Sequence record: LT603033
Direction: 5' to 3' (one strand)
Length of the DNA stretch: 64,000 nt
Origin: Escherichia phage vB_Eco_slurp01
Shown: piece after piece, positions 1 to 64,000 of the stretch
How the letters are laid out: each line of letters starts with the position of its first letter
How positions within the stretch are numbered: position 1 is the stretch's first letter
Position numbers and translations under genes: made by a program
The notes under the pieces: model-generated
The model's database searches: none
The model's input: the letters and a program-made list of their open reading frames with translations, nothing else
Told to the model about the DNA's origin: nothing

Positions 1-9343: not shown

Positions 9344-10015
9344 ATGAAACTTAATGCACACAGCAAACAATACCTTAAGCACTTTAAGTACCTCAATAGT
9401 ATTCAGGCAGAATCAGTTACATCTGCATATACGTATCACCCGAATGTACTAAAGAAACGAAATAAAAAGGAAAAATCCAGTACAAATGGAGTTAACGTAT
9501 CAAAGAACCTTGAATTGTACATGAAGAAAAATAATATAGCTGTTCATTATATGAATATCTATAATACTGATTTAAAAGTATTGAGTACTAATACGAGCAC
9601 AAAGGTACTAAAGAACGCATCCTTCATCATCAATATGCAGTTGGATAATACCCCGTGCACTTTAATGCTATACTTCGGGAATACATACTTCTTCGGGAAT
9701 TGTAACACCTCCCACGATGTCAATACAGCACAATTCCAAATGGGTGGCATATACTCTACTGATGCAGAAAAAGTACACGAGAATATGCACTTCTGGCAAG
9801 CACAACGTACAGAAGAAACTGATACAGTACTGCAATTCCTCAAAGAACTAGAACACAAAGAACTACAGGAAGAAGAACTATTCATGTACAGTACTGTAAT
9901 CGATAATCCAGTACTCTATAAAAACGCGTACAATCTGACAAAACATGTACAGGAAATTATCAGTACTAATAAGAAAATGCATCACCTCATTACGTATATT
10001 ACAAACTATGTATAA
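9344..10015 (+). CDS. Hypothetical protein (223 aa) embedded in family A array
   Basis: ORF track; AAAGGAAA RBS. Confidence 0.55.
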   Translation: MKLNAHSKQYLKHFKYLNSIQAESVTSAYTYHPNVLKKRNKKEKSSTNGVNVSKNLELYMKKNNIAVHYMNIYNTDLKVLSTNTSTKVLKNASFIINMQLDNTPCTLMLYFGNTYFFGNCNTSHDVNTAQFQMGGIYSTDAEKVHENMHFWQAQRTEETDTVLQFLKELEHKELQEEELFMYSTVIDNPVLYKNAYNLTKHVQEIISTNKKMHHLITYITNYV

Positions 10016-10190
10016 AGAATACTACCAAGAACATCTCCCAATGCATCTCCAACACCTTGTACCCAAAGAACCAATAGGAATAAAAGATCACGCAAAAATA
10101 ATGTTCCAACAATGTACTAAGTACACGCTCATATACGATGATAATCCATATATGCTGTACTACGTAGTAATGCTAACATTCAGGTACTAA
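10008..10190 (+). CDS. Small protein, family A (MYKEYYQEHLP...LTFRY)
   Basis: ORF 9945..10190 trimmed to family-type start. Confidence 0.55.
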   Translation: MYKEYYQEHLPMHLQHLVPKEPIGIKDHAKIMFQQCTKYTLIYDDNPYMLYYVVMLTFRY

Positions 10191-10191
10191 T

Positions 10192-10371
10192 ATGCACAAA
10201 CATAAAGAATTCTACCTCTCGTACCTTAATTCCGATATAGTAACATCCAATACCTTCAGTACTAAAATTATCTATAATGAATTAATAAAAGAATGTATTA
10301 AAGGTGCTATTAACCCTAAAGATACGTATGACTTGTACTATGCAGTACTAACCCTTGTTTTCACGAAATAA
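10192..10371 (+). CDS. Small protein, family A (59 aa, below ORF-track cutoff)
   Basis: Own translation MHKHKEFYLSYLN...LTLVFTK. Confidence 0.5.
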   Translation: MHKHKEFYLSYLNSDIVTSNTFSTKIIYNELIKECIKGAINPKDTYDLYYAVLTLVFTK

Positions 10372-10379
10372 CACATAAT

Positions 10380-10571
10380 ATGAATAACCACAAAGAATAC
10401 TACATAGAGAAACTCCCAATGTATCTCCAACACCTTGTACCAAACGTTGCATTGGGTATAGAAAAAAACTACGAAAAAGACTACTTCATTCAGTGCACTA
10501 AATCCTCGATATATATTGACGACTATAATCGAGTACTGTATCACATCCTTTTACTAATATATAGGTACTAA
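10380..10571 (+). CDS. Small protein, family A
   Basis: ORF track. Confidence 0.6.
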   Translation: MNNHKEYYIEKLPMYLQHLVPNVALGIEKNYEKDYFIQCTKSSIYIDDYNRVLYHILLLIYRY

Positions 10572-10572
10572 T

Positions 10573-10755
10573 ATGCACAAAGAATACTACACACAATTTC
10601 TCCCCAGCATTTTTGAACACTACGCCAGATACAAAGTCCCTATGGATAACGATTTGGCAGTACTGGGATTCAATAACTGCATAGAACGAAGTATAGAAAA
10701 TAGTAGTAGTTATGACCAGCTATATAACACTATCCTACTTATATTCAGGTACTAA
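10573..10755 (+). CDS. Small protein, family A
   Basis: ORF track. Confidence 0.6.
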   Translation: MHKEYYTQFLPSIFEHYARYKVPMDNDLAVLGFNNCIERSIENSSSYDQLYNTILLIFRY

Positions 10756-10756
10756 C

Positions 10757-10945
10757 ATGCATAAAGAATACTACACAAAATATTTCCCAATGTACCTCAG
10801 AACTAATCTATTAGATAAACCTCGCGGTATCAATGCACAAAATGATAAAGTGTACTTTACTATGTGCACTAAAGCATGTATACTAGATTTTGACAGCTAT
10901 CATCGAGTACTGTATCATACCCTGTACCTAGCTTTCGTATTCTAA
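10757..10945 (+). CDS. Small protein, family A
   Basis: ORF 10712..10945 trimmed to MHKEYYTKYF. Confidence 0.55.
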   Translation: MHKEYYTKYFPMYLRTNLLDKPRGINAQNDKVYFTMCTKACILDFDSYHRVLYHTLYLAFVF

Positions 10946-10954
10946 GAGAACAAT

Positions 10955-11140
10955 ATGCATAAAGAATTCTACTTAAGCCATCTCGATCTAAACTCCCAAA
11001 TGCTTATACCACTAATCCCAATAGATATCAAGGATAAGAAAAATACCGAACAATTCATTTACCATACACAGTGTGCGATCACCCCAAATTACATTCCATA
11101 TGAATTGTACTACATTATCGCCCTAATATATAGGTACTAA
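10955..11140 (+). CDS. Small protein, family A
   Basis: ORF track. Confidence 0.6.
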   Translation: MHKEFYLSHLDLNSQMLIPLIPIDIKDKKNTEQFIYHTQCAITPNYIPYELYYIIALIYRY

Positions 11141-11141
11141 T

Positions 11142-11327
11142 ATGCATAGAGAATACTACACACAATTTGTTAAAGGGAACTACAAACATGCCGTACCCAG
11201 AACCCCTTTAAATTCTCATGACCCAAGTACTATATTCTTGTTCCATGACGCAATACGTACAGTACTCAATACTAAAGATGAAGATGTGCAGTACGTATTC
11301 TTACTATTACTTATATACAGACACTAA
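11142..11327 (+). CDS. Small protein, family A
   Basis: ORF track. Confidence 0.6.
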   Translation: MHREYYTQFVKGNYKHAVPRTPLNSHDPSTIFLFHDAIRTVLNTKDEDVQYVFLLLLIYRH

Positions 11328-11332
11328 CTAAT

Positions 11333-11542
11333 ATGAATAAAGAACATAAAGAATTCTACTCCAAATACATAAGCCCCTCAGAACAAATGTTTCTAAGGAC
11401 TACTCCACCTTTAAGTACTAATACATTTTTCGGCAGAGTATGCTACAATAATTGTATTCAAATGACTTTAAACGCAAACGAAGATGGTAACAGTACTAAC
11501 CTGTACTCAGGTATCATAGGTATACTATTCCTGTATGAATAA
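11333..11542 (+). CDS. Small protein, family A
   Basis: ORF track; paralog of 7957..8166. Confidence 0.65.
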   Translation: MNKEHKEFYSKYISPSEQMFLRTTPPLSTNTFFGRVCYNNCIQMTLNANEDGNSTNLYSGIIGILFLYE

Positions 11543-11723
11543 TTACAAAGACTTCTATTTGAATACACTACCTACTGTACTTTCTCTAAGTGCTCAATGT
11601 AAAATCCCCCTGGATAATGCTTACGCCAGATATAGCTATTCCATAACTGTTAATCGATGTATAGAGAATCATTGCAGTACTAACCAGTACTATAACATAA
11701 TCCTACTTATATTCAGGTACTAA
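11535..11723 (+). CDS. Small protein, family A
   Basis: ORF track. Confidence 0.6.
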   Translation: MNNYKDFYLNTLPTVLSLSAQCKIPLDNAYARYSYSITVNRCIENHCSTNQYYNIILLIFRY

Positions 11724-11724
11724 T

Positions 11725-11907
11725 ATGAATAAAGAACATAAAGAATTCTATATACGAAAACTAACATTCGTCCCCGTAAGAATATATAAAGAATGCGACC
11801 CAAGATTATACCTATGGCACTTCAATGAGTGCATAAAAGATTCTATATACCCTAAGAACTATAAAGAACAATTGTGCTCAGTACTAACACTAGTACTATC
11901 ATATTAA
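11725..11907 (+). CDS. Small protein, family A
   Basis: ORF track. Confidence 0.6.
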   Translation: MNKEHKEFYIRKLTFVPVRIYKECDPRLYLWHFNECIKDSIYPKNYKEQLCSVLTLVLSY

Positions 11908-11922
11908 TTAATAGAGAATACT

Positions 11923-12123
11923 ATGTATAAAAACTTCTATATAAGTAAACTAAAAGAAAATGAACAAGTATGGATTAGATCTATAATTCCACTGGCATTT
12001 AATAGATATGCATTTAACAGATGTACCGAGATTGCTATAGACCCTTATAATATTAAAGAGAATGTACAGTATAATCAGTATAATCAGTACTACTATATCT
12101 TAATGATTATATATAGGAAGTAA
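11923..12123 (+). CDS. Small protein, family A (last member)
   Basis: ORF track. Confidence 0.6.
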   Translation: MYKNFYISKLKENEQVWIRSIIPLAFNRYAFNRCTEIAIDPYNIKENVQYNQYNQYYYILMIIYRK

Positions 12124-12303
12124 TATAGCTAGGGGAAGCTCCGTAGTGGAAGCATTATACAGGCTTTAACATATGTTGCATATGTTAAAATTCAGCCTGG
12201 ACAAATGCGATCACTAGGATTCTCCCCAGGCTAAACCCCGTAATCATAGGTAGTCATAAGTAATCATATATAAACATTTATATGAGCACCGTAGAATCAC
12301 AGA

Positions 12304-12512
12304 ATGATTATATATGATTCAGTACTGATTAGTATAGACAAGATTGCTCAAGAATGCACGGAAATGTGTGTGAATGATTCAGTACTGATTAGTATAGACA
12401 AGATTGCTCAAGAATGCACGGAAATGTGTGTGAATGATTCAGTACTGATTAGTATAGACAAGATTGCTCAAGAATGCACGGAAATGTGTGTGAATGATTC
12501 AGTACTGATATG
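12304..12512. repeat. Tandem direct repeat, 60-bp unit x ~3.5
   Basis: Unit GAATGATTCAGTACTGATTAGTATAGACAAGATTGCTCAAGAATGCACGGAAATGTGTGT repeated head-to-tail. Confidence 0.9.
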
Positions 12513-12656
12513 CCACTAAGTAGGCAGAGGAAGTCTGCCGTACTTTGTAGTTTCCAAGCTCCTTTTCCATTTTGCAAATTACATCAAATGTAATCAAAAG
12601 TAATCACGCAATGATTAGTACTGAATTATTACTTTCACCTTAATTACAATTACCCT

Positions 12657-12674
12657 TTTACCCTTCGGGGTAAA
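12657..12674 (+). other. Stable hairpin with UUCG-type tetraloop
   Basis: TTTACCC-TTCG-GGGTAAA perfect 7-bp stem. Confidence 0.5.
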
Positions 12675-12885
12675 ATTCAATTACCCCTTGAGGCTCCAGC
12701 AAAAAGTTGGTTAGTACTCCATCCTAAATCTCGATCCTAAAAATTTTGGAGTACCTATGAAATAAAAGTTGGATCTTCGAAAGTTGAAATTTACGTTGGG
12801 ACGTTTATGATTTGTGGGATATAATGATGTTTGTAGTCGGGTAGTTCTCAAGAATATCAGTACTGAATAATGAAAGAAAGCTATT

Positions 12886-12913
12886 GACATTATGATTCAG
12901 TACTGTATAATGT
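12886..12913 (+). promoter_or_regulatory. Sigma70-like promoter in non-coding hub
   Basis: TTGACA N16 TATAAT; no convincing ORF downstream. Confidence 0.5.
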
Positions 12914-13102
12914 TCTACATAGCTTCAAGGGGTGATGAGTTGCTGCGAACAATTCATTTACTCTACCTCCTGTCGTGAGACAGTACAGAAAAGATAGTTC
13001 CTCCTGTGGTGGTACATCTTTTTGAACCTCATATGAAAATCGTAATAACAGTACTGATATTAACAGAATGGTGTCAGTACTGATTTTAATCTAAAGCATT
13101 AT

Positions 13103-13122
13103 ACCACCAGCTTGTGCTGGTG
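13103..13122. other. Palindromic hairpin made of two inverted Chi octamers (CCACCAGC-TTGT-GCTGGTGG)
   Basis: Read directly; perfect 8-bp stem. Confidence 0.6.
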
Positions 13123-13238
13123 GATTCCCTCTAACAGTATTCAGTACTACATGATGGTCTTCATCCTCCTAGGGTAACATAGTGAGGGCTATGATGGCAG
13201 TACTGAATACTCCCTTTCAAAAGATAGATCTATGGTAT

Positions 13239-13440
13239 AGTACTGACGGATTTTGGGTGTAGTTACCCTGGATGGATTTTGGGCGTAGATATGTCTAGCC
13301 CTCCAGAAGTCTGGAAGTAAAGATGGCTATCCATCTAGACGGCTAAACGGCTAGATTTCTGGATGGCTGGATGGCTAGACGTTTGGACGGCTAAACGGCT
13401 AGATGGTTACACGTCTGGAAGTATAGACGGCTAAATCAAA
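13239..13440. repeat. Iteron-like cluster of short direct repeats
   Basis: GACGGCTAAACGGCTAGAT x2, GGATGGCT x3, TCTGGAAGTA x2, ATTTTGGGCGTA x2-3; AT-rich tract follows at 13441-13460. Confidence 0.6.
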
Positions 13441-14060
13441 ATTTTATTTTGTTTTTCCAATAGTTCCCCTACCGCGTGGGGATAGTTTCCCCGCAGTATC
13501 TGGAGTTAGATTTTTCTGAATCTGGAATCATTATCTTATAAACTGGGGGCAATGTCAACGACCTGGACGGATATTTTTAAAAATTTTTTCAGTACTGAAT
13601 TTTGGGCGTAACTATGCACCCGGTGGGCTTGAGTCTTTCTCGACTTGATGGAACTATTATACAGTACTGGAAAAATAAAGCAATACCCTGGATGAAAAAA
13701 GTTTTAATTAATTTGCTTGCCATCCTGGGCCGGACTATGGTACTATAATTCAGTACTGAGAAAGTGCGTTAACCTGCTAGGGTGCGGGAGTGTATCCTTT
13801 TTTTATATCTTGAATTTTGGACGGATCTTCCCACCCCCTGGGGTATCCGCTTTCTCGCGTCTATGTAGTAATTATACGCTTTTTCAGGATCAAGTCAATA
13901 CCTAAAAACAAAATAATTGAAAATAATTTAACGCGTTTAAACGGCCCGTAAAGCCCTGGAATGATTGGAATGGTGCAAATGTATAGCTTGGGTGTATTAA
14001 TGCGTTAGAATGCGTCTGAGGCCGTTTTACGGGGTGTAGTAGTGATTTGGTGGATTGATT

Positions 14061-14215
14061 CAGTACTGAATAATAGTACTCCTATATAGAAAGATAGTTC
14101 CCCTGGATGGTTGCAGTACTGAATAATAGTACTCCTATATAGAAAGATAGTTCCCCTGGATGGTTGCAGTACTGAATAATAGTTCCCCTATATAGAAAGA
14201 AAACTATTTTAAAAG
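14061..14215. repeat. Tandem direct repeat, 53-bp unit x ~3, immediately upstream of first early promoter
   Basis: CAGTACTGAATAATAGTACTCCTATATAGAAAGATAGTTCCCCTGGATGGTTG repeated. Confidence 0.85.
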
Positions 14216-14231
14216 TATTTGTAGAAAGTAC

Positions 14232-14259
14232 TTGCAAACTATGTTTAACGGCGTATAAT
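14232..14259 (+). promoter_or_regulatory. Early promoter, sigma70-like
   Basis: TTGCAA N16 TATAAT. Confidence 0.7.
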
Positions 14260-14272
14260 GTTTTACATCGAG

Positions 14273-14291
14273 AGCGGGAACACTTCCCGCT
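14273..14291 (+). other. Promoter-proximal hairpin (AGCGGGAA-CAC-TTCCCGCT)
   Basis: 8-bp stem immediately downstream of predicted start site; member of the recurrent hairpin class. Confidence 0.6.
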
Positions 14292-14314
14292 ACATATTAC
14301 GAGAGATTAAAACG

Positions 14315-14677
14315 ATGGCGACTCAAATCACTAAAATTATTGCTAACCTGGTTAACTTTCGCGACGAGATGAAAGATCTTCCGGCAGAAACGGTAAAAAT
14401 TCACATTGCAGCTTATCGGGAACTTATTGCAATGTTACCTCTTAAGCGTGAACAATACGCCGCTACCGTGATGCTTGATGCGATGATCCATAAGATGATC
14501 GCCAGTGATTTAACGATGGTTTATCAGTATATGGGCGAAAATTTCGCGGTGTATAGTAAACCAGTACCAGGAATGGAAAGTACAGAAGTATTACACGGTT
14601 TAAATTTAAAACAAGATGCATGGGATAATATGCCTCGTTTCCTGGTATGGGCTGACAGTGGCAAAATTTACGAATAA
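14315..14677 (+). CDS. Hypothetical early protein (120 aa)
   Basis: ORF 14258..14677 trimmed: upstream ATG lies inside the -10 element; GAGAGA RBS before MATQITK. Confidence 0.7.
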   Translation: MATQITKIIANLVNFRDEMKDLPAETVKIHIAAYRELIAMLPLKREQYAATVMLDAMIHKMIASDLTMVYQYMGENFAVYSKPVPGMESTEVLHGLNLKQDAWDNMPRFLVWADSGKIYE

Positions 14678-14691
14678 GTTTAATAAAGTAC

Positions 14692-14719
14692 TTGCAAACT
14701 ATGTTTAATGGCGTATAAT
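14692..14719 (+). promoter_or_regulatory. Early promoter
   Basis: TTGCAA N16 TATAAT; hairpin GTGGGGAA-TAG-TTCCCCAC at 14732-14750. Confidence 0.7.
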
Positions 14720-14770
14720 GTTTTACATCAGGTGGGGAATAGTTCCCCACTATATAAGAGGATTAAAAAA

Positions 14771-15010
14771 ATGGCTAAATCAAAAATGTTCTTAGGTCAC
14801 AAAAACAAAACTCATTGGAATGTAAGCCTTTGGATTAATAACGATGAATCATTATACCGGTTGGCCCTGGACTTTATTGCCGCCAATACTAATCGCAATG
14901 ATGCGGCCCGTCATATGATGTTATTTTTAGAACAGACTGGACAAGATAAAACACCGGACGGATTCAAATATAGCACTACTGCGATCCGTGCGGCAATGGT
15001 TGGAATGTAA
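14771..15010 (+). CDS. Hypothetical early protein (79 aa)
   Basis: ORF 14708..15010 trimmed to ATG after AAGAGGA RBS. Confidence 0.7.
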   Translation: MAKSKMFLGHKNKTHWNVSLWINNDESLYRLALDFIAANTNRNDAARHMMLFLEQTGQDKTPDGFKYSTTAIRAAMVGM

Positions 15011-15032
15011 TAGAATAGAATTTATTTAAAGT

Positions 15033-15061
15033 ACTATTGCACGGGGATAGTACTTTATAAT
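15033..15061 (+). promoter_or_regulatory. Degenerate early promoter (TATAAT present, -35 region shortened)
   Basis: Aligns with the promoter at 26483-26511 but has a deletion in the spacer. Confidence 0.4.
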
Positions 15062-15098
15062 AGTGTTTTATTCATACACCAACGATAAGGGCAACAGC

Positions 15099-15365
15099 AT
15101 GAATATTAAGTATTTTGCGACGCGTGAACAAGCTCGGATCGCCGCACGCCAGGACGGGGCAACGTTTAAAGATATGGGCGTACAATCGGAACGTGGTAAA
15201 CGTTGGGCCATTGTAAAGCGTAGTACCGCCAGATCATTACAGTACTGGTTAGCGGCCTTAAAAAGACCCGATAGTGTATCGCGACGAGTGGTAGAAATAA
15301 AGCTCGACCGAAAGGGCAACCGCGTGACCGTGTACCGTACTAAAAAGATTGCAGTACTTGAATAA
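15099..15365 (+). CDS. Hypothetical early protein (88 aa); paralog of 26556..26951
   Basis: Trimmed ORF; shared KYFATREQARIAAR...FKDMG...RKGNRVTVY. Confidence 0.7.
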   Translation: MNIKYFATREQARIAARQDGATFKDMGVQSERGKRWAIVKRSTARSLQYWLAALKRPDSVSRRVVEIKLDRKGNRVTVYRTKKIAVLE

Positions 15366-15373
15366 AAAGTACT

Positions 15374-15400
15374 TGCAAACTATGTTTAAAGGCGTATAAT
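15374..15400 (+). promoter_or_regulatory. Early promoter
   Basis: TTGCAA N15 TATAAT; hairpin GCGGGAA-CTC-TTCCCGC at 15415-15431. Confidence 0.7.
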
Positions 15401-15452
15401 GTTTTACATCGAGAGCGGGAACTCTTCCCGCCTATAACCTGGAGTAATAAAA

Positions 15453-15683
15453 ATGACTAATATGTATATGACTGAAGTTAAAACCGTAAAAGATACTACC
15501 ACGAATAAAACTACTTACTTACAGCGGATCTGTGGTGTATGGCAACGTATCAGCAAATCAAAGTACTTTAAATTAACATCATATGCAAACCGTTCGGATT
15601 CATTCAGTACTGAAATAAAAGGTAATAAAGTACACCAATACGGCACTTATTATTATTATAGCCTGGACGCGATTGCAGTATAA
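15453..15683 (+). CDS. Hypothetical early protein (76 aa)
   Basis: ORF track; GGAG RBS. Confidence 0.65.
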   Translation: MTNMYMTEVKTVKDTTTNKTTYLQRICGVWQRISKSKYFKLTSYANRSDSFSTEIKGNKVHQYGTYYYYSLDAIAV

Positions 15684-15713
15684 GCAGTTTACAAATCTTT
15701 ACAATTGCCGGTA

Positions 15714-15742
15714 TTGACTTATTTTGTCAGTACTGGCATAAT
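15714..15742 (+). promoter_or_regulatory. Promoter driving a non-coding stretch
   Basis: TTGACT N17 CATAAT; no ORF over 25 aa follows. Confidence 0.5.
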
Positions 15743-15744
15743 GT

Positions 15745-15925
15745 ATTCATTGGCAGATAAGCCGTAGCCCATAGGGTGCGGGAGTGTATCTATAGAAAAA
15801 GTAGTTTATTACAGTTACAATTGTGCACCCGGTGGGTTAGCTGTTGTCATGGGGTATATTATGCCAGTACTGGATAGTGCTGTCAATACCTTTTTACTAT
15901 TCAGTACTGAAAACTATTTTTAAAA
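15745..15925 (+). ncRNA. Candidate small non-coding RNA
   Basis: Promoter-driven, no ORF; contains inverted copies of the CCCAYNGGGTGC motif that could pair. Confidence 0.3.
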
Positions 15926-15930
15926 AGTAC

Positions 15931-15958
15931 TTGCAAACTATGTTTAAAGGCGTATAAT
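15931..15958 (+). promoter_or_regulatory. Early promoter (upstream member of a tandem pair)
   Basis: TTGCAA N16 TATAAT. Confidence 0.7.
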
Positions 15959-15965
15959 GTTTTAC

Positions 15966-16040
15966 ATCAGGACGGGGAACGAAATAAGTAACTCCCCATT
16001 AAGTAGCCCAGGAGTAAGGCACACGAAAAACTCCCCTGAT
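15966..16040 (+). other. Conserved ~75-nt structured leader element (copy 1 of 3)
   Basis: ATCAGG...CCTGAT closing helix plus internal GGGGA/TCCCC stem-loop; near-identical copy at 25361-25433, related copy at 18275-18385. Confidence 0.5.
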
Positions 16041-16047
16041 AAAATAG

Positions 16048-16076
16048 TTTGAAAATTGTTTTTAAAAGCGTATAAT
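16048..16076 (+). promoter_or_regulatory. Second promoter of tandem pair
   Basis: TTTGAA N17 TATAAT. Confidence 0.5.
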
Positions 16077-16108
16077 ACTTACATCAACTACTGAATGAGG
16101 GTTACAAA

Positions 16109-16720
16109 ATGAAAACTATCACTACTACTACTTTCGTTATGGATTTTTCTGAATTGAACGCAGAACAAAAAACGTCAGCTATCGAACTGGTTCGGGAACG
16201 TGAAAAAAACTCAAACGACAATTATTTTTCTGAAAGTGAAATTGAATACTATAAAGAAACAGTACTACCGGAATATGGCATTAATGACGCTGAAATACAA
16301 TTCAGTGGTTTTTGGTCCCAGGGTGACGGTGCATCAATCAGTACTGACCACGTTGACGCAGTGAAGTTTTTACGCAAGGTAAGAGCATTAACTAAGTATC
16401 GCTCAATCCGTCACCTGCTGAATGAAGATGATTTGGCGATGAGTGTAAAGCGTTCTCACTCTCACTACTCGCATGAGAACACTGTAAGCGGGTACATTGA
16501 ATCGGCTTACACTGATTTAACCGCAAAACAAGAAACGTTAGTTAATGAGCTTGAGGAACTACTCACTGAAACTATTCGTGAATTGTCACGCAAGTTGTAC
16601 CGTGATTTAGAGAATGCATATGAGGATCAATTCACTACTGAAAACATCGTAGCACTGATTGAGGGTAACGAGTATCAATTCAATGTTATTGATGGCGTAG
16701 TAGAATCAATCGAATATTAA
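16109..16720 (+). CDS. Hypothetical acidic protein (203 aa)
   Basis: ORF track; GAGGG RBS. Confidence 0.75.
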   Translation: MKTITTTTFVMDFSELNAEQKTSAIELVREREKNSNDNYFSESEIEYYKETVLPEYGINDAEIQFSGFWSQGDGASISTDHVDAVKFLRKVRALTKYRSIRHLLNEDDLAMSVKRSHSHYSHENTVSGYIESAYTDLTAKQETLVNELEELLTETIRELSRKLYRDLENAYEDQFTTENIVALIEGNEYQFNVIDGVVESIEY

Positions 16721-16732
16721 TTCAAAAAGTAC

Positions 16733-16760
16733 TGGACACTAAGCAATAAAGGCGTATAAT
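16733..16760 (+). promoter_or_regulatory. Early promoter
   Basis: TGGACA N16 TATAAT; hairpin AGCGGGAA-TAG-TTCCCGCT at 16774-16792. Confidence 0.6.
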
Positions 16761-16812
16761 ACTTTATATCGAGAGCGGGAATAGTTCCCGCTACTAATGA
16801 GGAATACTACAA

Positions 16813-16977
16813 ATGAATACTTTTACCTTCGCTCAATTGAACGCCCTGGATGTATTGTCTGATGCTTTGCGGGATGCAACTGAAAGCGGTTTATTTGACA
16901 ATGTTGACATTCACCCTGATGTAATTAATAATTTTTGTGATGCTATCGCAGAAGTACTGGAAGATCTAAAAAAATAA
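16813..16977 (+). CDS. Hypothetical small protein (54 aa, below ORF-track cutoff)
   Basis: Own translation MNTFTFAQLNALDVLSDALRDATESGLFDN...; GAGGAA RBS; promoter upstream. Confidence 0.5.
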   Translation: MNTFTFAQLNALDVLSDALRDATESGLFDNVDIHPDVINNFCDAIAEVLEDLKK

Positions 16978-16987
16978 TAGAAAGTAC

Positions 16988-17015
16988 TTGCAATTAGTTT
17001 TTAGTACTGTATAAT
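16988..17015 (+). promoter_or_regulatory. Early promoter
   Basis: TTGCAA N16 TATAAT; hairpin 17028-17047. Confidence 0.7.
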
Positions 17016-17065
17016 AGTTTACATAGAGGGGAGAAATGGTTCTCCCTGGTAATGAGGAAAATAAA

Positions 17066-17287
17066 ATGGCTAATATCACTACTCTTTCTCAACTGGAAGC
17101 ACTGGTTAAATCTATGCGGGAACATGCAGACAATATCGGCGTAAAAGATCCAGCCGTTTGCTTCTGCGACGAAATGAATGATGATACACTGGTAATAGCA
17201 GAAGTACAAGATATTTCTAACTATTCATCGCGTTACACTGGCGGCGTAGCAAATAAAGGTGACTTCTGTTTATACCTTACCAAATAA
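17066..17287 (+). CDS. Hypothetical early protein (73 aa)
   Basis: ORF 17036..17287 trimmed to MANITTLS after GAGGAAAA RBS. Confidence 0.65.
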   Translation: MANITTLSQLEALVKSMREHADNIGVKDPAVCFCDEMNDDTLVIAEVQDISNYSSRYTGGVANKGDFCLYLTK

Positions 17288-17292
17288 CAACG

Positions 17293-17322
17293 CGGGGAGA
17301 TAATAACTCCCCGTTACTTTTT
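17293..17322 (+). terminator. Intrinsic terminator
   Basis: CGGGGAG-ATAATAA-CTCCCCG then TTACTTTTTC. Confidence 0.7.
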
Positions 17323-17455
17323 CAGTACTGAATCATTTAATAGACGGATCTCGGCACCCTGTGGGTTAGTGACTGTATCGTCTTTATGTAGTAATTATGC
17401 CAGTACTGGATGCACTTGTCAACAACTATTTTTCAAATACTTTTTATTAAAATAC

Positions 17456-17483
17456 TTGCTAATAGTTTTTAAACGCGTATAAT
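17456..17483 (+). promoter_or_regulatory. Early promoter
   Basis: TTGCTA N16 TATAAT; hairpin GGGGAG-CGG-TTCCCC at 17494-17508. Confidence 0.6.
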
Positions 17484-17529
17484 GTTTTGCATAGGGGAGC
17501 GGTTCCCCTGGTAACTAAGGAATAAGAAA

Positions 17530-17766
17530 ATGCTTGAACAAATCAAATCAACGTCTGCTAATGTAACGGGAACGGTATCACACTTTATTGGTGATGAATC
17601 GCGGGGCGTTCCCTATTGTGCTGTACATGTAAACACTGAGGGTAACTACTGGTTTACGGTTTACGGATCATATTCATTTGGACGGCCAGGGCATCAAAAA
17701 ATTCTGGATAAAGTACAACCAACGGGTAAAAATATCACTGCCGAAATGTTTTATAAAAAATCATAA
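17530..17766 (+). CDS. Hypothetical early protein (78 aa)
   Basis: ORF track; TAAGGAATAAG RBS. Confidence 0.7.
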   Translation: MLEQIKSTSANVTGTVSHFIGDESRGVPYCAVHVNTEGNYWFTVYGSYSFGRPGHQKILDKVQPTGKNITAEMFYKKS

Positions 17767-17771
17767 AGTAC

Positions 17772-17799
17772 TTGATAATAGTTTTTAGTACTGTACAAT
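17772..17799 (+). promoter_or_regulatory. Early promoter
   Basis: TTGATA N16 TACAAT; hairpin GGGGGAG-CGG-TTCCCCC at 17814-17830. Confidence 0.6.
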
Positions 17800-17850
17800 A
17801 TTTTACATCGCACGGGGGAGCGGTTCCCCCTGGTAACTAAGGATAATCAA

Positions 17851-18150
17851 ATGAAAATTGCAATCATCGCCCTGGCTTTATCTGTTTCCTCTTTCGCTGT
17901 TAACGCGTCGTTAGATGTACCTAGTGAAAAATTCATTCAGTGTACTGTTGCGATGACAGATGAAAGTACTGGCGAGATTGTTTTAAAGGATTTAGAGATC
18001 CAGTCAGAAGCATTTAAAAGCGGCCCGTTCCATGAAGAAGACGAAAAAGGTAGCACGACAATTTATTACGATGTAAGTACTAAGCGTGGATCGGTCACGG
18101 TTATGGATACTGAGAAAGTAACGCACACCGGAGTAATTAACTGTTTATAA
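17851..18150 (+). CDS. Putative secreted/periplasmic small protein (99 aa)
   Basis: N-terminus MKIAIIALALSVSSFAVNA|S has signal-peptide character (basic n-region, hydrophobic core, AxA site). Confidence 0.7.
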   Translation: MKIAIIALALSVSSFAVNASLDVPSEKFIQCTVAMTDESTGEIVLKDLEIQSEAFKSGPFHEEDEKGSTTIYYDVSTKRGSVTVMDTEKVTHTGVINCL

Positions 18151-18167
18151 TATAGTACTGAATCACT

Positions 18168-18196
18168 AGCCCACCTTAAACAGTGGGCTTTTTTGT
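18168..18196 (+). terminator. Intrinsic terminator
   Basis: AGCCCAC-CTTAAACA-GTGGGCT + TTTTTT; identical copy at 18894. Confidence 0.8.
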
Positions 18197-18238
18197 TTTG
18201 TAGTACTGCATACTTTAAAAATAGTTTTAAAAAAGTAG

Positions 18239-18266
18239 TTGACATTACCACAAAAAGGCGTAGAAT
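18239..18266 (+). promoter_or_regulatory. Early promoter with long structured leader
   Basis: TTGACA N16 TAGAAT; ~110-nt leader 18275-18385 related to 15966 element. Confidence 0.65.
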
Positions 18267-18389
18267 GTATTACATCAAGACGGGGAGCACTAAGTAGACC
18301 GCCAGTAAGTCGAACGAAAAACTGGACACGTCGATAAAACTTTGATACACTAATAAACGTAAACTAAACTTTAATTGAGGATTTATAAA

Positions 18390-18872
18390 ATGGCTAATGT
18401 AAAATCATTCCTGAAAGCACTGATTTCAAACGATACTGTTATTGCTGCTGAATTGCTGGCTGAACTGGATAACGATACAATGAAAGCGGTACGCAACAAT
18501 TTTAACATTGCGTACAGTGAAGCTAAAGAACTGCAAGCCAAAAAGGTAGCAGAACTGGAAGAACAGAAAAAAGCCCGTGAAGCAGAACTACAAGCAACAA
18601 TTGAAAGTATTCAGGCGGCAGTGTCTGGATTGGATCTGGAAGTGGTTGTAGAAATGGCACATAAAGCCCTGGCGGTTAAGTACGGTGAAGATAAGCCGGA
18701 ATCTAAACCTAAAAAATGGATTCAAGAACGTGTTACTGTAGTACTTGATAACGGTGAAGAACATTTGATTCCTGTACGCGGTAACTGCATTGCGGTAGTA
18801 CTGGACGCTATCAAAGAAAGCGGTATGACTCGCGAGGAATGGATCGAAGCTCATCGCAAAGTTGAAGCATAA
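18390..18872 (+). CDS. Hypothetical protein with predicted coiled-coil N-terminal half (160 aa)
   Basis: ORF 18375..18872 trimmed to MANVKSF after GAGGA RBS. Confidence 0.7.
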   Translation: MANVKSFLKALISNDTVIAAELLAELDNDTMKAVRNNFNIAYSEAKELQAKKVAELEEQKKAREAELQATIESIQAAVSGLDLEVVVEMAHKALAVKYGEDKPESKPKKWIQERVTVVLDNGEEHLIPVRGNCIAVVLDAIKESGMTREEWIEAHRKVEA

Positions 18873-18893
18873 CAATTAAAGTACTGAATCAAT

Positions 18894-18921
18894 AGCCCAC
18901 CTTAAACAGTGGGCTTTTTTG
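18894..18921 (+). terminator. Intrinsic terminator (duplicate of 18168)
   Basis: Same hairpin + T-run. Confidence 0.8.
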
Positions 18922-19074
18922 TGTCTATAGTATTCCAGTCCACTAGCACCGCCTAGAATCGATTCTAACGCATTAAACTGATTATCTGATACATCGCCCT
19001 AGCTGGTGGCGTTAAGGTCGTTAGAAAGCGATTGAGAGTGTTTAAAGTATTTTGCAAAAAGTAATAAAAAGTAC

Positions 19075-19102
19075 TTGCATGATTAAGAGATTAGCGTATA
19101 AT
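19075..19102 (+). promoter_or_regulatory. Early promoter
   Basis: TTGCAT N16 TATAAT; hairpin ~19115-19132. Confidence 0.65.
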
Positions 19103-19156
19103 GTTTTACATCGAAAGGGGAAACGGTTCTCCTTCCAAATCAAAGGAATCAAAACA

Positions 19157-19384
19157 ATGGCTATTATCATTACTCGCGTATCTGGTACTACTGGCAATTC
19201 TTCTACTGTTGCAGTCATTACTAACAAGGCAGGTGCGGAATTGCAAAATGCAATGAATACCTGGGCCGTTAATGAGTTCGGTCAGTGGGCAAGTGTAGCA
19301 TACATTGAAACCTATCAAGTGCCGACCATTAGTTTAACGGATCTTGGTGTGGAACGTATCCTTTGCTTGGATGAATTAAATTAA
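19157..19384 (+). CDS. Hypothetical early protein (75 aa)
   Basis: ORF 19052..19384 trimmed to MAIIITRV after AAAGGAAT RBS. Confidence 0.65.
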   Translation: MAIIITRVSGTTGNSSTVAVITNKAGAELQNAMNTWAVNEFGQWASVAYIETYQVPTISLTDLGVERILCLDELN

Positions 19385-19392
19385 AAAAGTAC

Positions 19393-19420
19393 TTGCAAAG
19401 TAAATCGAATAAAGTATAAT
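19393..19420 (+). promoter_or_regulatory. Early promoter
   Basis: TTGCAA N16 TATAAT; hairpin GGGGAGAA-ATGA-TTCTCCCC at 19433-19452. Confidence 0.7.
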
Positions 19421-19469
19421 ACATTACATCAAGGGGAGAAATGATTCTCCCCACTACAAGGAAACTAAT

Positions 19470-19613
19470 ATGAAAACTTGTCAATGTGGTAAAAAATCTA
19501 TTACTGGTTTAAAGCGGGGCGTTGCTCTTTGCCAGTACCATTATAATTTACAAGTATGGGGTAAAGAATGGGCCGACCAGGTGGAAGCAATTAAGAAAGC
19601 AAAAAGTAAGTAA
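19470..19613 (+). CDS. Small Cys/His-containing protein (47 aa), possible zinc ribbon
   Basis: Own translation MKTCQCGKKSITGLKRGVALCQYHYNLQVWGKEW...; below ORF-track cutoff. Confidence 0.45.
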   Translation: MKTCQCGKKSITGLKRGVALCQYHYNLQVWGKEWADQVEAIKKAKSK

Positions 19614-19632
19614 AAATATTATCACAGTACTA

Positions 19633-19661
19633 TTGACATAGTTTGATAGTACTGGCATAAT
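19633..19661 (+). promoter_or_regulatory. Early promoter (class without downstream hairpin)
   Basis: TTGACA N17 CATAAT. Confidence 0.7.
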
Positions 19662-19702
19662 AGATTTTATCAAGACAACATATTAATTTAAGGAATACTA
19701 AA

Positions 19703-20026
19703 ATGGCTAAAACTATCATTAACACCGTTTCCCTGGCTGCAATCCGTGCAATCAATGTTGACGGTAAACGTTGGACTGATTCATATGGCAATACTTATCA
19801 TTCTTGTCATGTAAGCGTCGAACTGGATAACGGTTTGAATGTTCTGGCGGTTGAATCATTTACTTATGGCTATGAAGATGCATATCAACAAACGGCGTTA
19901 GATCTATTAAAGGAATCAGTAGACGGGCTTAATACTGATGAAACCTCCCTTACTCGTTTGTGCAATGATCTTAATATCCCGTTGCATTGTACTGTACAGA
20001 ATGTTAAACGCAAAAAAGATCTTTAA
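19703..20026 (+). CDS. Hypothetical early protein (107 aa); paralog of 26137..26460
   Basis: ORF track; shared RWTDSxGNTYHSC...FTYGY...VKRKKD. Confidence 0.75.
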   Translation: MAKTIINTVSLAAIRAINVDGKRWTDSYGNTYHSCHVSVELDNGLNVLAVESFTYGYEDAYQQTALDLLKESVDGLNTDETSLTRLCNDLNIPLHCTVQNVKRKKDL

Positions 20027-20106
20027 TTAGCTTTACTTTATGCAGATACTTTGATATAGTGTCTGCATAGGGGAAAGAAATTAAATTAACTTAAGAGGAT
20101 CGTATA

Positions 20107-20376
20107 ATGAAAAATATCAGTACTTTAATCGATGCAGGTACACATGTTCGGCGGTCTATGGTTGCAACCAGTACTACAAAACAAGTAGCAAGCGGTTATC
20201 TTGTATTTGTGCACGATGGTAAACTCCTGGAACGTTCAATCAATTTTGATGTTAAAAACAATTGCCGTTTTATTATCTTTAAGCGTGAACAATATAAAAT
20301 TGATTTGCCAGCGAAGCCCATTAGCGGGGCGTACAACGTGCAATCATTGTTTGAGCGTCAACCATACACCTATTGA
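20107..20376 (+). CDS. Hypothetical protein (89 aa)
   Basis: ORF track; AAGAGGA RBS. Confidence 0.65.
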   Translation: MKNISTLIDAGTHVRRSMVATSTTKQVASGYLVFVHDGKLLERSINFDVKNNCRFIIFKREQYKIDLPAKPISGAYNVQSLFERQPYTY

Positions 20377-20427
20377 TCAAATCATCGTTAGTGGTCGATT
20401 TAGGCCGCTTATATTGGGGATTATACC

Positions 20428-20700
20428 ATGAACGTTAATCAAGTACTAAATGAAGTTGAAAGCATCATTAAACCAATGAAACGTATTGATGCAATGCTAA
20501 CACCGGAAGAATGCCGCCTTTATGAGCGTTACAGCGTCGAACAAGTCCAGGCGATGGCTATGGCTACCCCTGCCGTTAAACAGCCTGAGAATGCGTTACA
20601 GGACGTTACAGGGGATTATATCATTAATCCAGTACTAGGGAAGATTACACCAATCACCGAAGAAGAAAAAGACTACTTAAGCCAGTACTTAAAAGGTTAA
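20428..20700 (+). CDS. Hypothetical protein (90 aa)
   Basis: ORF track. Confidence 0.6.
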   Translation: MNVNQVLNEVESIIKPMKRIDAMLTPEECRLYERYSVEQVQAMAMATPAVKQPENALQDVTGDYIINPVLGKITPITEEEKDYLSQYLKG

Positions 20701-20705
20701 TTAAT

Positions 20706-20915
20706 ATGCTTACTGTACAGGATAAGATCGACATCTTAAAGGTTAATATGTATGTGATTGATGCAGATCCTGAAAAAGTATTTGCATACGATGATTCTAA
20801 TCGTAGTCCTTTTTATTGTAGTCATGTAGTTGGATACGTGCCGTTAGCGTATGTTATCGAAAGAGTGGTTGATTCAGCATACAAACATTTTTTAGAAAAT
20901 AATACTTGCAATTAG
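20706..20915 (+). CDS. Hypothetical protein (69 aa)
   Basis: ORF track; stop lies inside the next promoter. Confidence 0.55.
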   Translation: MLTVQDKIDILKVNMYVIDADPEKVFAYDDSNRSPFYCSHVVGYVPLAYVIERVVDSAYKHFLENNTCN

Positions 20916-20933
20916 TTTTTAGTACTGTATAAT
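20906..20933 (+). promoter_or_regulatory. Early promoter
   Basis: TTGCAA N16 TATAAT; hairpin ~20946-20967. Confidence 0.7.
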
Positions 20934-20984
20934 AGTTTACATGAAGTGGAGAAATAGTTCTCCCCACTAATTAAGGAATATGAA

Positions 20985-21131
20985 ATGAAAGCATCAAAAA
21001 AGAGTACTAATAAGAAAGCACGTTCAACTTTAGATGGGGTATTCCCTTTGCGTTTTGTGGATGAAGTGGTTTCCTACCCGCTGGGGCTTACTCCTGAGAT
21101 GGTAGAAAGTTTACGTAAATCTAAAAAATAA
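20985..21131 (+). CDS. Hypothetical small basic protein (48 aa)
   Basis: Own translation MKASKKSTNKKARSTLDGVFPLRF...; below ORF-track cutoff. Confidence 0.45.
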   Translation: MKASKKSTNKKARSTLDGVFPLRFVDEVVSYPLGLTPEMVESLRKSKK

Positions 21132-21134
21132 TAC

Positions 21135-21162
21135 TTGCAATTAGTTTTTAGTACTGTATAAT
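21135..21162 (+). promoter_or_regulatory. Early promoter
   Basis: TTGCAA N16 TATAAT; hairpin 21175-21194. Confidence 0.7.
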
Positions 21163-21212
21163 AGTTTACATGAAGGGGAGAAATGATTCTCCCCAAGAAC
21201 AGGAGAAATAAA

Positions 21213-21365
21213 ATGAAACAATATAATGCTCGGTTTGATGTTACTATCGGTAACGGTAAAGGTCAATTTTCTTTCAGTACTCGACGCAGTTATACAGAAA
21301 ACTTCCTGCGTAATTGTGCACTGACCGCCGCTCAAATTAAACATTATTTTCAGGCTAAAAAATGA
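21213..21365 (+). CDS. Hypothetical small protein (50 aa)
   Basis: ORF 21183..21365 trimmed to MKQYNARF after AGGAGAAA RBS. Confidence 0.55.
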   Translation: MKQYNARFDVTIGNGKGQFSFSTRRSYTENFLRNCALTAAQIKHYFQAKK

Positions 21366-21451
21366 AATCATTAGCTTATTACAGTTCGGCCCTGGTCGTT
21401 GCATTGATCGCGGCGTTGTTAGTAACCTATCTATTCTTTATGGTGATTTAA
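21362..21451 (+). CDS. Tiny hydrophobic peptide (29 aa), predicted single transmembrane helix
   Basis: Own translation MKSLAYYSSALVVALIAALLVTYLFFMVI; ATGA coupling. Confidence 0.35.
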   Translation: MKSLAYYSSALVVALIAALLVTYLFFMVI

Positions 21452-21589
21452 ATGAATCCTAACGGTATAATTTACAGTACTCCTAAAACGAAAGCAGACA
21501 AGGTAAACGCTAAAAAAGCGAAAGTAAAGGAGTACATCAAGCAAGGCATGACGCGAAAGGCGGCGATTCTAAAAGCTAAAAATAAATGA
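21452..21589 (+). CDS. Small basic protein (45 aa)
   Basis: Own translation MNPNGIIYSTPKTKADKVNAKKAKVKEYIKQGMTRKAAILKAKNK. Confidence 0.4.
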   Translation: MNPNGIIYSTPKTKADKVNAKKAKVKEYIKQGMTRKAAILKAKNK

Positions 21590-21595
21590 AAAAAG

Positions 21596-21720
21596 TGGTT
21601 GACTTCGGTCAGCCATTTTGCTATTATATATTCATTGAGAGATAGCTCACTAGCCCACAGGGTGCAGGAGTGTATCTATTGTATAATGTTTGAGTACTGA
21701 AAACTATTTTTAAAAAAGTA
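21596..21720 (+). repeat. Repeated intergenic module (hairpin overlapping TTGACT-N17-TATTAT promoter + CCCACAGGGTGC motif), copy 1
   Basis: Other copies at 25196-25320, 28463-28600, 30726-30870. Confidence 0.7.
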
Positions 21721-21721
21721 C

Positions 21722-21749
21722 TTGAAAACTATCTCAATTGGCGTATAAT
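21722..21749 (+). promoter_or_regulatory. Early promoter
   Basis: TTGAAA N16 TATAAT; hairpin 21764-21780. Confidence 0.65.
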
Positions 21750-21800
21750 GTTTTACATCGCAAGGGGAAACGGTTTCCCCTGGTAATAAGGAAACGAATC

Positions 21801-22142
21801 ATGACTATCTCAATTGCTCAATCTAACTTTGAAAATGAAATCATCGCCCAGGTACTGCGTTTAAATGATGGTCGGGCCGAAATTAATTACGGTTTCAATT
21901 CAGGCGGTTGTGAAAACTATCAGTACTTTGTAACGGCTGATGGCGGTGTCCTGGGCATCAATACAGTTATTGTAAACATCCAAAAAATTAATTTCAATGA
22001 TCCAGACGATAGCCAGTTTTACATCACTGGCGTAGACGTGAACTATGAGGATGACTCACTAACTGATGATTACACTGGTGAGCGGTTAGAAAGTGCTTAT
22101 GGTGAAGATGATTATCAGTCAGTACCGGAAGATTTCGAATAA
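21801..22142 (+). CDS. Hypothetical early protein (113 aa)
   Basis: ORF 21738..22142 trimmed to MTISIAQ after AAGGAAAC RBS. Confidence 0.7.
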   Translation: MTISIAQSNFENEIIAQVLRLNDGRAEINYGFNSGGCENYQYFVTADGGVLGINTVIVNIQKINFNDPDDSQFYITGVDVNYEDDSLTDDYTGERLESAYGEDDYQSVPEDFE

Positions 22143-22155
22143 TATAAAAAATAGT

Positions 22156-22183
22156 TTGACAATAGATTATAGTACTGTATAAT
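22156..22183 (+). promoter_or_regulatory. Early promoter
   Basis: TTGACA N16 TATAAT; hairpin GGGGAGAA-TAG-TTCTCCCC at 22196-22214. Confidence 0.7.
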
Positions 22184-22234
22184 AGTTTACATCAAGGGGA
22201 GAATAGTTCTCCCCACTAACAGAGAAAAAACAAA

Positions 22235-22447
22235 ATGGCTAATATCCGCACTGTACTGAAAAATGCAAAACAAGTTTTATTTTCTGATCATGATACTTTC
22301 AACAAGGATATTACTGGCGTTCGGAATATCAAAGATGTAAAAAGTGTTATGGGTATCTATTGCAATATGAAACGTGTTGGAACGTTCGGCGACAAAGTAC
22401 TATACCAGGCAGGGGATTACAATTTTACACTGACTATCATTAACTAA
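22235..22447 (+). CDS. Hypothetical early protein (70 aa)
   Basis: ORF track. Confidence 0.7.
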   Translation: MANIRTVLKNAKQVLFSDHDTFNKDITGVRNIKDVKSVMGIYCNMKRVGTFGDKVLYQAGDYNFTLTIIN

Positions 22448-22466
22448 AAATATTATCACAGTACTA

Positions 22467-22495
22467 TTGACATAGTTTGATAGTACTGACATAAT
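22467..22495 (+). promoter_or_regulatory. Early promoter (no-hairpin class)
   Basis: TTGACA N17 CATAAT. Confidence 0.7.
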
Positions 22496-22530
22496 AAGTT
22501 TTATCAACTACACTACTAAGGAATTAAAAA

Positions 22531-22710
22531 ATGGCTATCATCGCAAAAACTGAAATCATCGGCCTGGATTCTATCATCATGACGTTTGAAGATCAAAAAG
22601 GTATGTATGTGGTTTCCTATGGTGATTATGTTCGGGAGTATGAAACGGTAGACGAAGCCTTTGAAAGTTACATTCGCCAGGTGAATAAAGCATACGACGA
22701 CTACCGCTAA
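22531..22710 (+). CDS. Hypothetical small protein (59 aa)
   Basis: Own translation MAIIAKTEIIGLDSIIMTFEDQKG...; AAGGAATT RBS. Confidence 0.5.
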   Translation: MAIIAKTEIIGLDSIIMTFEDQKGMYVVSYGDYVREYETVDEAFESYIRQVNKAYDDYR

Positions 22711-22737
22711 AATATATTACCAGTACTATTAAAGATA

Positions 22738-22765
22738 TTGACAACGTTTGATAGTACTGTATAAT
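22738..22765 (+). promoter_or_regulatory. Early promoter
   Basis: TTGACA N16 TATAAT. Confidence 0.7.
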
Positions 22766-22808
22766 AAGTTTTATCAACAGTAGTTAACTTAACCTAAGAG
22801 AGAAACAA

Positions 22809-22913
22809 AATGATCGCACTGGATTCATTCATCGACGCAGTACTGGCAAAAACTGGCGAGGATCTGACCGCAGAACAATACGCAATGATCGAGCAATGCC
22901 AGCAAGACGGTAA
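22809..22913 (+). CDS. Short ORF (34 aa) with a more protein-like continuation in the +1 frame to 22953; possible frameshifted gene
   Basis: ATG after AAGAGAGA RBS; GGG run at 22859-22861 shifts frame. Confidence 0.3.
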   Translation, partial: NDRTGFIHRRSTGKNWRGSDRRTIRNDRAMPARR

Positions 22914-22959
22914 ATCGGTGAAAGATACTGTTAAGATTATCCGCAAGATGTAAGATTAT

Positions 22960-22990
22960 AGCCCACTGGTTAACGCTGGTGGGCTTTAAT
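22960..22990 (+). terminator. Putative terminator
   Basis: AGCCCAC...GTGGGCT stem then T-rich; stem includes a Chi octamer. Confidence 0.5.
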
Positions 22991-23058
22991 TCATTACCCT
23001 ATACAATGCCAGTACTAAACCGTTTATCTCCTTAGAATGCGTTACAGGACGTTTGACA

Positions 23059-23256
23059 ATGATTAGCATGAAATCAGTACAAAAACAAATAGAAACATTA
23101 TCAAAAATTAAACGTAAACAGTACTCGTTAGAATATACAATCAATGGTAACTATCATCTAATGAAAGAGAATAATTTCATTGTCATTGATGAATCATTGC
23201 AAATCATTAGTATAGTACTGAAAGCATTAATCAATGACAGAAAAAAATTAAAATAA
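23059..23256 (+). CDS. Hypothetical protein (66 aa)
   Basis: ORF track (TTG start at 23053) trimmed to first ATG; no clear promoter. Confidence 0.45.
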   Translation: MISMKSVQKQIETLSKIKRKQYSLEYTINGNYHLMKENNFIVIDESLQIISIVLKALINDRKKLK

Positions 23257-23260
23257 TATA

Positions 23261-23289
23261 TTGACAATATCCTCCAGTACTGGCATAAT
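23261..23289 (+). promoter_or_regulatory. Promoter followed by ~290-bp non-coding leader
   Basis: TTGACA N17 CATAAT. Confidence 0.65.
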
Positions 23290-23587
23290 ACTTACATCAA
23301 GACGAGAACGTCACTAACCCATAGGGTGCACAAATGTAACTGTATAATATTGATCAAAAAATGATCTGATCAATACTTGATCAATTTGCGTAAAGTAGTA
23401 TAATTCTATGCAGTTGGTTAGACGAAAGGTTATGATTAGTAGTGCAAGTGTATAAAAATTTTCATGGTGTATCGTTTCGCACATATGGGGATGAATATGT
23501 GGTATCATGTGGATTGGAAAAAGTAAGAACAAGTAATATTATTGTCGCATTACAGTACTATAGTATTTTTATAATGAGGTTAAAATA
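23290..23587 (+). ncRNA. Candidate non-coding RNA or long leader with clustered TGATCA/GATC
   Basis: No plus-strand ORF; TTGATCAA x3 + GATCTGATCAA within 23340-23395. Confidence 0.3.
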
Positions 23588-23845
23588 ATGGCTGTAGGAT
23601 TCGCGAAAGATGGGGCCGAACAAGACGAGATTAACGCAGTGATTCAGGCCGCCGTTAACCACGCTAGAAAGCAAATTAACGCACAAATAGAATCACTGAT
23701 ACATTGCCTCGACTGCGGCGATATAATCCCTGAGAAACGACGCCAGGCCGTTAAGGGGTGTAAGTACTGCATAACTTGCCAGGAGGATCATGATAGTACT
23801 TTTAAACGTCCCCCGCGTAATTGTTGGCATAGATCTATGAGATAA
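23588..23845 (+). CDS. TraR/DksA-family C4 zinc-finger protein (85 aa)
   Basis: CLDCGDIIPEKRRQAVKGCKYC fits C-x2-C-x3-I-P-x2-R...C-x2-C signature. Confidence 0.6.
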   Translation: MAVGFAKDGAEQDEINAVIQAAVNHARKQINAQIESLIHCLDCGDIIPEKRRQAVKGCKYCITCQEDHDSTFKRPPRNCWHRSMR

Positions 23846-23851
23846 AAAGTA

Positions 23852-23880
23852 TTGACAGTACTATCCAGTAGTGTTATAGT
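23852..23880 (+). promoter_or_regulatory. Early promoter
   Basis: TTGACA N17 TATAGT; hairpin GGGGAA-ACATC-TTCCCC at 23892-23908. Confidence 0.65.
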
Positions 23881-23926
23881 ACTTACATCAAGGGGAAACA
23901 TCTTCCCCTACTAAGAGGAAATGAAA

Positions 23927-24115
23927 ATGGAAAACTTATCAAGTATTTTAGTACAAGATGATTTCGGTAATCCTGGAAGTGCTATCATTGTTCGGGGTAA
24001 TAAAGCAACATTTGTTATTGCTGGTGGACCTGTACAGCGTAGCATTAAAAATAATGCTGTTACCATTAATAATGTACGCTATCGCTTAGATAAAGAATTG
24101 ATTCATAAACTGTAA
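23927..24115 (+). CDS. Hypothetical early protein (62 aa)
   Basis: ORF 23921..24115; second ATG has better RBS spacing. Confidence 0.6.
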   Translation: MENLSSILVQDDFGNPGSAIIVRGNKATFVIAGGPVQRSIKNNAVTINNVRYRLDKELIHKL

Positions 24116-24142
24116 TATTAATTTAATAGAGGATAACAATAA

Positions 24143-24466
24143 ATGTACATTCATACTACTATCACAAAGGAAGTCCGTTGCCAGTTCGAAAGTATTCCGG
24201 GCGTATGTTTCATCACTGGTACGTTTTCCCCTGGTGATCGTGATAATCCAGTACTGTTACAATTACGCCATCCATCATGGGATAAAGCATTTGATCTACC
24301 GTTGAATGAATTCGCAACTACTGCTGAAAAGTACATTAAAAATATTCGCGAGAATGATCGACTATTCATTAATGCTTTTAGTGATTCCGCGTTAAGCGAG
24401 ATCCACGGCGTATTGGTTGCAATCATGGAATCAATGGAGAAAACTAAATTCAAACAAGGTGAATAA
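24143..24466 (+). CDS. Hypothetical protein (107 aa)
   Basis: ORF track; GAGGATAA RBS. Confidence 0.65.
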   Translation: MYIHTTITKEVRCQFESIPGVCFITGTFSPGDRDNPVLLQLRHPSWDKAFDLPLNEFATTAEKYIKNIRENDRLFINAFSDSALSEIHGVLVAIMESMEKTKFKQGE

Positions 24467-24472
24467 AAACTA

Positions 24473-24500
24473 TTGACAAGATAATCTAGTACTGTATAAT
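24473..24500 (+). promoter_or_regulatory. Early promoter
   Basis: TTGACA N16 TATAAT; hairpin 24513-24532. Confidence 0.7.
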
Positions 24501-24549
24501 AAGTTACATGAAGGGGAGAAATGATTCTCCCCACTAAGAGGAAAGAAAA

Positions 24550-24762
24550 ATGCAAGGTCAACTAATCGTTCGTAAATGGTCTGATACTAACGAAAAACCG
24601 TGGGATGTACAATACATCGGACCGGATGGGGTATCACGTTATCAGCCAGGCGTAACGCATAGTACTGAGCAATATGCCGCCGCTCACCGCGAACGCCTGT
24701 TAGAATCCATGAAACAGGGATTCTGTGAAAAATTCATTCAAGATCATTGGCTGAAAGATTAA
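24550..24762 (+). CDS. Hypothetical early protein (70 aa)
   Basis: ORF track; AAGAGGAAAG RBS. Confidence 0.7.
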   Translation: MQGQLIVRKWSDTNEKPWDVQYIGPDGVSRYQPGVTHSTEQYAAAHRERLLESMKQGFCEKFIQDHWLKD

Positions 24763-24779
24763 TAGAAGGAGTACAGCTT

Positions 24780-24872
24780 ATGCAAATGAATCCGATGATT
24801 ATTGTTTTAGCTGTACTTATGATCATTCATGCAATAGTAGAAGTATTAACGCAATCAGGAGTAATAAAATGA
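24780..24872 (+). CDS. Tiny hydrophobic peptide (30 aa), predicted transmembrane
   Basis: Own translation MQMNPMIIVLAVLMIIHAIVEVLTQSGVIK; GAAGGAG RBS. Confidence 0.45.
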   Translation: MQMNPMIIVLAVLMIIHAIVEVLTQSGVIK

Positions 24873-25051
24873 TTCAAGTAGAATTATCAGTACTAAAAGA
24901 TCTGTTTTATCGGATTGGTACTACTGGCGAATATCCGAAGGGTGATAATGCAAAACTTTACGTATCACTCGACTTATGGCAACGCGAACAATTAGCAACG
25001 GCCTGGCGTAAAGGCAAAGCAGATAGCGAGGTGAAAGCATGAAAGAATTCT
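24869..25051 (+). CDS. Hypothetical small protein (60 aa)
   Basis: Own translation MIQVELSVLKDLFYRIGTTGEYPKG...; ATGA overlap. Confidence 0.45.
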
Positions 25052-32092: not shown

Positions 32093-32157
32093 AGAAAAAA
32101 GTCAAGGCGTTTTTAAAATTATGCGTTAAAAAAATGCATAGGTAATCCCTTGACTTT
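32093..32157. repeat. 13-bp perfect inverted repeat AAAAAAGTCAAGG...CCTTGACTTTTTT flanking a ~40-bp spacer
   Basis: Read directly; sits at the boundary between early region and family B array. Confidence 0.6.
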
Positions 32158-32257
32158 TTTGAAATAAAAGGGATTGGACTATGGCAAAATGCGTAGGGGG
32201 CTAAAGGGCGGGTAACCTTAGCGACTTCGATAAAGGGGTATTACGAATAAAATGTTA

Positions 32258-32285
32258 TTGACTTTTTATATGAATCGTATAAAAT
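32258..32285 (+). promoter_or_regulatory. Promoter at head of family B array
   Basis: TTGACT N16 TAAAAT. Confidence 0.5.
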
Positions 32286-32315
32286 ATGATTGATATTAAT
32301 TTTAAGGGAGTCCCT

Positions 32316-32513
32316 ATGCGTATTTTAACTAAAGAACAGCACCACGAAAGACTTATCAATAACATGGCTATGATAATGTATAAGTCCCATGACCGTGGTA
32401 TTGCCTATAAGCGTGAATTAATTATGGCACTATTCATTGGAACTAACTTTCAGGAAAGGTATGTCAACGATTGGATTTGGTATTTAATTGAAGATATAAC
32501 GAGTAAACTATGA
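32316..32513 (+). CDS. Small protein, tandem paralog family B (C-terminal LGTNYQ-type motif)
   Basis: ORF 32286..32513 trimmed to MRILTKEQ after AAGGGAG; motif FIGTNFQERYV. Confidence 0.6.
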   Translation: MRILTKEQHHERLINNMAMIMYKSHDRGIAYKRELIMALFIGTNFQERYVNDWIWYLIEDITSKL

Positions 32514-32710
32514 AAATGCGTATTTTAAATAAAGAAGAATATCAATCACTGTTACGTAAAAACTACGTAAAGATTTACAACACAGACACACATGTAGAAC
32601 GAATGGAGTTATACCTTTTGATTACATTGGGAACAAACTATCAGGGTAGATGGGTGTGGCAATATATGGATACATTGAAAAATAAAATATTGTCCACGAG
32701 GAAACAATGA
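32510..32710 (+). CDS. Family B small protein
   Basis: ORF track; ATGA overlap; LGTNYQGRWV. Confidence 0.6.
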   Translation: MKMRILNKEEYQSLLRKNYVKIYNTDTHVERMELYLLITLGTNYQGRWVWQYMDTLKNKILSTRKQ

Positions 32711-32916
32711 AAACTATAACACGAACCCAATCATACGGTCTTATCTTGAAATACATGGACTTAATGGTGGATATCAGCAAAGACCTGCCTAAAACTGAAA
32801 TTGAAGTTGCAAGAGCAGAGATCCGCATGTTGGCTGTACTGAACACAAACCATCAGGAAGATTATGTTGAAGAATGGATTCGATTTTTAATAGAAGATAT
32901 TAAGAGTAAAATATGA
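32707..32916 (+). CDS. Family B small protein
   Basis: ORF track; LNTNHQEDYV. Confidence 0.6.
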   Translation: MKTITRTQSYGLILKYMDLMVDISKDLPKTEIEVARAEIRMLAVLNTNHQEDYVEEWIRFLIEDIKSKI

Positions 32917-33128
32917 TTATTATAGAAAACTCATATCAATATACTGAACGCATCGCTGCCAGACAACTTGAAATCCTCATAATATACGAAGAGACGTCTG
33001 ATTTAAACTTAGCCGAGGTATTGGAAAATGAAATACTTTTGGGTGCATTCTTGGGAACAGACTATCAGGAGTATTATGAGGAAAAGTATTTGTCATCTCT
33101 TGAGAAATACATCAGGAGCAAATTATGA
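32913..33128 (+). CDS. Family B small protein
   Basis: ORF track; LGTDYQEYYE. Confidence 0.6.
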   Translation: MIIIENSYQYTERIAARQLEILIIYEETSDLNLAEVLENEILLGAFLGTDYQEYYEEKYLSSLEKYIRSKL

Positions 33129-33337
33129 TTATATTAACACCTGAAGAATATAAGAAACGTTTTAATTCTGTCCAGACTGAAATATTACTTATATACCTTT
33201 CAAATGCAGACCTTAACTTATCAAGGGCAATGGAGAAGGATTTACTTATGGGTGCATTTTTGGATACAGACTTTCAGGAGTATTATGTAGGGAAATACTT
33301 AATTGAACTTCAGAACTACATTAAGAGTAAACTATGA
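33125..33337 (+). CDS. Family B small protein
   Basis: ORF track; LDTDFQEYYV. Confidence 0.6.
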   Translation: MIILTPEEYKKRFNSVQTEILLIYLSNADLNLSRAMEKDLLMGAFLDTDFQEYYVGKYLIELQNYIKSKL

Positions 33338-33561
33338 AACATTTAAGTAATATTGAGAAGATGAGAATTATCATTGATGCATTAAACAAATACGATACCC
33401 TTTTACAAATAAAAGGTTTAACTCGATTGGAACACAAGATAAACACCACCGATGTACGCATGTTGGCTGTACTGGGGACGAACTTCCAGGAAGAGTATGT
33501 TATTGCACACATAGTTGCACTCAAGAATTACATTATGGACAAATGTAATGAACATCATTAA
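33334..33561 (+). CDS. Family B small protein
   Basis: ORF track; LGTNFQEEYV. Confidence 0.6.
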   Translation: MKHLSNIEKMRIIIDALNKYDTLLQIKGLTRLEHKINTTDVRMLAVLGTNFQEEYVIAHIVALKNYIMDKCNEHH

Positions 33562-33772
33562 TAACTTTGAATACGAGGCCCGTGCTAAGAGTGCCAGAAA
33601 AAAAGAGAACACCATTTACTTCACTATGATGTACTTACAATGGACTGAAATTGAAGAAAAGGTTGCTGAAGTATGGATGTTGGAATTCATGGGGACGCAG
33701 TATCAGAATAGGTTTGCGGGTGAGTATATCGATGTTCTTATGAAACAAATAGAAAGAAAGGAAAAGAACTAA
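33548..33772 (+). CDS. Family B small protein
   Basis: ORF 33515..33772 trimmed; MGTQYQNRFA. Confidence 0.5.
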   Translation: MNIINNFEYEARAKSARKKENTIYFTMMYLQWTEIEEKVAEVWMLEFMGTQYQNRFAGEYIDVLMKQIERKEKN

Positions 33773-33930
33773 TGGTTTTCATTAACATATCTGACCAACT
33801 CGATACTAAACTAGAAGTCGAGCAGAGTGAGGGATGGATGCTGTACTTTCTTGGAACTTCTCATCAAAATTTTTATATCCATGAACACATAGTTGCACTC
33901 ACAAATCTAATAAGGGATAAATGTAAATGA
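33772..33930 (+). CDS. Family B small protein (52 aa, below ORF-track cutoff)
   Basis: Own translation MVFINISDQLDTKLEVEQSEGWMLYFLGTSHQNFYIHEHIVAL... Confidence 0.5.
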   Translation: MVFINISDQLDTKLEVEQSEGWMLYFLGTSHQNFYIHEHIVALTNLIRDKCK

Positions 33931-34184
33931 AACACTTGACGGACGATGAATATTCACTTAGAATTCGAAAGCTCACCCCAGAAGCAAGAGTAATCTACGA
34001 TGACGATGCACTTTCATGGAACGAGATGAAAGTTAAAGTTCATGAGCTATGGTTGCTGTACTTTGTGGGAACCCAATATCAAGAGAAATATTGTACCGAT
34101 TATCTTGAACAACTAATGGATTTTATACAGATAAAACTAAATGAACGAATTGTGGAAAAATATGAAAACTTTATCAAGCACTGA
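33927..34184 (+). CDS. Family B small protein
   Basis: ORF track; VGTQYQEKYC. Confidence 0.6.
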   Translation: MKHLTDDEYSLRIRKLTPEARVIYDDDALSWNEMKVKVHELWLLYFVGTQYQEKYCTDYLEQLMDFIQIKLNERIVEKYENFIKH

Positions 34185-34413
34185 GTATCAGACTGCCCTC
34201 TTCTCTCTTCTAAACACCCTTCGCACTAACAATAAACTTTATAATTCCCGTGAAGCTGATATCGTCAACGCTGATGTATATCTTAATAAATTCATAGGGA
34301 CTAACTATCAAGAACTGTTCACTCTACGATATATCTCTGCATTGAGAAACGAAATATCAGATAAAACCCGCCAAGCCAGAAGAGAATGGAATAAACAATG
34401 CGACAAAGACTAA
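34162..34413 (+). CDS. Family B small protein
   Basis: ORF 34141..34413, start ambiguous (34141 or 34162); IGTNYQELF. Confidence 0.5.
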   Translation: MKTLSSTEYQTALFSLLNTLRTNNKLYNSREADIVNADVYLNKFIGTNYQELFTLRYISALRNEISDKTRQARREWNKQCDKD

Positions 34414-34646
34414 ATCACAAAATGTATTGTAAACTATTGCAGACACTGGCACAGAAACACTATGACACGGTATCTGAAATATTACCCTATGATATCATGC
34501 GTTTACTTCACTGTGAAGCCGAGATGCTTGTACTGATGACAGGCACTGATAAAACAGCAATCGCCAGATCGATAGAGCAATATATTGATGCACACTACCA
34601 ACACATGAGAACCGAAATCTGGAGGAAAGAGAATGATAATTCTTAA
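34398..34646 (+). CDS. Family B-related small protein
   Basis: ORF track; divergent motif MTGTDKTAIARSIEQYI. Confidence 0.55.
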   Translation: MRQRLNHKMYCKLLQTLAQKHYDTVSEILPYDIMRLLHCEAEMLVLMTGTDKTAIARSIEQYIDAHYQHMRTEIWRKENDNS

Positions 34647-34848
34647 TGAGTATCAGTATCATTGGAGGTTACAAACTATCAAATCAAAAGTGTATAGTAT
34701 TGTGTTAAACAAATCTATTGCACAAGAGGACAAATGTGTTATAATAGCTGAAATGAAGTTGGGTGTATTCGTAGGGACAAACTATCAAAACATCTACACT
34801 GACGTATTATTAAGTTCCTTACGTAACAAGGTGGTATCCAAAATATGA
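34633..34848 (+). CDS. Family B small protein
   Basis: ORF track; VGTNYQNIYT. Confidence 0.6.
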   Translation: MIILNEYQYHWRLQTIKSKVYSIVLNKSIAQEDKCVIIAEMKLGVFVGTNYQNIYTDVLLSSLRNKVVSKI

Positions 34849-35063
34849 GAAATTTACAAGGCTTTGAATACATCAGACTCCTGAAAACATGTGGAAGCAG
34901 AAGGAGAATGATATCAAGCGATAAGAGCATCCAAGCTAACCTTAAGCACGCACTAGTAACTGAACTCTATGTAGGTGCACTCTTAGGCACAAACTATCAA
35001 CAAATGTATGTAGATCTATGGATTGACGCTCTACAGAAAGAGGTTAAAAGTAAATGCAAATGA
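34845..35063 (+). CDS. Family B small protein
   Basis: ORF track; LGTNYQQMYV. Confidence 0.6.
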   Translation: MRNLQGFEYIRLLKTCGSRRRMISSDKSIQANLKHALVTELYVGALLGTNYQQMYVDLWIDALQKEVKSKCK

Positions 35064-35272
35064 TTAATTTAAGTAAAGACGAATTTTATGTTATACTGGC
35101 GAAAACTTATCCAGCACGTAAGGCCGTTTATGATAGTCACATTATTGAACCCTCAAAGAAGTTGATTTTAGTAAATGAGATAAAGATGCTTTCAGTCTTA
35201 GGAACAAACTATCAAGAGAATGCTGTACTGATGTTAATTGATGCCCTCCAGCGAGAGGTTAAACGTAAATGA
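35054..35272 (+). CDS. Family B small protein
   Basis: ORF track; LGTNYQENAV. Confidence 0.6.
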   Translation: MQMINLSKDEFYVILAKTYPARKAVYDSHIIEPSKKLILVNEIKMLSVLGTNYQENAVLMLIDALQREVKRK

Positions 35273-35499
35273 AAATGATTCATTTAACTTACCATGAATA
35301 TCAAAAACGTTTAAATGCATCCAGAGATATAAGGATTCAAATATTCAATAACAAAAGATTGAAGCCTGATATCAGAAAAATCAAAATTATAGAAGCAGAG
35401 TTATGCAACTTTCTAGGGACCAACTATCAGGCAGGTAAGGTAAAAAACTATCTTAGAGAACTAATGAATAGTATTGAAAATAAATGTAAGGGTAATTAA
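35269..35499 (+). CDS. Family B small protein
   Basis: ORF track; LGTNYQAGKV. Confidence 0.6.
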   Translation: MKMIHLTYHEYQKRLNASRDIRIQIFNNKRLKPDIRKIKIIEAELCNFLGTNYQAGKVKNYLRELMNSIENKCKGN

Positions 35500-35500
35500 C

Positions 35501-35740
35501 ATGAAAATGATTAAATTATCTCAAGCAAAATATAAAGAACGCCTGGTAAAAATTGCACCTGGACTTAATGAAATCCATCACGGAGAAGTCATTAAACACG
35601 GAAATAAGATGATTATGAAACTTGAGTTAAAGGTGGGTGCATTCATAGGAACAAACTATCAGGAGTATTATGTAGATGAATACATAATCGCACTTAAGAG
35701 ATATATTGGAAGAAAACTATATCTACAAACTAAAGAATAG
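35501..35740 (+). CDS. Family B small protein
   Basis: ORF 35474..35740 (TTG) trimmed to ATG; IGTNYQEYYV. Confidence 0.55.
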   Translation: MKMIKLSQAKYKERLVKIAPGLNEIHHGEVIKHGNKMIMKLELKVGAFIGTNYQEYYVDEYIIALKRYIGRKLYLQTKE

Positions 35741-35769
35741 TATTGAAAATAAATGTGAGGTTGATGAAC

Positions 35770-36033
35770 ATGCAAATGATCAATTTAAGTAAAGATGAAT
35801 ATACCGAGCGTATGACAAAAATTACGCACAAACGTAATACAATCTATCACAACCCAGAAATTCAACACAGTAAGAAAATGATTATGATGCGTGAGTTAAA
35901 GATGGGTGTATTCTTAGGAACAAACTATCAAGATACAGAAGTAAATCGCTTAATCGCGGAGTTACTACTGGAAATCAGAGGTAAGCTGTACTTTCATCAA
36001 ATGACCCAACCACTGAGGTGTACTAAGAAATGA
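35770..36033 (+). CDS. Family B small protein
   Basis: Trimmed to MQMINLSKDEY; upstream 35716-35762 duplicates 35458-35503. Confidence 0.55.
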   Translation: MQMINLSKDEYTERMTKITHKRNTIYHNPEIQHSKKMIMMRELKMGVFLGTNYQDTEVNRLIAELLLEIRGKLYFHQMTQPLRCTKK

Positions 36034-36245
36034 TCAACATCACATTGCAAGAAAGATTCATCCGAATCAACTATGCAATTACCAAATTAGATGCTACTAT
36101 AGGATTCCAAAGTCTACCATACAAAACCAGATTGTTATTAGAGTGTGAAGCTAAGTTGGGTGTACTGTTAGGGACGCAACACCAACAACGATATGTGGAA
36201 ATCTGGATTGACCTTTTAACCCAAAATATATATGAGAGAATGTAA
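36030..36245 (+). CDS. Family B small protein
   Basis: ORF track; LGTQHQQRYV. Confidence 0.6.
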   Translation: MINITLQERFIRINYAITKLDATIGFQSLPYKTRLLLECEAKLGVLLGTQHQQRYVEIWIDLLTQNIYERM

Positions 36246-36476
36246 ATGCAAAATGAAATGATATACTTAACGAATGAAGAATTTCAAGAGAAGATGTTAA
36301 AAACCAAAAACATTACTCTTAAGTTCGGTCCAAATCAATCAATATCTGAAGTATCTGCAAATGTATTGTTTCAGAAGCTACCATACGTTCTTGGAACTGA
36401 TAAACAAGAATTTATGGTTCAAAATATGATTGAACATCTTATGATGAGTATTAAGGAAAAAGTAAATGCAAAATGA
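36246..36476 (+). CDS. Family B-related small protein
   Basis: ORF track; LGTDKQEFMV. Confidence 0.6.
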   Translation: MQNEMIYLTNEEFQEKMLKTKNITLKFGPNQSISEVSANVLFQKLPYVLGTDKQEFMVQNMIEHLMMSIKEKVNAK

Positions 36477-36720
36477 AATGATATACTTAACCTATAATGA
36501 ATACGTCGAGAGATTAGTTCGTGCCAAGAGATATACCAATAAACGTCCAATTGACCTAAACCAAACCCCAGCAGAAAGGAGTGCAGAAGTATTATTCCAA
36601 TCACTACCATACCTTCTTGGAACTGATAGACAAGAGGAATATGTTGCACGTATGATTAGATATCTTAAAATCACTATTAAGGAAAAAGTAAATGCAAATG
36701 AAATACTTAACAGACGATGA
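36466..36720 (+). CDS. Family B-related small protein
   Basis: ORF track; LGTDRQEEYV; same first 9 codons as 36246. Confidence 0.6.
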   Translation: MQNEMIYLTYNEYVERLVRAKRYTNKRPIDLNQTPAERSAEVLFQSLPYLLGTDRQEEYVARMIRYLKITIKEKVNANEILNRR

Positions 36721-36943
36721 GTTAAAAGAACGACTAATTAAATCAAGAAAACATACAAATCAACTTCCAAACGACACAAACAAGTCTCCAGCGGAAAGGA
36801 GTGCAGAAGTTTTATACATTCAACTCATGTACTTTCTTGGCACTGACAGACAAGAGTATTACATTGAAAGTATGCTTCGATATCTTAAATTCTCTATAAA
36901 GGAAAAGATACATGATCAAGTATTTAAAAATCCTAACAGTTAA
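36692..36943 (+). CDS. Family B-related small protein
   Basis: ORF track; LGTDRQEYYI. Confidence 0.6.
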   Translation: MQMKYLTDDELKERLIKSRKHTNQLPNDTNKSPAERSAEVLYIQLMYFLGTDRQEYYIESMLRYLKFSIKEKIHDQVFKNPNS

Positions 36944-37154
36944 TGAATATCATAAGATTGTAATGAAAACTAATAGTGATTACGCTAAAAAATCAAACCC
37001 AAAGTACATACTGGAACACACATTTGAAGAACGTCAATTAGCTTTAGTTGAAGCAAAACTTCTTGCACTCCTAGGAACAAACTATCAGGAAGAATACATC
37101 AGAAAACTAATATACCTTTTAACTAAACATATAAGAAAAAGAAAAAATGCATGA
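36912..37154 (+). CDS. Family B small protein
   Basis: ORF track; LGTNYQEEYI. Confidence 0.6.
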   Translation: MIKYLKILTVNEYHKIVMKTNSDYAKKSNPKYILEHTFEERQLALVEAKLLALLGTNYQEEYIRKLIYLLTKHIRKRKNA

Positions 37155-37381
37155 AACACTTGACAGATGATGAACATGGACTTATAGTAATGGATGTAAT
37201 CAACATCGAATACAAAAAGTTGATACGCTACCGTTGTTATGAAGATAAGCAACTCGTTCTAGCAGAACAGAAGTTGTTTCGACTCTTAAACACAAACTTC
37301 CAAGCACAATACGAAGAATCGTATATGTACCTTTTGGCGAGGAAAGCAAAAAGAGATTATGAAAATTTTAAGCAAAGGTGA
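37151..37381 (+). CDS. Family B small protein
   Basis: ORF track; LNTNFQAQYE. Confidence 0.6.
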   Translation: MKHLTDDEHGLIVMDVINIEYKKLIRYRCYEDKQLVLAEQKLFRLLNTNFQAQYEESYMYLLARKAKRDYENFKQR

Positions 37382-37580
37382 TTCAGTAATATTACTTATA
37401 GAGAGTTCAAGTAAATTCTTAAACATAACACTGTCTGATATAGATGAAGATGACAAAGAAGTACTGAGAGCAGATTTAAGAGTACTGTTACATATCGGAA
37501 CAAACCTACAAGAAGAATATGTAGAGTGCTACATTAATGAACTTAAAGAATCAGTACTGAGAAAATGCAAATGCAAATGA
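37359..37580 (+). CDS. Family B small protein
   Basis: ORF track; IGTNLQEEYV. Confidence 0.55.
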   Translation: MKILSKGDSVILLIESSSKFLNITLSDIDEDDKEVLRADLRVLLHIGTNLQEEYVECYINELKESVLRKCKCK

Positions 37581-37804
37581 AAATCATTTCACCCACAGAA
37601 TACAACCAACTATTAAGTAGTTTAATTCTAAAGCTGTTTATAACAAAAAGCATGAAATTACCAGATGATGAAATAAGTATTCTAGTAAGTGAAATCTATG
37701 TTCAAGCTACACTAGGGACTAACTATCAAGAATGCAATATTAATGATTACATCAATGAACTAAAAAGGTTTATCCAATGCAAATGCGAATCATTACCGAA
37801 GTAG
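37565..37804 (+). CDS. Family B small protein
   Basis: ORF track; LGTNYQECNI. Confidence 0.6.
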   Translation: MQMQMKIISPTEYNQLLSSLILKLFITKSMKLPDDEISILVSEIYVQATLGTNYQECNINDYINELKRFIQCKCESLPK

Positions 37805-38019
37805 AATACCTAACAATCATAAATGGACTGTTTTCGAAGTTATTTGCCATTAACACATCAAAACTTCCAGATTCTGATAAAATTATTAAGTTAAATGAAA
37901 TCTACGTTCAAGCTACTCTAGGAACAAACTATCAAGAAGCCAATGTGTATAATTACATTAATACACTCAAAAGGGTAATACAATTAAAATGCACAGACAG
38001 CACACACACAAACCCCTAG
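37777..38019 (+). CDS. Family B small protein
   Basis: ORF track; LGTNYQEANV; close paralog of 37565. Confidence 0.6.
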   Translation: MQMRIITEVEYLTIINGLFSKLFAINTSKLPDSDKIIKLNEIYVQATLGTNYQEANVYNYINTLKRVIQLKCTDSTHTNP

Positions 38020-38219
38020 GAACAGCAGAATACATTGAACTAATGGCTGCAAACTTCTCATCCTTTAAGAAACTGATGCAAGAATCAAAGAATGATTTAG
38101 AATATCACATCAAAAGTTCAGATTTAAGATTGCTACTCACTCTAGGAACAGATTCCCAAGAGCGATTTGTCAATGAGCATATTAGAGCACTTTTAAATGG
38201 CATCAGGAATAAACTATGA
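37989..38219 (+). CDS. Family B small protein
   Basis: ORF track; LGTDSQERFV. Confidence 0.6.
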   Translation: MHRQHTHKPLGTAEYIELMAANFSSFKKLMQESKNDLEYHIKSSDLRLLLTLGTDSQERFVNEHIRALLNGIRNKL

Positions 38220-38431
38220 AGGAAATATCAAATCAAGAGTACTTGGCACTATTCAGGAAGAATAATCACAAATATATGGCACTTGATTCAAGAACTGATA
38301 TAAGTGAACTTGAAAAAAATCTTTTGCGTTCAGAGATGATAGTACTGACACTCTTAGGAACACAGCATCAAGAGAGAACTGTTAATTCACACATAGGGAT
38401 TCTTATGCAGATAGTTCAGGAAAAGATATGA
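38216..38431 (+). CDS. Family B small protein
   Basis: ORF track; LGTQHQERTV. Confidence 0.6.
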   Translation: MKEISNQEYLALFRKNNHKYMALDSRTDISELEKNLLRSEMIVLTLLGTQHQERTVNSHIGILMQIVQEKI

Positions 38432-38649
38432 GAATCATAACACAACAAGATATTCTTAAGTTCACAAGGGTTCATGCATCTGAATTTGATGCTATATTAT
38501 CAAAAAGTTACAACAACCCTTATACACAAGATGTACATTACAGTGAATTATGGATGTATATACTTTTAGGTACAAATAAGCAAGAGCAAGCCGTACAGAA
38601 GTATTTGACAGCTTTACGTGATGCTACTGCTAATGGAGTATGTGTTTAA
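38428..38649 (+). CDS. Family B small protein
   Basis: ORF track; LGTNKQEQAV. Confidence 0.6.
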   Translation: MRIITQQDILKFTRVHASEFDAILSKSYNNPYTQDVHYSELWMYILLGTNKQEQAVQKYLTALRDATANGVCV

Positions 38650-38650
38650 T

Positions 38651-38893
38651 ATGAAAGTACTGACAGAACTAGAAATGTATCATAGATTTAATAAGTACTA
38701 TCATTTACTTAAGCCTATACAGAGGATTAAATGTCCATTTGAAGAGAAACAGGTTTTAATCTATGAGCACAAGTTCTTTGTATCATTAGGTACAGATCAA
38801 CAAGAGTACTATTTGACGTTGTACTTGATTACATTAATAGATTTAATTCACTATAAAACCAAACAAGCTAATAAAGAGAAATATGAAAACTAA
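38651..38893 (+). CDS. Family B small protein
   Basis: ORF 38618..38893 trimmed; LGTDQQEYYL. Confidence 0.55.
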   Translation: MKVLTELEMYHRFNKYYHLLKPIQRIKCPFEEKQVLIYEHKFFVSLGTDQQEYYLTLYLITLIDLIHYKTKQANKEKYEN

Positions 38894-39227
38894 TATACAA
38901 CTCAAGGTATATAAATCATTTGAACATACATATATCAAAAGTAGTCTATGTAGAGATGTAATGGATTACAAGGGTAAGCCATTCACAATTACCTATGATT
39001 CTTATGTTAGTGATTTATATATATCATTTGTTAATTACGAAAATAAAATATACAAGCACGTTGATATTAAAGATTTAAGTACTTTATCACCAGAGGAATA
39101 CTTTCAGGAATCATTAGTATGGGATTTAGAGTTTCCTATGCCATTAGTACATAAGATGATAGTACTAATGAAAGAATCTAAACAGGAGCCTAATGGTGAT
39201 TATGAAGAACACACAGTTGAGTACTGA
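38883..39227 (+). CDS. Family C protein (E-E-x-[YF]-F-Q-x-S-L-V motif)
   Basis: ORF track; SPEEYFQESLVWD. Confidence 0.65.
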   Translation: MKTNIQLKVYKSFEHTYIKSSLCRDVMDYKGKPFTITYDSYVSDLYISFVNYENKIYKHVDIKDLSTLSPEEYFQESLVWDLEFPMPLVHKMIVLMKESKQEPNGDYEEHTVEY

Positions 39228-39588
39228 TAATATTAAGAGTTATACAAGCTCAAGTACTGTGACAATCGAAGTGAATTCTATTAATGCTGGTAATGCAGTA
39301 GATAAGTTCTTTATTGCTCAAGGGTACAGGAAAGATATTCATCAATATTGTTCAGTATATGGGGAGTACAATAGTACTGAAGATATAATTTATTGGTCAA
39401 CACATCAAGATTATCTAACTAAAATTGGCGTTCCAGATGTTAGTACTTTATCTGAAGAAGAATACTTTCAGTACAGCTTAGTACATGATGTACCTATACC
39501 TTTAGGGTTAATCAAGGGTATACAGGAAGAGGTTCATAAGCTTAAATCCATGAGTAAAGGTACTTTCATTAGAACAGTGCAATACTAG
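39193..39588 (+). CDS. Family C protein
   Basis: ORF track; SEEEYFQYSLVHD; start 39193 or 39202. Confidence 0.6.
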   Translation: MVIMKNTQLSTDNIKSYTSSSTVTIEVNSINAGNAVDKFFIAQGYRKDIHQYCSVYGEYNSTEDIIYWSTHQDYLTKIGVPDVSTLSEEEYFQYSLVHDVPIPLGLIKGIQEEVHKLKSMSKGTFIRTVQY

Positions 39589-39589
39589 C

Positions 39590-39618
39590 TTGACAGTACT
39601 TTTCATTACTGATATAGT
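39590..39618 (+). promoter_or_regulatory. Internal promoter within family C array
   Basis: TTGACA N17 TATAGT. Confidence 0.55.
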
Positions 39619-39649
39619 ACCTGTACGTTAATCATTAGGGTAGAAAATT

Positions 39650-39895
39650 ATGTTAAATTTTTTAAATTTCCTTATCGTCTTGTGTATTGTTCTTGGGATT
39701 GCACCATTTGTATTATATTTCATGGATTCAGATGAAATGCAGAAGATGAATTGCACAAGGACAGGACAGAGTAGAGTAGAGACGATTCTTATGCCTGTTA
39801 CGGTTATTGTTAACAACATGCCCATTACGAACATGGTCCCTACCCTAACGACAACGTACCAGTACTCTTGTGCTGACGGAGAGAGGTGGAGATGA
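39650..39895 (+). CDS. Small putative membrane/secreted protein (81 aa)
   Basis: ORF track; hydrophobic N-terminus MLNFLNFLIVLCIVLGIAPFVLYF; own promoter. Confidence 0.6.
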   Translation: MLNFLNFLIVLCIVLGIAPFVLYFMDSDEMQKMNCTRTGQSRVETILMPVTVIVNNMPITNMVPTLTTTYQYSCADGERWR

Positions 39896-40203
39896 AATTT
39901 AATATAGCAAAAACATCTAATATATGTATATTTGGTTATGCCGAAGAGTTGGGTGATATTGACATTCTTTTGTACAAAAAGGATGGTGTTATGCATTTCA
40001 AGTACCAGGATGAAGAGGCAGACAATTATCTTTTACCTAATTTAGTACAAATGCAGGAAGATGAATTATTCCAGTACAGCTTAGTATACGACATTGATAT
40101 TTGCACGATGCCAGTACTAATTAGTATTCAAAAAGTGATGCTCGATATGTATGATAAGCTAATACAAGGTATGTCAGGGAGGATCATTGAAATTGACATA
40201 TAA
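39886..40203 (+). CDS. Family C protein
   Basis: ORF track; EDELFQYSLVYD. Confidence 0.65.
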   Translation: MEMKFNIAKTSNICIFGYAEELGDIDILLYKKDGVMHFKYQDEEADNYLLPNLVQMQEDELFQYSLVYDIDICTMPVLISIQKVMLDMYDKLIQGMSGRIIEIDI

Positions 40204-40399
40204 GAATATACCTAATGCATATGAAATGAAGTACAGGGAGTTTATTAAAAATGTACACACCGATCCTTTTAATATCAAAATATCAGATTTTGATGTATTA
40301 TTTTATCTAGGGACAATAGCACAGGATCAATGCGTTGATAAGCTCATATGGTCCTTGAAAATGGAGATACAATGCAGACCCAAATATATAAAAAGGTAG
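40187..40399 (+). CDS. Family B-like small protein inside family C array (TTG start)
   Basis: ORF track; GGGAGG RBS 4 nt before TTG; YLGTIAQDQCV. Confidence 0.45.
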   Translation: MKLTYKNIPNAYEMKYREFIKNVHTDPFNIKISDFDVLFYLGTIAQDQCVDKLIWSLKMEIQCRPKYIKR

Positions 40400-40635
40400 A
40401 TTCTTTATTGTACGCTTCAAAGTACAGGGATTTTTGTTTACGAGGGGGAGAGGAAGATTTCTCTCTGAGATTATCTGAATTTAATATGTTATTTTATCTT
40501 GGTACAAAAGATCAAGAAGATACAGTACAGAAATTTATCAAGCACCTTGAACAAAAAATTCATATGCAAATTTTTATGCTTAAGGTACATAATGAGATAA
40601 ACAAATATGAACCCAACAATAGTACAGGATCTTAA
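40372..40635 (+). CDS. Family B-like small protein inside family C array
   Basis: ORF 40348..40635 trimmed; YLGTKDQEDTV. Confidence 0.5.
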   Translation: MQTQIYKKVDSLLYASKYRDFCLRGGEEDFSLRLSEFNMLFYLGTKDQEDTVQKFIKHLEQKIHMQIFMLKVHNEINKYEPNNSTGS

Positions 40636-40993
40636 AAAAGTAATATTTCTTTTGAATACCAGAAGTGAATTGTATACAGAGTTAAAAGAGATTAATGCAT
40701 TTTATCAGAATTTTGTAATCCAAGAGATCAGTGATTTAATTACAGATGCATTATTTGAATTATCGGAGAAATACAAAGGTTCAGAGTTCAGTGTTAAGAA
40801 TGTTATTCGTCCAAGTGCAAGGAAAATTATATTATCACATTTTACATTTGACAATAAAGATTTATTCAGTCATAATCCAAGTACAGCTTTATATTTTATT
40901 CCTGATTCAGACAAAAATCATCCTATTCATTACGGATGGATTTTGTCATATATAGTACAAGGAAAGGAGTATCCTATTAAATGGAAAGATTAG
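40607..40993 (+). CDS. Family C-related protein (divergent motif)
   Basis: ORF track. Confidence 0.55.
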   Translation: MNPTIVQDLKKVIFLLNTRSELYTELKEINAFYQNFVIQEISDLITDALFELSEKYKGSEFSVKNVIRPSARKIILSHFTFDNKDLFSHNPSTALYFIPDSDKNHPIHYGWILSYIVQGKEYPIKWKD

Positions 40994-41141
40994 GGCGATT
41001 AGATTATTACACAATTAATACAAATTATTTGTTGCGTAATATAAAATCCGATTACAAAATATGGATAAAGAACAGAGATAGCATGTGTTATGAATTTTAT
41101 TTAGATTATGCTATCAAACGATTTTTAAGAGAAGAACATTA

Positions 41142-41345
41142 ATGCAAAAGATTAATACGATAACATTAAATGCATTACAGGATTCATTATTAGATAGTAT
41201 TAAGATGTATTACAATATACATTTGAAGGGTGGTATTGATAATTACGATTATTATTTGAGTTTAATTACATTTGAGCACCTTTCAGTACAGGACAGGATT
41301 TTACATCCTACAAATCCTAGGTATCCATCGATAGGTAAATTATGA
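41142..41345 (+). CDS. Hypothetical small protein in family C array
   Basis: ORF track. Confidence 0.5.
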   Translation: MQKINTITLNALQDSLLDSIKMYYNIHLKGGIDNYDYYLSLITFEHLSVQDRILHPTNPRYPSIGKL

Positions 41346-41890
41346 ATGAGATAGAGTTATTAGCACACAAGATAAGTACAATAATGCTTATCCTCAATAA
41401 CAACCATCCTATATCGCATATAGATGGAATCCTGAGTCAGAGGACAGGTGGTAGTTTATATTTGTCCATAAACGCAGATATCGCAAGGAAATACATTGAT
41501 ATTGATGTTGAAATCGAATATGATACAACGGGGATTGTTGATGTAGGTGCATTAATCAGTTCAAATCCAGTATCAGCATCCCCATTGACCAAAGATGTTA
41601 GTACAGGATTCGAAGGATATTTGTGGTACAATACCAATGATGATTATTTTATATATCAGCATTCCAATACAAATTATGATGAAGACAAATTTCAGTTCAT
41701 AGACCCTTATGATGAAGCTGAAGTATTTCAAAAATCATTAATCACAAAACCGCATGAGATGATGTATCTAATGTTATTCAGTACAATGCATTTGAATCCA
41801 TTAATTAAAGGTTTAAAATTTTATATTCAATTAAATTTAGTCCATGTAGTTTATGATTTATTAATGCAAGGATATAGTTATGAAGTATAA
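41342..41890 (+). CDS. Family C protein
   Basis: ORF track; DEAEVFQKSLI; N-terminus MNEIELLAHKIST shared with 41962. Confidence 0.65.
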   Translation: MNEIELLAHKISTIMLILNNNHPISHIDGILSQRTGGSLYLSINADIARKYIDIDVEIEYDTTGIVDVGALISSNPVSASPLTKDVSTGFEGYLWYNTNDDYFIYQHSNTNYDEDKFQFIDPYDEAEVFQKSLITKPHEMMYLMLFSTMHLNPLIKGLKFYIQLNLVHVVYDLLMQGYSYEV

Positions 41891-41961
41891 AATGATGTAT
41901 ACCCCAAGATATGATTTATGTTGAATTAGAAGATGATGCATCCATCAATAGGTAATAATAT
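41869..41961 (+). pseudogene. Frameshifted remnant of the start of a 42458-type gene
   Basis: ATGAAGTATAAAATGATGTATACCCCAAGATATGA... matches 42458 start with one extra A. Confidence 0.5.
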
Positions 41962-42468
41962 ATGAATGAGATAGAATTATTAGCACACAAGATTAGTACA
42001 GTAATGCTTATGCTCAAGAATAATCATTCTATGCATAAGTACATTTATATAGGTGATTTACGCATAGAAGATAGATATGATAAATTATCGTTTTTGTTTA
42101 AAGATGAAAGTAATGCAAAAGTTTGTTTTGCAGCATTTGCCCAAGGCAATCCAGAACAAGCATCTCCTGTTATATACGAAAATAGTGAAGGGTATTTGTG
42201 GGTCAACACAAACGATTATTTCTTTTATGATTTGAAACAAAATGATGAAGTAGAAGCACGAATTGATTTAATTGATATTAGTTCAGATTGTAGTTCTGAA
42301 TTATTTCAGAAATCGTTATTATACAGTCCTCGTCAAATACATTATCTAAAGTTATTCAGTTCATTGTACGCGAATCCTTTAATTAAGGGTTTTAAATTTT
42401 ATATCAAAATTCCGTACCTTTCAAACGTTTATGATATTTTGATGCAAGGATATAGTTATGAAGTATAA
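41962..42468 (+). CDS. Family C protein
   Basis: ORF track; SSELFQKSLLY. Confidence 0.65.
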   Translation: MNEIELLAHKISTVMLMLKNNHSMHKYIYIGDLRIEDRYDKLSFLFKDESNAKVCFAAFAQGNPEQASPVIYENSEGYLWVNTNDYFFYDLKQNDEVEARIDLIDISSDCSSELFQKSLLYSPRQIHYLKLFSSLYANPLIKGFKFYIKIPYLSNVYDILMQGYSYEV

Positions 42469-42769
42469 AATGATGTATACCCCAGATATGATTTATGTTG
42501 AATTAGAAGATGATGACGATGGGTGGAATTTGATTTATTCAAGAAGTTCAGGTTGGTACATGGCACATTTAAATGATTCGATAGTTACAGATTATTTTGT
42601 AGATTTCAATACATTATCCGATGAAGAATTGTTCCAACAGCAATTAGTGATTGACACGGGTGGTTATGATGTCTTATTATTAAAAAAGATACAGAAAGCT
42701 GTTATTGATTTTAAGCCCATGATATGGCAAAGGAAATATTATGACCTCGAAGTACCGTACCAGCAATGA
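42458..42769 (+). CDS. Family C protein
   Basis: ORF track; DEELFQQQLVID. Confidence 0.65.
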   Translation: MKYKMMYTPDMIYVELEDDDDGWNLIYSRSSGWYMAHLNDSIVTDYFVDFNTLSDEELFQQQLVIDTGGYDVLLLKKIQKAVIDFKPMIWQRKYYDLEVPYQQ

Positions 42770-43307
42770 AATTCAGTACACCTACGCTAATGCAATCCTT
42801 ATGGGACAAAAGTTAGCTTGTATTGTTGCAGCCTTATATAATGCACAGAAATATCACAAGCGTCATTTCCACAAATGTATTGGTATTATTCCATCGAAGT
42901 ACAATACATATATTGCGTGCACGAGTCATTTTGATAAACGATTCAATACACCTGATACCCCAAATTCCCGTAGTGTTATTGGTCTTTTGGATTTCGCACC
43001 TGGTGCTGTTATTGGAAAGAATGATTTAGAGTACGCATGGTATAATAAAAATGCCCCGTTAGTAATGGTAAAATATGATACAGAAACGAACAAAACAATA
43101 GAGTACAATACATATAAATCAGAGGAAGAATTTTTCCAAGGTTCATTGCTTGTGCCAGTGCGTTTGTTGTTTTATAATGTCCTTATTAGTACAGTACACA
43201 ATAGTCCATTACACAAGAATCACAAAATTAATTTCAATTTTTGTGCTTATGCAATTGATGGTGTGTATGAGTGTTTAATGGAGGTATTGAGTTATGAAGC
43301 TGAATAA
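42741..43307 (+). CDS. Family C protein
   Basis: ORF track; EEEFFQGSLLV. Confidence 0.65.
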   Translation: MTSKYRTSNEIQYTYANAILMGQKLACIVAALYNAQKYHKRHFHKCIGIIPSKYNTYIACTSHFDKRFNTPDTPNSRSVIGLLDFAPGAVIGKNDLEYAWYNKNAPLVMVKYDTETNKTIEYNTYKSEEEFFQGSLLVPVRLLFYNVLISTVHNSPLHKNHKINFNFCAYAIDGVYECLMEVLSYEAE

Positions 43308-43635
43308 TACATTTGATATTAATAAGTTAAGAGAATGGTTTTATAGTATTGAAATTGAAGCCATCCCGTATCATAGATATGAACAATATAATTTAACCAG
43401 TATTGATATCAGTGAGTTGTACGCGTATTATCAAAGTGCATTAGAGATGCATAAGTTATTTTTGAGTACAGATTTTGTTCTAAATTACAATTTTGAGGAA
43501 TTTAATAATTATAATTTAGTACAGAAATATGTAGTAGCAAAGTATATGTACCTTCAAGGAATTACAAGTAATTTGGAATTCAATACAGTCCTTGCTTTAG
43601 TTGAGGTAATTTTATGCAGTACATGTATGATTTAG
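43294..43635 (+). CDS. Family C-related protein (divergent motif)
   Basis: ORF track. Confidence 0.55.
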   Translation: MKLNNTFDINKLREWFYSIEIEAIPYHRYEQYNLTSIDISELYAYYQSALEMHKLFLSTDFVLNYNFEEFNNYNLVQKYVVAKYMYLQGITSNLEFNTVLALVEVILCSTCMI

Positions 43636-44120
43636 AGTTTAGTTTAGATGCTGCATTTAAATATGTTCACAAGATAGAAACAATATACAGTACATTATGT
43701 GCAATACAATCAGTATCATCTGAGTTTGATGTTGGTGAAAAATATCAGGTATGGAATAATACATTTCTAAACAAAGAACGTTGCTCTACGGGGTTTAATA
43801 TTTTAACATTTAATCCCAGCAATTGTTACCCAGAGAAGCATGAACGTTATCCGAATGACGACATGTGGTTTGATTACACAAAAGATGGTGATATGTCATC
43901 CCTTGTAGTTCCTGATGATTTTAATGCCGAAGATTTAACGGAAGAGTGGTGGTTTCAACAGAATTTAGTACACGATGATATTGATTTATTTTTTTATGTA
44001 GTATTTAAAATGCTTTACCACAACAATATATTAAAAGATAGTGTGTTTTTTTCATGTCTATATATTGATGATTTGTACAATGAAATCCAAATCAACATTC
44101 CCAGCACGCCTGTATCGTAA
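43614..44120 (+). CDS. Family C protein
   Basis: ORF track; EEWWFQQNLVHD. Confidence 0.65.
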   Translation: MQYMYDLEFSLDAAFKYVHKIETIYSTLCAIQSVSSEFDVGEKYQVWNNTFLNKERCSTGFNILTFNPSNCYPEKHERYPNDDMWFDYTKDGDMSSLVVPDDFNAEDLTEEWWFQQNLVHDDIDLFFYVVFKMLYHNNILKDSVFFSCLYIDDLYNEIQINIPSTPVS

Positions 44121-44145
44121 GATATGGGCTTTTTTCGTTTTGGTA

Positions 44146-44174
44146 TTGACAAAGAAGTGCAAAGCTGTTATCAT
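44146..44174 (+). promoter_or_regulatory. Internal promoter within family C array
   Basis: TTGACA N17 TATCAT. Confidence 0.55.
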
Positions 44175-44202
44175 GTGTAATCATTTTAAAGGAGAACATA
44201 TA

Positions 44203-44715
44203 GTGAGTTTCATAATCCCAAGTACATACGAAGATGCATCAAGTGCAGTTCATAAGATTCATTATATTTTTAATTTAATTATTAGATCTGCAAAAAATAA
44301 AATGTATGCACCTCTTGTGGAATACGATAAAAATGAGGAAATTTTTGTTAGCACAGACCAAATTATTTTTCCATATTTCAATGAAGATAGATTGTGGTTC
44401 ATGCATTTAGCTGCATTACAAAAATATAAAATGTCAATTCGTAATAATTTGGATATACCGTTATATCATCCTGATATTGGAGAGGATGAATATTTTCAGT
44501 ACAGTACAGTACACCGCCATGAAGATATCTTTGTTGCTATGCTTATTGCTAAATTGAATACCGTTGATTTGGAGCAGTACAAATACAATAATAAATCATG
44601 TAAGATCATAATCCCTGCATTCATAGCTCTTTATGATTATGTGGTGCATAACAAAAAAGATGATACATATGCTTTCAATGAAGAGTATTTGAATTTTTTT
44701 AAGGAGAACATATGA
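44203..44715 (+). CDS. Family C protein (GTG start)
   Basis: ORF 44041..44715 trimmed to GTG after AAAGGAGA RBS; EDEYFQYSTVH. Confidence 0.55.
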   Translation: MSFIIPSTYEDASSAVHKIHYIFNLIIRSAKNKMYAPLVEYDKNEEIFVSTDQIIFPYFNEDRLWFMHLAALQKYKMSIRNNLDIPLYHPDIGEDEYFQYSTVHRHEDIFVAMLIAKLNTVDLEQYKYNNKSCKIIIPAFIALYDYVVHNKKDDTYAFNEEYLNFFKENI

Positions 44716-45239
44716 GCAGTGACGTGCAGAAATCAATGACATTCAATGAAATTGGTGCATTTAAAGATAAGATCATTGATTGTCTTGAATACATGATTTG
44801 TAGTAATATCGAAAGTATCGAGATATTTAACAAGACAAATCGCTCTTACCATATGATGTACATTGCAAACAATAATGGTATCATTCCATTTATTTCGGAT
44901 AGTACAATATGGTACGCATGTGATACGAAAAAAACCACAATAGGTTTACATTTATTTGAGACACATTATGATCTAATTATTCCTGAACATTGTATGCAAG
45001 AAGAAGAATATTTTCAAATGCAATGTATACATTCACCATTAGTGTTGTTTAGTTTATATATTATACCTTATATCACCAAATGTGTTCATGAGAATAAAGC
45101 TCCGTGGAATCATGAATTTGTATCGTTGAAGTTATTGTATAATGTATTAGTAGAATATTATGATTACAGGCACAATGGTACAATCAGTGATGTATGGGAT
45201 TTTGAATCGCTAAGGGTGAAAACATACACAGGTGAATGA
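44712..45239 (+). CDS. Family C protein
   Basis: ORF track; QEEEYFQMQCIH. Confidence 0.65.
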   Translation: MSSDVQKSMTFNEIGAFKDKIIDCLEYMICSNIESIEIFNKTNRSYHMMYIANNNGIIPFISDSTIWYACDTKKTTIGLHLFETHYDLIIPEHCMQEEEYFQMQCIHSPLVLFSLYIIPYITKCVHENKAPWNHEFVSLKLLYNVLVEYYDYRHNGTISDVWDFESLRVKTYTGE

Positions 45240-45240
45240 T

Positions 45241-45855
45241 ATGACCAGAATTAAAATGTATGATTTGATGCAGTACAGTAAAATTGCCATTCCGGTGCTT
45301 AATAAAGTGCTGGATGCATTCATTGCCAAATACCCTGAGAATTCAGTGTTATGTATTCCATTTAGTGTTCCAGATAAAGATGATATATTTCAAGTGAATG
45401 TCAGTACACGTGGTATTACATTGCAGCAGAAATACATGGATACGGAATATTATGGAATAAAGTTGGATTCAGTACAGGGTTCTAAATCAGCCTATGATTT
45501 TTTTGTTCCTAATAACATCGAGTCATGGGAAACAAACATTTCAAAGAAAGATGAAAATGATGTTCCTATTAGTGGTGTGTTCAACAATAAAGTTTTTTAT
45601 TATTACGAAACCGACAAATTCCCTGAAGAGTTATATTACAATTCAGAAATGAATGAAGATGTAGATGCATTCATGTTTCAATTATCTTTAGTACATGATA
45701 TCATTGATGTTCAAGAGTTAAGAGCAGAAATCAATTTAGCTAAAGAGTTATCGGACATGCTGCCACCGTTTAGTATGCTTTTTTGTGAAGGTGGTTATTT
45801 TTCAAAAGAAGTGTTTGAACATTTCGTAGATGTTGTAAAAGGGTTGGATATATAG
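45241..45855 (+). CDS. Family C protein
   Basis: ORF 45232..45855 (GTG) trimmed to ATG after AGGTGA; FMFQLSLVHD. Confidence 0.6.
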   Translation: MTRIKMYDLMQYSKIAIPVLNKVLDAFIAKYPENSVLCIPFSVPDKDDIFQVNVSTRGITLQQKYMDTEYYGIKLDSVQGSKSAYDFFVPNNIESWETNISKKDENDVPISGVFNNKVFYYYETDKFPEELYYNSEMNEDVDAFMFQLSLVHDIIDVQELRAEINLAKELSDMLPPFSMLFCEGGYFSKEVFEHFVDVVKGLDI

Positions 45856-45856
45856 T

Positions 45857-46051
45857 ATGCTTACAGTTGATGTTAAACAAAAATACCGTAAGTTTGATTG
45901 GTTCACCGATAGTTTCCAGCTTGAATTATTACATATGAATATCAGTGAAACATTATGTGCAGAAACACAAGATGAATTTGATGATAGAGTGATGAACATA
46001 GTAATGCTTTCTTGCTTTAAACATTTTGGTTATTTTTTCGGACAGAATTGA
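45857..46051 (+). CDS. Hypothetical small protein in family C array
   Basis: ORF track. Confidence 0.5.
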   Translation: MLTVDVKQKYRKFDWFTDSFQLELLHMNISETLCAETQDEFDDRVMNIVMLSCFKHFGYFFGQN

Positions 46052-46059
46052 GGTAAAAA

Positions 46060-46575
46060 ATGCATCAACACAAGCATCATTCATATGATTTTGCAATTAA
46101 CATTATGAAGTTCATTCGAGCGTTGGAGGATGGGAAGCTTAGTCATAAGTACAGGAAAGAGGGTAACAATTGGTTCAGAAATGATTCCGAGTTCAGTTGT
46201 CATAAAATCGTGTATAGTAATCAGTACAGTGCCAATTACCTACAAGATGTAGTGATGTGTTTTGAATACGTGTTGCAGTTCAGGGGTTCAATCCAAGATG
46301 AGTTGATGGAGAACATGTACATCAGATACCTTCCAATGCTCAAAGATGAAAATGTATTATTAAATTCAATATACCAACGAGTTCGTGAAATTGAGTGCAG
46401 GGATATATTAGATACAGAAGAATCGTATTTCCAGCAATCCCTGATTTATTCACCTGATTTATTACAGGTACATAATTTGTTTAATACATTACGTCAGAAC
46501 ATCAGTACAGACATATTTTTGTCATTATCGGATTATGATACATTTGTCAAAGATTTAGAGGAAATAGGATTATGA
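46060..46575 (+). CDS. Family C protein
   Basis: ORF track; EESYFQQSLIY. Confidence 0.65.
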   Translation: MHQHKHHSYDFAINIMKFIRALEDGKLSHKYRKEGNNWFRNDSEFSCHKIVYSNQYSANYLQDVVMCFEYVLQFRGSIQDELMENMYIRYLPMLKDENVLLNSIYQRVREIECRDILDTEESYFQQSLIYSPDLLQVHNLFNTLRQNISTDIFLSLSDYDTFVKDLEEIGL

Positions 46576-46916
46576 GTAGATTTTCAGTTTATATAGTAAA
46601 CGTCAGTAAAGATGGTAGTTTAATTGAATTTGATGTAGTTGATAACAATGATAATTCATATGGTATTAAGGTACAGGACAATGTAGTGCAGTTCAGTACA
46701 AGGACAAATTTTGAGAATCCAGTCCAAGTTCCGAATTTCATAGAAGATGAAGCTGCACGATTCCAATACGAAACGGCCTTTGATAATATGCATATGCATA
46801 TTATTATGCAACAAAGTTTAGTTCAATTGCTTCAGGTATTCAGACAAAATATATATGTACATGAAGTGTCGATTAATGGCATTCAAAGTTCCGTATTGTT
46901 CGGTACAAATATGTAA
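46572..46916 (+). CDS. Family C-related protein
   Basis: ORF track; EAARFQYETAFD. Confidence 0.6.
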   Translation: MSRFSVYIVNVSKDGSLIEFDVVDNNDNSYGIKVQDNVVQFSTRTNFENPVQVPNFIEDEAARFQYETAFDNMHMHIIMQQSLVQLLQVFRQNIYVHEVSINGIQSSVLFGTNM

Positions 46917-46926
46917 GGAAAGTACA

Positions 46927-47478
46927 ATGAGTTCAATGAGTTTATTAGATACATTAGAAAAAGACAGAAGTGCAATTAAGCGTTTAAAAGAGCAAGTACA
47001 AAAGATTGTATACAACGTTGATAAGTTTGAAGTCCCAGGAAGATTTGGTGATATTTCCCATACGGAGATCAAATCCCTTAAGTCAGATTTGTTGATTAAA
47101 AATAAAAATGGGTTGATTTTAGTTTTGAGTTCAGATATGATGGGGGCAACACATAGTTATAATGCAGTATCGGTGCGTTCAGAGTGTGAAGGTATATATC
47201 TATCACAGGGTTTCAATAGCGAGACACAGGTTTGTTTTTGTGATGCAGTACATGACCCTATGAAGTTCACGAGAAGTGAAGCCCAAGCGTTATTAGAGCT
47301 ATCAGACGAGAGTTTGTTTCAGTACAGTACAATGTATGACAATGATAAGCTTCGTTGTATGTACGCTGTAAAGCATTATACACAGGAGTTCTCTGGATTT
47401 GCATACCTTTTAGTTAGAACCAATACCAGATATATTGATATGTTAGAAGATTACATCGATAAAGTTGTTAATGTATGA
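46927..47478 (+). CDS. Family C protein
   Basis: ORF 46855..47478 trimmed to MSSMSLL after AAGGAAAG; DESLFQYSTMYD. Confidence 0.6.
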   Translation: MSSMSLLDTLEKDRSAIKRLKEQVQKIVYNVDKFEVPGRFGDISHTEIKSLKSDLLIKNKNGLILVLSSDMMGATHSYNAVSVRSECEGIYLSQGFNSETQVCFCDAVHDPMKFTRSEAQALLELSDESLFQYSTMYDNDKLRCMYAVKHYTQEFSGFAYLLVRTNTRYIDMLEDYIDKVVNV

Positions 47479-47653
47479 TTATGTGATGGGATAATGCTGA
47501 TGAAAGAGTTATTTGAAGATCAGTTCAATACATATGTGGATAATATTCTTTATTCCAGCCGTGCTAGTCAACGAGGAAATCGTGCTTACAATATAGATTA
47601 CCTATTAGTGGTGCTGAGTTCACAGTACACCAATGCGGTACAAAGGGTTTATT

Positions 47654-47863
47654 ATGAAAAGTGCAAGTAATAGTGATATTGCAAAGGAGAAGTTGGAGTG
47701 CAGTTTAGATTACGGTTTAAATGATTTTCTTACATGCACAATGTACAGGAATGATGATTATGAGCAATCCGTAATTTCGTTGCACAGATATTTCGAAATA
47801 ATTTACGCAAGATATCTTAGAAGGTTAGAGGGAATAGGGGATTGGAATTATGATTACGTTTGA
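47654..47863 (+). CDS. Hypothetical small protein (start uncertain)
   Basis: ORF 47633..47863; competing 57-aa ORF at 47495..47668. Confidence 0.4.
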   Translation: MKSASNSDIAKEKLECSLDYGLNDFLTCTMYRNDDYEQSVISLHRYFEIIYARYLRRLEGIGDWNYDYV

Positions 47864-48074
47864 AGAGCCGGAAGTGGTATATTGCTATAGTGTGAAAGGT
47901 TTTGAATACATGATGGATTCTATTTTGAAGGATACATATTTGGTTCAGATTGCAGTTGCAGATAATACAGATAATGCATTACAGCGAGTATTGAATATAT
48001 ACGAGAAGACGAGTCGAAGGCTTTGTGCAATGAAAAGGATTGAAGAAATCAAGCTTTCTAGGCTGAATAAATAG
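47850..48074 (+). CDS. Hypothetical small protein (74 aa)
   Basis: ORF track. Confidence 0.55.
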   Translation: MITFEEPEVVYCYSVKGFEYMMDSILKDTYLVQIAVADNTDNALQRVLNIYEKTSRRLCAMKRIEEIKLSRLNK

Positions 48075-48276
48075 AGACGTTTCATTTTGACAGGCCGCAG
48101 GGGGTCAAAAAAATTTCCGCTGAAAAACATGCTAAGGTATATGTTTAATATAAAGTTTTATATTGTGTTTTTCAGAGTACAGTTCATGTTTCCTGAAACA
48201 AAAAATACCCCGCCCCCGCAACGTGCTCCTTATATTGGAGTTTACCTTATTAATTACAGTAGAGATTACAATTGAA
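48075..48276. other. Non-coding island inside family C array with atypical GC-rich tracts
   Basis: CCCCGCCCCCGC and GGCCGCAGGGGG; TTGAC/GTCAA and GTTTC/GAAAC hairpins. Confidence 0.5.
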
Positions 48277-48660
48277 ATGAAGATGCAAATAAAATATAAT
48301 GAATTTTGTGCAAGGACATGGATGTACACTGGTGAGTTAGTTACGCACTGTAACTTATACAAGGGTGATTTAAACTACGCCAGGGACAAGATTTTAAAGT
48401 ACTGGAATGCTGACTTTTATTTGATGGATTTTAGTACTGGGTTTCATGGGATATCTATCGAGATGCCGGACTATACAGTACTTGATGATGCTGCACTGTT
48501 TCAGGAGGCATTAGTATTTGATAAGAAGTACATCTGTACATTAGAAGAGATGATTGAATTACAGCGTAGAATTAAATGTATTCACAGGGAATGTATAGAT
48601 ATCTGGTGCAGTACTGGTGAGGCCGATTTATGGAAATTTTTTAATCTAGGAGAAGAGTGA
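48277..48660 (+). CDS. Family C protein
   Basis: ORF 48163..48660 trimmed to MKMQIKY; DAALFQEALVFD. Confidence 0.6.
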   Translation: MKMQIKYNEFCARTWMYTGELVTHCNLYKGDLNYARDKILKYWNADFYLMDFSTGFHGISIEMPDYTVLDDAALFQEALVFDKKYICTLEEMIELQRRIKCIHRECIDIWCSTGEADLWKFFNLGEE

Positions 48661-48821
48661 TGGAATTTGATTTTTTAATATCAGTACATTCTTTTAAGCA
48701 CAGTTATCAGTACTTTTGTAATTTAAACAAAGGTGATTTGATTATGGATACAGATACAGAGGCTGTATACAGTTCTAATATTCTGTACAAATTCAGTACT
48801 AATCTGAAGGAGATTTTATGA
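48660..48821 (+). pseudogene. Truncated N-terminal copy (53 codons) of the 49186 paralog
   Basis: First ~85 nt near-identical to 49186 start, then diverges to early stop. Confidence 0.5.
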
Positions 48822-49186
48822 AAAAAGAAATTAGAATTCAATTCGGTATGAGGAAAAAAGAGGTCATCTGTACACTGAATCATGCGGACGTGGAAATGGG
48901 TGGTGCATTACAAAAATTCTCACATTTTGTTCTTGTACTATATGAAAATGGGTCTTTTAAAATCTTCACATATGATGATTCAAAAAATTACCGTAATGAT
49001 TTTGTAAATCTTACAGTACTGTCAGAAGAGGAATTCTTTCAGGAAAGTACTGTCTGGAATTTACCAGGAGCACCAATTGAATACGTCCGTGCTACACAGG
49101 TAGAGATGATCAAAACAATGCAGAACTATCCAGAAGATTATATGACTAAGTTTCCTGAATCTTTTAATGTAGAGGTTGAGTACTGA
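48818..49186 (+). CDS. Family C protein
   Basis: ORF track; SEEEFFQESTVWN. Confidence 0.65.
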   Translation: MKKEIRIQFGMRKKEVICTLNHADVEMGGALQKFSHFVLVLYENGSFKIFTYDDSKNYRNDFVNLTVLSEEEFFQESTVWNLPGAPIEYVRATQVEMIKTMQNYPEDYMTKFPESFNVEVEY

Positions 49187-49542
49187 TGGAATTTGATTTT
49201 TTAATATCAGTACATACTTTCAAGCACAGTTATCAGTACTTTTGTAATTTAAACAAAGGTGATTTAATGCACAGTGCGAATGAGTATATTCATTACACTC
49301 AGGGTAAATTTACATTCATTGATTACAGTTCATTACAGTATCCACACCAAGATATGCCGGACTATACATTAATGGATACCGCAGAACTATTCCAAGAATC
49401 ATTAGTATTTGATAAGAAGTACTTGTGTACATTTGAAGAAGTTATTGCAATACAAAATGAAATGAAAGAGTATGCTGCTTTGCATAAACCCAATGCAAGT
49501 ATTAATCAAGAATACAAATTCAATTTAGGAATTCAAGAATGA
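49186..49542 (+). CDS. Family C protein
   Basis: ORF track; TAELFQESLVFD. Confidence 0.65.
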   Translation: MEFDFLISVHTFKHSYQYFCNLNKGDLMHSANEYIHYTQGKFTFIDYSSLQYPHQDMPDYTLMDTAELFQESLVFDKKYLCTFEEVIAIQNEMKEYAALHKPNASINQEYKFNLGIQE

Positions 49543-49898
49543 CATATGATTATTCTATGTACTATTATAAGTTACCTAAAGGATGGGACTTGTGCTGTAA
49601 TCTTATTAAGGGCGACTCGGAACATGAGTTGAGTTTATATATGCATTACAAAGATTCTTGTTTTAAATTTATTCATGTATTACATGATGGCTATGACTAT
49701 GAATCTGAGAGTCTTATAGATTATACAGTACTGGACGATGGTGAACTATTTCAGGAAGCATTAGTGTTTGATAAGAATAAGTACTCCTGTACATTTGAAG
49801 AAATGGTTTCTTTGCAAAATGAAATGAAGAGATTTGAAAAAGAAAACGTATTTAATCCATCCCCATCAAGAACGAATAATTATTATTTCAATATATGA
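49539..49898 (+). CDS. Family C protein
   Basis: ORF track; DGELFQEALVFD. Confidence 0.65.
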   Translation: MTYDYSMYYYKLPKGWDLCCNLIKGDSEHELSLYMHYKDSCFKFIHVLHDGYDYESESLIDYTVLDDGELFQEALVFDKNKYSCTFEEMVSLQNEMKRFEKENVFNPSPSRTNNYYFNI

Positions 49899-49907
49899 GA
49901 TTATAAA

Positions 49908-50402
49908 ATGACATTACAGAGTTCATTGGAAAAAGCAAAGAAGATTCATGAGTACATGAATATGGCAAAAGAAGGTTCAGTTTACGGTGTTTTCAAAGAC
50001 ACAAGTACTCAATATTATGTGCCGGATAACCTCCTTTATAATGACTGCTCAGATACAGAAACGTGCGTACTGGATACAGAAACATGCATACTAGATACCG
50101 ACCCTAATGATTATGAATGTTTCATTGATATGCATAATGAGTACATGGTCTATATTAATGATGCAGATATTACCATATACAGTACTGACAGCGATTCCGA
50201 TGACATTATAATTCCGAGTGAAGTACTAGAAGGTCAGTGGGATAGTGAAGAGTATTACTTCCAACAAAGTACTGTTTACGATGATGAAGTACTTGATGTT
50301 ATTATAATTATGTGGTACTTTAAAAGTATTGGTTCTGGGAACTTCTATTTCGATTACAAATACGTAAAGAAAACAGTAGATAACGGTATTAACAGGGGTT
50401 GA
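49908..50402 (+). CDS. Family C protein (MSLQS subgroup)
   Basis: ORF track; SEEYYFQQSTVYDDEVLDVIIIMWYFKSI. Confidence 0.7.
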   Translation: MTLQSSLEKAKKIHEYMNMAKEGSVYGVFKDTSTQYYVPDNLLYNDCSDTETCVLDTETCILDTDPNDYECFIDMHNEYMVYINDADITIYSTDSDSDDIIIPSEVLEGQWDSEEYYFQQSTVYDDEVLDVIIIMWYFKSIGSGNFYFDYKYVKKTVDNGINRG

Positions 50403-50403
50403 A

Positions 50404-50874
50404 ATGAGTTTAGAAAGAGCATTAGAGATTGCGAAGTTAATTGATTTATGCAGCAAAGAAATTGTAGCAAATTGTCTCAATGGATATCTATTCAAGGAAG
50501 GTAAATCTTATTGTCGAATGAGATACGATGACAGTAGTGAGTACATTCACATGTACGATGAAAACTTAGATTCTTCTGAAACAACACTCAATGGGTGTGA
50601 TGTTAATTTGGAAGATAATTACATGTACTTCTGTCGTGATGCTGATATTTTAATACAAGATTCTGACATTCTAACTGGTGGTGAAGAGAAACATCTTCCG
50701 TATTCAGTACTGGATAATAACTGGGGTAGTGAAGATTACTATTTCCAGCAGAGTACTATATATAATGAAGATATACTTGACAAACTTGTTATTTCTTGGT
50801 ACTTTCATAACACGGATTATAGTAGCTTCTACATAGACTTGGATCTACTAAGAGTACTTAAAGAGGATATATGA
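50404..50874 (+). CDS. Family C protein (MSLE subgroup)
   Basis: ORF track; SEDYYFQQSTIYN. Confidence 0.7.
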   Translation: MSLERALEIAKLIDLCSKEIVANCLNGYLFKEGKSYCRMRYDDSSEYIHMYDENLDSSETTLNGCDVNLEDNYMYFCRDADILIQDSDILTGGEEKHLPYSVLDNNWGSEDYYFQQSTIYNEDILDKLVISWYFHNTDYSSFYIDLDLLRVLKEDI

Positions 50875-51311
50875 GTTTAGAAAAAGCACTAGAACTAGCC
50901 AACAAAATACATCAGTACCATGATAAAATAAAAAGTGGGTTCTATGCTGATAAAGTACATGCATATGGGAATGAATATTACCTCACTGGAGTAAAGAGAT
51001 ACTCTAATGATATTTTACTTATGGGTCATGATAAAGACAATAATATACAGTACTCTTCATGTAGTCAATATACTAGTTTTATGGTATATATTCCTGGTAC
51101 TAAGATTACTTTTGACACATCAAATACACCTGTTGACTTCGGAGTACTTGATGGCCCGTGGGGTACTGAAGAGTATTACTTCCAACAGAGTCTCATTTTT
51201 AACCAAGAAATGCTTGATTCCTTGGTTGTGTTGTGGTACTTTAAGGAATTGAATTTTGAACCATTCTTTCTTGACTGGGGATCATGTGAGTATTTAATTT
51301 CAGGGGAATAA
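50871..51311 (+). CDS. Family C protein (MSLE subgroup)
   Basis: ORF track; TEEYYFQQSLIFN. Confidence 0.7.
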   Translation: MSLEKALELANKIHQYHDKIKSGFYADKVHAYGNEYYLTGVKRYSNDILLMGHDKDNNIQYSSCSQYTSFMVYIPGTKITFDTSNTPVDFGVLDGPWGTEEYYFQQSLIFNQEMLDSLVVLWYFKELNFEPFFLDWGSCEYLISGE

Positions 51312-51313
51312 TA

Positions 51314-51802
51314 ATGTCATTACAAAGTGCGTTGAAAGAAGCAAAGAAGATTCATGAGTACATGATTATGGTACAGGAAGGTTCAGTACCAGGTGTATAC
51401 AAAACATCAGATACGGAATTCTTCGTTAAGGATAGAGATGATTATGACGATTCAGAGGTATGTGCAGAAACATTAGTACTGCACACTGATACTGGTGACA
51501 GTGATAACTGTGAATATCATATGTACAACCAGTACATTAGTTATTGCCGTAATGAAGATATTACCATCTACAACACAGATAGTGATGCTGATGACACTAT
51601 CATTCCTTATTCAGTACTGGAAGGTCAGTGGGATAGTGAAGAATATTACTTCCAGAATAGTACTATCTACAATGAAGAAGAACTGGATGTTATTGTGATT
51701 ATGTGGTATTTCAAAAGTATTGACTCCAGTAGTTTCTATTTTGATTATGAATATGTAGAGAATACAGTAGGAGAAGGTAATGTCATTACAAAGTGCTCTT
51801 GA
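51314..51802 (+). CDS. Family C protein (MSLQS subgroup)
   Basis: ORF track; SEEYYFQNSTIYN. Confidence 0.7.
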   Translation: MSLQSALKEAKKIHEYMIMVQEGSVPGVYKTSDTEFFVKDRDDYDDSEVCAETLVLHTDTGDSDNCEYHMYNQYISYCRNEDITIYNTDSDADDTIIPYSVLEGQWDSEEYYFQNSTIYNEEELDVIVIMWYFKSIDSSSFYFDYEYVENTVGEGNVITKCS

Positions 51803-52232
51803 AAAAGCAAAAGAACTACATGGATACTTTGAAGATATAAAGGCCGGAAAGTTCAAAGAAGTGTACAAAGCCGAGAACGGTAACTACTACAAAGATGAAA
51901 TGTATAATAACTCCGTTGGTGTAAGGGTTATTCTTGGGTTGAATTCCAATAGTCCTATATCGTTTTCTGAATACAATAGAGATGCAGAATTTATTAGTTA
52001 TGTTGAAAATGGTAGCATTCGTTTTATTAATAGACAAAAACCATTAATTTTGAATTATGAAGTACTGGATGGTCAGTGGGATAGTGAAGAGTATTACTTC
52101 CAAAACAGTACTGTATATGATGATGAAGTACTTGAAGCATTAGTTATTATGTGGTACTTCAAGAGTATTAGCTTCCCTCGATTTTATTTGGATTTCGAAG
52201 ATCTTCGTAAAGATCCAGAAGGTATAGAATGA
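51780..52232 (+). CDS. Family C protein (MSLQS subgroup)
   Basis: ORF track; SEEYYFQNSTVYD. Confidence 0.7.
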   Translation: MSLQSALEKAKELHGYFEDIKAGKFKEVYKAENGNYYKDEMYNNSVGVRVILGLNSNSPISFSEYNRDAEFISYVENGSIRFINRQKPLILNYEVLDGQWDSEEYYFQNSTVYDDEVLEALVIMWYFKSISFPRFYLDFEDLRKDPEGIE

Positions 52233-52543
52233 AAAACTTATTCAGTGTTCAGTACGTTCCTGGTGAAATTGGTTTATTGTATCTATTTGACCATGATAAT
52301 TCATTATTACTAGTAGTGAAGAAATGCCAAGCTAGTTCGTTTGTTGAATACATTCACGATAGTGAATACATTCCTGATTTCCTAGAGTGTGATTATCACG
52401 ATGAACATGAATCATTTATTTTTCAGGAATCACTAGTATGGGATAAATCGATCAACTTCTTTACGTTAATTGAATTACAAAAGCAGGTGAAGTATTATTG
52501 GGATTACTTAATTACACAGGATTACATTGAGATTGAAACATAA
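52229..52543 (+). CDS. Family C protein
   Basis: ORF track; ESFIFQESLVWD. Confidence 0.65.
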   Translation: MKNLFSVQYVPGEIGLLYLFDHDNSLLLVVKKCQASSFVEYIHDSEYIPDFLECDYHDEHESFIFQESLVWDKSINFFTLIELQKQVKYYWDYLITQDYIEIET

Positions 52544-52851
52544 TGACAAAAAATGAATTTGATTCACTTTGTACGGTTTATAATTCATTGACAGAAATAC
52601 CTGACTTTATTAATTACGTTTCAGCTTTAAATCAAATTATGAATAGTTTTGAACAATCGTTTGAAGAGAAATATGCAGGTAGAAAAGTTCTATGTCATAT
52701 GTCAATGTACTTGGGAGATGGTGAGCCTTACACTACCAGTACTACATGTGAAATAAAAAAATATAATATATTATTGGGCACGATAGAATTCACAGTATCC
52801 AATGGTGGTAGTTATATGTACTTTAGAGATGGAGTGGTTGAATTATTATGA
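52543..52851 (+). CDS. Hypothetical protein in family C array (no clear motif)
   Basis: ORF track. Confidence 0.55.
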   Translation: MTKNEFDSLCTVYNSLTEIPDFINYVSALNQIMNSFEQSFEEKYAGRKVLCHMSMYLGDGEPYTTSTTCEIKKYNILLGTIEFTVSNGGSYMYFRDGVVELL

Positions 52852-53297
52852 GTTACGAAAGTGCAATCAAGAAAGCAAATGATATTCTAAAAGTTGTTCA
52901 GTTCTTCAAAGAAAATCCTGAATACTTAGCTGATGAAAACCATGATCACGATGAGAGATTGAGACGAAAAATTGTCGCTTTATTTGACACTAATGCGGAT
53001 AATTATAGTCTAATTGAGTTAGCATACGATTATATTTCATTGAACCGAAACGGACATTTAGTTAATATAGAAAGACATGCGAGTGAAGAATCTTTTAAAA
53101 TTTCAGACATTTTATCCCTGAGTACTGAAGAAGGGTACTTCCAGGGTAGTACTGTTTATGAACAAGGAACACTTGACAATCTATGCACATTCAGTGTAAT
53201 ATATCAGAAATCAGTACTGGATGTATTTTATCTTGACACTGCTGAACTGGATACACTAATCAATTTTGTTACTACTGAAGAGGCCACATTTGAGTGA
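52848..53297 (+). CDS. Family C protein
   Basis: ORF track; TEEGYFQGSTVYE. Confidence 0.65.
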   Translation: MSYESAIKKANDILKVVQFFKENPEYLADENHDHDERLRRKIVALFDTNADNYSLIELAYDYISLNRNGHLVNIERHASEESFKISDILSLSTEEGYFQGSTVYEQGTLDNLCTFSVIYQKSVLDVFYLDTAELDTLINFVTTEEATFE

Positions 53298-53830
53298 TGA
53301 AAGTTAACATCAATGACTTTGATGCATTACAAGATTTATCAAAAAAGATTCGTATCATCGTACCAGTACTCAAAAAATGTAGTACTGGTTTAATTGATCC
53401 TAGTACTGTTGTTAATGAGAAGTACAATTTTCATCGTGTATTACAGGGTACAGGTGCATTTCAGAAGTGTGATGTACGTGAGAAACACGTAATTGATACA
53501 TCATTGTTTTCTATTGGTGCACCTGTGTCGAATAATTCTATTTTCCTGGATAACGCAGGAAATATTCAACAATTAACATTTAAGAAAAGGAAAAAGAACA
53601 ATAACATTGGTGTATACGCGATGAAGTGGGGTCAACCTGATTTGAAGCGTGAAATTCACATCCCTAAGTACAATTACAATGCATTTGACGAACAGTGTTT
53701 TCAACTATCGTGTACTGACCCTGACTATGCAATCATTCAGTTCTATATGGAATTGCAGATAGCATTTAACAGTAATTTATATATTAACTTGTTGGCGATG
53801 AACATCGATGAAGTATTCAAAAACATTTAA
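53294..53830 (+). CDS. Family C-related protein
   Basis: ORF track; DEQCFQLSCTD. Confidence 0.6.
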   Translation: MMKVNINDFDALQDLSKKIRIIVPVLKKCSTGLIDPSTVVNEKYNFHRVLQGTGAFQKCDVREKHVIDTSLFSIGAPVSNNSIFLDNAGNIQQLTFKKRKKNNNIGVYAMKWGQPDLKREIHIPKYNYNAFDEQCFQLSCTDPDYAIIQFYMELQIAFNSNLYINLLAMNIDEVFKNI

Positions 53831-54026
53831 TCGAATTGAATACATGAGAACTGTGAGTGCAGTGTGGGACATATGGTTCACTACTAAACCAAAAATGGAT
53901 TACCATGACTTTAAGCTCTTGTTCTTCGTTGGCTCTAACAAACAGGATGTTGCAATGAAGGGTTATATTCAGCACTTACAGGAACTAATCCAGAAGAGAA
54001 TATATGAAAATAATAGACCAAAATGA
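53808..54026 (+). CDS. Family B-like small protein inside family C array
   Basis: ORF track; FFVGSNKQDVAMKGYIQHLQ; start uncertain. Confidence 0.5.
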   Translation: MKYSKTFNRIEYMRTVSAVWDIWFTTKPKMDYHDFKLLFFVGSNKQDVAMKGYIQHLQELIQKRIYENNRPK

Positions 54027-54195
54027 CATTGCTAAACTATTCAATATATATTCTACTAGAATGATGCAAACAGACTCATATAGTACTGAATTCAAAGAGT
54101 TGAAAGTCCTGATGTACTTGGGAACCCAATATCAGGAACAAGTTATTTTGGAATATATTAATTCGCTGAAGAAGGATATCCGTTATGTACGATGA
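54004..54195 (+). CDS. Family B-like small protein inside family C array
   Basis: ORF track; MYLGTQYQEQVILEYINSL. Confidence 0.55.
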   Translation: MKIIDQNDIAKLFNIYSTRMMQTDSYSTEFKELKVLMYLGTQYQEQVILEYINSLKKDIRYVR

Positions 54196-54745
54196 TTTAG
54201 ATATTGCGTTTGAACGTATGGTAATTTTAATGCAATGTGCAGAAATGCATGAAACAATCCGTCGCACCAAAGGGATTGAATATACAAGTAAACTATTCTC
54301 ATACGAAAGTCGTCGAGGGATGGATCATTTTTACTGCACTGATTGTTCAAAGTTTTCAGTACTGAAATATTATCATCCTACTGTTTCCAATAATAGTTTA
54401 ATATCCACATATGACGGTGATCTGTTTAGTGTAATGTATGACACATTACATCCATCAATTTCAATCTATAAAGATTGCGATAGTAGTTTATCGTATATAA
54501 TTGAAGATTACTTATCTCCTAATACTGAAGAGAATATTTTTCAGAACAGTGTGTTGCATGATGAATTAAGTATAAAATGCATCTATATGTTCAATAAGTT
54601 AAAAGAGTACGCCGATAATAATTACTTAATTGATAAGTTAGCAGTATTGTCTGTTTCCGTTTTTAATACAAATGACATTGATATGAAATACTATAATGAG
54701 ATTTGTAAAGTACATCATATGTATAAGGAATTACTATGTTATTAA
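54185..54745 (+). CDS. Family C protein
   Basis: ORF track; EENIFQNSVLHD. Confidence 0.65.
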   Translation: MYDDLDIAFERMVILMQCAEMHETIRRTKGIEYTSKLFSYESRRGMDHFYCTDCSKFSVLKYYHPTVSNNSLISTYDGDLFSVMYDTLHPSISIYKDCDSSLSYIIEDYLSPNTEENIFQNSVLHDELSIKCIYMFNKLKEYADNNYLIDKLAVLSVSVFNTNDIDMKYYNEICKVHHMYKELLCY

Positions 54746-55338
54746 ATGCAAATAAATGTTGTAGTGCAGATGTGCATTTGTTTTTTAAGAAATTAGCAAA
54801 TGATATTATATATATGCAGGAAATGATTTATCACAAACGAGCGGATTTAGAAAAAGCATTAGTACAGTTCTCATTTATGCTTGATGGTGATATATTTCTA
54901 GAGAGTGATGCATTGCGAATAGTATTAGACAAAAATGCTAAAAGATTTTTATTTCATATAGATAATAAATTATGTTCCTCCGTATGTCGTACTTTTTATA
55001 ATCGTGATTCGGACTTATATCAATTCCTTTATTCTAAAGGTGCAGTAGAAGCATCATATGGTGATGGTTATGCCCTAGGAAAGAGTATTCCATTTATGAA
55101 ATCATTTAAAATAGAACACATCAGTACTGATGAAGATGCAATGTTCACAAATGATATAACTATGGGACGTGAAGATGCAATGCGATATATTACAAATTCT
55201 ATGCATACATTCTTTCAACGAACAGAATTTGATAATGTATATATATCAAATGTAAATATTTTCAATGACCTGTGTCAGTACTTGAGAAGTGTTTGTGATT
55301 TTGATGAAAGCTATTGTAAGCTTTATACTGAGGTATAA
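54736..55338 (+). CDS. Family C-related protein (divergent)
   Basis: ORF track. Confidence 0.55.
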   Translation: MLLNANKCCSADVHLFFKKLANDIIYMQEMIYHKRADLEKALVQFSFMLDGDIFLESDALRIVLDKNAKRFLFHIDNKLCSSVCRTFYNRDSDLYQFLYSKGAVEASYGDGYALGKSIPFMKSFKIEHISTDEDAMFTNDITMGREDAMRYITNSMHTFFQRTEFDNVYISNVNIFNDLCQYLRSVCDFDESYCKLYTEV

Positions 55339-55343
55339 AACAA

Positions 55344-55706
55344 ATGAACACATTAAGTATTACATACTATACAACTAAAAAATTAGTTACTTGTTTAATA
55401 TCATTGAAGACAAACCATGATGATATGTTTGATATGGCTGCATATGAATTAGAATTATCAGAAGATGGCTTCAAGAGCTATGAAGTATATAGCTATGTTC
55501 GTGAAGATGTAATTGACACTACACTAATGCAAGAGGATGAGTTATTCCAAGAAAGTTTAGTATGGGATAATAAGTACGATTGTAACTTTGATTTCTTATG
55601 TTTAATCCAGAAAGAAATGAAAAGAATCTTTGATAATTATCCAGTGAAGAGATTGAGTACTGGACCGGAGCAGTACAGGAGAATTTTATTCCGTTATGAA
55701 GACTGA
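55344..55706 (+). CDS. Family C protein
   Basis: ORF track; EDELFQESLVWD. Confidence 0.65.
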   Translation: MNTLSITYYTTKKLVTCLISLKTNHDDMFDMAAYELELSEDGFKSYEVYSYVREDVIDTTLMQEDELFQESLVWDNKYDCNFDFLCLIQKEMKRIFDNYPVKRLSTGPEQYRRILFRYED

Positions 55707-56031
55707 ATTAGTGAAAGTAATGTACGCTACTCATATTAAACTACTACTTGTGAAATTTGATTATAATAAAAAACATAATGATTTCTATACTTTAATTCGT
55801 GATGAAAATACATTCTCCTTGCGATGCAACAATATACCGTTGAAGATAAATGATTTTACTTCACTTGACGAGGGTGAATTATTTCAAGAATCATTAGTTT
55901 TTAATAGTAATATAAAAATTGATATAGAAGTTATTAAAAAATACCAGATTTTATTGAACAAAATTATGAATTGTTATCCATGTGAAATAGGAGGTCATAT
56001 GCAGTTCAAATCAAAAATGTATGAATTATGA
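55696..56031 (+). CDS. Family C protein
   Basis: ORF track; EGELFQESLVFN. Confidence 0.65.
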   Translation: MKTELVKVMYATHIKLLLVKFDYNKKHNDFYTLIRDENTFSLRCNNIPLKINDFTSLDEGELFQESLVFNSNIKIDIEVIKKYQILLNKIMNCYPCEIGGHMQFKSKMYEL

Positions 56032-56038
56032 GGTTTAT

Positions 56039-56575
56039 ATGTTAGATGAAAAAATGAACAATGGAACACAATATAATCATCTTAAGTTGGATACATTCGA
56101 ATCAGCTATCAGTACAGCACAAGATATAATTGATATTATCAAGTTCATTAAAGAAGATAAGTTCAAATGTTTGAAAATACTAAATCGTTCAATGTACCGT
56201 GATAACAATATTCATGTATCAGTACGTAGACCGAAAGATAAAGAAAGTGGGAGAGATTTCTATAACAACAGTGAGCAGTTCGAATGTGAATATGATCCAG
56301 AATTCAGAGGCGGTTTCATGTGTTACAGTATAAAGGATACCTCACACATTGAGATACGTTCATCGAAAGGTGGCATACGTACATTAGAGTTCATTGATAT
56401 AGTTTTAAATCAGGAATACTACTTTCAACTATCATTATTGTTTCCTGCATACGATTTAGGAGTTCTATTCATGTATAAGTACTTTCATGAGCACTGGAAT
56501 GAAGACTTCTATCTGGACTTAGAAGATTACCAATTAGTTTGGAAAGAAATGGTAGAACTTCGCAATCCCTCTTGA
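56039..56575 (+). CDS. Family C protein
   Basis: ORF 56021..56575 trimmed to ATG 5 nt after GAGG; QEYYFQLSLLF. Confidence 0.6.
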   Translation: MLDEKMNNGTQYNHLKLDTFESAISTAQDIIDIIKFIKEDKFKCLKILNRSMYRDNNIHVSVRRPKDKESGRDFYNNSEQFECEYDPEFRGGFMCYSIKDTSHIEIRSSKGGIRTLEFIDIVLNQEYYFQLSLLFPAYDLGVLFMYKYFHEHWNEDFYLDLEDYQLVWKEMVELRNPS

Positions 56576-56601
56576 CACCCACCGATTCTTTGTGATATAA
56601 T
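56572..56601 (+). promoter_or_regulatory. Internal promoter within family C array
   Basis: TTGACA N18 TATAAT with TGATATAAT extended -10. Confidence 0.55.
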
Positions 56602-56634
56602 CCCTTTATATTAATTGTAAAGGGTTATAACACA

Positions 56635-57111
56635 ATGTCCAACGAACTCACATTCACCAATGCACAAAAAATAGCAAAAGACATTATCAGGGTTTATAAA
56701 TTCCTTGCGAATGTTACTGAAGATTTTTCCGTGGGGGAACATAAAGTTATTAAACGAAATGGATACCTTTCATTTATGGATGGGTTACTCTATAGTTCAG
56801 ATGAATCAACTTGTAGCATTAGAGTTCTTGATGAAGTACCAAGTGGTGATTTTATTTCATACCATTTTCCAAGTTCAGATAATTTCAAATACTACAATCA
56901 TCTTCTTATAAATGAAGCATTTAATACGATTGTAATTAACACTGAAGAAGAGTTCTTCCAGTACAGTACTGTGTATCCAGAGAGGATTGTTTTCAGTTCA
57001 GTGATTTACACTGCCCTTAAAAATGAACTAAATTCCGATAGTGATCATTTCTACTTGGACCTGAACAATGTCGATTGTATTATTGAGTACATGGAGAAAA
57101 ATGGTTTATGA
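56635..57111 (+). CDS. Family C protein
   Basis: ORF track; TEEEFFQYSTVYP. Confidence 0.65.
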   Translation: MSNELTFTNAQKIAKDIIRVYKFLANVTEDFSVGEHKVIKRNGYLSFMDGLLYSSDESTCSIRVLDEVPSGDFISYHFPSSDNFKYYNHLLINEAFNTIVINTEEEFFQYSTVYPERIVFSSVIYTALKNELNSDSDHFYLDLNNVDCIIEYMEKNGL

Positions 57112-57602
57112 TTACTACAGAATATGATTACTATGGTGTTTTAGAATTTACAGAAAATATCTATCGCATTGCAAAGGAGTTCAGAAGTCCTAAGCCTTTT
57201 GGTGGTATGTTTCAATACGATGAGTTCAGTTCATCTAAAGGAAGACTTGCATTTACTAATGTTAGAGGTAATCAAATCTACGCGGAGTACTTTGATGATA
57301 ATGACTTTCATTACAAAACCGAATACATTTCATATTGCCCTGGGTCTGATTTGAAGATTAATATTGATACCTTTAGAGATTCAGTGCTTGTCCCTTATAG
57401 TGAGTTAGTTTTCATGACAGAAGAAATGTACTTTCAAGAGTCTTGTATTCATGATGTAAAAGTACTTAATGCTATGTTATTTTATGGTGCACTACTTCAT
57501 CATTACAAATACAATCAACGATTCTTTTTAGATTTAGTAGTATACTATAAATGTGTGGATTATTTGAATGCAAAATACGACAACAATTCAGTACATGACT
57601 GA
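57108..57602 (+). CDS. Family C protein
   Basis: ORF track; TEEMYFQESCIHD. Confidence 0.65.
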   Translation: MITTEYDYYGVLEFTENIYRIAKEFRSPKPFGGMFQYDEFSSSKGRLAFTNVRGNQIYAEYFDDNDFHYKTEYISYCPGSDLKINIDTFRDSVLVPYSELVFMTEEMYFQESCIHDVKVLNAMLFYGALLHHYKYNQRFFLDLVVYYKCVDYLNAKYDNNSVHD

Positions 57603-57930
57603 TGGTTCTGAATACTTTGTTTCAAGATATGTAATCACACACAACCATTATGTAACCTATATTCCAGAGTACAATCAATTTTATATTCAGATTTATCAAA
57701 ATAATGGAAAGATAAATGATATATATTCAGAAATAAAAATCCCTGATTATAGTACTTTATCAGAAGAGGAATTGTTTCAGGAGAACACTATAAGTACTGA
57801 AGATGTGTACGAAATAATGGAATACCAGAAGGTACTTAAACATTTTCATGAAACAAATGATATACAAATAGATATTGTTAAACCGTGGTGTTACAATACA
57901 TATGAGGTAAATTATGTTAGAAATGATTAA
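57568..57930 (+). CDS. Family C protein
   Basis: ORF track; SEEELFQENTIS; start 57568 or 57595. Confidence 0.55.
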   Translation: MQNTTTIQYMTDGSEYFVSRYVITHNHYVTYIPEYNQFYIQIYQNNGKINDIYSEIKIPDYSTLSEEELFQENTISTEDVYEIMEYQKVLKHFHETNDIQIDIVKPWCYNTYEVNYVRND

Positions 57931-58327
57931 AATTATGCAACGCTGTCTTGTTGATCAACACGGGGTATATGGATATCGTTTAAGTGCTCCTATTGACAAA
58001 AATAAAACAACCTATGTAAGCTATAATGCTGTACAAGGATTTGATATATTCATTAGTACTAATTATCAAATCAAACAAGCTAAAGATGTGTCTATAATGA
58101 CCCCTGATGAGTTATTTCAGTACAGCTTAGTCTTTCCTACATGTATCGATTTACAACGTCTAGGAGCGATACAGAAGGTTTTACGCGAACATAAAGTACA
58201 ACCCAATAAAGTCACACACATTCCAGAAACAATCTTCAAAACCATAGAAGTAGAAACTCCTGATTATATGTTAAGTGATGATGAGTACTACGAGAAACAC
58301 TTCCCTGGTAAAGTTTGGAGAGACTAA
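57914..58327 (+). CDS. Family C protein
   Basis: ORF track; TPDELFQYSLVFP. Confidence 0.65.
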   Translation: MLEMIKIMQRCLVDQHGVYGYRLSAPIDKNKTTYVSYNAVQGFDIFISTNYQIKQAKDVSIMTPDELFQYSLVFPTCIDLQRLGAIQKVLREHKVQPNKVTHIPETIFKTIEVETPDYMLSDDEYYEKHFPGKVWRD

Positions 58328-58818
58328 TGAACCGAAAGTACAGAGAAACTATGAAGTTCGCTAGGGAGTGTTTAGAAGTGTTTGAGTTCATCAATGCTCA
58401 TAAAGATTTACTCCATAGATACATTGCAATCAGTGAGACAGATGACCATAGGTACATATGTTCTCGAATTCAAGATAAGATATATAAGATTGTGTTCTCG
58501 GAAACATACACAGATACATCTAATTCACTATATGATTTTGCACGTACTGATTACGTTTCATACAAATCTTGGTCTGATAGTATTAAAATTGTGCACAAGC
58601 AAAATACATTTTATTCTTTTCTTACGGACATTTCCGAAGAAAGTTACTTTCAAAACAGTTTAATTTATACAGAAAAAGAACTCAAAATGTTATATATTAT
58701 GTCGTACTTTAAAAAGTACTGCAAATTTAATACATTATCTTTTGAGATTTCTGCAATGAAAGTATTCATTAAAAATGTAAAAGAACTAAAGAGGGCTTTT
58801 AATGTACATAGAAAATGA
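58327..58818 (+). CDS. Family C protein
   Basis: ORF 58315..58818 (TTG) trimmed to ATG after GGAGAGA; SEESYFQNSLIYT. Confidence 0.6.
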   Translation: MNRKYRETMKFARECLEVFEFINAHKDLLHRYIAISETDDHRYICSRIQDKIYKIVFSETYTDTSNSLYDFARTDYVSYKSWSDSIKIVHKQNTFYSFLTDISEESYFQNSLIYTEKELKMLYIMSYFKKYCKFNTLSFEISAMKVFIKNVKELKRAFNVHRK

Positions 58819-59344
58819 GAATGTAAAATGCATTACTGAAATTTGTATAAAATTAATGAAAATTTTCATTAACCCAAAATACAAAAAACGTTCATTACAT
58901 CATAATATTGATGAGCATTGTACCATTAATATACTAGGTAGTATTCTTGATGTAAAATATGATGGTAGAATGTTATTTGGCATAAGAGAAGAGAAAATAG
59001 ATGATGCATTCTTTTCCTGTAAAGATAAATTTGAACCTTCTGATTATAAAGTAATTATTCGTGATGATAGCATCTACATTAGTAGTGATTATTCAAATTA
59101 CTTCGATAAAATATACAATGAAAACGTTGACTACCATTATGAAATGATAGATTTACCAGTAACAGACATTGATATGGAGAGAATCAAATTTTCATTATCA
59201 GATAATGAGTACTTAGGTATACAAACATATTATTCACTACAAGGAAAGATTCCACCTGCTATGTATATAAGGATTGAGATTGGTAATGTATTCAATGATA
59301 AGGTTATATCTATTGCTGATAAAATATTGAGGGTTGAATTATGA
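58802..59344 (+). CDS. Hypothetical protein in family C array (no clear motif)
   Basis: ORF track. Confidence 0.55.
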   Translation: MYIENENVKCITEICIKLMKIFINPKYKKRSLHHNIDEHCTINILGSILDVKYDGRMLFGIREEKIDDAFFSCKDKFEPSDYKVIIRDDSIYISSDYSNYFDKIYNENVDYHYEMIDLPVTDIDMERIKFSLSDNEYLGIQTYYSLQGKIPPAMYIRIEIGNVFNDKVISIADKILRVEL

Positions 59345-59904
59345 ATATCAATGATTACCAATTTCATAGGCTTGAATTTCGTCATTGTGTTGCATTTGCA
59401 AAAACATTGATGTGCATCATTGACACTCTTTCATCCAAACAATTTCGTAAGGATAATGATTTATTTCTGAAAAAAGGTCGTGTAACATCAACCGATATCG
59501 GTATTGAACTATTTGTTGATATCAGTGTTGATACCGGAGACAGTACAAGGGTTGGTTGTATAGGTCATATTGGTACACATTGCTTCACATGGAATCCAAA
59601 TACAAGTCAAGTACGAGTTGATTATAGAAATTCACGTTGGGTTGATCTTAGTACTGAATCAGATTTAGAATCAGCTATGTTCCAGCTAAGTTTAATTCAC
59701 AATCCTAATGAACTTCTTTACATTATTACTTTCAGTTATCTGTTACAAAACTACGATAATCCATCAGGATTTTTCATAGAATCAGATATAGATGAAATTA
59801 TGGAAGAGATTCCCAGTTTAAAGAATATTCTCGAAGAAAAAGATTTCTATGAAGACTTCAGAGATTTATACGACATGCACTTGGAGTTATTTAAGAATGG
59901 ATAA
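59341..59904 (+). CDS. Family C protein
   Basis: ORF track; LESAMFQLSLIHN. Confidence 0.65.
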   Translation: MNINDYQFHRLEFRHCVAFAKTLMCIIDTLSSKQFRKDNDLFLKKGRVTSTDIGIELFVDISVDTGDSTRVGCIGHIGTHCFTWNPNTSQVRVDYRNSRWVDLSTESDLESAMFQLSLIHNPNELLYIITFSYLLQNYDNPSGFFIESDIDEIMEEIPSLKNILEEKDFYEDFRDLYDMHLELFKNG

Positions 59905-60415
59905 AGATGATATTCTAATTAGACTAATTAATAGTTTAATAAAGTTCTCAAATAATGATGTCGATACATACAAAGTGGGGGATATTGAATTTAAATCATT
60001 TGGTATGTACGGTGAGGATAAAACATATTATGCGTCAATGAAATTTCAAGATTTTCACGAGATGTTAATATCGTTATCATATGAAGATGTTGATCCAAGA
60101 TGGAGTTCCAGTATTTCACTATCGAGAATGGTAATTCGTAGTAAGCATCGTTATATTTCGTCAAAGAATACTCCTAACTTGATTAATATTGTGTTGAATG
60201 AAAATACAAATCCCCTATCTAAACATGATATCGTACCGTTAACCGATGAAGTTCTTTTTCAATTGAGTACCATTTGTGATGAAGATGTGATATCATGTAT
60301 GAAAATTTATGAGAAGGTTGGGAGTGATATTCCCATGAACTATTACCTAACTATAGATGGAACGTACCTTCGAGATGAGGTTCTAGCGTACATTGACAGT
60401 GTTTTACCAAAATAA
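59897..60415 (+). CDS. Family C protein
   Basis: ORF 59849..60415 trimmed to MDKDDIL; TDEVLFQLSTICD. Confidence 0.55.
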   Translation: MDKDDILIRLINSLIKFSNNDVDTYKVGDIEFKSFGMYGEDKTYYASMKFQDFHEMLISLSYEDVDPRWSSSISLSRMVIRSKHRYISSKNTPNLINIVLNENTNPLSKHDIVPLTDEVLFQLSTICDEDVISCMKIYEKVGSDIPMNYYLTIDGTYLRDEVLAYIDSVLPK

Positions 60416-60436
60416 AGACCCGTATGGGTCTTTTTG
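60416..60436 (+). terminator. Intrinsic terminator
   Basis: AGACCC-GTAT-GGGTCT + TTTTTGTG. Confidence 0.75.
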
Positions 60437-60446
60437 TGTTTATGGC

Positions 60447-60475
60447 TTTACAAGAGCATTCAGGTGTGTTATACT
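60447..60475 (+). promoter_or_regulatory. Internal promoter
   Basis: TTTACA N17 TATACT. Confidence 0.5.
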
Positions 60476-60502
60476 TGATTTTAAATAGAGTTGGAGGAAT
60501 CT

Positions 60503-61069
60503 ATGAGTACTGAATTAATTAAAGAAGTCACATTACTTCTGAAGCATTGTTTTAAGTTCATTCCTGATACTGGCTCACGCCAGTACATTAAAGTTAATGA
60601 GAAATATAACATCAATATCCTTGTATCTGAAACTGCGAGCAGTTATGCTAACATTGAGTTGGATTCTGAAGAAAAATATACAGTATTACAAATCATAGCA
60701 GATGTACAACGTAAACAAGATTATCGTTCTTCATTTTACAACGATTATCTGTGTGTTTGCTCAAACTTCAGTGAGAATAAAATTGTGTATAAGAATTTAT
60801 ACACACATGAAGTGATTGATACATATAATTATAAAATTTCATCTGATGAATACAATGTTCTAATGTTCAACGCAAACCTTTTGTATGATGCCAGTACTGT
60901 ACGCTGTTTAGAGTTAGCATATAAAATTCCAAAGATCATGGAAAGAAAAGATTTGATTCACTTTAAAACTATTTTAAAATACAGTACAAAAGAATTAGAG
61001 GATTTAGTACAGGCTCTTAAGAATTTCATTAATGAACATGTACCTGTTAAATTCGAGGATGCACAATGA
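60503..61069 (+). CDS. Family C-related protein
   Basis: ORF 60491..61069 (TTG) trimmed to ATG after GGAGG. Confidence 0.6.
   Translation: MSTELIKEVTLLLKHCFKFIPDTGSRQYIKVNEKYNINILVSETASSYANIELDSEEKYTVLQIIADVQRKQDYRSSFYNDYLCVCSNFSENKIVYKNLYTHEVIDTYNYKISSDEYNVLMFNANLLYDASTVRCLELAYKIPKIMERKDLIHFKTILKYSTKELEDLVQALKNFINEHVPVKFEDAQ

Positions 61070-64000: not shown

Follow-up and report, generated by a model that had tools for sequence, protein, structure and literature searches.

The window analysed here, i.e. the whole 64,000-nucleotide stretch of DNA, comes from an Asteriusvirus jumbo coliphage of the PBECO4/121Q type. Its segment 23000-23900 matches 34 phage records at 88-99% identity (megablast), all of them Asteriusvirus-type jumbo coliphages of ~350 kb, PBECO4, 121Q, SP27 and BF17 included. 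The surrounding region is densely packed with very small plus-strand genes, each with sigma70-type promoters. In assemblies with resolved ends the locus is found ~11-12 kb from the left genome end and, since the direct terminal repeat is annotated at 1-21525 in the vB_Ec-M-J record, it is inside this long repeat, which in Sharanji measures 20,668 bp (PMC11895373). For 23290-23587, the original prediction was of a promoter-driven stretch with no plus-strand ORF ahead of a TraR-like gene. The stretch is instead a self-contained accessory early-gene cassette with two predicted promoters (Table 1), in which a conserved 48-aa ORF leaves only ~23290-23441 as non-coding DNA.

Table 1. Coordinates in the window of the features of the cassette and its surroundings
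Feature	Position	Strand	Basis
Left direct-repeat copy TTAAAATAAT, 10 bp	23248-23257	+	sequence; alignment with cassette-less genomes
Accessory cassette, 332 bp	23258-23589	+	megablast and genome alignments
Predicted outer promoter P_a, TTGACA-17-CATAAT, upstream TG, spacer CCAGTACTGG	23261-23289	+	consensus match, family comparison
Promoter-proximal conserved block, core CCCATAGGGTGC (23318-23329)	23290-23348	+	alignment, window copies
GATC cluster, two 11-bp-spaced pairs	23350-23384	.	sequence, site counts
Cluster site 1, TTGATCAA (GATC at 23352)	23350-23357		
Cluster site 2, TGATCT (GATC at 23363)	23362-23367		
Cluster site 3, TGATCAA (GATC at 23368)	23367-23373		
Cluster site 4, TTGATCAA (GATC at 23379)	23377-23384		
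Predicted inner promoter P_b, TTGATC (23377-23382)-16-TATAAT (23399-23404)	23377-23404	+	consensus match, sister-cassette comparison
Probable ribosome-binding site AAAGG, 12 nt before GTG	23425-23429	+	sequence, alignment
Small gene, 48 aa, GTG start, phrog_38664	23442-23588	+	ORF list, profile match, dN/dS
Right direct-repeat copy TTAAAATAAT, 10 bp	23580-23589	+	sequence; alignment
TraR/DksA-type C4 zinc-finger gene, 85 aa	23588-23845	+	PF01258 match
Nine CCCAYNGGGTGC copies	13616, 15768, 15825, 17354, 21654, 23318, 25257, 28530, 30793	-, +, -, -, +, +, +, +, +	

The cassette is present at full length in 26 related records, a 27th (EC.P1) being truncated where its circular record begins. Sharanji, phAPEC6 and ECO103 lack it, their upstream 65-aa ORF (23059-23256 in the window) ending exactly at the start of the TraR/DksA-like gene, and a G17-type genome gives the same shortened match as these cassette-less phages (megablast match only). 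In approximately nine Asteriusvirus genomes the match is limited to the first 86 bp of the cassette and is located at other loci; these 86 bp are the sole part of it that recurs elsewhere, as promoter cassettes. The stop codon of the 65-aa ORF is inside the left copy of TTAAAATAAT, a repeat that provides the junction (TAATG) between a stop codon and the start of the TraR-like gene whether or not the cassette is there. Because it is a functional junction, the repeat is silent on insertion versus deletion. Loss in the Sharanji group is nevertheless more likely than gain, an inference that we draw from the deep divergence between the two alleles of the cassette and from its presence in a phage that infects another host genus. 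Other origins were considered. A transposable or miniature mobile element can be rejected since the cassette has no terminal inverted repeats and is bounded by the 10-bp direct repeat alone, which, as a functional junction, is uninformative as a target-site duplication; the cassette stretch has no match among 5,426 E. coli genomes that would point to a host-derived origin. Two further indels were noted in this neighbourhood. Directly downstream of the TraR-like gene, at 23846-23851, a GNAT acetyltransferase gene of 357 bp precedes the next promoter in 121Q, SHEFM2K, JP4, Turkey5 and others but is missing from the window, PBECO4 and BF17, while the homologous cassette of Erwinia phage Hallingskeid has an insertion directly upstream, an HNH endonuclease gene (L011 1014-1442), where the metagenomic relatives L014, L016 and L018 have none.

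The small gene, annotated as gp253 in PBECO4 and gp293 in 121Q, matches phrog_38664 from end to end (E=7.4e-36, positions 1-48 of 48). Its two alleles differ at 35% of residues with the frame intact, the other two frames holding stops, and judged by the substitution rates between them (dS 0.83, dN 0.21, dN/dS 0.25) it is a real gene under purifying selection. Its initiation looks weak, because translation would start at GTG (TTG in the 121Q allele) at a distance of 12 nt from AAAGG in both alleles. The downstream gene bears out the prediction of a TraR-like product, which scores 41.2 bits against PF01258 zf-dskA_traR (cut-off 24.9; E=1.6e-10). As its ATG overlaps the stop of the small gene, it is probably translationally coupled to it, and GAGG at 23576-23579, just before the right TTAAAATAAT copy, would be its candidate ribosome-binding site.

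A profile search of 1.8 billion representative proteins returned 17 matches to the small protein at E<=0.001 (one per 50%-identity cluster), 15 of which are 47-74 aa long, the other two being long multi-stretch matches. Homologues are found in Hallingskeid (E = 5.8e-7 against phrog_38664), in Pectobacterium phage CBB and in several metagenomic contigs. An AlphaFold2 model (pLDDT 89.4) has four strands and a C-terminal helix, a predicted fold that most resembles AP2-type DNA-binding domains, although AP2/ERF-type domains, which also occur in phage HNH endonucleases and as N-terminal domains of integrases, have three strands rather than four. Foldseek searches with this model gave no significant match in the PDB and, in BFVD, a large number of small phage proteins that share the fold and are uncharacterised; at the sequence level, no Pfam family (AP2 included) was matched at E<=1. 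That the small gene might be a tandem paralogue of the upstream 65-aa ORF was rejected (hhalign probability 0.2%), the two sharing the final TTAAAATAAT junction only, and the phrog_9374 gene at 22531-22710 shows a weak relation to it (probability 28%).

Two predicted promoters and a promoter-proximal element

The cassette carries two candidate promoters, identified by their consensus matches, from which we infer activity. P_a is of sigma70 type with 11/12 hexamer matches, confirming on sequence grounds the promoter already proposed at 23261, and has the spacer typical of early promoters in this phage; transcription is predicted to start near 23296 (the start being taken as the seventh base after the -10 hexamer, here and for all promoter-relative positions below). 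P_b was missed in the first reading of the sequence, inside what was supposed to be non-coding DNA. It has 10/12 matches, a predicted start near 23411 and a -35 hexamer that includes the fourth GATC of the cluster. At least four sister cassettes elsewhere in the window (21654, 25257, 28530 and, on the minus strand, 13616) are built alike, with an outer promoter that is followed by a conserved element, then by AT-rich spacer DNA and, directly ahead of the gene, by an inner promoter, and P_b aligns with these inner promoters. Where these sister cassettes have AGTACT boxes (CAGTACTGAAAA, AAAAGTACTTGC), the cassette studied here has TGATCA boxes in the equivalent place.

Several window-wide observations were made along the way. 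AGTACT occurs 264 times in the window versus ~21 expected from base composition (~12-fold), richly at 8-32 kb and 48-64 kb and hardly at all at 32-36 kb and 40-48 kb; it sits in the early-promoter spacer (CCAGTACTGgcATAAT) and as boxes between tandem promoters, and there are 151 copies in a 50-kb segment of Sharanji (L023, 290-340 kb). GCGC is absent both from the window (49.5 expected) and from this Sharanji segment, and CCATGG, AGGCCT and CGGCCG are likewise missing from the window, suggesting strong restriction-site avoidance. At ~25190-25225, 28465-28500 and 30725-30760, the hairpin GGGATTGACTCCGGTCAGTCCC followed by TTTGCTATTAT has the look of an intrinsic terminator, yet TTGACT in its stem is a -35 hexamer and TATTAT in its T-tail a -10, which is why a combined terminator and promoter is predicted.

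The block that follows P_a is identical in both Asteriusvirus alleles. Its hallmark, CCCAYNGGGTGC followed by TGTATCTAT, has nine copies in the window versus 0.31 expected, every one of them ~25 nt 3' of a predicted sigma70 promoter, and the element is also found in Klebsiella phage Muenster, in CBB and in the Hallingskeid group. This promoter-proximal element, a family that covers the first ~50 transcribed bases from P_a, is real, and a nut-like site, the core of a small RNA or a protein-binding site are all possible. At 15715-15890, two strong early-type promoters, each followed by the element, are placed face to face ~130 bp apart, so that their transcripts would overlap convergently.

The idea that the region might be a regulatory leader or a small RNA, put forward when it was first noted, bears on both this element and the GATC cluster. 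The transcript from P_a would then act at the RNA level, its palindromes folding into hairpins (GAUCA-N5-UGAUC and UGAUCAA-N3-UUGAUCA) that would work by attenuation of transcription, by making the RNA more stable or by hiding its ribosome-binding site. The 125-nt leader does fold better than shuffled controls (z = -2.7), and equivalent hairpins can be drawn in all three lineages discussed below, although adjacent palindromes unavoidably form hairpins, which are therefore no evidence for a role as RNA. Furthermore, two sister copies of the P_a unit, at 17354(-) in the window and in Muenster, end in hairpin terminators after ~100 nt, suggesting short stand-alone transcripts. However, Rfam gave no match for the stretch at the gathering threshold or at E<=1 and ARAGORN no tRNA, leaving no tRNA, tmRNA or known RNA family, and no terminator was predicted over 22700-24200. 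Across 31 distinct copies of the element, RNAalifold leaves a 4-bp hairpin as the sole conserved structure, most copies folding no better than shuffles, so that an extended RNA structure was discarded. In addition, the second GATC pair shifts relative to the transcript in the 121Q and Hallingskeid alleles, yet stays on the promoter. With half of the stretch being a gene, we found no evidence for 23290-23587 as a structured RNA, and an RNA-level function for the cluster seems improbable. The two terminated units (17290-17425 on the minus strand, and 1500-1645 in the Muenster contig L012) are a separate matter: each consists of a consensus promoter, the conserved element, CAGTACTGAAAA and a GC-rich hairpin terminator, has no ORF and, from this layout, is a candidate small RNA gene of ~100 nt.

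Paired GATC sites over the predicted inner promoter

The cluster of four GATC that had first drawn attention to the locus spans 31 bp, with successive spacings of 11, 5 and 11 bp, and nowhere else in the 64 kb do four GATC fall within 60 bp. TGATCA, counted four times in the original prediction, occurs three times (23351, 23367 and 23378), the fourth site being TGATCT (23362). GATC is depleted in the window (123 observed, 223 expected under a Markov model), and random placement of 123 sites brought four into that span in 48/20,000 trials (p ~0.002). An 11-bp spacing puts each pair on one face of the helix, and the site centres are at -57.5/-46.5 and -41.5/-30.5 from the predicted start of P_b.

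Between PBECO4-type and 121Q-type genomes, 23349-23540 is a sharply bounded diverged block, with 60-78% identity as against 93-100% in its flanks, a pattern that, with a dS of 0.83 in the small gene, suggests ancient alleles exchanged through recombination. Both alleles have nonetheless kept GATCAA sites in 11-bp pairs, four sites in the window and five in 121Q. A third lineage consists of Hallingskeid and six metagenomic relatives, which have the promoter, the CCCAYNGGGTGC element, two GATC pairs and the homologous small gene in the same order (in detail, a CCCACAGGGTGCA element, TTGATCAA-N4-TGATCAA, a TTGACT -35, the palindrome GATCAATAATTGATC across the -10, then the gene). In all three lineages the pair spacing is exactly 11 bp and the distal pair is centred at -57.5/-46.5 (+/- 1 bp) from the predicted start of P_b. 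The remaining sites lie over the predicted core promoter at lineage-specific positions (-41.5/-30.5 in the window; -30.5, -1.5 and +9.5 in 121Q; -14.5/-3.5 in the Hallingskeid group), several of them having been placed independently by the three lineages. The sequence around GATC is also biased: among 40 cluster sites, many of which are orthologous and hence not 40 independent observations, T predominates at -1 (90%), as does A at +4 (85%) and at +5 (82%), and a TTGATC or GATCAA arm is found in 97.5%, versus 23% of the 119 other GATC in the window.

The small-gene homologue of CBB has a plain predicted promoter and no GATC cluster. Conversely, cassette-less Sharanji has an intergenic TTGATCA-N4-TTGATC pair with the 11-bp spacing at ~303.9 kb (L023 13880-13905), right after a hairpin terminator and before a minus-strand gene, which is the one further pair found in a search for paired TTGATC that covered 114 of ~350 kb. 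In IMG/VR, TGATCAA-N4-TGATCAA is found mostly in unrelated contigs, none of which has the CCCAYNGGGTGC element among the matches listed. Three unrelated viral contigs there (L118, L065 and L129) contain iteron-like arrays of TTGATCAA, e.g. five tandem AAAAATTGATCAATCTGTAC after a terminator, indicating that the palindrome recurs in phage non-coding DNA.

That number, pairing, helical phasing and promoter-relative position have been kept despite sequence turnover makes an operator array controlling P_b the likeliest reading of the cluster, to which we give an even chance, and supports the original view of the cluster as a regulatory feature, since paired GATC are kept at the same distance from P_b in three diverged lineages. 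Could these sites instead have no function of their own, having arisen when a palindromic, AT-rich motif slipped or was locally duplicated in a fast-evolving and dispensable intergenic segment? The cassette is indeed dispensable, being absent from ~9 related genomes, no other part of the locus is as diverged as this segment, the CBB homologue does without the cluster and, among the IMG/VR matches listed, the TGATCAA pair is common in viral contigs generally. Neutral drift would nevertheless be hard to reconcile with the persistence of number, pairing, 11-bp spacing and promoter position across alleles with a dS of ~0.8 and in a phage of another host genus, or with the retention of these sites although GATC is depleted elsewhere, and we see little chance that the array is functionless.

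Possible readers of the palindromes

Operators for what, then? The invariably present GATC core and the spacing of the pairs by one helical turn point to Dam or SeqA. For SeqA to bind, at least two GATC in the hemimethylated state have to lie roughly one turn from each other, and a GATC inside a promoter hexamer is found in promoters that respond to Dam, IS10 pIN among them. The T1 and VT2 Dam enzymes, of the PF05869 family, are GATC-specific. A member of this family is encoded in the genus (Sharanji gp542, E=7e-32), where a Dam-family methylase gene has been noted before (PMC11895373, PMC7247149). The possession of a Dam-family methylase by the genus makes Dam/SeqA sensitivity of the cluster plausible, as far as its sequence goes. 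In its pure form, this alternative is a timing switch without any sequence-specific factor, in which host SeqA would bind the hemimethylated 11-bp pairs after replication and shut off P_b or, in a variant, methylation of the GATC in the -35 hexamer would directly alter recognition by sigma70. Much fits. Every site is built around an invariant GATC, the two members of a pair always have exactly 11 bp between their centres and face the same side of the helix in each lineage, and GATC is depleted in the rest of the window. With its spacings of 11, 5 and 11 bp, the cluster has the two or more GATC ~1-3 turns apart on one face that characterise SeqA/Dam clusters, and a GATC is in or against the -35 or -10 hexamer at the predicted promoter, as in Dam-sensitive sigma70 promoters; across lineages, GATC overlaps the predicted -35 hexamer, the flanks of the -10 or the start site. 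What does not fit is the strong conservation of the TTGATCAA flanks (the 97.5% versus 23% arm frequency given above), which in SeqA/Dam clusters are free to vary, and we know of no need of Dam or SeqA for flanks beyond GATC. Methylation and SeqA by themselves are an explanation to be taken seriously, but an unlikely one.

The conserved flanks argue instead for sequence-specific recognition by a protein that reads the whole palindrome. The two accounts are compatible, and we favour a model with a binder that is both methylation-sensitive and sequence-specific. While the anatomy of the locus, its conservation, the coding status of the small gene and the indel are solidly shown by the sequences, the activity of the promoters, the binding of a protein, its sensitivity to methylation and the identity of the binder belong to the model. 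According to it, the strong outer P_a would fire through the conserved promoter-proximal element, while the weaker inner P_b would drive the 48-aa gene and the overlapping TraR/DksA-like gene. A palindrome-reading protein would bind the TTGATCAA pairs cooperatively and set the activity of P_b, and it could also block read-through from P_a. Since every site carries a Dam target, binding would probably be methylation-sensitive, which could tell injected from newly replicated DNA. The most economical candidate for the binder is the small product of the cassette itself, with its predicted AP2-like fold, which would thus regulate the promoter of its own gene, another phage factor or host SeqA being possible as well. 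The Sharanji pair, found in a genome without the cassette, argues against the cassette protein as the only binder, and the CBB homologue without GATC sites weakens its candidacy. A more specific proposal is that tiny AP2-like phage proteins are regulators reading short palindromes, of which the cassette member would repress its own promoter via methylation-dependent TTGATCAA pairs; as it stands, this proposal is doubtful.

Comparison with known systems helps to place the cluster. Clustered promoter GATC and palindromic operators are well-known kinds of element. As in oriC, the dnaA promoter, IS10 pIN and P1 cre, GATC are about one turn apart, in or against promoter hexamers, and host and phage could each supply a Dam-type methylase, but the cluster differs from these in consisting of 8-bp palindromes with conserved flanks, in two pairs at what are, by prediction, fixed positions relative to a promoter. 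The switches operated by OxyR (Mu mom, agn43, P22 gtr), Lrp (pap) and Fur (sci1) likewise have several GATC within regulator sites beside a promoter, and binding and methylation would compete in the way proposed here, although by inspection no OxyR, Lrp or Fur consensus fits the cluster. A wider comparison by eye found no fit to the consensus motifs of FNR, CRP, IHF, Fur, OxyR or H-NS. A timing switch is likelier than phase variation because the element is hosted by a lytic jumbo phage. Autoregulated phage repressor/operator modules offer another parallel, with palindromes one turn apart over a promoter just upstream of the gene for a small protein with a putative DNA-binding fold.

A known site with the hexamer itself is P1 pac, whose seven TGATCA/G copies all include a Dam site (PMC10028697). 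It raises the question of whether the cluster might serve a DNA transaction, as a P1-pac-like packaging signal, an origin or an iteron gated by Dam methylation. The likeness goes beyond the hexamer core, which in both cases is arranged in two groups, to sequence-specific recognition and a Dam target in each repeat (PMC10028697), and the TTGATCAA arrays in other viral contigs are iteron-like. However, close relatives are viable without the cassette, the locus is ~12 kb inside a ~21 kb terminal repeat and not at a terminus, and the sites are positioned relative to a predicted promoter. P1 pac is an essential site near the packaging start, in the gene for the terminase small subunit, whereas the cluster is dispensable, not at a genome end, lies over a predicted promoter rather than in a terminase gene and has four sites instead of seven. 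A role in packaging or replication is thus very improbable. Nevertheless, PacA, which reads the TGATCA/G hexamers of P1 pac, is a parallel for a protein that would read the whole palindrome here (PMC10028697), i.e. for the methylation-sensitive operator array that we favour.

A literature search turned up no description of these motifs for Asteriusvirus or Rak2-like phages. To judge from that search, what is new is the combination of paired TTGATCAA in fixed register with the inner one of two predicted promoters in tandem, a dispensable cassette in the terminal repeat and a tiny protein with a predicted AP2-like fold. For the question of how the hundreds of small early genes of Rak2-like/Asteriusvirus jumbo phages are timed, the cassette is a compact, naturally dispensable test case with two predicted promoters, a palindrome array and a candidate 48-aa regulator, and nature offers the variants, in the form of cassette-less phages and phages with the diverged allele. 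Even if neither methylation sensitivity of the palindromes nor their binding by the small protein holds, a corrected annotation remains, with a gene and a predicted promoter in place of an assumed non-coding leader. If tiny AP2-like proteins do act in this way, the cassette would have a replication-coupled off-switch for an accessory TraR/DksA-type host-takeover gene in a jumbo phage, as one instance of an undescribed regulatory grammar of the early region in Rak2-like phages, other parts of which would be the nine-copy CCCAYNGGGTGC element (as a nut-like or small-RNA mark) and the AGTACT boxes. Should the palindromes prove methylation-sensitive, this would be a clear case of a lytic phage using Dam sites to distinguish injected from replicated DNA and, should the small protein bind them, a function would be at hand for many phage proteins of 45-75 aa, a large class that lacks annotation.

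Follow-up and report, generated by a model that had tools for sequence, protein, structure and literature searches.

A conserved DksA/TraR-family zinc-finger protein of the YbiI branch in the terminal-repeat region of an Asteriusvirus jumbo phage is a candidate effector of host RNA polymerase

Sequence comparison confirms that positions 23588-23845 of the DNA analysed here (a stretch of 64,000 nucleotides that we call the window) hold a genuine conserved gene of the DksA/TraR family. The product belongs securely to the DksA/TraR zinc-finger superfamily and falls on its YbiI branch, a placement that follows from profile scores, PDB matches, an AlphaFold2 model and the Foldseek ranking taken together, and it is the equivalog of neither TraR, YbiI nor DksA. 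[quoted passage not shown] The family assignment itself is not new. Sister genomes already carry the labels ‘DksA-like zinc-finger protein’, ‘TraR/DksA C4-type zinc finger protein’ or ‘C-4 type zinc finger protein’ (121Q gp294), and the annotation therefore adds nothing to the public record; other sister records list a ‘hypothetical protein’, and a few, phage UB among them, have no gene annotated at this place. The gene and the parts of its product discussed below are as follows.

23576..23579, + strand: ribosome-binding site GAGG, 8 nt 5' of the ATG
23588..23845, + strand: zinc-finger gene, 85 codons and a stop; C4 protein of the DksA/TraR family, YbiI branch
23588..23629, + strand: N-terminal tip MAVGFAKDGAEQDE, codons 1-14, near-invariant in phage and bacterial YbiI-type proteins
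23603..23680, + strand: N-terminal helix predicted by AlphaFold2, residues 6-31, counterpart of TraR-N (residues 2-27)
23705..23779, + strand: C4 zinc knuckle C40-x2-C43-x17-C61-x2-C64, which holds I47, P48, E49 and R51/R52
23771..23800, + strand: short C-terminal helix predicted by AlphaFold2, residues 62-71
23801..23842, + strand: phage-clade-specific basic tail FKRPPRNCWHRSMR, predicted to be disordered

The reading frame and its 85-aa product (MAVGFAKDGAEQDEINAVIQAAVNHARKQINAQIESLIHCLDCGDIIPEKRRQAVKGCKYCITCQEDHDSTFKRPPRNCWHRSMR) are exactly as given in a preliminary description of this DNA. The ATG overlaps the TAA stop of the preceding ORF 23442-23588 in the string TAATG, and the stretch from ribosome-binding site to ATG is unchanged in WPEC3 and E9.1. 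Because M1 and A2 are invariant among the 57 homologs aligned, we regard the start codon as correct. The preliminary description had also claimed DksA/TraR membership, proposing a profile search as one check and a missing profile hit as part of the grounds for dropping the claim. The search gave a significant match, with Pfam PF01258 scoring 41.2 bits against a gathering cut-off of 24.9 (E=1.6e-10) and PHROG 54 (‘DksA-like zinc-finger protein’) matching at E=1e-18, and the membership thus stands.

Assignment to a named subfamily is a different matter, given that the protein scores below the cut-offs of the NCBIfam models for the YbiI equivalog (PRK11019, 81.4 against 96), the TraR family (TIGR02419, 52.5 against 59.7), TraR (PRK13715, 30.1 against 108) and DksA (NF033459, 13.9 against 105). 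DksA proper is ruled out by this last score together with the length of 85 aa and the single helix. The closest solved relatives in a sequence search of PDB are YbiI (2KGO, E=2e-12) and TraR (5W1S/6N57, E=1e-5).

The C4 signature on which the preliminary description had relied holds up in part. The string that it quoted, CLDCGDIIPEKRRQAVKGCKYC, is indeed found at residues 40-61; its mistake was to stop at C61 and to count C58 among the metal-binding cysteines. The four zinc ligands are C40, C43, C61 and C64, all of which are invariant across the 57 homologs. In the 44 phage-clade sequences, residue 58 is Cys 23 times and Val 21 times; TraR and YbiI have Val there, and C58 is therefore not a ligand. 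The same near-equal Cys/Val frequency rules out a second metal site that would use C58, and an alternative site formed by C79, H81 and H25 is pure speculation. Within the globular domain, I47, G57 and Q65 never vary and P48 and E49 hardly do, and the invariant pair R51/R52 (23738-23743) is equivalent to the docking residues R48/R49 of TraR, of which R48 contacts the rim helices and R49 contacts beta-prime Si3 (PMC9239242). By the criteria of the Gourse laboratory, a working TraR-like protein has a DxxDxA tip, a C4 knuckle and a C-terminal helix on beta Si1, and a C4 zinc finger alone is no guarantee of DksA-like function, as some relatives differ (PMC9239242).

The tip is where the phage protein departs from TraR. 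The helix that TraR-like proteins insert into the secondary channel carries the DxxDxA motif at its N-terminal end (PMC9239242). The canonical motif is absent from the phage tip, which runs MAVG-F-A-K-D8-G-A10-E11-Q-D13-E14 and reads G-F-A-K-D-G-A-E where DxxDxA was sought. What is present is the YbiI-type tip MAxG[FW]AxDGA at its fixed distance from the zinc finger, with D8 placed exactly 32 residues ahead of the first Cys in 59 of the 69 YbiI-type representatives recovered by exhaustive search. In true DxxDxA proteins, the spacing between the second Asp and the first Cys is 28-36 residues, mostly 30-33, and in TraR it is 31. From this difference in spacing (32 versus 31), D8-x-A10 is therefore off the D6-x-A8 position of TraR by one residue, with an aromatic in place of the first Asp. 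In an hhalign comparison between YbiI-type proteins and 23 genuine DxxDxA proteins, each set entered as an alignment, the match had a probability of 99.7% and residues 12-77 aligned ungapped with TraR 9-73; the tips were left unaligned, and a strict extension of the register puts D3/D6/A8 of TraR on A6/G9/E11.

A partial resemblance to DxxDxA is offered by the acidic pair D8-x-x-E11, which in the phage clade is part of an acidic stripe, D8-x-x-E11-x-x-E14. E11 is found in 43 of 44 phage-clade sequences and E14 in 44 of 44, whereas bacterial YbiI has V11 and Q14. No part of the protein is better conserved than the tip, and over codons 1-12 the jumbo-phage and T4-like copies differ by 6-8 synonymous changes and by 0 amino-acid changes.

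The AlphaFold2 model, built from the 57 homologs, predicts the long helix at residues 6-31, the zinc knuckle, the helix at residues 62-71 and an unstructured tail at residues 72-85, and so shows the superfamily fold of long helix, knuckle and C-terminal helix at moderate confidence (pLDDT 73). Foldseek ranks YbiI first, RNA-polymerase-bound TraR second and DksA third. Superposition of the model on polymerase-bound TraR gives TM scores of 0.56/0.64 and an rmsd of 3.7-4.0 over 68-69 columns. In TraR, the segment that enters the secondary channel, TraR-N, spans residues 2-27 and the C-terminal helix comprises 16 residues, 58-73 (PMC6970531). The corresponding C-terminal helix of the phage protein is predicted to have 10 residues, and the disordered tail follows it.

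This tail is a hallmark of the phage clade. Residues R77-N-C-W-H-R82 and M84 are invariant in 44/44 phage-clade proteins, S83 is kept in 43/44 and R85 in 38/44, such that residues 77-85 (RNCWHRSMR) are near-constant even though overall identity within the clade drops to 62%. The amino acids survive synonymous changes, including a switch of the serine codon from TCT to AGC, and the constraint therefore acts on the protein and not on adjacent promoter DNA. Bacterial YbiI proteins end in YNRRGSKDSQLR, a different and equally conserved tail; where this would stand, the phage protein has PRNCWHRSMR, and only R77 and the last residue are common to both. The metagenomic protein P0065 has an intermediate tail, NRKVWHRSMR, and TraR has no counterpart of RNCWHRSMR. 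The tail is also met in another setting, the Mosigvirus TH58 (1390-1581 of our record L003), where the last 26 residues of the zinc-finger protein (YCVGCQSMHDEIFKREPRNCWHRSMR) are fused to an unrelated N-terminus in a chimeric ORF of 63 aa, which has neither the first CxxC nor the helix. This chimera probably explains PHROG 25948, which matches residues 59-85 only.

The gene is under purifying selection, as pairwise omega is 0.1-0.27 wherever dS is unsaturated. At 98% identity, the region matches Escherichia phage PBECO4 and about 40 other Asteriusvirus-type jumbo phages of about 350 kb, and the window belongs to an Asteriusvirus (PBECO4/121Q-like) jumbo phage. Among the Asteriusvirus-type records, 34 of 34 carry the zinc-finger gene and 21 carry a neighbouring early gene. 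The gene is also present at about 73% identity in a second group of jumbo phages (SE_PL, Munch, 7t3 and fENko-Kae01) and at 65-72% identity in many T4-like Straboviridae, where it lies in the early tk-vs-rI accessory region. In an exhaustive search of 1.84 billion representatives at 50% identity, the clade with the phage tail forms a single representative.

Comparison by blastp of the ORFs within 1.5 kb of the gene in five contexts revealed no flanking gene common to the Asteriusvirus, SE_PL-type and T4-like settings. The gene thus moves as a solo cassette, and the conserved partner gene for which this comparison looked, one like QisA of VP882, was not found. Translational coupling links the gene to the upstream ORF 23442-23588, which occurs in this genus alone; the identity of that ORF to its WPEC3 version is only 62.5%, compared with 98-100% for neighbouring genes. 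In E9.1, vB_Ec-M-J and WPEC3, an extra gene of about 357 nt stands right after the zinc-finger gene and is absent from the window (23846-23920, compared with 8710-9207 of our record L001); it is annotated as an acetyltransferase in E9.1 and vB_Ec-M-J and as a hypothetical protein in WPEC3. The early region is mosaic. Our searches also revealed a third, small clade of PF01258 proteins (P0070, P0096, P0098, P0112, P0123, P0139, P0143, P0147 and P0197), which fall in neither the DxxDxA nor the YbiI type, with an N-terminus like MSGYGGPDD... and a conserved C-terminus, ...MLTKML or ...LTYML.

The preliminary description had placed the gene in an early region, and this label gains indirect support from the position of the gene in the equivalent of a direct terminal repeat that is dense in same-strand promoters. 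The relevant features are these.

12519..32220 (approximate), + strand: equivalent of the direct terminal repeat of vB_Ec-M-J, with 22 of the 32 near-consensus sigma-70 promoters on the + strand of the window
23261..23289, + strand: nearest strong upstream promoter, sigma-70-type, TTGACA-17-CATAAT with an extended -10 TG
23290..23587, + strand: leader of about 300 nt, with the first ~100 nt and the last ~60 nt conserved and the middle strongly diverged from WPEC3

In vB_Ec-M-J, the gene is at position 12,349, inside an annotated direct terminal repeat of about 21.5 kb (1-21,525), and in fENko-Kae01 it is at 4,429, inside a repeat that spans 1-19,736. When a near-consensus sigma-70 promoter is defined as one that matches at least 11 of 12 positions, the 64 kb window holds 32 on the + strand and 6 on the - strand, against about 2.5 per strand in shuffled sequence. 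From the terminal-repeat position and this promoter context, we strongly infer that the gene is expressed early by the host polymerase. Asteriusviruses are described as dependent on the host polymerase together with a sigma factor of their own (PMC11895373). The stretch 12519-32220 is filled by dozens of small orphan ORFs, every one of them on the + strand, in a layout similar to that of the pre-early terminal repeat of T5.

The building block of this region is a repeated early-expression cassette of about 70-100 nt, of which at least 15 copies lie between 14204 and 31365 (for example at 16970-17068, 21117-21215, 24455-24553 and 28598-28668). Its elements are, in order, an A-rich upstream stretch (AAAGTAC), TTGACA or TTGCAA, a spacer of 16-17 nt, TATAAT, an AT-rich discriminator ((A/G)TTTTACATC), a conserved 5' UTR hairpin with GGGGA/TCCCC arms (GGGGAGAA/TTCTCCCC), a ribosome-binding site (ACTAAGAGGAAA) and ATG. 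The zinc-finger gene itself has no such cassette and no strong promoter directly in front of it. A degenerate candidate just upstream, ATTACA-15-TATAAT, has its -10 element overlapping the ribosome-binding site, and we judged it to be a remnant of the early-promoter motif. Between the strong promoter at 23261-23289 and the gene, we found no terminator-like site. The leader contains the 48-aa ORF at 23442-23588, which is doubtfully coding and is open in both the window and WPEC3. A search for a leader RNA element with Rfam returned no match at E<=0.1 across 20-28 kb.

Other features of the surroundings deserve mention. Terminator-like hairpins (AAAGGGATTGACTCCGGTCAGTCCCTTT) at 21592-21627 and 25200-25235 hold a TTGACT -35 element within the stem, and each is followed by TG-n-TATTAT, such that terminator and next promoter would overlap. 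A 60-aa ORF at 25866-26048 (MAKCTICKKEIVLVP...THTACQVAKR...) has a CxxC ... HxxC pattern and no Pfam match, which suggests another small zinc-binding early protein. A Pfam scan of ten neighbouring ORFs gave one match, to DUF7247, and nothing else, and a tRNA scan of the window found none.

These observations can be combined into a mechanism that would proceed as follows. Very early in infection, the host sigma-70 RNA polymerase would transcribe the gene from the terminal-repeat region, and the protein, with its TraR-like build, would dock in the secondary channel of that same enzyme. The surface that carries R51/R52 would rest against the rim helices and the Si3 insertion of beta-prime, and the acidic tip (D8, E11 and E14) would reach toward the active site. 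Such binding would alter open-complex kinetics without a need for ppGpp. Host promoters whose open complexes are unstable, such as those for rRNA and ribosomal proteins, would be depressed, and phage early promoters, with their near-consensus hexamers and AT-rich discriminators, would be spared. The discriminator of rrnB P1 is GC-rich, which is the basis of its sensitivity to DksA/ppGpp and to TraR; the 7-nt discriminators of the phage early promoters have a mean GC content of 28%.

Precedent for such a role comes from both sides of the family. TraR homologs of temperate phages reprogram the host RNA polymerase and raise phage yield, and five of the five phage TraR homologs that have been tested bind RNA polymerase and inhibit rrnB P1, one of them without D3 (PMC9239242). 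On the YbiI side, a high level of YbiI is reported to rescue dksA auxotrophy (‘data not shown’, PMC2613031), and the authors of that report considered iron metabolism the likelier role of YbiI. In the literature, we found no study of action on RNA polymerase by homologs of the YbiI branch or of strictly lytic or jumbo phages.

Given that the tip differs from that of TraR, it seems appropriate to ask whether the protein might occupy the channel without acting as TraR does, by excluding host DksA/ppGpp or GreA/GreB and thereby blocking a stringent-type shutdown or altering elongation. The globular-domain contacts are conserved, yet the tip has no DxxDxA and is 3 residues longer; the tip aspartates of TraR and DksA are required for function and not for binding, and Rnk provides a precedent for a competitor in the channel. 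However, conservation is highest in the 12-residue tip, which points to an active role and not to passive occupancy, the reported rescue of dksA auxotrophy by YbiI implies a positive DksA-like activity, and X. bovienii Gp34, which has no D3, still inhibits rrnB P1. We therefore consider this an unlikely account. Quite improbable, in our estimation, is the idea that the target of this YbiI-type protein is something other than RNA polymerase, with tail and tip serving another partner or a nucleic acid and the knuckle acting as a scaffold. It draws on the strongly conserved, clade-specific tails of both clades, for which TraR has no counterpart, on the sigma-S dependence of YbiI, on family members that have no DksA-like function and on VP882 TraR, which acts in complex with another phage protein. 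Against it, the counterparts of the residues through which TraR docks with the rim helices and Si3 never vary here, polymerase-bound TraR and DksA are among the best structural matches, and no neighbouring gene is co-conserved in the jumbo and T4-like contexts that might encode an obvious partner.

The suggestion that the ORF arose by chance or is a decaying remnant without function can be regarded as effectively refuted, even if several GenBank records leave it unannotated or hypothetical and a truncated chimera persists in Mosigvirus TH58, because profile matches are significant, omega stays at 0.1-0.27 with synonymous divergence that reaches saturation, and every one of the 34 Asteriusvirus-type records, like many T4-like phages, has a full-length copy. 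Binding in the secondary channel with a TraR-like shift of host transcription thus remains the reading that we prefer. A more ambitious version would hold that the phage clade is a distinct class of RNA-polymerase effector, perhaps derived from a bacterial YbiI-like ancestor, in which E11/E14, H25 and RNCWHRSMR add an activity or a second contact not present in TraR and DksA. We offer this tentatively and think it doubtful. If true, it would also reveal the role of the widespread bacterial YbiI proteins.

The protein is an ordinary member of its family, and the class of mechanism proposed has already been published for homologs from temperate phages. Hardly any of the dozens of other early genes in the terminal repeat, most of them orphans, have a function that can be recognised, and for this reason the gene offers a tractable entry to the takeover of transcription by 350 kb phages that depend on the host polymerase. 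Work on it could likewise illuminate the function of bacterial YbiI.

Among known systems, E. coli YbiI (2KGO, PRK11019) is the best match in both sequence and fold and is of similar length. Both have the tip MAxG[FW]AKDGA, whose Asp stands 32 residues ahead of the first Cys, and their zinc knuckles agree in the conserved RR pair and in the I, P, E, G and Q residues. They differ in that YbiI has V11, Q14 and mostly R25 where E11, E14 and H25 are fixed in the phage clade, and in that YbiI is chromosomal and sigma-S dependent, whereas the present gene is phage-borne and, we infer, early. F-plasmid TraR (5W1S, 6N57) has the same three-part architecture with a single N-terminal helix. However, identity to TraR is only 26-29%, the DxxDxA of TraR is not found in the phage protein, whose tip is 3 residues longer, and the phage protein has a shorter C-terminal helix plus an extra tail of 14 residues. 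DksA, which is among the fold matches, resembles the phage protein in its C4 zinc finger and in having a helix that reaches into the secondary channel, but it is about 150 aa long, has a coiled coil of two helices and needs ppGpp, in contrast to the 85 aa and single helix seen here.

Also close are small PF01258 proteins of other phages that are expressed with early or lytic genes, namely phage lambda Orf73, P2 Orf82, VP882 Orf61, VHML Orf8 and X. bovienii Gp34. Lambda Orf73 even has the extra Cys within its knuckle (GCRTCASCQED, compared with GCKYCITCQED here), and Gp34, without the first Asp, still binds the polymerase and inhibits rrnB P1, more weakly. These tested homologs belong to temperate phages or prophages and to the DxxDxA branch of the family, whereas the protein described here belongs to strictly lytic jumbo and T4-like phages and to the YbiI branch.

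Follow-up and report, generated by a model that had tools for sequence, protein, structure and literature searches.

Organization of the locus

The DNA considered here, called the window below, is a stretch of 64,000 nucleotides (64 kb) from Escherichia phage vB_Eco_slurp01 (sequence record LT603033), and all positions are counted from its first letter on the strand shown. Escherichia phages vB_EcoM_G17 and Sharanji share 99.8% identity with the region under study, which has matches in about 40 Asteriusvirus jumbo phages (PBECO4, 121Q and others); the source of the window is an Asteriusvirus, that is, a G17/PBECO4-like jumbo coliphage. Three parts follow one another in the window: the right end of the unique region, the terminal repeat, and then the left end of the unique region, which holds an array of small paralogues.

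The terminal repeat is the early region of the phage and is transcribed by the host polymerase. It carries ten perfect (12/12) promoters of the form TTGACA-16/17-TATAAT, all on the + strand, and promoter-like sites number 110 where 68 are expected, a picture that agrees with the published account of the related phage CBB (PMC5259590). About 50 small genes occupy the repeat. The last of them, which encodes a protein of 69 amino acids, is followed by a non-coding tail with an inverted repeat, and further on lie a promoter and the first gene of the paralogue array (Table 1). Neighbouring genes are all on the + strand, and searches of Pfam and PHROGs with the flanking proteins yield no function.

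Table 1. Features of the terminal repeat and its right end in the 64-kb window
Feature	Position	Strand	Remarks
60-bp tandem repeat, 3.3 copies	12314..12509	+	outside the terminal repeat; ends 9 nt before the left genome end
Direct terminal repeat, single collapsed copy, 19,700 bp	12519..32218	+	early region, dense in consensus sigma-70 promoters; placed from the ends of vB_Ec-M-J and G17
Last terminal-repeat gene, 69 aa	31857..32066	+	phrog_17833; stop 152 nt before the genome end
AGTACTGA motif copy abutting the inverted repeat	32082..32089	+	over-represented across the window
Left arm AAAAAAGTCAAGG	32095..32107	+	distal, inverted copy of the CTTGACTTTT box, -118 from the cut
AT-rich 40-nt spacer	32108..32147	+	contains the inner hairpin 32119-32127 / 32133-32141
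Right arm CCTTGACTTTTTT	32148..32160	+	proximal box; at a constant -69 from the cut in different genera
Conserved motif GATTGGACTATG, containing CTATG	32172..32183	+	unique in the window
Terminal cut site AAAGGGCGGGTAACCT|TAGCGAC	32203..32225	+	cut 32218|32219; unique in the window; CT|TAGC conserved in other genera
Promoter TTGACT-16-TAAAAT	32258..32285	+	first of the unique region, feeds the small-paralogue array; 10/12 consensus
First paralogue-array gene, 65 aa, RBS AAGGGAG upstream	32316..32513	+	homologue annotated as CDS in vB_Ec-M-J; phrog_4148

The motif next to the left arm recurs through the whole window. In the form AGTACTGA(T), often as the palindrome TCAGTACTGA, it is strongly over-represented (30107-30139, 22482, 12321-12509, 32082-32089): the 9-mer occurs 27 times where 0.68 is expected, and the 8-mer AGTACTGA occurs 95 times. 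It often stands just past the -10 element, or flanks the -35 element and fills the spacer of consensus sigma-70 promoters, and may be the operator of an early-promoter regulator. Two sites, 25200 and 30736, carry a hairpin with an embedded -35 element (AAAGGGATTGACTCCGGTCAGTCCCTTT followed by GCTATTATAT), of which 21592 has a variant.

The right end of the genome

An earlier note on this DNA had placed the inverted repeat at a boundary between the early region and an array of "family B" genes. That boundary is real, and it is the right edge of a direct terminal repeat of ~20 kb. The record of phage vB_Ec-M-J is annotated with "Direct Terminal Repeats" at 1..21525; its first base maps by BLAST to window position 12519 and its last base to 32218, so that the window carries one collapsed copy of the repeat. 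The same exact record end, ...GGGTAACCT (...GGGCGGGTAACCT), is found at 32218 in seven genomes deposited by different laboratories (vB_Ec-M-J, G17, CRJP21, E9.1, fEgEco12, BF17 and WPEC3), which are not fully independent witnesses because homology to earlier records, and not measurement, may have determined some of these ends. At the other side, G17 and vB_Ec-M-J have the left end AGTAGGCAGAGG in common, and the left end of G17 also maps to 12519.

Long terminal repeats in these phages have been recognized in several ways. The ends of fEgEco12 were determined with PhageTerm and checked by restriction digests (PMC13070987), the terminal repeat of Sharanji was set at 20,668 bp from PhageTerm (PMC11895373), and the ~20-kb redundancy of G17 was inferred from read coverage (PMC6563267). 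The repeat of Klebsiella phage fENko-Kae01, again defined by PhageTerm, measures 19,736 bp. Virion DNA has its physical right end at the boundary 32218|32219. The inverted repeat stops 58 nt short of this end, on its inner side, and the array promoter begins 40 nt outside it. A tail of the same 152 nt between the stop codon of the 69-aa gene and the end is seen in six Asteriusvirus records, and Erwinia phage Hallingskeid, for which the deposited sequence starts precisely at the corresponding cut, has a 152-nt tail as well.

The left end has repeated elements of its own. The 60-bp tandem repeat just outside it is perfect, with TCAGTACTGA in every unit, and is absent from vB_Ec-M-J, which marks it as variable between strains. 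From nucleotide 1 of the terminal repeat (12519-12544) a hairpin can be drawn, AGTA-GGCAGA ggaag TCTGCC-gTACT, and fENko-Kae01 has one at its left end too, TATCTTCT ctgtata AGAAGATA (L016, 671-693). A hairpin at nucleotide 1 is nevertheless not a general feature, since it is missing in Serratia phage BF, whose record has the same start, TATCTTCTC. In fENko-Kae01 and Serratia phage BF, too, the hexamer AGTACT is common in the non-coding ends. Further tandem repeats (14061-14200 and 13334-13433; 53 bp x 2.6 copies, and periods of 16-48 bp) lie in the non-coding left part of the repeat, which is ~1.7 kb long.

The inverted repeat

The earlier note had described a perfect 13-bp inverted repeat around an AT-rich spacer of ~40 bp with ATGCGTT...ATGCAT symmetry, and both descriptions hold. 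The two arms, AAAAAAGTCAAGG and CCTTGACTTTTTT, are 13 nt each, 100% complementary and separated by 40 nt, and the symmetry in the spacer is an inner 9-bp hairpin in which UUAUGCGUU (32119-32127) pairs with AAUGCAUAG (32133-32141), imperfectly and with two G-U pairs. T-runs said to flank the repeat on its outer sides are present as A6 and T6, but they are the outer parts of the arms themselves and not external flanks. When the arms are regarded as two boxes, their centres lie 53 bp apart, or about five helical turns.

How unusual is such a repeat? Counting perfect inverted repeats with arms of 13 bp or more and loops no longer than 60 nt, the window has 3, whereas Markov-1 simulations of the same size and composition give 0.165 on average, and 14% of the simulations have at least one. 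The other long-loop inverted repeats of the window are heterogeneous and form no class with the one at 32095-32160. The right arm CCTTGACTTTTTT, searched with up to 2 mismatches, occurs elsewhere in the window at chance level, and is thus not a repeated motif. The exact 10-mer TTGACTTTTT has just three copies in the 64 kb, and these lie within 170 nt of one another (32096 on the - strand, 32150 and 32258 on the + strand), one in each arm and one in the -35 region of the array promoter. The sole match to Rfam, bglG-cis-reg, scores 28.4 bits against a gathering score of 80; with this one sub-threshold match, a known RNA family was rejected.

All of the 15 close relatives examined, which represent 9 haplotypes, retain the repeat. 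Within this set the arms do not stand out from their surroundings, and the idea that they are better conserved than the spacer or the flanks was discarded: variable columns make up 14% of the alignment before the repeat, 15% of the left arm, 17% of the spacer, 8% of the right arm and 12% of the stretch from the repeat to the cut, which is to say 8-15% in the arms against 12-17% elsewhere. The 9 haplotypes contain three changes in the arms, each of which breaks a base pair, and compensation is found for none of the three. The inner hairpin has lost two pairs, again uncompensated, in the lineage of vB_Ec-M-J, fEgEco12, WPEC3 and CMSTMSU.

Other members of the genus depart further. Both arms are replaced by unrelated AT-rich sequence in Turkey5 and JNE01, and EJP2 has no distal box, only a mutated right arm, CCTTAACATTTT. 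These losses mean that the inverted repeat is dispensable within the genus. At about -71 to -63 from the cut, where a box stands at -69 in other phages, Turkey5 and JNE01 (L012 and L013) have CCTTAGCG, a second copy of the cut site (AACCT|TAGCG). The substitution hints that the box and the cut site are related recognition sequences. The tail of Turkey5 also contains a duplication of 81 bp. On the outer side of the cut, four Salmonella SD phages lose similarity 12-19 nt past it, and Salmonella phage SD-15_S21 (L022, about 590-600) lacks about 75 nt that include the array promoter, a gap that may have arisen by deletion or through faulty assembly at the boundary of the repeat.

A terminus module shared by several genera

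More distant comparisons were anchored on the cut. They drew on the fENko-Kae01 group (fENko-Kae01, 7t3, Munch, SE_PL and PHA46), the Eneladusviruses (Serratia phage BF, the Erwinia pEa_SNUABM phages and Yersinia phage fHe-Yen9-04, here Yen9-04), a CBB-like contig of 378 kb and three contigs of metagenomic jumbo phages, and the counts of boxes refer to 13 lineages from at least four genus-level groups. A search of IMG/VR with the 69-aa protein led to one locus only, and a scan with a DNA pattern gave 7 true loci among 54 matches. A non-coding module is found in Asteriusvirus, the fENko-Kae01/Munch group, Eneladusvirus, the CBB-like contig, Hallingskeid and the three metagenomic phages. When the sequences are lined up on the cut, most lineages need no gaps between about -80 and the cut, and common motifs continue to about +25.

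Three elements keep their register within this alignment. Of the 13 lineages, 10 have a TTGAC or TTAAC box at -68 to -70, and the right arm of the slurp01 repeat is this proximal box. The pentamer CTATG is at -40 in 12 of the 13 (at -39 in Serratia phage BF), and the cut itself reads CT|TAGC in every one of the 12 lineages with sequence past it. Both GATTGGACTATG and AAAGGGCGGGTAACCTTAGCGAC occur once in the 64-kb window, so that the motifs of the terminus are not a promoter signal that recurs.

Upstream of the proximal box, 10 of the 13 lineages have a second copy, whose arrangement differs from group to group. It is direct and at -97 in the Eneladusviruses (-96 in BF), the CBB-like contig and the three metagenomic contigs; it is inverted and at -98 in fENko, at -113 in Hallingskeid and at -118 in the clade of the slurp01 window. 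Since both the orientation and the distance of the second box vary, independent binding sites fit the data better than one fixed stem. Past the cut, several genera (L023, L028, L032, L033 and L037; window positions 32219-32245) have TAGC-N(12-14)-GGGGTAT(A/T)A in common. The signal is therefore conserved to the left and to the right of the cut, and only its inner side belongs to the terminal repeat. The position of the boxes relative to the end, their conservation and their duplication are direct observations on the aligned genomes.

Could the repeat be without function? Inverted duplication or gene conversion, acting on the proximal box or on the TTGACTTTTT -35 region of the array promoter, might have created it within the PBECO4-like subclade, where it would have persisted by descent. 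The 13-bp form is indeed limited to one subclade, whose arms vary no less than other positions and change without compensation; the three identical copies of TTGACTTTTT within 170 nt suggest local copying, and relatives manage without the repeat. A second box, however, is kept in at least three or four arrangements across the genera, which would be unlikely without selection because a given hexamer should turn up by chance, on either strand of about 55 nt, in only a few percent of cases, and the position of the repeat within the 152-nt tail is constant. We therefore regard a neutral origin, conceivable for the 13-bp form in particular, as improbable.

Transcription across the genome end

The TTGACT promoter that the earlier note saw downstream of the repeat is confirmed at 32258-32285. 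It is conserved in the aligned Asteriusvirus sequences, SD-15_S21 being the exception. The repeat had also been proposed as a bidirectional terminator. No genes lie on the - strand nearby and all neighbouring genes run in the + direction, so that termination in both directions is not needed and would have no obvious client. A search for transcriptome data on these phages found none. A one-way terminator of an atypical kind is possible. The repeat would then be a factor-independent terminator, or a hairpin that stabilises the 3' end, for the last early transcription unit (31354-32066), and would stop host RNA polymerase ahead of the cut site and the array promoter.

Several features are consistent with such a terminator. 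The repeat begins 29 nt past a stop codon, and a separate promoter lies downstream. In + strand RNA the arms and spacer make a composite hairpin, in which a bridge of 3 bp joins the 13-bp stem on the outside to the 9-bp hairpin within; U6 comes after it, and the A6...U6 frame, the G-C pairs in the stem and the stable sense fold all recall terminators of the A-tract/stem/U-tract type. The predicted fold has -23.6 kcal/mol (z = -5.4), and none of 200 shuffled sequences is as stable; the - strand gives -17.5 kcal/mol (z = -3.2). In 6 of 8 lineages the + strand fold, with more G-U pairs, is stronger than the - strand fold by 3.5-9.4 kcal/mol. Composite hairpins with unrelated inner sequences recur in EJP2, fENko, Hallingskeid, Yen9-04 and the metagenomic lineage L033 (z = -2.6 to -6.4), and the 3' half of these hairpins includes or adjoins the conserved box. 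In EJP2 the change of the box from TTGAC to TTAAC is matched by GUUAcGGG on the opposite side, and in most lineages a (C)UUUU run follows the box.

The geometry and the pattern of change argue the other way. In an intrinsic terminator one expects a stem that is compact and rich in G+C, closed by a loop of only about 3-10 nt, a U-run on the sense strand after the stem and the gene, and an RNA hairpin whose stability exceeds that of shuffled sequence. The U-run (T6 at 32155-32160, after a stop codon that ends at 32066) and the hairpin are there, but 40 nt separate the arms, and the clear terminators of this phage are short GC-rich hairpins. Two standard predictors are silent: a terminator pattern scan does not list the element, and in the G17 record ARNOLD calls no terminator at either copy of it, despite calls elsewhere. 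The arm changes seen in close relatives are all of the pair-breaking kind, and in the vB_Ec-M-J lineage the decay of the inner hairpin extends to the U-run, which has become UUUUAU. Hairpins of other sequence are present in several genera, but JNE01 (z = -0.2) and L032 (z = +0.6) have no significant fold, and a distal box in direct orientation is unable to pair with the proximal box. Yen9-04 has a perfect outer repeat of 15 bp with 44 nt between the arms, but no U-run after the stem. On balance a terminator is a serious rival reading of the repeat, though less probable than the packaging signal considered below. A terminator or 3'-end hairpin that keeps polymerase off the cut site could, on the other hand, coexist with a role of the same sequences at the level of DNA.

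The arms also resemble promoter elements. The box includes a perfect -35-like hexamer, TTGACT, and readers such as RNA polymerase are therefore conceivable. It has been considered whether the arms themselves are sigma-70 promoters; they are not, as neither arm has a usable -10 element at 16-19 nt on either strand, and only the copy at 32258 is a promoter. The arms might instead be decoy or regulatory sites for host RNA polymerase or for a phage regulator, with outward-facing TTGACT hexamers and A/T tracts that hold polymerase at the end of the repeat or serve as an operator for the array promoter, which lies 100 nt downstream. TTGACT agrees with the -35 consensus at 5 of 6 positions, and the array promoter has the identical sequence as its -35 region; AGTACTGA, the likely regulator motif, abuts the left arm. 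Yet besides the missing -10 elements, the arms lie about 100-160 nt from the array promoter, and the box is in register with the cut rather than with the promoter, which lies at different distances in different lineages. These considerations make a decoy or regulatory site highly improbable.

The earlier note had offered an operator or a cruciform as further options. This suggestion is not far from what we now consider the best reading, namely paired boxes for the binding of protein; the likely client, however, is the formation of the genome end and packaging, not the array promoter.

A candidate signal for end formation and packaging

The position and conservation described above favour a signal for DNA ends or packaging over an ordinary terminator. 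Boxes that occur in either orientation in register with a cut resemble terminase recognition sites, and on this likeness the 13-bp repeat is read as a pair of recognition boxes. The best explanation is that the arms are paired protein-recognition boxes of a terminus signal like cosB or pac. We hold this reading tentatively, with a probability of roughly 0.4, on the basis of comparative sequence analysis.

As would be expected of a cos- or pac-type signal, the element is adjacent to an end of the virion DNA (the right arm lies 58 nt from the shared end), and repeated boxes stand at defined distances from the cut in most of the 13 lineages. Such signals may also have a site for a host bending protein, or an intrinsic bend, between the boxes. 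A search for an IHF site between or in the arms gave one IHF-like match with 1 mismatch; such matches occur in the window at 2.9 per kb, and this one does not stand out from chance.

The proposed pathway can be outlined as follows. The arms would be two oppositely oriented copies of a box of roughly 10 bp, CTTGACTTTT, within a non-coding, cis-acting module that extends from about -125 to +27 and straddles the cut at 32218|32219. Recognition and cleavage at this module would produce, out of replicated DNA, the right end of the chromosome with its 20-kb terminal repeat. We infer that the boxes bind protein and serve packaging, the candidate binder being the DNA-recognition subunit of the packaging enzyme or another end-specific protein. 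In the + strand transcript, the hairpin formed by the arms may also halt early transcription before the cut site.

Lambda cosB is the closest model for the packaging signal. It has three sites for TerS (R3, R2 and R1, in the order R3-I1-R2-R1) within about 120 bp of cosN, with R2 inverted, and a bend made by IHF joins R3 and R2 for a TerS dimer; relatives of lambda have either a 'complex' or a 'simple' cosB, and N15 has a single critical site with an accessory inverted copy (PMC4669245). Here, too, short repeated boxes are placed on one side of a cut, at about 50-125 bp, one of them is inverted, and the AT-rich spacer between them may be bendable. The number of boxes varies among relatives of lambda just as the distal box has been lost in some jumbo-phage lineages. 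There are clear differences, however. The jumbo-phage ends are those of a 20-kb direct terminal repeat whereas those of lambda are 12-nt cohesive ends, the conservation in jumbo phages covers both sides of the cut, and the module has neither an IHF site above chance nor any sequence similarity to cosB. Binding of the boxes is, moreover, putative here.

Phage T5 also has a long terminal repeat with early genes that are read by the host polymerase, and the left terminal repeat with its injection stop signal is a second possible model. Repeat Region 3 of T5, near the inner boundary of the repeat, contains inverted repeats with a fixed spacer of about 52 bp, or five turns (bioRxiv 10.1101/866236). 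The T5 region, however, is about 1.2 kb long with many repeats and paired DnaA boxes, while the tail considered here is 152 nt, and the large repeat-rich non-coding region of the Asteriusvirus repeat lies at its outer end (12519 to about 14280). An injection-stop region of the T5 type was rejected, the likeness being one of general arrangement: the DnaA box TTWTNCACA is absent within 2 kb of the inverted repeat, and its frequency in the window is that of chance. Two-step entry of DNA is, to our knowledge, not known for jumbo phages of the Asteriusvirus type.

A third comparison is with the concatemer junction of T7 and its class II pause/termination site, where transcription and end formation likewise meet at the junction of terminal repeat and unique DNA. 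Chung, Nardone and Hinkle reportedly put forward, in 1990, a model of T7 concatemer processing by way of hairpin ends. An element of the T7 junction is described as having activity like that of an E. coli promoter (bioRxiv 10.64898/2026.02.12.705533). T7 has its own polymerase, however, and a repeat of 160 bp, and the likeness is an analogy only.

A bolder version of the packaging reading can be imagined, although we consider it unlikely. The module from -125 to +27 would then be an undescribed, site-specific right-end signal of the RaK2/PBECO4-like jumbo phages with repeats of ~20 kb. In the PBECO4 subclade the inverted boxes would form a structured element, perhaps a DNA loop held by protein or an extruded hairpin, that loads or arrests the packaging motor or helps to duplicate the repeat, and that would also shield the cut from roughly 50 strong early promoters upstream.

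Implications

The inverted repeat itself is probably an element of an ordinary kind, whether recognition boxes or a terminator hairpin, and if it is only a terminator it is nothing out of the ordinary. What it marks is more specific than the earlier note had supposed: the conserved non-coding region at the right end of a jumbo-phage chromosome with terminal repeats of 20 kb. How ends are recognized and cut in phages with very long terminal repeats, such as T5, SPO1 and the RaK2-like jumbo phages, is poorly defined, and the searched papers on RaK2-like jumbo phages go no further than the existence and length of the terminal repeats; none of them describes the cross-genus terminus module. The exact sequence of the right end that several genera share, with TTGAC at -69, CTATG at -40 and the cut at CT|TAGC, offers a target of about 150 bp for a packaging assay. 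With the module as a landmark, the many deposited genomes whose terminal repeats are collapsed, or opened at an arbitrary point, can be given their correct orientation, and the module would also be useful for the engineering of jumbo phages.

Follow-up and report, generated by a model that had tools for sequence, protein, structure and literature searches.

Thirty tandem mini-protein genes beside the terminal repeat of an Asteriusvirus jumbo coliphage: a possible host-takeover or anti-defence toolkit

Dense runs of small, co-oriented genes with host-type promoters lie at the genome ends of several phages, among them the pre-early (first-step-transfer) genes of T5 and the host-takeover module of SPO1. 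In poxviruses, conflict-driven tandem amplification was reportedly described by Elde et al. in 2012 as 'gene accordions', in which recent, near-identical copies expand and collapse quickly. Stable helical bundles of ~60-70 residues, such as the Z-domain/affibody of staphylococcal protein A, Sbi-IV and Efb-C, act as binding modules with variable surfaces. The early genes in the direct terminal repeat (DTR) of PA5oct are likewise small, dense, co-oriented and preceded by host-type promoters, and RNA-seq found them strongly transcribed at 5 min (PMC7318152). In phage CBB, a region of short ORFs with RpoD-like promoters is suspected of early expression or host takeover (PMC5259590). Finally, in phage G a zinc-ribbon family has undergone lineage-specific expansion to ~35 proteins (Iyer et al. 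2021, PMC7824862; Hua et al. 2017).

The locus described here lies in a 64,000-nucleotide stretch (the window) of an Asteriusvirus jumbo coliphage that matches phages G17 and Sharanji at 97%. The tandem mini-protein array proposed by a first-pass annotation is real: 30 consecutive + strand genes of one family occupy 32316-38893. Each row B01-B30 below rests on an ORF and a match to the family HMM (E 1e-17 to 1e-27). The expected size of ~65-90 aa had to be widened to 52-90 aa, and the annotation, correct in its count of 30, had missed four diverged members outside the array.

12400..32218, + strand: DTR block upstream of the array (G17 position 1 = window 32218)
32258..32285, + strand: candidate sigma70-type promoter, TTGACT-16-TAAAAT (consensus match)
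32316..32513, + strand: B01, 65 aa; RBS AAGGGAG at -12; AF2 pLDDT 97.6
32510..32710, + strand: B02, 66 aa
32707..32916, + strand: B03, 69 aa
32913..33128, + strand: B04, 71 aa
33125..33337, + strand: B05, 70 aa; 50% identity with B04
33334..33561, + strand: B06, 75 aa
33548..33772, + strand: B07, 74 aa; start per G17 annotation
33772..33930, + strand: B08, 52 aa; shortest, an N-terminally truncated form
33927..34184, + strand: B09, 85 aa
34141..34413, + strand: B10, 90 aa; alternatively 83 aa from ATG 34162 (G17 annotation)
34398..34646, + strand: B11, 82 aa; most divergent, with G-T-D-K-T and a 6-residue insertion
34633..34848, + strand: B12, 71 aa
34845..35063, + strand: B13, 72 aa
35054..35272, + strand: B14, 72 aa
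35269..35499, + strand: B15, 76 aa
35501..35740, + strand: B16, 79 aa
35688..35789, + strand: out-of-frame relic of a family C-terminus and junction, copied from the B15/B16 junction
35770..36033, + strand: B17, 87 aa
36030..36245, + strand: B18, 71 aa
36246..36476, + strand: B19, 76 aa; missing in PBECO4
36466..36720, + strand: B20, 84 aa; 55% identity with B19
36692..36943, + strand: B21, 83 aa
36912..37154, + strand: B22, 80 aa
37151..37381, + strand: B23, 76 aa; the sole near-consensus internal promoter-like site begins at 37160
37359..37580, + strand: B24, 73 aa
37565..37804, + strand: B25, 79 aa; unit (about 37582-37787) missing in G17
37777..38019, + strand: B26, 80 aa; 54% identity with B25
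37989..38219, + strand: B27, 76 aa
38216..38431, + strand: B28, 71 aa
38428..38649, + strand: B29, 73 aa
38651..38893, + strand: B30, 80 aa; final member of the contiguous array
40163-40396 and 40342-40632 (stop-to-stop), + strand: two adjacent diverged family members (HMM E 1.2e-6, 1.5e-7)
53802-54023 and 53989-54192, + strand: two adjacent diverged family members (HMM E 2e-6, 8.7e-13)

All 30 ORFs carry the C-terminal GTNYQ-type motif noticed at first reading, G-T-[NDQS]-x-Q followed by Y-[VI]-x3-[IL]-x2-L-x3-[IV]-x2-K. The accompanying statement that the N-terminal halves differ was too strong: M-[KR]-x-[IL]-[TS]-x-x-E-Y is conserved at the N-terminus, and the paralogs align over their full length at a mean pairwise identity of 25%. 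The AF2 model is a beta-alpha-alpha-beta-alpha mini-bundle with three helices, in which a two-residue beta-bridge joins the N-terminus to the GT[ND] turn; further paralogs in BFVD have the same predicted fold (TM 0.76-0.98). Conserved columns correspond to the hydrophobic core and two helix N-capping boxes, and the remaining columns are near maximal entropy. Because the GTNYQ motif caps the N-terminus of a helix in the model, it would be structural, and the conserved residues, including G-T-N-Y-Q-E, are predicted to specify the fold rather than an active site. Almost all exposed positions are free to vary, so that the 30 copies show 30 different surfaces on a fixed scaffold, with pI values of 4.3-9.9 and net charges of -8.5 to +8.7. 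The proteins have negative GRAVY values, no membrane segments, few cysteines and no conserved Cys or His; about half are basic. A few polar residues are also conserved outside the core (E8, E34, N44, Q46, E47 and K64). Most are explained as capping boxes, while E34, E47 and K64 could together offer one shared site for binding. Because the stretch around K64 also overlaps the Shine-Dalgarno (SD) sequence of the gene that follows, conservation at the C-terminus may stem in part from nucleotide-level constraint.

Database searches placed the family without naming its function. PHROG 4148, labelled unknown function, was matched by 29 of the 30 members (best E 9.3e-27), and residues 1-65 of member 1 align to positions 1-71 of the 74 in that profile. 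Pfam, NCBIfam and PADLOC returned only single-member chance matches (E >= 0.001), and the best hit of a PDB sequence profile search had an E of 0.66. Foldseek likewise found no PDB relative; its matches had E > 4 and TM about 0.5, with Sbi-IV among the top ones. The likeness to Sbi-IV, Efb-C and the Z-domain/affibody is thus an analogy only, as there is no sequence relationship and the array fold adds the beta-bridge. No significant structural similarity was detected to solved anti-defence or host-takeover inhibitors in the PDB (Acr, Ocr, Dmd, Tad, Acb, AsiA and others), and no sequence or structural similarity to known inhibitors or anti-defence proteins was found. The phage G expansion is comparable in that a jumbo phage has multiplied a very small protein in tandem, to about 30-35 copies. 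However, its metal-binding zinc ribbon is unrelated to the helical bundle, and both the host and the phage lineage are different. Our literature search found no published characterisation of the orthologous arrays, whose members are annotated 'hypothetical protein'. An array of such genes in phage 121Q is mentioned in one sentence (Hua et al. 2017), which names no genes, so that identity with this family is likely but unproven.

Stop-free stretches of >=50 codons cover 100% of the + strand of the array and 34% of its reverse strand; in shuffled sequences the mean is 22% and the maximum 41%. Overlapping stop and start codons had been reported for most genes and occur at 25 of the 29 junctions, 12 of them as ATGA, and 99.5% of the array is coding. 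Of the 30 starts, 29 have an SD-like motif upstream, as do 47% of background ATGs. No terminators are annotated in the G17 array, and the locus reads, at the level of sequence, as a single long translationally coupled operon. The candidate promoter is kept in G17, 121Q, Ecwhy_1, UE-S1 and CMSTMSU, and PBECO4 has a different promoter-like TTGACA-17-TATGAT directly upstream of B01. Untranslated members would have spoken against the first reading, but with dN/dS below 1, RBSs and ORFs intact in all relatives with good assemblies, the genes look translated.

The two ends of the G17 record are 100% identical to each other across 19933 nt. The DTR of G17 is 20668 bp, equal to the PhageTerm value for Sharanji (PMC11895373; Korf 2019). 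In the window its inner boundary, 32218, is exact against the G17 record, and its outer boundary is approximate. As in terminal-repeat early modules, a predicted sigma70 promoter (by consensus match) stands ahead of small co-oriented genes. Unlike the modules of T5, SPO1 and PA5oct, the array begins 98 bp past the repeat, at 32316, and is found a single time in the G17 record, which has two copies of the DTR genes. It is also one operon of paralogs, whereas those modules consist of many unrelated genes, each with its own promoter. The + strand of the DTR block has 22 near-consensus sigma70 promoters, and the array contains one. The position of the array, next to a promoter-dense DTR whose genes include those for a DksA/TraR-type zinc-finger protein and a kinase-like one, fits early host-interaction genes. 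The phAPEC6 virion proteome contains no protein from the array region, and no Asteriusvirus transcriptome was found in the literature.

Orthologous arrays, with the same family, position and gene order, occur in 121Q, PBECO4, G17, phAPEC6 and Sharanji, and the family is present in 33 Asteriusvirus records. Copy number varies from 23 in 121Q to about 29 in G17 and PBECO4 and 30 in the window, and allele identity across orthologous arrays ranges from 47 to 100%. G17 lacks one unit relative to the window, an indel of ~206 nt with breakpoints where the 5' ends of B25 and B26 are homologous, which is direct evidence that units are gained and lost. With head-to-tail paralogs, copy-number polymorphism among close relatives and this unit-length indel, the array shows the marks of tandem expansion by unequal crossing-over, as the first-pass annotation had proposed. 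The short DNA duplications it cited (35458/35716 and 36246/36466) are real. This genome nevertheless holds no very recent duplication, its longest repeat pairs sharing just 74-87% identity; the D3 repeat, for example, pairs 35439-35664 with 35708-35933 at 74%. The array shares with gene accordions unequal recombination between tandem units that alters copy number, and suspected host-interacting genes, but its copies, at about 25% identity and with DNA repeats <=87% identical, are ancient and stably diversified. Nor does the family occur as a single housekeeping copy in the distant relatives examined, which carry several diverged copies, at least 6 in Klebsiella phage K64-1 and at least 12 in an uncultured phage contig, kept although no nucleotide similarity remains. 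About a dozen other tandem families are found in the window.

Pooled dN/dS is 0.36-0.43 in the array versus 0.21-0.29 in neighbouring genes (1.5-1.8 times), and the array proteins have diverged about twice as far in amino-acid sequence as those of the flanking genes. These values show that the array proteins are functional and evolve faster than their neighbours without overall, gene-wide positive selection. Only B06 versus PBECO4 exceeded 1 among the ortholog pairs computed (dN/dS = 1.19), and recombination confounds such estimates. Changes between orthologs are concentrated in the columns that vary among paralogs (Spearman 0.76), and fold-determining columns change half as often as variable ones. 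The arms-race function first proposed for the array, with members as anti-defence decoys or acting on a common host target, fares less well here. The pooled dN/dS is well below 1. Divergent patches are raised in dS too, which points to recombinational allelic exchange rather than point-mutational arms-race evolution and leaves the classical arms-race signature undemonstrated. Taken as a whole, the earlier interpretation is partly supported.

Several other explanations were weighed. The array could be genome filler, near-neutral tandem duplicates that built up once the capsid had enlarged (the ratchet of Hua et al. 2017) and are kept with little function of their own; a copy number that varies without obvious cost, the doubled amino-acid divergence and the other tandem families of the window would all suit such an origin. 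It is nonetheless unlikely, since none of the 30 ORFs is broken in the window or in the well-assembled relatives examined, RBSs are retained, dN/dS and the slower change of fold-determining columns indicate constraint, and multi-copy sets persist across phages that have lost nucleotide similarity. Paralogs might instead be co-working subunits or adaptors that co-assemble, or that dock through a conserved face on a common partner while a variable face recruits clients; RNA polymerase, the ribosome or a protease are candidate partners. Translational coupling through ATGA overlaps is typical of co-assembled subunits, a few polar residues are conserved beyond the core, and P0001 is a natural fusion of two neighbouring members. 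However, AF2 gave this fusion no confident inter-domain packing (pTM 0.49), which is weak evidence as the alignment of its second half is shallow. The monomer model is also self-contained (pLDDT 97.6), losing individual units is tolerated, and capping boxes account for most of the polar conservation, so that we consider this arrangement rather improbable.

A role in inter-phage conflict, in which members act on co-infecting or resident phages and mobile elements by superinfection exclusion or anti-satellite activity, would suit the early-type position, hypervariable surfaces and copy-number flux equally well, and the allelic mosaicism implies frequent co-infection with relatives. Many phage exclusion proteins are membrane-bound, whereas these proteins have no membrane segments, and no similarity to known exclusion proteins was found; we regard this role, too, as quite improbable. 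Nucleic-acid-binding regulators or nucleoid proteins, that is, expanded small transcription factors or DNA-coating proteins, have a precedent in the reading proposed for the phage G zinc ribbons (Iyer et al. 2021, PMC7824862), and the array proteins are small, helical and about half basic. No HTH appears among the fold matches or in Pfam, and the only conserved basic column is the C-terminal K64, contrary to what DNA-binding regulators should show. This reading is very unlikely.

Our best guess from sequence and models is that the array proteins form a diversified host-takeover or anti-defence toolkit. The fullest version of this reading, a coupled 30-gene operon of rigid-scaffold binders for takeover or anti-defence, has a probability of about 45%. 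The sigma70 promoter at the 5' end would feed the operon, possibly aided by read-through from the promoter-dense DTR. Each gene would yield a soluble, non-virion protein of 6-10 kDa, folded as one rigid mini-bundle. Early production and host takeover are suggested by position, by the PA5oct and CBB context and by the DksA/TraR and kinase-like genes of the DTR, although the case for early timing is weakened by the location of the array just outside the DTR and by its dependence on position and distant relatives. The proteins would then act as stoichiometric binders, a scaffold-based repertoire in which each member may have its own host or competitor protein as target, for takeover or to neutralise strain-variable defences. 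Neighbouring units recombine unequally, which lengthens or shortens the array, and recombination with related phages probably swaps alleles.

More speculatively, the array may be a germline-encoded binder repertoire, a phage counterpart of an affibody library that builds ~30 surfaces on one ultra-stable mini-fold and sets each against a different strain-variable defence or takeover target, a possibility that we hold tentatively and as rather doubtful. If it is true, array content would help to set the host range of these jumbo phages. That content would be edited by unit-wise unequal crossing-over and by allele swaps between co-infecting phages, and the multi-copy state would predate the split between Escherichia and Klebsiella jumbo phages.

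The plus strand of the window carries, from 32316 to 38893, 30 consecutive ORFs of 52-90 codons each, all of which encode G-T-[NDQS]-x-Q followed by a heptad-like Y-[VI]-x3-[IL]-x2-L-x3-[IV]-x2-K. When the window was translated in six frames, a family profile built from these 30 members (B01-B30, numbered 5′ to 3′) re-found every one of them, with E values of 1e-17 to 1e-27. The array of mini-protein paralogs proposed in the first-pass annotation is thereby borne out. Pairwise identity between paralogs averages 25%, and the best pairs (47-55%) are neighbours in every case. The proteins can be aligned end to end and have an N-terminal M-[KR]-x-[IL]-[TS]-x-x-E-Y in common, so the earlier description of their N-terminal halves as different was overstated. 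Five further matches to the profile were recovered, four of them outside the array:

40163-40396, diverged family member
40342-40632, diverged family member
53802-54023, diverged family member
53989-54192, diverged family member
35688-35789, out-of-frame relic of the family C-terminus ('EENYIYKLKNSIENKCE'), within the B16/B17 junction

The relic is the product of a duplication of the B15/B16 junction. B16's own C-terminus shows a corresponding frameshift against the family consensus.

Array genes overlap at 25 of 29 junctions, 12 of them of the ATGA type, and coding sequence makes up 99.5% of the span. An SD-like motif precedes 29 of the 30 starts, compared with 47% of other ATGs, and long stop-free stretches account for 100% of the array plus strand versus 22% in shuffled sequences. 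The genes thus look translated, counter to the possibility of untranslated members raised at the outset. Rfam, tRNA and TRF scans of the region returned no RNA gene or simple tandem repeat that explains the array. Its anatomy is that of a single long translationally coupled operon, fed from the 5′ end. A 3149-bp ENA contig encodes P0001, a 154-aa protein in which the B22 and B23 orthologues are naturally fused and the stop/start overlap is lost; the fusion may be genuine or may stem from a sequencing or frameshift artefact. An AlphaFold2 model of the fusion, computed to see whether neighbours pack against each other, reached a pTM of 0.49, its second domain being poorly modelled because the alignment there consisted of one sequence.

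The window belongs to an Asteriusvirus jumbo coliphage that is 97.1% identical over the array to the relatives G17 and Sharanji, and 35 phage records match. The G17 record contains a direct terminal repeat (DTR) at both ends, 100% identical across the 19,933 nt that can be compared. Its length is 20,668 bp (370,817 - 350,149), exactly the value obtained for Sharanji by PhageTerm (PMC11895373); Korf et al. inferred a DTR of ∼20 kb from coverage. Position 1 of G17, the inner boundary of the DTR, corresponds to window position 32218. B01 therefore starts 98 bp into the unique region, right behind the DTR and in the same orientation, and the array is present in one copy per genome. The principal features around this boundary are:

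∼12400-32218, DTR block of ∼20.7 kb with ∼60 small plus-strand genes (outer boundary ∼12.4 kb, allowing for indels relative to G17)
23588-23845, DksA/TraR-type zinc-finger ORF in the DTR block (Pfam E 1.6e-10)
27815-28456, weak kinase-like ORF in the DTR block
32144-32175, conserved inverted repeat AATCCCTT...AAGGGATT
32258-32285, promoter-like site TTGACT-16-TAAAAT, ∼30 nt upstream of the B01 RBS
19552-19917 of the PBECO4 locus L003 (equivalent to window ∼32290), extra 121-aa PBECO4 gene between the array promoter and B01

The plus strand of the DTR block holds 22 near-consensus sigma70 promoters, and ten sites in the block are perfect (12/12) matches to TTGACA-16/17-TATAAT; many terminators are annotated there in G17. 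The 6.6 kb array has a single internal near-consensus sigma70 site (37160), and the G17 annotation places no terminators within it. The promoter-like site ahead of B01 is kept in G17, 121Q, Ecwhy_1, UE-S1 and CMSTMSU, and PBECO4 has TTGACA-17-TATGAT immediately ahead of B01. The inserted PBECO4 gene has its own promoter-like site upstream, and of the ∼29 array genes in PBECO4 just 17 are annotated in its record. A GC-rich block after the inverted repeat spans the DTR inner boundary, and the whole region (32144-32240) is almost invariant in six relatives. One possibility is an element for end recognition or one related to the terminase.

Structure prediction assigns the family a mini-fold. The AlphaFold2 model of B01, computed from the 30-paralog alignment (pLDDT 97.6, pTM 0.81), comprises a beta-bridge at residue 2, helices at 6-24 and 28-39, a turn with a bridge at T43 and a third helix at 46-64. 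BFVD models of other paralogs (121Q, UB, slurp01) match at TM 0.76-0.98 despite only 20-32% identity. Conserved columns include buried-type hydrophobics at i/i+3/i+4 spacing, two helix N-capping boxes ([TS]5-x-x-E8 and G42-T43-[ND]44-x-Q46-E47), the acidic E34 in helix 2 and a C-terminal Lys whose codon context doubles as the SD of the next gene; in the column analysis, all other columns are near maximal entropy. Because the conserved columns correspond to a hydrophobic core plus capping boxes, the GTNYQ motif singled out in the first-pass annotation is mainly fold-determining. A catalytic or ligand-binding role for it was rejected: its place in the model, where T43 forms a beta-bridge and helix 3 begins at Q46, and the occurrence of a comparable [TS]-x-x-E box in helix 1 both fit N-capping boxes. 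Members range in pI from 4.3 to 9.9 and in net charge from -8.5 to +8.7, have negative GRAVY values and share no conserved Cys or His. The array products are soluble, and on a single scaffold they present 30 different surfaces. A part in the virion or as a chaperone was also rejected: none of the 62 proteins in the phAPEC6 virion proteome comes from the array part of the genome (gp348-gp548 gap), which lies far from the structural genes.

Array size varies among relatives (30 genes in the window, ∼29 in G17 and PBECO4, 27 in Ecwhy_1, 26 in UE-S1 and 23 in 121Q) and gene order is conserved. The window and G17 differ by a clean one-unit indel of ∼206 nt with breakpoints at homologous positions in the 5′ ends of B25 and B26, the pattern that unequal crossing-over leaves. 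The longest DNA repeats in this genome are only 74-87% identical, so none of the duplications is recent. Identity between orthologs varies in patches between 47% and 100%, with the background at ∼95%. dS is raised along with dN in the divergent patches, which indicates allele replacement by recombination. Array genes diverge more quickly than the genes around them, with a pooled dN/dS of 0.36-0.43 across four comparisons; 14-78 control genes from the flanks give 0.21-0.29, and array dN is ∼2-fold that of the controls. Substitutions between orthologs fall in the columns that vary between paralogs (Spearman 0.76, p 1e-14), and conserved columns change at half the rate. Together with the pooled ratios, this concentration in variable columns shows that the genes encode selected proteins; gene-wide positive selection was not seen in the same four comparisons.

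The family is narrowly distributed. When 1.84 billion representative proteins were searched exhaustively with the profile, just 85 clusters emerged; all are phage-type, and none is a homologue or mimic from the host. Among sequence libraries, PHROG 4148 alone matched the family, whereas Pfam, NCBIfam, PADLOC and PDB sequences gave nothing. By tblastn, 50,697 phage records contained the family in 33 Asteriusvirus genomes and three Klebsiella RaK2/K64-1-type records. The family alignment has no conserved stretch of 7-10 columns, and an IMG/VR search with the family consensus recovered RaK2 alone. The distant relatives examined do not carry a single housekeeping copy, the finding that would have spoken against the original interpretation. 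K64-1 has at least six diverged members within 24 kb, gp482-484 forming a tandem trio, and a Logan contig from SRR34023385 (40.8 kb, 29% GC) has at least 12 in small tandem clusters, interleaved with the 150-200 aa paralog family found downstream of the window array. Possession of multiple copies is therefore ancient and has been kept up, and the contiguous 30-gene array is an elaboration specific to Asteriusvirus. The SRR34023385 contig has no nucleotide similarity to the window and represents an uncultured, undescribed lineage of the same jumbo-phage clade. Its layout resembles that of the window, with small-gene clusters followed by arrays of 150-200 aa paralogs. Family proteins P0007, P0028, P0030, P0049, P0055 and P0071 are encoded on ∼345-360 kb contigs in several NCBI 'Escherichia coli' assemblies. 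Bacterial genome projects therefore include complete Asteriusvirus genomes, owing to a carrier state, to pseudolysogeny or to contamination.

Much of the window is built from tandem duplications. Other tandem families, from window stretches 7957-12123 and 38883-58818, are given here with a set of larger paralogs:

258-7443, minus strand, six tandem paralogs of ∼370-430 aa with RCC1-repeat domains
7957-12123, small trio of paralogs
8159-11723, seven-member tandem family, 60-81 aa
8688-9333, small trio of paralogs
38.9-58.8 kb, two interleaved ten-member families, 54-165 aa and 146-186 aa
41342-43307, trio of paralogs

The phAPEC6 counterparts of the RCC1 paralogs are ∼41 kDa 'DNA condensation proteins' (gp003-010, gp549, gp551), identified as virion components by MS.

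Early expression of the array is plausible by analogy, given its DTR neighbour genes, the high transcription of DTR genes at 5 min of infection in the related phage PA5oct (PMC7318152) and the short-ORF region with RpoD-like promoters in CBB, a suspected early host-takeover region (PMC5259590). We favour, at a probability of roughly 0.45, a reading in which the array would be expressed early in infection and its products, we infer, would form a repertoire of stoichiometric binders for host takeover or anti-defence. It draws on a non-virion family with a single stable fold, hypervariable surfaces and a scaffold under purifying selection; on unit-wise turnover and allele exchange; and on an operon directly behind a promoter-dense DTR with RNAP-targeting-type and kinase-type proteins. 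A genome-filler reading along the lines of Hua et al., with near-neutral genes, is unlikely, as selection and long-term retention speak against it. A role in inter-phage conflict is quite improbable, and we consider it equally doubtful that the products assemble with one another as subunits or serve as adaptors on a shared partner. Nucleic-acid binding is the least probable role; the wide range of charges among members and the outcome of the fold searches both speak against it.

The existence of the array was already known: Hua et al. (2017) mention such an array in 121Q, and the phAPEC6 paper echoes them. Jumbo phages are also known to undergo lineage-specific tandem expansions. Every family member is labelled hypothetical in GenBank, and PHROGs has the family as a cluster. 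Apparently first described here are the family definition, a confidently predicted and seemingly unrelated mini-fold, the structural reading of GTNYQ, the precise position of the array, next to the DTR boundary and downstream of a conserved promoter-like site, the selection pattern and unit-indel evidence, and multi-copy retention across the clade.

Most jumbo-phage genes lack a known function (83% in phAPEC6), and tandem paralog families make up a large part of the extra DNA of these phages. This array, among the largest single-family expansions seen in any phage, now has a family profile, a confident predicted mini-fold that is apparently new, an operon anatomy beside the genome terminus and a defined evolutionary pattern: old, maintained, surface-diversified and turned over unit by unit. 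It will not surprise a jumbo-phage specialist, yet it is a well-defined, experimentally tractable case in which to ask whether such expansions are functional host-interaction repertoires or genome filler. If the proteins bind host factors or defence proteins specifically, the array would offer new inhibitors in compact form, along with a highly stable scaffold for binding that occurs naturally.

What the first reader, a model, noticed from the sequence alone, without database searches (positions are those of the whole stretch)
41869..49270. Fresh duplications and decayed fragments inside the family C array
41869-41961 repeats the first ~70 nt of the 42458 gene but with one extra A (CCCCAAGATATGA versus CCCCAGATATGA), giving an immediate frameshift. 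48660-48821 repeats ~85 nt of the 49186 gene start and then terminates after 53 codons. The starts of 41342 and 41962 (ATGAATGAGATAGAGTTATTAGCACACAAGAT) and of 49908, 51314 and 51780 (ATGTCATTACAAAGTGC) are near-identical while the bodies differ. These are signatures of recent unequal recombination, with gene birth and death in progress.
Basis: seen in the sequence. Interest (0 to 1): 0.5.

Follow-up and report, generated by a model that had tools for sequence, protein, structure and literature searches.

The report
Recombination scars in jumbo-phage gene array
Two short gene fragments in a jumbo E. coli phage are real, but they are scars left when divergent gene versions from related phages were spliced in beside resident genes, not fresh duplications; this is ordinary phage mosaic evolution, seen here at unusually fine resolution.

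Summary
The window comes from an Asteriusvirus (121Q/PBECO4/G17-like jumbo coliphage). Both fragments exist as described.

- **B' (41880-41938)** matches the start of gene B (42458) at 73/73 bases, plus one inserted A.
- **C' (48660-48821)** shares 83/87 bases with the start of gene C (49186).

Neither marks a fresh in-place duplication.

- The flanking genes A1 (41342) and A2 (41962) are about 43-48% identical in protein and near saturation at synonymous sites. They occur singly in other phages: A1 only in PBECO4 and G17, A2 only in A4. A2 is 96-100% identical to the copy in a clade whose flanks are only 61-85% identical.
- C' is an in-frame chimera. It joins 85 nt of C to the 3' end of a gene Z, which in phage A4 precedes E at the locus equivalent to window 55 kb. 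The joints sit at 5-7 nt microhomologies.

Among related genomes, 14 of 32 records carry A2 and 12 carry the E cassette. All four presence/absence combinations occur. One metagenomic contig carries a D::C hybrid gene made by unequal crossover.

Gene gain and loss by recombination is therefore supported. "Fresh duplication" is not. The proteins form an uncharacterised superfamily sharing an EE-FFQ-S motif. This is a well-resolved example of a known kind of process.

The parts
41342..41890 (+). Gene A1 (182 aa), the resident allele of the A locus. Its last 11 nt overlap the start of B'.
   Evidence: ORF list. 99-100% identical to the single A gene of G17, PBECO4 and SD-15_S21. PHROG 19795, unknown function.
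41880..41938 (+). B': remnant of the first 58 nt of gene B, with one inserted A at 41906/41907. The residual ORF 41880-41924 is 14 codons.
   Evidence: 73/73 identity plus a 1-nt insertion against 42442-42515. The same +1 A is shared by BF17, ECO103, TH47 and ELP-22. An in-frame 26-codon version occurs in WPEC3, EC.P1, fEgEco12 and Turkey3.
41939..41961 (+). Junction and leader of the A2 cassette. It copies the last ~18 nt of the gene upstream of A1 (41323-41341, TATCCATC-ATAGGTAA), followed by TAATAT.
   Evidence: Alignment of sequences upstream of A. The 3' part, ATAGGTAATAATATATG, is identical to the leader of the lone A2-type gene of phage A4.
41962..42468 (+). Gene A2 (168 aa), a second and highly divergent allele of the A locus stacked in tandem.
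   Evidence: 43-48% aa identity to A1 and 81% to the sole A gene of A4. 96-100% nt identity to WPEC3 and EC.P1, whose flanks are 61-85%. Absent from 18 of 32 records.
42458..42769 (+). Gene B (103 aa), intact. Its 5' end is the source of B'.
   Evidence: PHROG 33987.
48277..48660 (+). Gene D (127 aa). It is the upstream neighbour of C in phages without the cassette.
   Evidence: D runs directly into C in PBECO4, UE-S1, EC.P1, WPEC3, fEgEco12, SD-15_S21 and ELP-22.
48660..48821 (+). C': chimeric 53-codon ORF. 48660-48742 is the 5' 83 nt of C. 48743-48821 is the 3' end of a Z-type gene, shortened by a 63-nt in-frame deletion.
   Evidence: The 121Q version (74 aa) aligns to the last ~140 nt of A4_364 (Z) with local score 231. 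The window, G17, BF17 and CRJP21 lack 63 nt between the direct repeats TAAT[GA]TTCTGT[GA]CAA.
48818..49186 (+). Gene E (122 aa), an ectopic copy of an A4-type allele of the 55-kb locus.
   Evidence: 92% aa identity to A4_365 but only 28-29% to the window's own positional counterpart g55344. The cassette is found in 12 records, including the distant-clade phage Turkey3 at 97%.
49186..49542 (+). Gene C (118 aa), intact. Its first 83 nt are repeated in C'.
   Evidence: AF2 model pLDDT 85.
48658..48742 (+). Left copy of the 85-nt direct repeat. The right copy is 49184-49268, spaced 526 nt away. Recombination between the two would excise C'-tail plus E.
   Evidence: The empty-site phages correspond exactly to loss of one repeat unit.
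41849..41938 (+). Left copy of the ~90-nt direct repeat (A 3' end plus B 5' end). The right copy is 42427-42515, spaced 577/578 nt away.
   Evidence: Single-copy phages equal the window minus one unit.
49908..52232 (+). Paralogues 49908, 50404, 50871, 51314 and 51780 (146-164 aa), which share a conserved N-terminal helix MSLxxALExAxxI.
   Evidence: Protein alignment. The starts use different codons in 50404 and 50871. Synonymous difference per site is 0.30 at the start against 0.65-0.85 in the middle for 49908/51314.
54736..55706 (+). 'Home' locus: g54736 (Z-like, 200 aa) and g55344 (E-like, 120 aa). These are the positional orthologues of A4_364 and A4_365.
   Evidence: Collinearity of A4_339-375 with window 40.6-58.8 kb.

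Best explanation
Both fragments are recombination scars in a hyper-variable early-gene array of an Asteriusvirus jumbo phage.

**Event 1.** A divergent allele of gene A (A2) was placed in tandem after the resident allele A1. This happened by an unequal joint between position ~58-67 of gene B in one genome and ~20 nt upstream of the A start in another. The joint left the 5' stub of B (B') between the two alleles. B' has since picked up a +1 frameshift.

**Event 2.** A segment made of the 3' end of gene Z plus gene E was inserted into gene C. The segment came from an A4-like allele of the locus that lies at 55 kb in this window. The left joint is at GATTT, 83-85 nt into C. The right joint is at TGATGGA, the stop/start overlap ahead of C. 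The result duplicates the first 85 nt of C and creates the in-frame chimeric ORF C'. A 63-nt deletion between 15-nt repeats shortened C' later.

**After the events.** Once formed, each cassette is flanked by 85-90 nt direct repeats and by conserved paralogue ends. It can therefore be lost by repeat recombination, or passed between co-infecting relatives by homologous recombination. This produces the patchy distribution seen.

**Shown and inferred.** Shown here: the structures, the junction sequences, the donor-like alleles in A4, the presence/absence polymorphism and the mosaic identity pattern. Inferred: that the joints arose by template switching or illegitimate crossover during co-infection, and the order of events.
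For: - **Source.** Region 41-50 kb is 94-97.5% identical to Asteriusvirus genomes.
- **Single-copy phages.** G17, PBECO4 and SD-15_S21 carry A1 at 99-100% identity joined directly to intact B.
- **A2 as an allele.** A4 carries only an A2-type gene, with the same ATAGGTAATAATAT leader.
- **A2 as a transferred patch.** Window A2 is 96-100% identical to WPEC3 and EC.P1 while the flanks are 61-85%.
- **Age mismatch.** A1 and A2 differ at 0.56-0.94 of synonymous sites in the middle. Yet B' is 58/58 identical to the window's B allele, and the other B' type is 60/64 to the A4 B allele, with the first 52 nt identical.
- **C' tail.** It matches the 3' end of A4_364.
- **E.** It is 92% identical to A4_365, whose neighbours are collinear with window g54736-g55696.
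- **Junction microhomologies.** GATTT and TGATGGA.
- **Cassette distribution.** 14/32 and 12 records, all four combinations, including cross-clade carriers Turkey3 and TH47.
- **Mosaic.** Identity switches between 100% and ~60% in blocks of a few hundred nt.
- **Independent crossover product.** A D::C hybrid gene in a metagenomic contig.
- **No mobile-element features.** No terminal inverted repeats and no Pfam-recognisable endonuclease or transposase.
Against: - The A1-B'-A2-B layout is exactly what a simple tandem duplication would give. An ancient duplication followed by divergence, differential loss and gene conversion of B' cannot be formally excluded.
- The hypothetical parents were not found among the genomes searched. 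These are a genome with g41142 directly upstream of an A2-type gene, and a genome with Z-E followed by C.
- The direction of cross-clade transfer is inferred from short junction sequences only.
- No experimental data on recombination or expression exist for these phages in the literature searched.
Confidence: 0.72

Rival explanations
1. First reader's view. These are recent in-genome tandem duplications by unequal crossing-over between sister genomes, followed by rapid divergence of the bodies and decay of the junction fragments.
For: - The duplication-like geometry: unit = ~20 nt upstream + A + 58-67 nt of B, with start-to-start spacing of 578/620 nt.
- Lower synonymous divergence at gene ends (0.23-0.36) than in the middles.
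- Unequal crossover does occur in this array, as the D::C hybrid shows.
Against: - A1 and A2 are near saturation at synonymous sites.
- Each type exists alone in other phages.
- A2 is near-identical across clades with divergent flanks.
- The B' stubs match extant B alleles almost perfectly, so they are much younger than the A1/A2 split.
Confidence: 0.15
2. The fragments are functional small genes or translational-coupling leaders kept by selection, not scars. For example, C' would be a 53-aa protein, or an ORF kept open to deliver ribosomes to E.
For: - The C' ORF is open in all carriers examined.
- The 63-nt deletion is in frame.
- Its start overlaps the D stop (GTGATGG) and its stop overlaps the E start (ATGA).
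- It is annotated as a CDS in G17, BF17, CRJP21 and 121Q.
Against: - The carriers are 97-98.5% identical over the cassette, so an intact ORF is expected by chance.
- An in-frame deletion has a 1 in 3 prior probability.
- C' lacks the conserved EE-FFQ-S core of the family.
- B' clearly has no conserved frame: 14 codons after the +1 A, 26 codons in the other type, and a 12-nt duplication in BF17.
- Many phages do without either fragment.
Confidence: 0.1
3. The structures are assembly or sequencing artefacts caused by collapsed or mis-joined repeats.
For: Repeats in paralogue arrays can mislead short-read assemblers. ECO103 4-12-1 and EC22.5-2 are unverified records.
Against: - The repeats are only 85-90 nt long.
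- Identical junctions, including the +1 A, recur in at least five independently sequenced phages from Poland, Turkey, the USA and Bangladesh.
- The C' junction recurs in G17, 121Q, CRJP21, BF17 and Turkey3.
Confidence: 0.02

Closest known systems
Hyperplastic regions of T4-type phages, with modular shuffling mediated by PeSL cassettes (Arbiol et al. 2010, PMC2839356; Comeau et al. 2014, PMC4122927)
   Same: - Blocks of small, non-essential, mostly unknown early ORFs.
- Insertions, deletions and replacements that distinguish very close relatives.
- Recombination between short repeated sequences as the driver.
   Different: - The repeats here are coding 5'/3' ends of paralogous genes and 5-7 nt microhomologies inside ORFs, not promoter plus stem-loop cassettes.
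- The genes overlap with no intergenic space at the junctions.
- No promoter- or terminator-like sites were found at either junction.
General phage mosaicism by illegitimate recombination at or near gene boundaries followed by selection (Hendrix/Hatfull model; own knowledge)
   Same: - Sharp transitions in identity.
- Joints at very short homologies.
- Occasional left-over partial genes at module boundaries.
   Different: The exchanged modules here are alleles or paralogues of one superfamily within a single array. New joints therefore stack related genes in tandem instead of replacing them.
Expansion of prokaryotic protein families by horizontal transfer rather than duplication (Treangen and Rocha 2011, PLoS Genet; own knowledge, paper not retrieved)
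   Same: The apparent paralogues (A1/A2; E/g55344) are best explained as captured foreign versions, not in-genome duplicates.
   Different: The case here is documented at single-junction resolution inside a virus, with donor-like alleles identifiable in a sister phage.
Multigene-family arrays and 'genomic accordions' of large eukaryotic DNA viruses, such as poxvirus K3L amplification and ASFV MGF families (own knowledge)
   Same: Terminal or early-region arrays of related small genes that vary in copy number between isolates through recombination.
   Different: Accordions start from identical copies amplified under selection. No near-identical whole-gene copies exist here; only 58-85 nt stubs are near-identical.

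Membership tests
Asteriusvirus (121Q/PBECO4-like jumbo coliphages) | High nucleotide identity and collinearity with reference genomes of the genus | tested here: met
   41000-50000 matches 22 records over at least 80% of its length at 90-97.5% identity, including 121Q and PBECO4. Gene order is collinear with 121Q, G17, BF17 and A4.
Recent in-place tandem gene duplication | The two gene copies are near-identical along their whole length, including synonymous sites | tested here: not met
   A1 and A2 are 43-48% identical in protein, with synonymous differences of 0.56-0.94 per site in the central 100 codons. E has no window paralogue above 29%.
Recent in-place tandem gene duplication | A junction containing a partial copy of the flanking gene | tested here: met
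   B' is present between A1 and A2, and C' ahead of E. This feature is shared with the heteroallelic unequal-recombination model, so it does not discriminate.
Recent in-place tandem gene duplication | Duplicated material derives from the adjacent sequence of the same genome lineage | tested here: not met
   A2 matches the distant clade at 96-100%. The C' tail and E match the A4 alleles A4_364 and A4_365 of a locus 6.5 kb downstream.
PeSL-type modular shuffling (T4-like hyperplastic regions) | Cassettes bounded by conserved sigma70-like promoter plus stem-loop terminator motifs | tested here: not met
   No promoter- or terminator-like sites at 41.85-41.96 kb or 48.65-48.82/49.18 kb. Such sites occur only in the few intergenic gaps: 39590, 44108/44146 and 56572.
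Transposon, homing-endonuclease or other autonomous mobile-element insertion | An encoded transposase or endonuclease, terminal inverted repeats, and a short target-site duplication | tested here: not met
   The cassette genes have no Pfam domain. No terminal inverted repeats. The direct repeats are 85-90 nt of host-gene sequence, not 2-15 nt duplications.
Unequal homologous crossover between adjacent paralogues | A hybrid gene whose 5' part derives from one paralogue and 3' part from the next, with loss of the interval | tested here: met
   Met for a related metagenomic contig, not for the window itself. P0007 / L020 4001-4330 is D-like at the N-terminus (20/27 and 14/27 against 8/27 and 9/27 to C). 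It is C-like at the C-terminus (20/27 against 6/27). The crossover lies in the 104-nt conserved core.

The most novel reading that the evidence does not exclude
Jumbo-phage paralogue arrays may grow mainly by 'allele stacking'. Microhomology-mediated template switches during co-infection would place a relative's hyper-divergent allele next to the resident gene instead of replacing it. Many apparent paralogues would then be captured alleles. The array would act as a population-level store of variants of a fast-evolving early-protein superfamily (EE-FFQ-S motif, unassigned fold), possibly involved in host takeover or counter-defence.
Probability: 0.35. Interest if true: 0.55.

Novelty: new member of a known kind. 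Interest (0 to 1): 0.35.

Why it matters
The region gives a base-pair-resolved example of how accessory-gene arrays in jumbo phages gain and lose members. The scars, donor-like alleles, empty sites and a reciprocal hybrid gene are all recoverable from public genomes.

It shows that genes which look like tandem paralogues can be captured alleles. This matters for annotation, for counting gene families and duplications in phage genomes, and for interpreting copy-number differences between therapeutic phage isolates.

It also defines two simple PCR-sized polymorphisms, of 578 nt and 526 nt, that could be used to measure recombination rates in Asteriusvirus co-infections.

It does not reveal a new molecular machine. 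The function of the protein superfamily remains unknown.

Tried and rejected
**Searches for function or known elements**
- Pfam gave no significant domain for ten array proteins. PHROGs gave only unknown-function families.
- Rfam found nothing in the window.
- An RNA fold of the GC-rich gap 48075-48276 is no better than shuffles, z=-0.18.
- No terminal inverted repeats at the cassette ends.

**Tracing the C' tail**
- Searching for its origin among the window's own genes gave nothing above shuffled controls. The origin was only found through phage A4.
- blastx of the other intergenic gaps found no further gene remnants.

**Spurious or unproductive results**
- P0034, a 2131-aa hit in the profile search, is a repetitive adhesin-like protein and a spurious match.
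- Programmed frameshifting at CCCCAAG was considered and rejected. The sequence is not an X XXY YYZ slippery heptamer. Even the corrected frame ends at the junction after about 20 codons.
- Literature searches found no description of these arrays or of their polymorphism. The first search was too broad to be useful.
- The Treangen and Rocha paper could not be retrieved.


Full report
**Source and setting.** Region 41000-50000 matches 35 phage records. It covers 22 of them over at least 80% of its length at 90-97.5% identity. All are jumbo coliphages or Salmonella phages of the genus Asteriusvirus, such as 121Q, PBECO4, G17, phAPEC6 and BF17. No record is identical. The exact A2 and C' proteins occur in BF17, vB_Eco_slurp01 and G17. 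From about 12 kb onward the window is a tightly packed plus-strand array of small overlapping genes. All-against-all BLASTP groups the genes of 32-64 kb into a few paralogue families. The three families touched by the finding share a central motif, EE-[FY]FQ-x-S-[LT]-[VI], so they form one superfamily. Sigma70-like promoters and a terminator occur only in the few intergenic gaps: 39590, 44108/44146 and 56572. This layout suggests several operons read by the host polymerase; that the genes are early is an inference.

**The observation.** All the described repeats are real and far beyond chance.
- 41864-41938 equals 42442-42515 at 73/73 bases with one inserted A at 41906/41907.
- 48658-48742 equals 49184-49268 at 96% over 85 nt.
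- The first 71 nt of 41342 and 41962 are 63/71 identical, while their middles do not align as DNA.
- The 17-mer ATGTCATTACAAAGTGC is exact at 51314 and 51780. It is only 13/17 at 49908.

**Fragment 1 (B') and its relatives.** I call 41342 A1, 41962 A2 and 42458 B. Three states exist among relatives.
- Six fetched relatives (G17, PBECO4, SD-15_S21, UE-S1, CRJP21, 121Q) have a single A1-type gene running straight into an intact B. That equals the window minus one 577/578-nt unit.
- BF17, ECO103 4-12-1, TH47 and ELP-22 have A1-B'-A2-B with the same +1 A. BF17 adds a 12-nt tandem duplication.
- A more distant clade (WPEC3, EC.P1, fEgEco12, Turkey3) also has A1-B'-A2-B. There B' is in frame and ends after 26 codons at the junction.

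Across the phage collection, full-length A2 is present in 14 of 32 matching records.

**Why fragment 1 is not a fresh duplication.** Four points argue against it.
- A1 and A2 are 43-48% identical in protein, and synonymous differences in the middle reach 0.56-0.94 per site.
- Window A2 is 96-100% identical to WPEC3 and EC.P1 A2, while the adjacent A1 and B are 61-85% identical.
- Phage A4 has only an A2-type gene (81% aa identity), preceded by the same leader ATAGGTAATAATAT.
- The B' stubs are almost identical to extant B alleles. The window type is 58/58 to the window's B. The other type is 60/64 to the A4 B allele, with the first 52 nt identical. The stubs are therefore far younger than the A1/A2 split.

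The junction after B' copies the last ~18 nt of the gene upstream of A1, in its near-clade form. The simplest reading is an unequal joint between two genomes carrying different A alleles, followed by spread and loss through the conserved ends. An ancient duplication with later gene conversion cannot be fully excluded.

**Fragment 2 (C').** I call 48277 D, 48818 E and 49186 C. Seven fetched relatives have D running directly into C. The cassette of C' tail plus E occurs in 12 records. These include the distant-clade phage Turkey3 at 97% identity.

- **Composition.** C' is not simply a truncated C. After the 83-85 shared nucleotides it continues in frame into sequence with no similarity to window genes. 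In 121Q the ORF is 74 codons. Its tail aligns to the last ~140 nt of A4_364, a 192-aa gene (Z) that directly precedes E (A4_365) in phage A4. The window, G17, BF17 and CRJP21 have a further 63-nt in-frame deletion between two 15-nt direct repeats.
- **Origin of E.** A4 is collinear with window 40.6-58.8 kb. A4_364-365-366 sit where the window has g54736-g55344-g55696. Yet A4_365 is 92% identical to E and only 28% to g55344. E is therefore an ectopic copy of a foreign allele of the 55-kb locus.
- **Joints.** The left joint is at GATTT (GGTGATTT|AATG in C against CAGGATTT|GATTATGG in Z). The right joint is at TGATGGA, which is shared by the E-stop/next-start and the D-stop/C-start overlaps.
- **Mobile-element check.** No inverted repeats or recognisable mobile-element genes are present.
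- **Mechanism.** Two template switches or crossovers at these microhomologies would insert Z'-E and duplicate the first 85 nt of C. This mechanism is inferred, not shown.

**Population picture.** All four presence/absence combinations of the two cassettes occur.

| B'-A2 | C'-E | Examples |
|---|---|---|
| present | present | window, BF17, ECO103, Turkey3 |
| present | absent | ELP-22, TH47, WPEC3 |
| absent | present | G17, 121Q, CRJP21 |
| absent | absent | PBECO4, UE-S1, SD-15_S21 |

A 100-nt sliding comparison shows identity switching between 100% and about 60% in blocks of a few hundred nucleotides against every relative. A metagenomic contig (Logan SRR27732228) carries a single D::C hybrid gene. 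Its crossover lies in the 104-nt conserved core shared by D and C. This is a direct product of unequal homologous recombination between adjacent paralogues.

**Near-identical gene starts.** Gene ends show lower synonymous divergence than the middles: 0.23-0.36 against 0.56-0.94. That fits partial exchange at the termini. The N-terminal helix of the 49908 family is also conserved with different codons in 50404 and 50871. Protein-level constraint therefore explains part of the similarity.

**Are the fragments functional?** B' has no conserved frame and is decaying. C' is open in all carriers and overlaps its neighbours' stop and start codons. But the carriers are 97-98.5% identical over the cassette, so an intact ORF carries no weight. 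C' also lacks the family's conserved core. A role in translational coupling to E remains possible and untested.

**Comparison with known systems.** The closest described system is modular shuffling in T4-type hyperplastic regions (PMC2839356). There the recombining repeats are promoter plus stem-loop cassettes, which are absent here. The case also fits the general illegitimate-recombination model of phage mosaicism. It further fits the principle that prokaryotic gene families often expand by transfer rather than duplication. Both of those comparisons rest on my own knowledge.

**Verdict.** It is wrong on 'fresh duplications'. This is a clear and well-resolved instance of a known evolutionary process, not a new kind of element.

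Noticed in passing
[not shown]
   Followed up: partly
window 32286-40635 (plus 53808-54195): A separate family of 33 tandem genes of about 63-96 aa (PHROG 4148 for one member), with adjacent members such as 36236-36694 / 36456-36914 about 70% identical in DNA. This is a second large array that was not analysed for polymorphism.
   Followed up: no
window 7957-12123, ORFs as called on the + strand: Another family of 12 small ORFs (59-77 aa). GC skew changes sign near 12 kb. This position corresponds roughly to the first base of records such as CRJP21 and ELP-22, so it may be a genome-end or terminal-repeat boundary.
   Followed up: no
L020 4001-4330 (Logan SRR27732228 contig; protein P0007): A single D::C hybrid gene replaces the D and C genes. 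The crossover lies inside the conserved 104-nt core (window 48460-48563 / 49351-49454).
   Followed up: yes
window 48075-48276: An unusually long (202 nt) non-coding gap, locally GC-rich (CCCCGCCCCCGC, GGCCGCAGGGGG), with a weak TTGACA-N16-AAAAAT promoter-like site. Its length varies among relatives, and UE-S1 lacks about 200 nt here. The RNA fold is not better than shuffles, and there is no Rfam hit.
   Followed up: partly
window 56572-56601 and 44108-44174: A perfect sigma70 consensus (TTGACA-18-TATAAT with an upstream TG) lies in the 59-nt gap before 56635. A terminator-like hairpin is followed immediately by an 11/12 promoter at 44108-44174. These are probable operon boundaries within the array.
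   Followed up: no
L018 (phage A4) versus window 40.6-58.8 kb: Positional orthologues between A4 and the window are often only 23-57% identical in protein, for example A4_364/g54736 at 24% and A4_365/g55344 at 28%. Alleles at one locus are thus as divergent as paralogues. A4 and Turkey3 also carry an extra gene with a signal-peptide-like N-terminus (A4_341) upstream of the A locus.
   Followed up: partly
window 50219-50330 versus 52058-52169: A 113-nt patch of 88% identity between 49908 and 51780, whose proteins are otherwise 39% identical. It covers the conserved core motif. It could be a gene-conversion tract or strong constraint.
   Followed up: partly
L003 (BF17) 2387-2410: BF17 carries a 12-nt tandem duplication (ATGAAGTATAAA twice) at the start of B'. 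This is a further lineage-specific lesion in the stub.
   Followed up: yes

Follow-up and report, generated by a model that had tools for sequence, protein, structure and literature searches.

Among described systems, those closest to the locus reported here include the promoter-early stem-loop (PeSL) cassettes of T4-type phages, conserved motifs between genes that have polyG/polyC stem-loops and indicate where gene shuffling has its breakpoints (Arbiol et al. 2010, PMC2839356; Comeau et al. 2014, PMC4122927). A second point of comparison is provided by the phage itself, whose terminal repeat holds (at about 12.8-31.4 kb) cassettes of about 85 nt composed of a TTGACA-N16-TATAAT promoter and a G-run/AATAGTT/C-run hairpin, in about 38 copies. 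A third is the group of contingency promoters of Neisseria, Haemophilus and Bordetella, in which a homopolymer lies between the -35 and -10 hexamers; to our knowledge such promoters are not known in phages of the Asteriusvirus group.

The stretch of DNA analysed here, referred to as the window, is 64 kb long. A 3-kb query around the locus matched 36 phage records, all from Escherichia/Salmonella jumbo phages of the genus Asteriusvirus, with the closest records at 93-97% identity. The matched records include 121Q, PBECO4, G17 and phAPEC6, and the window comes from a 121Q/PBECO4/G17-like E. coli jumbo phage. From 33 to 64 kb it consists of a single dense + strand array of small ORFs, with about 95 genes in 31 kb. 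Counting as a gap any stretch outside the + strand ORFs that begin with ATG and have 50 aa or more, we found five gaps of at least 50 nt in this array. The longest, at 48075-48276 (202 nt), is the sole long non-coding stretch of the 31-kb array and is limited on the left by the stop codon of ORF 47850-48074 and on the right by ATG 48277; we refer to it as the spacer. The remaining gaps measure 59-87 nt, and the following signals were found in them:

39590: promoter, TTGACA-17-TATAGT
56572: promoter, TTGACA-18-TATAAT
about 60418-60475: terminator AGACCCGTATGGGTCTTTTT (60418-60437), followed by a promoter, TTTACA-17-TATACT

These shorter gaps thus bear canonical signals, which indicates that gaps in the array are generally regulatory. 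The G17 record has terminators annotated elsewhere and no regulatory feature at the spacer locus, and our literature search found no expression data or transcript maps for any Asteriusvirus.

An alignment of 18 sequences divides the spacer into five parts, which are listed here together with the two flanking genes and the smaller elements inside the parts:

47850..48074, + strand: upstream ORFan of 74 aa, whose TAG stop ends at 48074 (from the ORF list)
48075..48276, no strand assigned: the non-coding spacer, single-copy and restricted to the genus
48087..48092, + strand: TTGACA, a -35-like hexamer in the short left flank, directly 5' of the G-rich tract
48093..48104, + strand: G-rich arm GGCCGCAGGGGG, with a G run (48100-48104) that is hypervariable in length
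48105..48207, no strand assigned: AT-rich interior of 103 nt, with A7 at 48107-48113
48120-48129 and 48166-48175: perfect 10-bp inverted repeat CTGAAAAACA / TGTTTTTCAG, inside the interior
about 48133-48160: nearly invariant block of the interior
48188-48199: near-palindrome GTTTCCTGAAAC, inside the interior
48208..48219, + strand: C-rich arm CCCCGCCCCCGC, hypervariable in sequence and length
48220..48267, + strand: near-invariant leader block AACGTGCTCCTTATATTGGAGTTTACCTTATTAATTACAGTAGAGATT of 47 nt, adjoining the start codon
48268..48279, + strand: 12-nt insertion ACAATTGAAATG, common only to the window, vB_Ec-M-J and WPEC3
48277..48660, + strand: downstream gene of the phrog_15629 family (PHROG E = 9.6e-55)

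All the motifs quoted in the initial annotation, that is, GGCCGCAGGGGG at 48093-48104, CCCCGCCCCCGC at 48208-48219 and two short inverted repeats, are present where it placed them. The C-rich arm is an imperfect complement of the G-rich arm. The leader block, which occurs once in the window, contains CTCC (48226-48229) and GGAG (48237-48240) as well as a weak Shine-Dalgarno-like TAGAG(A/G).

The 74-aa product of the upstream ORF has no PHROG or Pfam match; its orthologues are annotated in relatives, and the ORF is absent from A4 and truncated in SD-1_S14. A search with the downstream protein returned orthologues only in Asteriusvirus. In A4, in UE-S1 and in a truncated paralogue at 48660, about 20 residues precede the CNL motif of the phrog_15629 family, which places the start of the downstream gene at 48277/48283 and not at the internal ATG 48322. 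The right-hand boundary first drawn for the gap is therefore correct. The 12-nt insertion ACAATTGAAATG is the source of a TTGAAA hexamer and of ATG 48277, which is in frame; the ancestral start is ATG 48283.

The spacer shares several traits with the PeSL cassettes. It is a short, conserved sequence between genes of a hyperplastic array made up of small orphan genes; its polyG tract, beside which stands a TTGACA hexamer, precedes a polyC tract; and the breakpoints of insertions, deletions and replacements between related phages fall in or beside it. In contrast, it has no strong sigma-70 promoter, whereas a PeSL has TTGACA-N17-TATAAT or a close variant. A PeSL also has a compact stem-loop, often of the form polyG-loop-polyC, that works as a terminator or attenuator; the tracts of the spacer lie 103 nt apart and make no hairpin of such compactness. 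The spacer is present once per genome, as against about 50 times, and it is unlike the promoter/hairpin cassettes of this very phage. Lacking a strong promoter, and with its widely separated tracts and its single copy, the spacer is not a member of the PeSL class. The terminal-repeat cassettes have in common with the spacer the strand, a non-coding position before small genes and G-run/C-run arms, but they differ from it in the length, promoter, hairpin and copy number given above. An nhmmer profile built from 19 of these early promoter cassettes recovers about 38 copies at 12.8-31.4 kb and gives nothing in the spacer, even at E = 100, so the possibility of a degenerate early promoter cassette was rejected. 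The locus was also considered as a genome terminus or packaging site and discarded as such, the terminal repeat lying at about 12.6-33.6 kb, with its edge ~14.5 kb from the spacer.

The locus had originally drawn attention as an atypical GC-rich island. However, the GC content of its 202 nt is 35.6%, against 34.4% for the whole window and 31.6% for 40-64 kb, which puts it at the 61st percentile of all 202-nt windows and at the 85th locally, and 100-nt windows across it have 31-41% GC. The anomaly is confined to two 12-mers, GGCCGCAGGGGG (48093) and CCCCGCCCCCGC (48208), which lie 115 nt apart; no other 12-mer of the 64 kb reaches 11 G/C. When 33-64 kb was shuffled 500 times with its dinucleotides preserved, a pair of such 12-mers never fell within 150 nt, and when the entire window was shuffled 200 times it did so twice. 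The main value of the analysis is thus corrective, in that the supposed island becomes an intergenic leader of ordinary composition with two very short GC tracts.

Both tracts are highly variable. The G run measures 4-11 nt in the relatives, and the C tract has eight variants in 16 genomes, which differ by G/C exchanges and indels almost throughout, with a few A and no T. That the arms stay G/C-only in a genome of 32-35% GC points to selection for strong pairing or a GC clamp over any particular sequence, and suggests that G/C content, rather than a specific sequence, is what is kept. In three 121Q-like metagenome contigs the G run has 6, 6 and 7 nt, and even among near-identical 121Q-like sequences it differs (6, 6, 7 and 7 nt); length differences of this kind are consistent with either slippage or homopolymer sequencing error.

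The spacer does not code for a conserved protein. The window has a 48-aa ORF at 48129-48275, but in 7 of 16 relatives its frame is only 10 codons long, and the length of the ORF goes from 6 to 70 aa across the relatives. A version of 44-48 aa is present in the window, JP4, UB, PBECO4 and SD-2_S15, and is frameshifted or truncated elsewhere. Four homopolymers of the spacer carry indels of 1-2 bases, with the result that no frame is kept on either strand. The 48-aa product has no PHROG or Pfam match, and the annotators of the relatives disagree, calling differing tiny ORFs of 29-46 aa or none. A small protein at 48129-48275 was accordingly rejected as an explanation, on the lack of both a conserved frame and a family match. 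The early impression that no ORF is evident is borne out by the 16 relatives, in which none is conserved on either strand, and in the relatives the spacer does not belong to a longer coding sequence.

The spacer is well conserved. Its mean pairwise difference is 0.054 over the whole gap. The interior has a value of 0.051, the 47-nt leader block, which is the most conserved part of the gap, one of 0.028, and the C-rich arm one of 0.229. In the two flanking ORFs the difference is 0.11-0.12 at third codon positions and 0.06-0.10 at first and second positions. With the C tract left aside, the spacer is thus conserved at least as well as the neighbouring genes. This low diversity could also reflect recent recombinational spread instead of selection.

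Of the 36 Asteriusvirus records, 32 have the spacer, always at this locus and with 88-97% identity, and in 31 of these 32 it occurs in one place only. Searches of 5,426 complete E. coli genomes and of phages outside Asteriusvirus gave no match, and in IMG/VR only 121Q itself was matched; a scan of metagenomes gave three 121Q-like contigs and three unrelated chance matches. In UE-S1 the spacer is absent, and the same two genes are separated by an unrelated gap of 45 nt. In ph0011 only roughly the last 50 nt are kept, an unrelated AT-rich stretch having replaced both GC tracts and the interior, and this replacement ends exactly after the C tract. In SD-1_S14 a deletion starts within the upstream gene and ends immediately ahead of the A run that leads into the C tract. 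In A4 the sequence from the G tract to the start codon is kept, at 94.2% identity, with the left junction at the G tract; the upstream neighbour is here a phrog_30243 homologue that is 29% identical to the product of 46855-47478 in the window, and the downstream gene is 38% identical. The left neighbour of the module therefore varies (the 74-aa ORF, its truncated form in SD-1_S14 or the phrog_30243 homologue in A4), whereas its right neighbour is a member of phrog_15629 in every genome that bears the module. The leader block is retained in A4, ph0011 and SD-1_S14, in which the sequence to its left has been replaced.

This distribution bears on two suggestions of the initial annotation. A foreign origin was suggested there by the composition; searched alone, the spacer is found in Asteriusvirus only, with no hit in the 5,426 E. 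coli genomes or in phages of other genera, and it keeps the same locus in 32 records, so that host or foreign origin can be set aside. A recombination site gains some support from the breakpoints in A4, ph0011 and SD-1_S14, which fall at or within about 10 nt of the G/C tracts, and from UE-S1, which lacks the whole spacer, but overall the support is only partial. The insertion of mobile or other foreign DNA, either a miniature element with GC-rich terminal inverted repeats or a host-derived segment, would account for imperfect inverted GC arms around an AT-rich core, for the presence/absence polymorphism seen with UE-S1 and ph0011 and for a replaced segment in ph0011 that ends at the outer edge of the C arm. 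However, a MITE-like element would be expected to show more than imperfect GC arms: the spacer has no target-site duplication (its flanks are GACA and AACG), it is unique in the window and single-copy per genome, and its composition is typical of the phage. In view of these differences and of the empty searches outside the genus, we regard an insertion as highly improbable.

In our view the spacer is a real non-coding element that is ordinary in kind, namely a phage intergenic leader/junction, and most likely it is an ordinary upstream control or leader region. With somewhat less than even confidence, we propose more specifically a module with a leader or regulatory role that goes with the downstream phrog_15629-family gene and, in addition, marks a junction of the mosaic. 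The fixed right neighbour, the location of the most conserved 47 nt at the start codon and the identity that is maintained amid diverged genes all argue for a cis-acting, non-coding module that would belong to the downstream gene within the early small-gene array. Such a module would comprise the 47-nt leader, with its weak ribosome-binding sequence, the 103-nt AT-rich interior, and the two GC-only arms, which as imperfect inverted repeats would clamp the interior. We infer that it is transcribed within a + strand polycistronic early mRNA, where it may set the expression of the downstream gene block, either as an untranslated leader or as a punctuation element. The GC arms would, in the same tentative proposal and with no greater confidence, be mutational hot spots through homopolymer slippage. 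The module may in addition serve as a homology patch for the exchange or deletion of neighbouring small genes, since identity of ~94% is kept between genes that have diverged to 29-38% amino-acid identity, and the breakpoints of A4, ph0011 and SD-1_S14, at or beside the GC tracts, suggest a point of entry for homologous exchange, much as with the PeSL cassettes. Such a role agrees with the view that modular shuffling in large phages is steered by conserved patches between genes. Any specific molecular mechanism for the spacer is proposed with low confidence.

Against the leader reading stand the lack of a conserved promoter, of a terminator-like site and of compensatory changes, folding on the + strand that does not surpass shuffles, and the fact that the module is dispensable, being missing from UE-S1, while ph0011 does without the GC arms and the interior. 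This dispensability keeps alive the reading of the spacer as a relic that has no present function, left either by a lost small gene or by a broken polyG...polyC promoter/stem-loop cassette, with only the last ~50 nt, where translation of the next gene is initiated, under constraint. An ORF of 44-48 aa that is intact in some relatives and broken in others resembles a decaying gene, and indels that gather in homopolymers are what unconstrained DNA shows. A cassette origin would be in line with the many G-run/loop/C-run hairpins that stand beside promoters in the terminal repeat, and with published PeSL stem-loops, in which polyG is often followed by polyC (PMC2839356). However, the diversity of the interior is about half that of the flanking third codon positions, and the module stays 94% identical in A4 amid flanking genes at 29-38%, neither of which is expected of a relic; moreover, the spacer bears no likeness to the cassette profile, and its ORF belongs to no family. 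On balance, we consider the relic rather unlikely.

As regards transcription signals, the claim that the spacer has no standard promoter stands insofar as none is conserved in the relatives, but our scan lists two candidate sites. The first, TTGACA-16-AAAAAT at 48087, matches at 10 of 12 positions and has the G run inside its 16-nt spacing. In the relatives this spacing ranges over 14-21 nt, with the optimum of 16-18 nt in only 5 of 15 isolates and 14 or 19-21 nt in the rest. The -35 hexamer matches the consensus at 5 or more of 6 positions in all relatives, although its G is variable (TTCACA or TTTACA in 8 of them), and the -10 candidate AAAAAT is poor, lacking both a T in the first position and a TG extension. 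The second site, TTGAAA-17-TATAAT (48272-48300), matches at 11 of 12 positions, but its TTGAAA comes from the 12-nt insertion and is found in three genomes only. With the start of the gene at 48277/48283, its TATAAT falls within the coding sequence, and the pairing of this promoter with a start at ATG 48322 was rejected as the main signal on both grounds. A weak promoter-like sequence on the - strand, CTGAAA-17-TATATT (48175-48147), matches at 9 of 12 positions, and no other -35/-10 pair in the spacer fits.

The first of these sites could be taken for a phase-variable sigma-70 promoter (TTGACA 48087, AAAAAT 48109) in which a slippery G run between the hexamers toggles the downstream block, as in the contingency promoters mentioned above. 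The good -35 in all relatives and the position of a G run of 4-11 nt between the hexamers, with different lengths among near-identical 121Q-like sequences, are in accordance with this. In contrast to the contingency promoters, however, the -10 of the spacer is weak and the spacing is non-functional in most genomes; the G of the -35 is not conserved, the observed differences in homopolymer length may be sequencing error, and the real early promoters of this phage are near-perfect, stereotyped TTGACA-N16/17-TATAAT sequences, whose profile the spacer fails. Altogether, a promoter of this type is very unlikely. If the variation of the G run is real within populations, it would nevertheless make the spacer a rare example, in a phage, of a candidate site for phase-variable control.

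Two phage-type promoters were also examined and rejected. TATAAAG at 48149 resembles the T4-type late promoter TATAAATA, but this exact octamer occurs nowhere in the window, which means that a late-promoter reading cannot be calibrated. As for a T4 middle-promoter (MotA) box, the TGCTCC present in the spacer directly abuts the candidate -10, instead of lying at the expected distance of about 12 nt. A terminator scan gave no site in 48075-48276 on either strand. The spacer resembles an intrinsic (Rho-independent) terminator such as AGACCCGTATGGGTCTTTTT in having GC-rich sequence by a homopolymer run after a stop codon, but it differs from one in having no compact GC stem and in that the run is A7 on the coding strand and not U. 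Such terminators have a GC-rich hairpin with a loop of 3-8 nt before the U tract, whereas TTGAC/GTCAA offers 5 pairs and a 12-nt loop.

The initial annotation also pointed to two hairpins and to a structured small RNA. The hairpin sequences are present: TTGAC (48087-48091) and GTCAA (48104-48108) could form a 5-bp stem with a 12-nt loop, followed by A7, and GTTTC (48188-48192) and GAAAC (48195-48199) a 5-bp stem with a 2-nt loop. However, these stems of only 5 bp are broken in relatives with no compensating change, the G of TTGAC being C or T in 8 relatives and GAAAC being TAAAC in 3. The same is observed for the 10-bp inverted repeat CTGAAAAACA/TGTTTTTCAG, the right arm of which is changed (TTCACAG) in 4 of 15 relatives, again uncompensated. 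The relatives with this altered right arm are EcMJ, WPEC3, Turkey3 and fEgEco12.

Neither Rfam nor ARAGORN identified a known RNA in the spacer: there was no tRNA, no Rfam match at the gathering score and only chance-level matches with E up to 10, the best sub-threshold scores being 16-21 bits against thresholds of 48-79. In an RNAalifold analysis of 15 sequences none of the 40 predicted pairs is compensatory, and the covariation term is -0.11 kcal/mol. The folding of the 271-nt region does not differ from that of shuffled sequences (z = +0.48 on the + strand and +0.57 on the other), and the 142-nt element bounded by the GC arms gives z = -0.38 (+ strand), -1.89 (- strand, for which 6 of 200 shuffles fold as well) and -1.51 as DNA. 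With no compensatory pair and with folds comparable to shuffles, save for the marginal - strand value, a conserved RNA structure was rejected.

When the 142-nt element is folded alone, the arms are predicted to form the closing helix of the + strand MFE structure in every one of the 16 relatives with both arms; the G17 helix spans 11 nt, with 9 pairs, one mismatch and one bulge. Since G and C runs can be expected to pair by composition alone, this agreement is weak evidence; it fits a G:C clamp and does not prove one.

An independent small RNA gene, or an RNA element dependent on a specific fold, would agree with the conservation of a non-coding sequence, with the - strand z value of the 142-nt element and with the weak - strand promoter-like site. 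However, the spacer does not reach even one third of the gathering score of any Rfam family, its pairs show no compensation, the other folds give z values of +0.48, +0.57 and -0.38, the two named hairpins and the 10-bp repeat are broken, and there is no terminator on either strand. The structured small RNA suggested at the outset is therefore not upheld, and we consider an RNA gene or a fold-dependent element of this kind quite improbable.

Conservation that is accompanied by neither coding nor RNA-fold signals, together with a 103-nt low-GC segment with A/T runs between two G/C-only 12-mers, and with z = -1.51 for single-stranded DNA, might instead indicate a site that acts at the DNA level. 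This could be a replication-initiation or unwinding element, possibly prone to R-loops through the G run, or a binding site for a phage protein. No iterons or repeated boxes beyond chance were found in the spacer, however, and UE-S1 and ph0011 show that it is dispensable; a DNA-level site is, to our mind, similarly improbable.

A related possibility, to which we give hardly any weight, is that the GC arms, together with the AT-rich interior, make up either a hypermutable switch or an initiation element at the DNA level. As the G run slips and the C tract turns over, either the spacing of a promoter or the stability of a G:C clamp in RNA, single-stranded DNA or an R-loop would then be altered. 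If a hypermutable switch were indeed present, virions would differ in the expression of the downstream block of host-interaction genes, and the jumbo phage would have a contingency locus here. Returning to the leader and junction proposed here, the one mildly curious detail of the spacer is its hypervariable G/C-only tracts.

In the 12.8-31.4 kb region of the window, one stereotyped cassette recurs in about 38 copies on the + strand, between positions of about 12,800 and 31,400, each located in one of the gaps of roughly 85 nt that separate small ORFs. Downstream of the cassette promoter there is usually a compact G-run/AATAGTT/C-run hairpin, followed by ACTAA, a ribosome-binding site and ATG. 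The layout and one example of the hairpin are as follows:

Cassette layout, about 12,800-31,400, + strand, 5' to 3': A-rich stretch, TTGACA, N9, AGTACTG, TATAAT, A(G)TTTACATCAAG
Cassette hairpin, example near 22195: GGGGAGAATAGTTCTCCCC

The window + strand holds 11 sites matching the sigma-70 consensus at 12/12 positions, ten of which fall within 12.8-31.4 kb and the remaining one at 56572. The cassettes look like the promoter-early stem-loop (PeSL) type of promoter/stem-loop cassette known from T4-type phages, here in an Asteriusvirus. The hexamer AGTACT recurs at nearly every early promoter between 12,000 and 33,000, frequently as AGTACTG immediately 5' of the -10 element, and is also found upstream of the -35 element (e.g. 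'cacagtacta TTGACA'). The hexamer may serve either as part of an extended -10 context or in the binding of a phage or host factor.

In the related phage fEgEco12, a direct terminal repeat of 20,993 bp is experimentally supported (PMC13070987). Mapping the window onto this genome places the left edge of the repeat at ~12.6 kb and the right edge at ~33.6 kb. The window thus runs from the last part of the unique region through the terminal repeat into the first part of the unique region, which is the arrangement of a circularly permuted or collapsed assembly. This placement agrees with the switch of strand and GC skew at ~12 kb, with the promoter-cassette region and with the drop in GC past 33 kb.

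In the tightly packed array of small ORFs at 33-64 kb, canonical signals occur in the other short gaps, and probably mark transcription-unit boundaries:

39590-39618: TTGACA-17-TATAGT
56572-56601: TTGACA-18-TATAAT, 12/12
60418-60475: intrinsic terminator AGACCCGTATGGGTCTTTTT, then TTTACA-17-TATACT

The T4-type late-promoter octamer TATAAATA has no occurrence on either strand of the whole window, where shuffled sequences lead to an expectation of 15.7 +/- 3.9, and TATAAAT is present 21 times (both strands) and is never followed by A. Such strong avoidance suggests that the octamer functions as a signal in the phage.

At the downstream side of the non-coding spacer (48075-48276), the window carries an in-frame insertion of 12 nt, ACAATTGAAATG (48268-48279), which otherwise occurs in vB_Ec-M-J and WPEC3 alone. 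The insertion provides a second start codon, at 48277, as well as a TTGAAA that, together with a TATAAT at 48295, forms an 11/12 promoter-like site, the TATAAT falling within the first codons of the downstream gene. This 127-aa gene belongs to the phrog_15629 family, and the 54-aa ORF directly after it (48657-48821) matches the same family at positions 1-39 only (E = 1.3e-09) and is either a tandem paralogue in truncated form or a fragment of a gene. It is followed by a gene at 48818-49186 that is assigned to phrog_13866, a distant relative of the phrog_15629 family. In UE-S1, the counterpart of the 127-aa gene and the small ORFs after it is a single annotated ORF of 243 aa (707-1435 of its locus sequence), which may represent a fused or an unbroken ancestral form. 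In SD-1_S14 (622-753 of its locus sequence), a deletion has left the 5' part of the 74-aa gene on the upstream side fused to the spacer's C tract.
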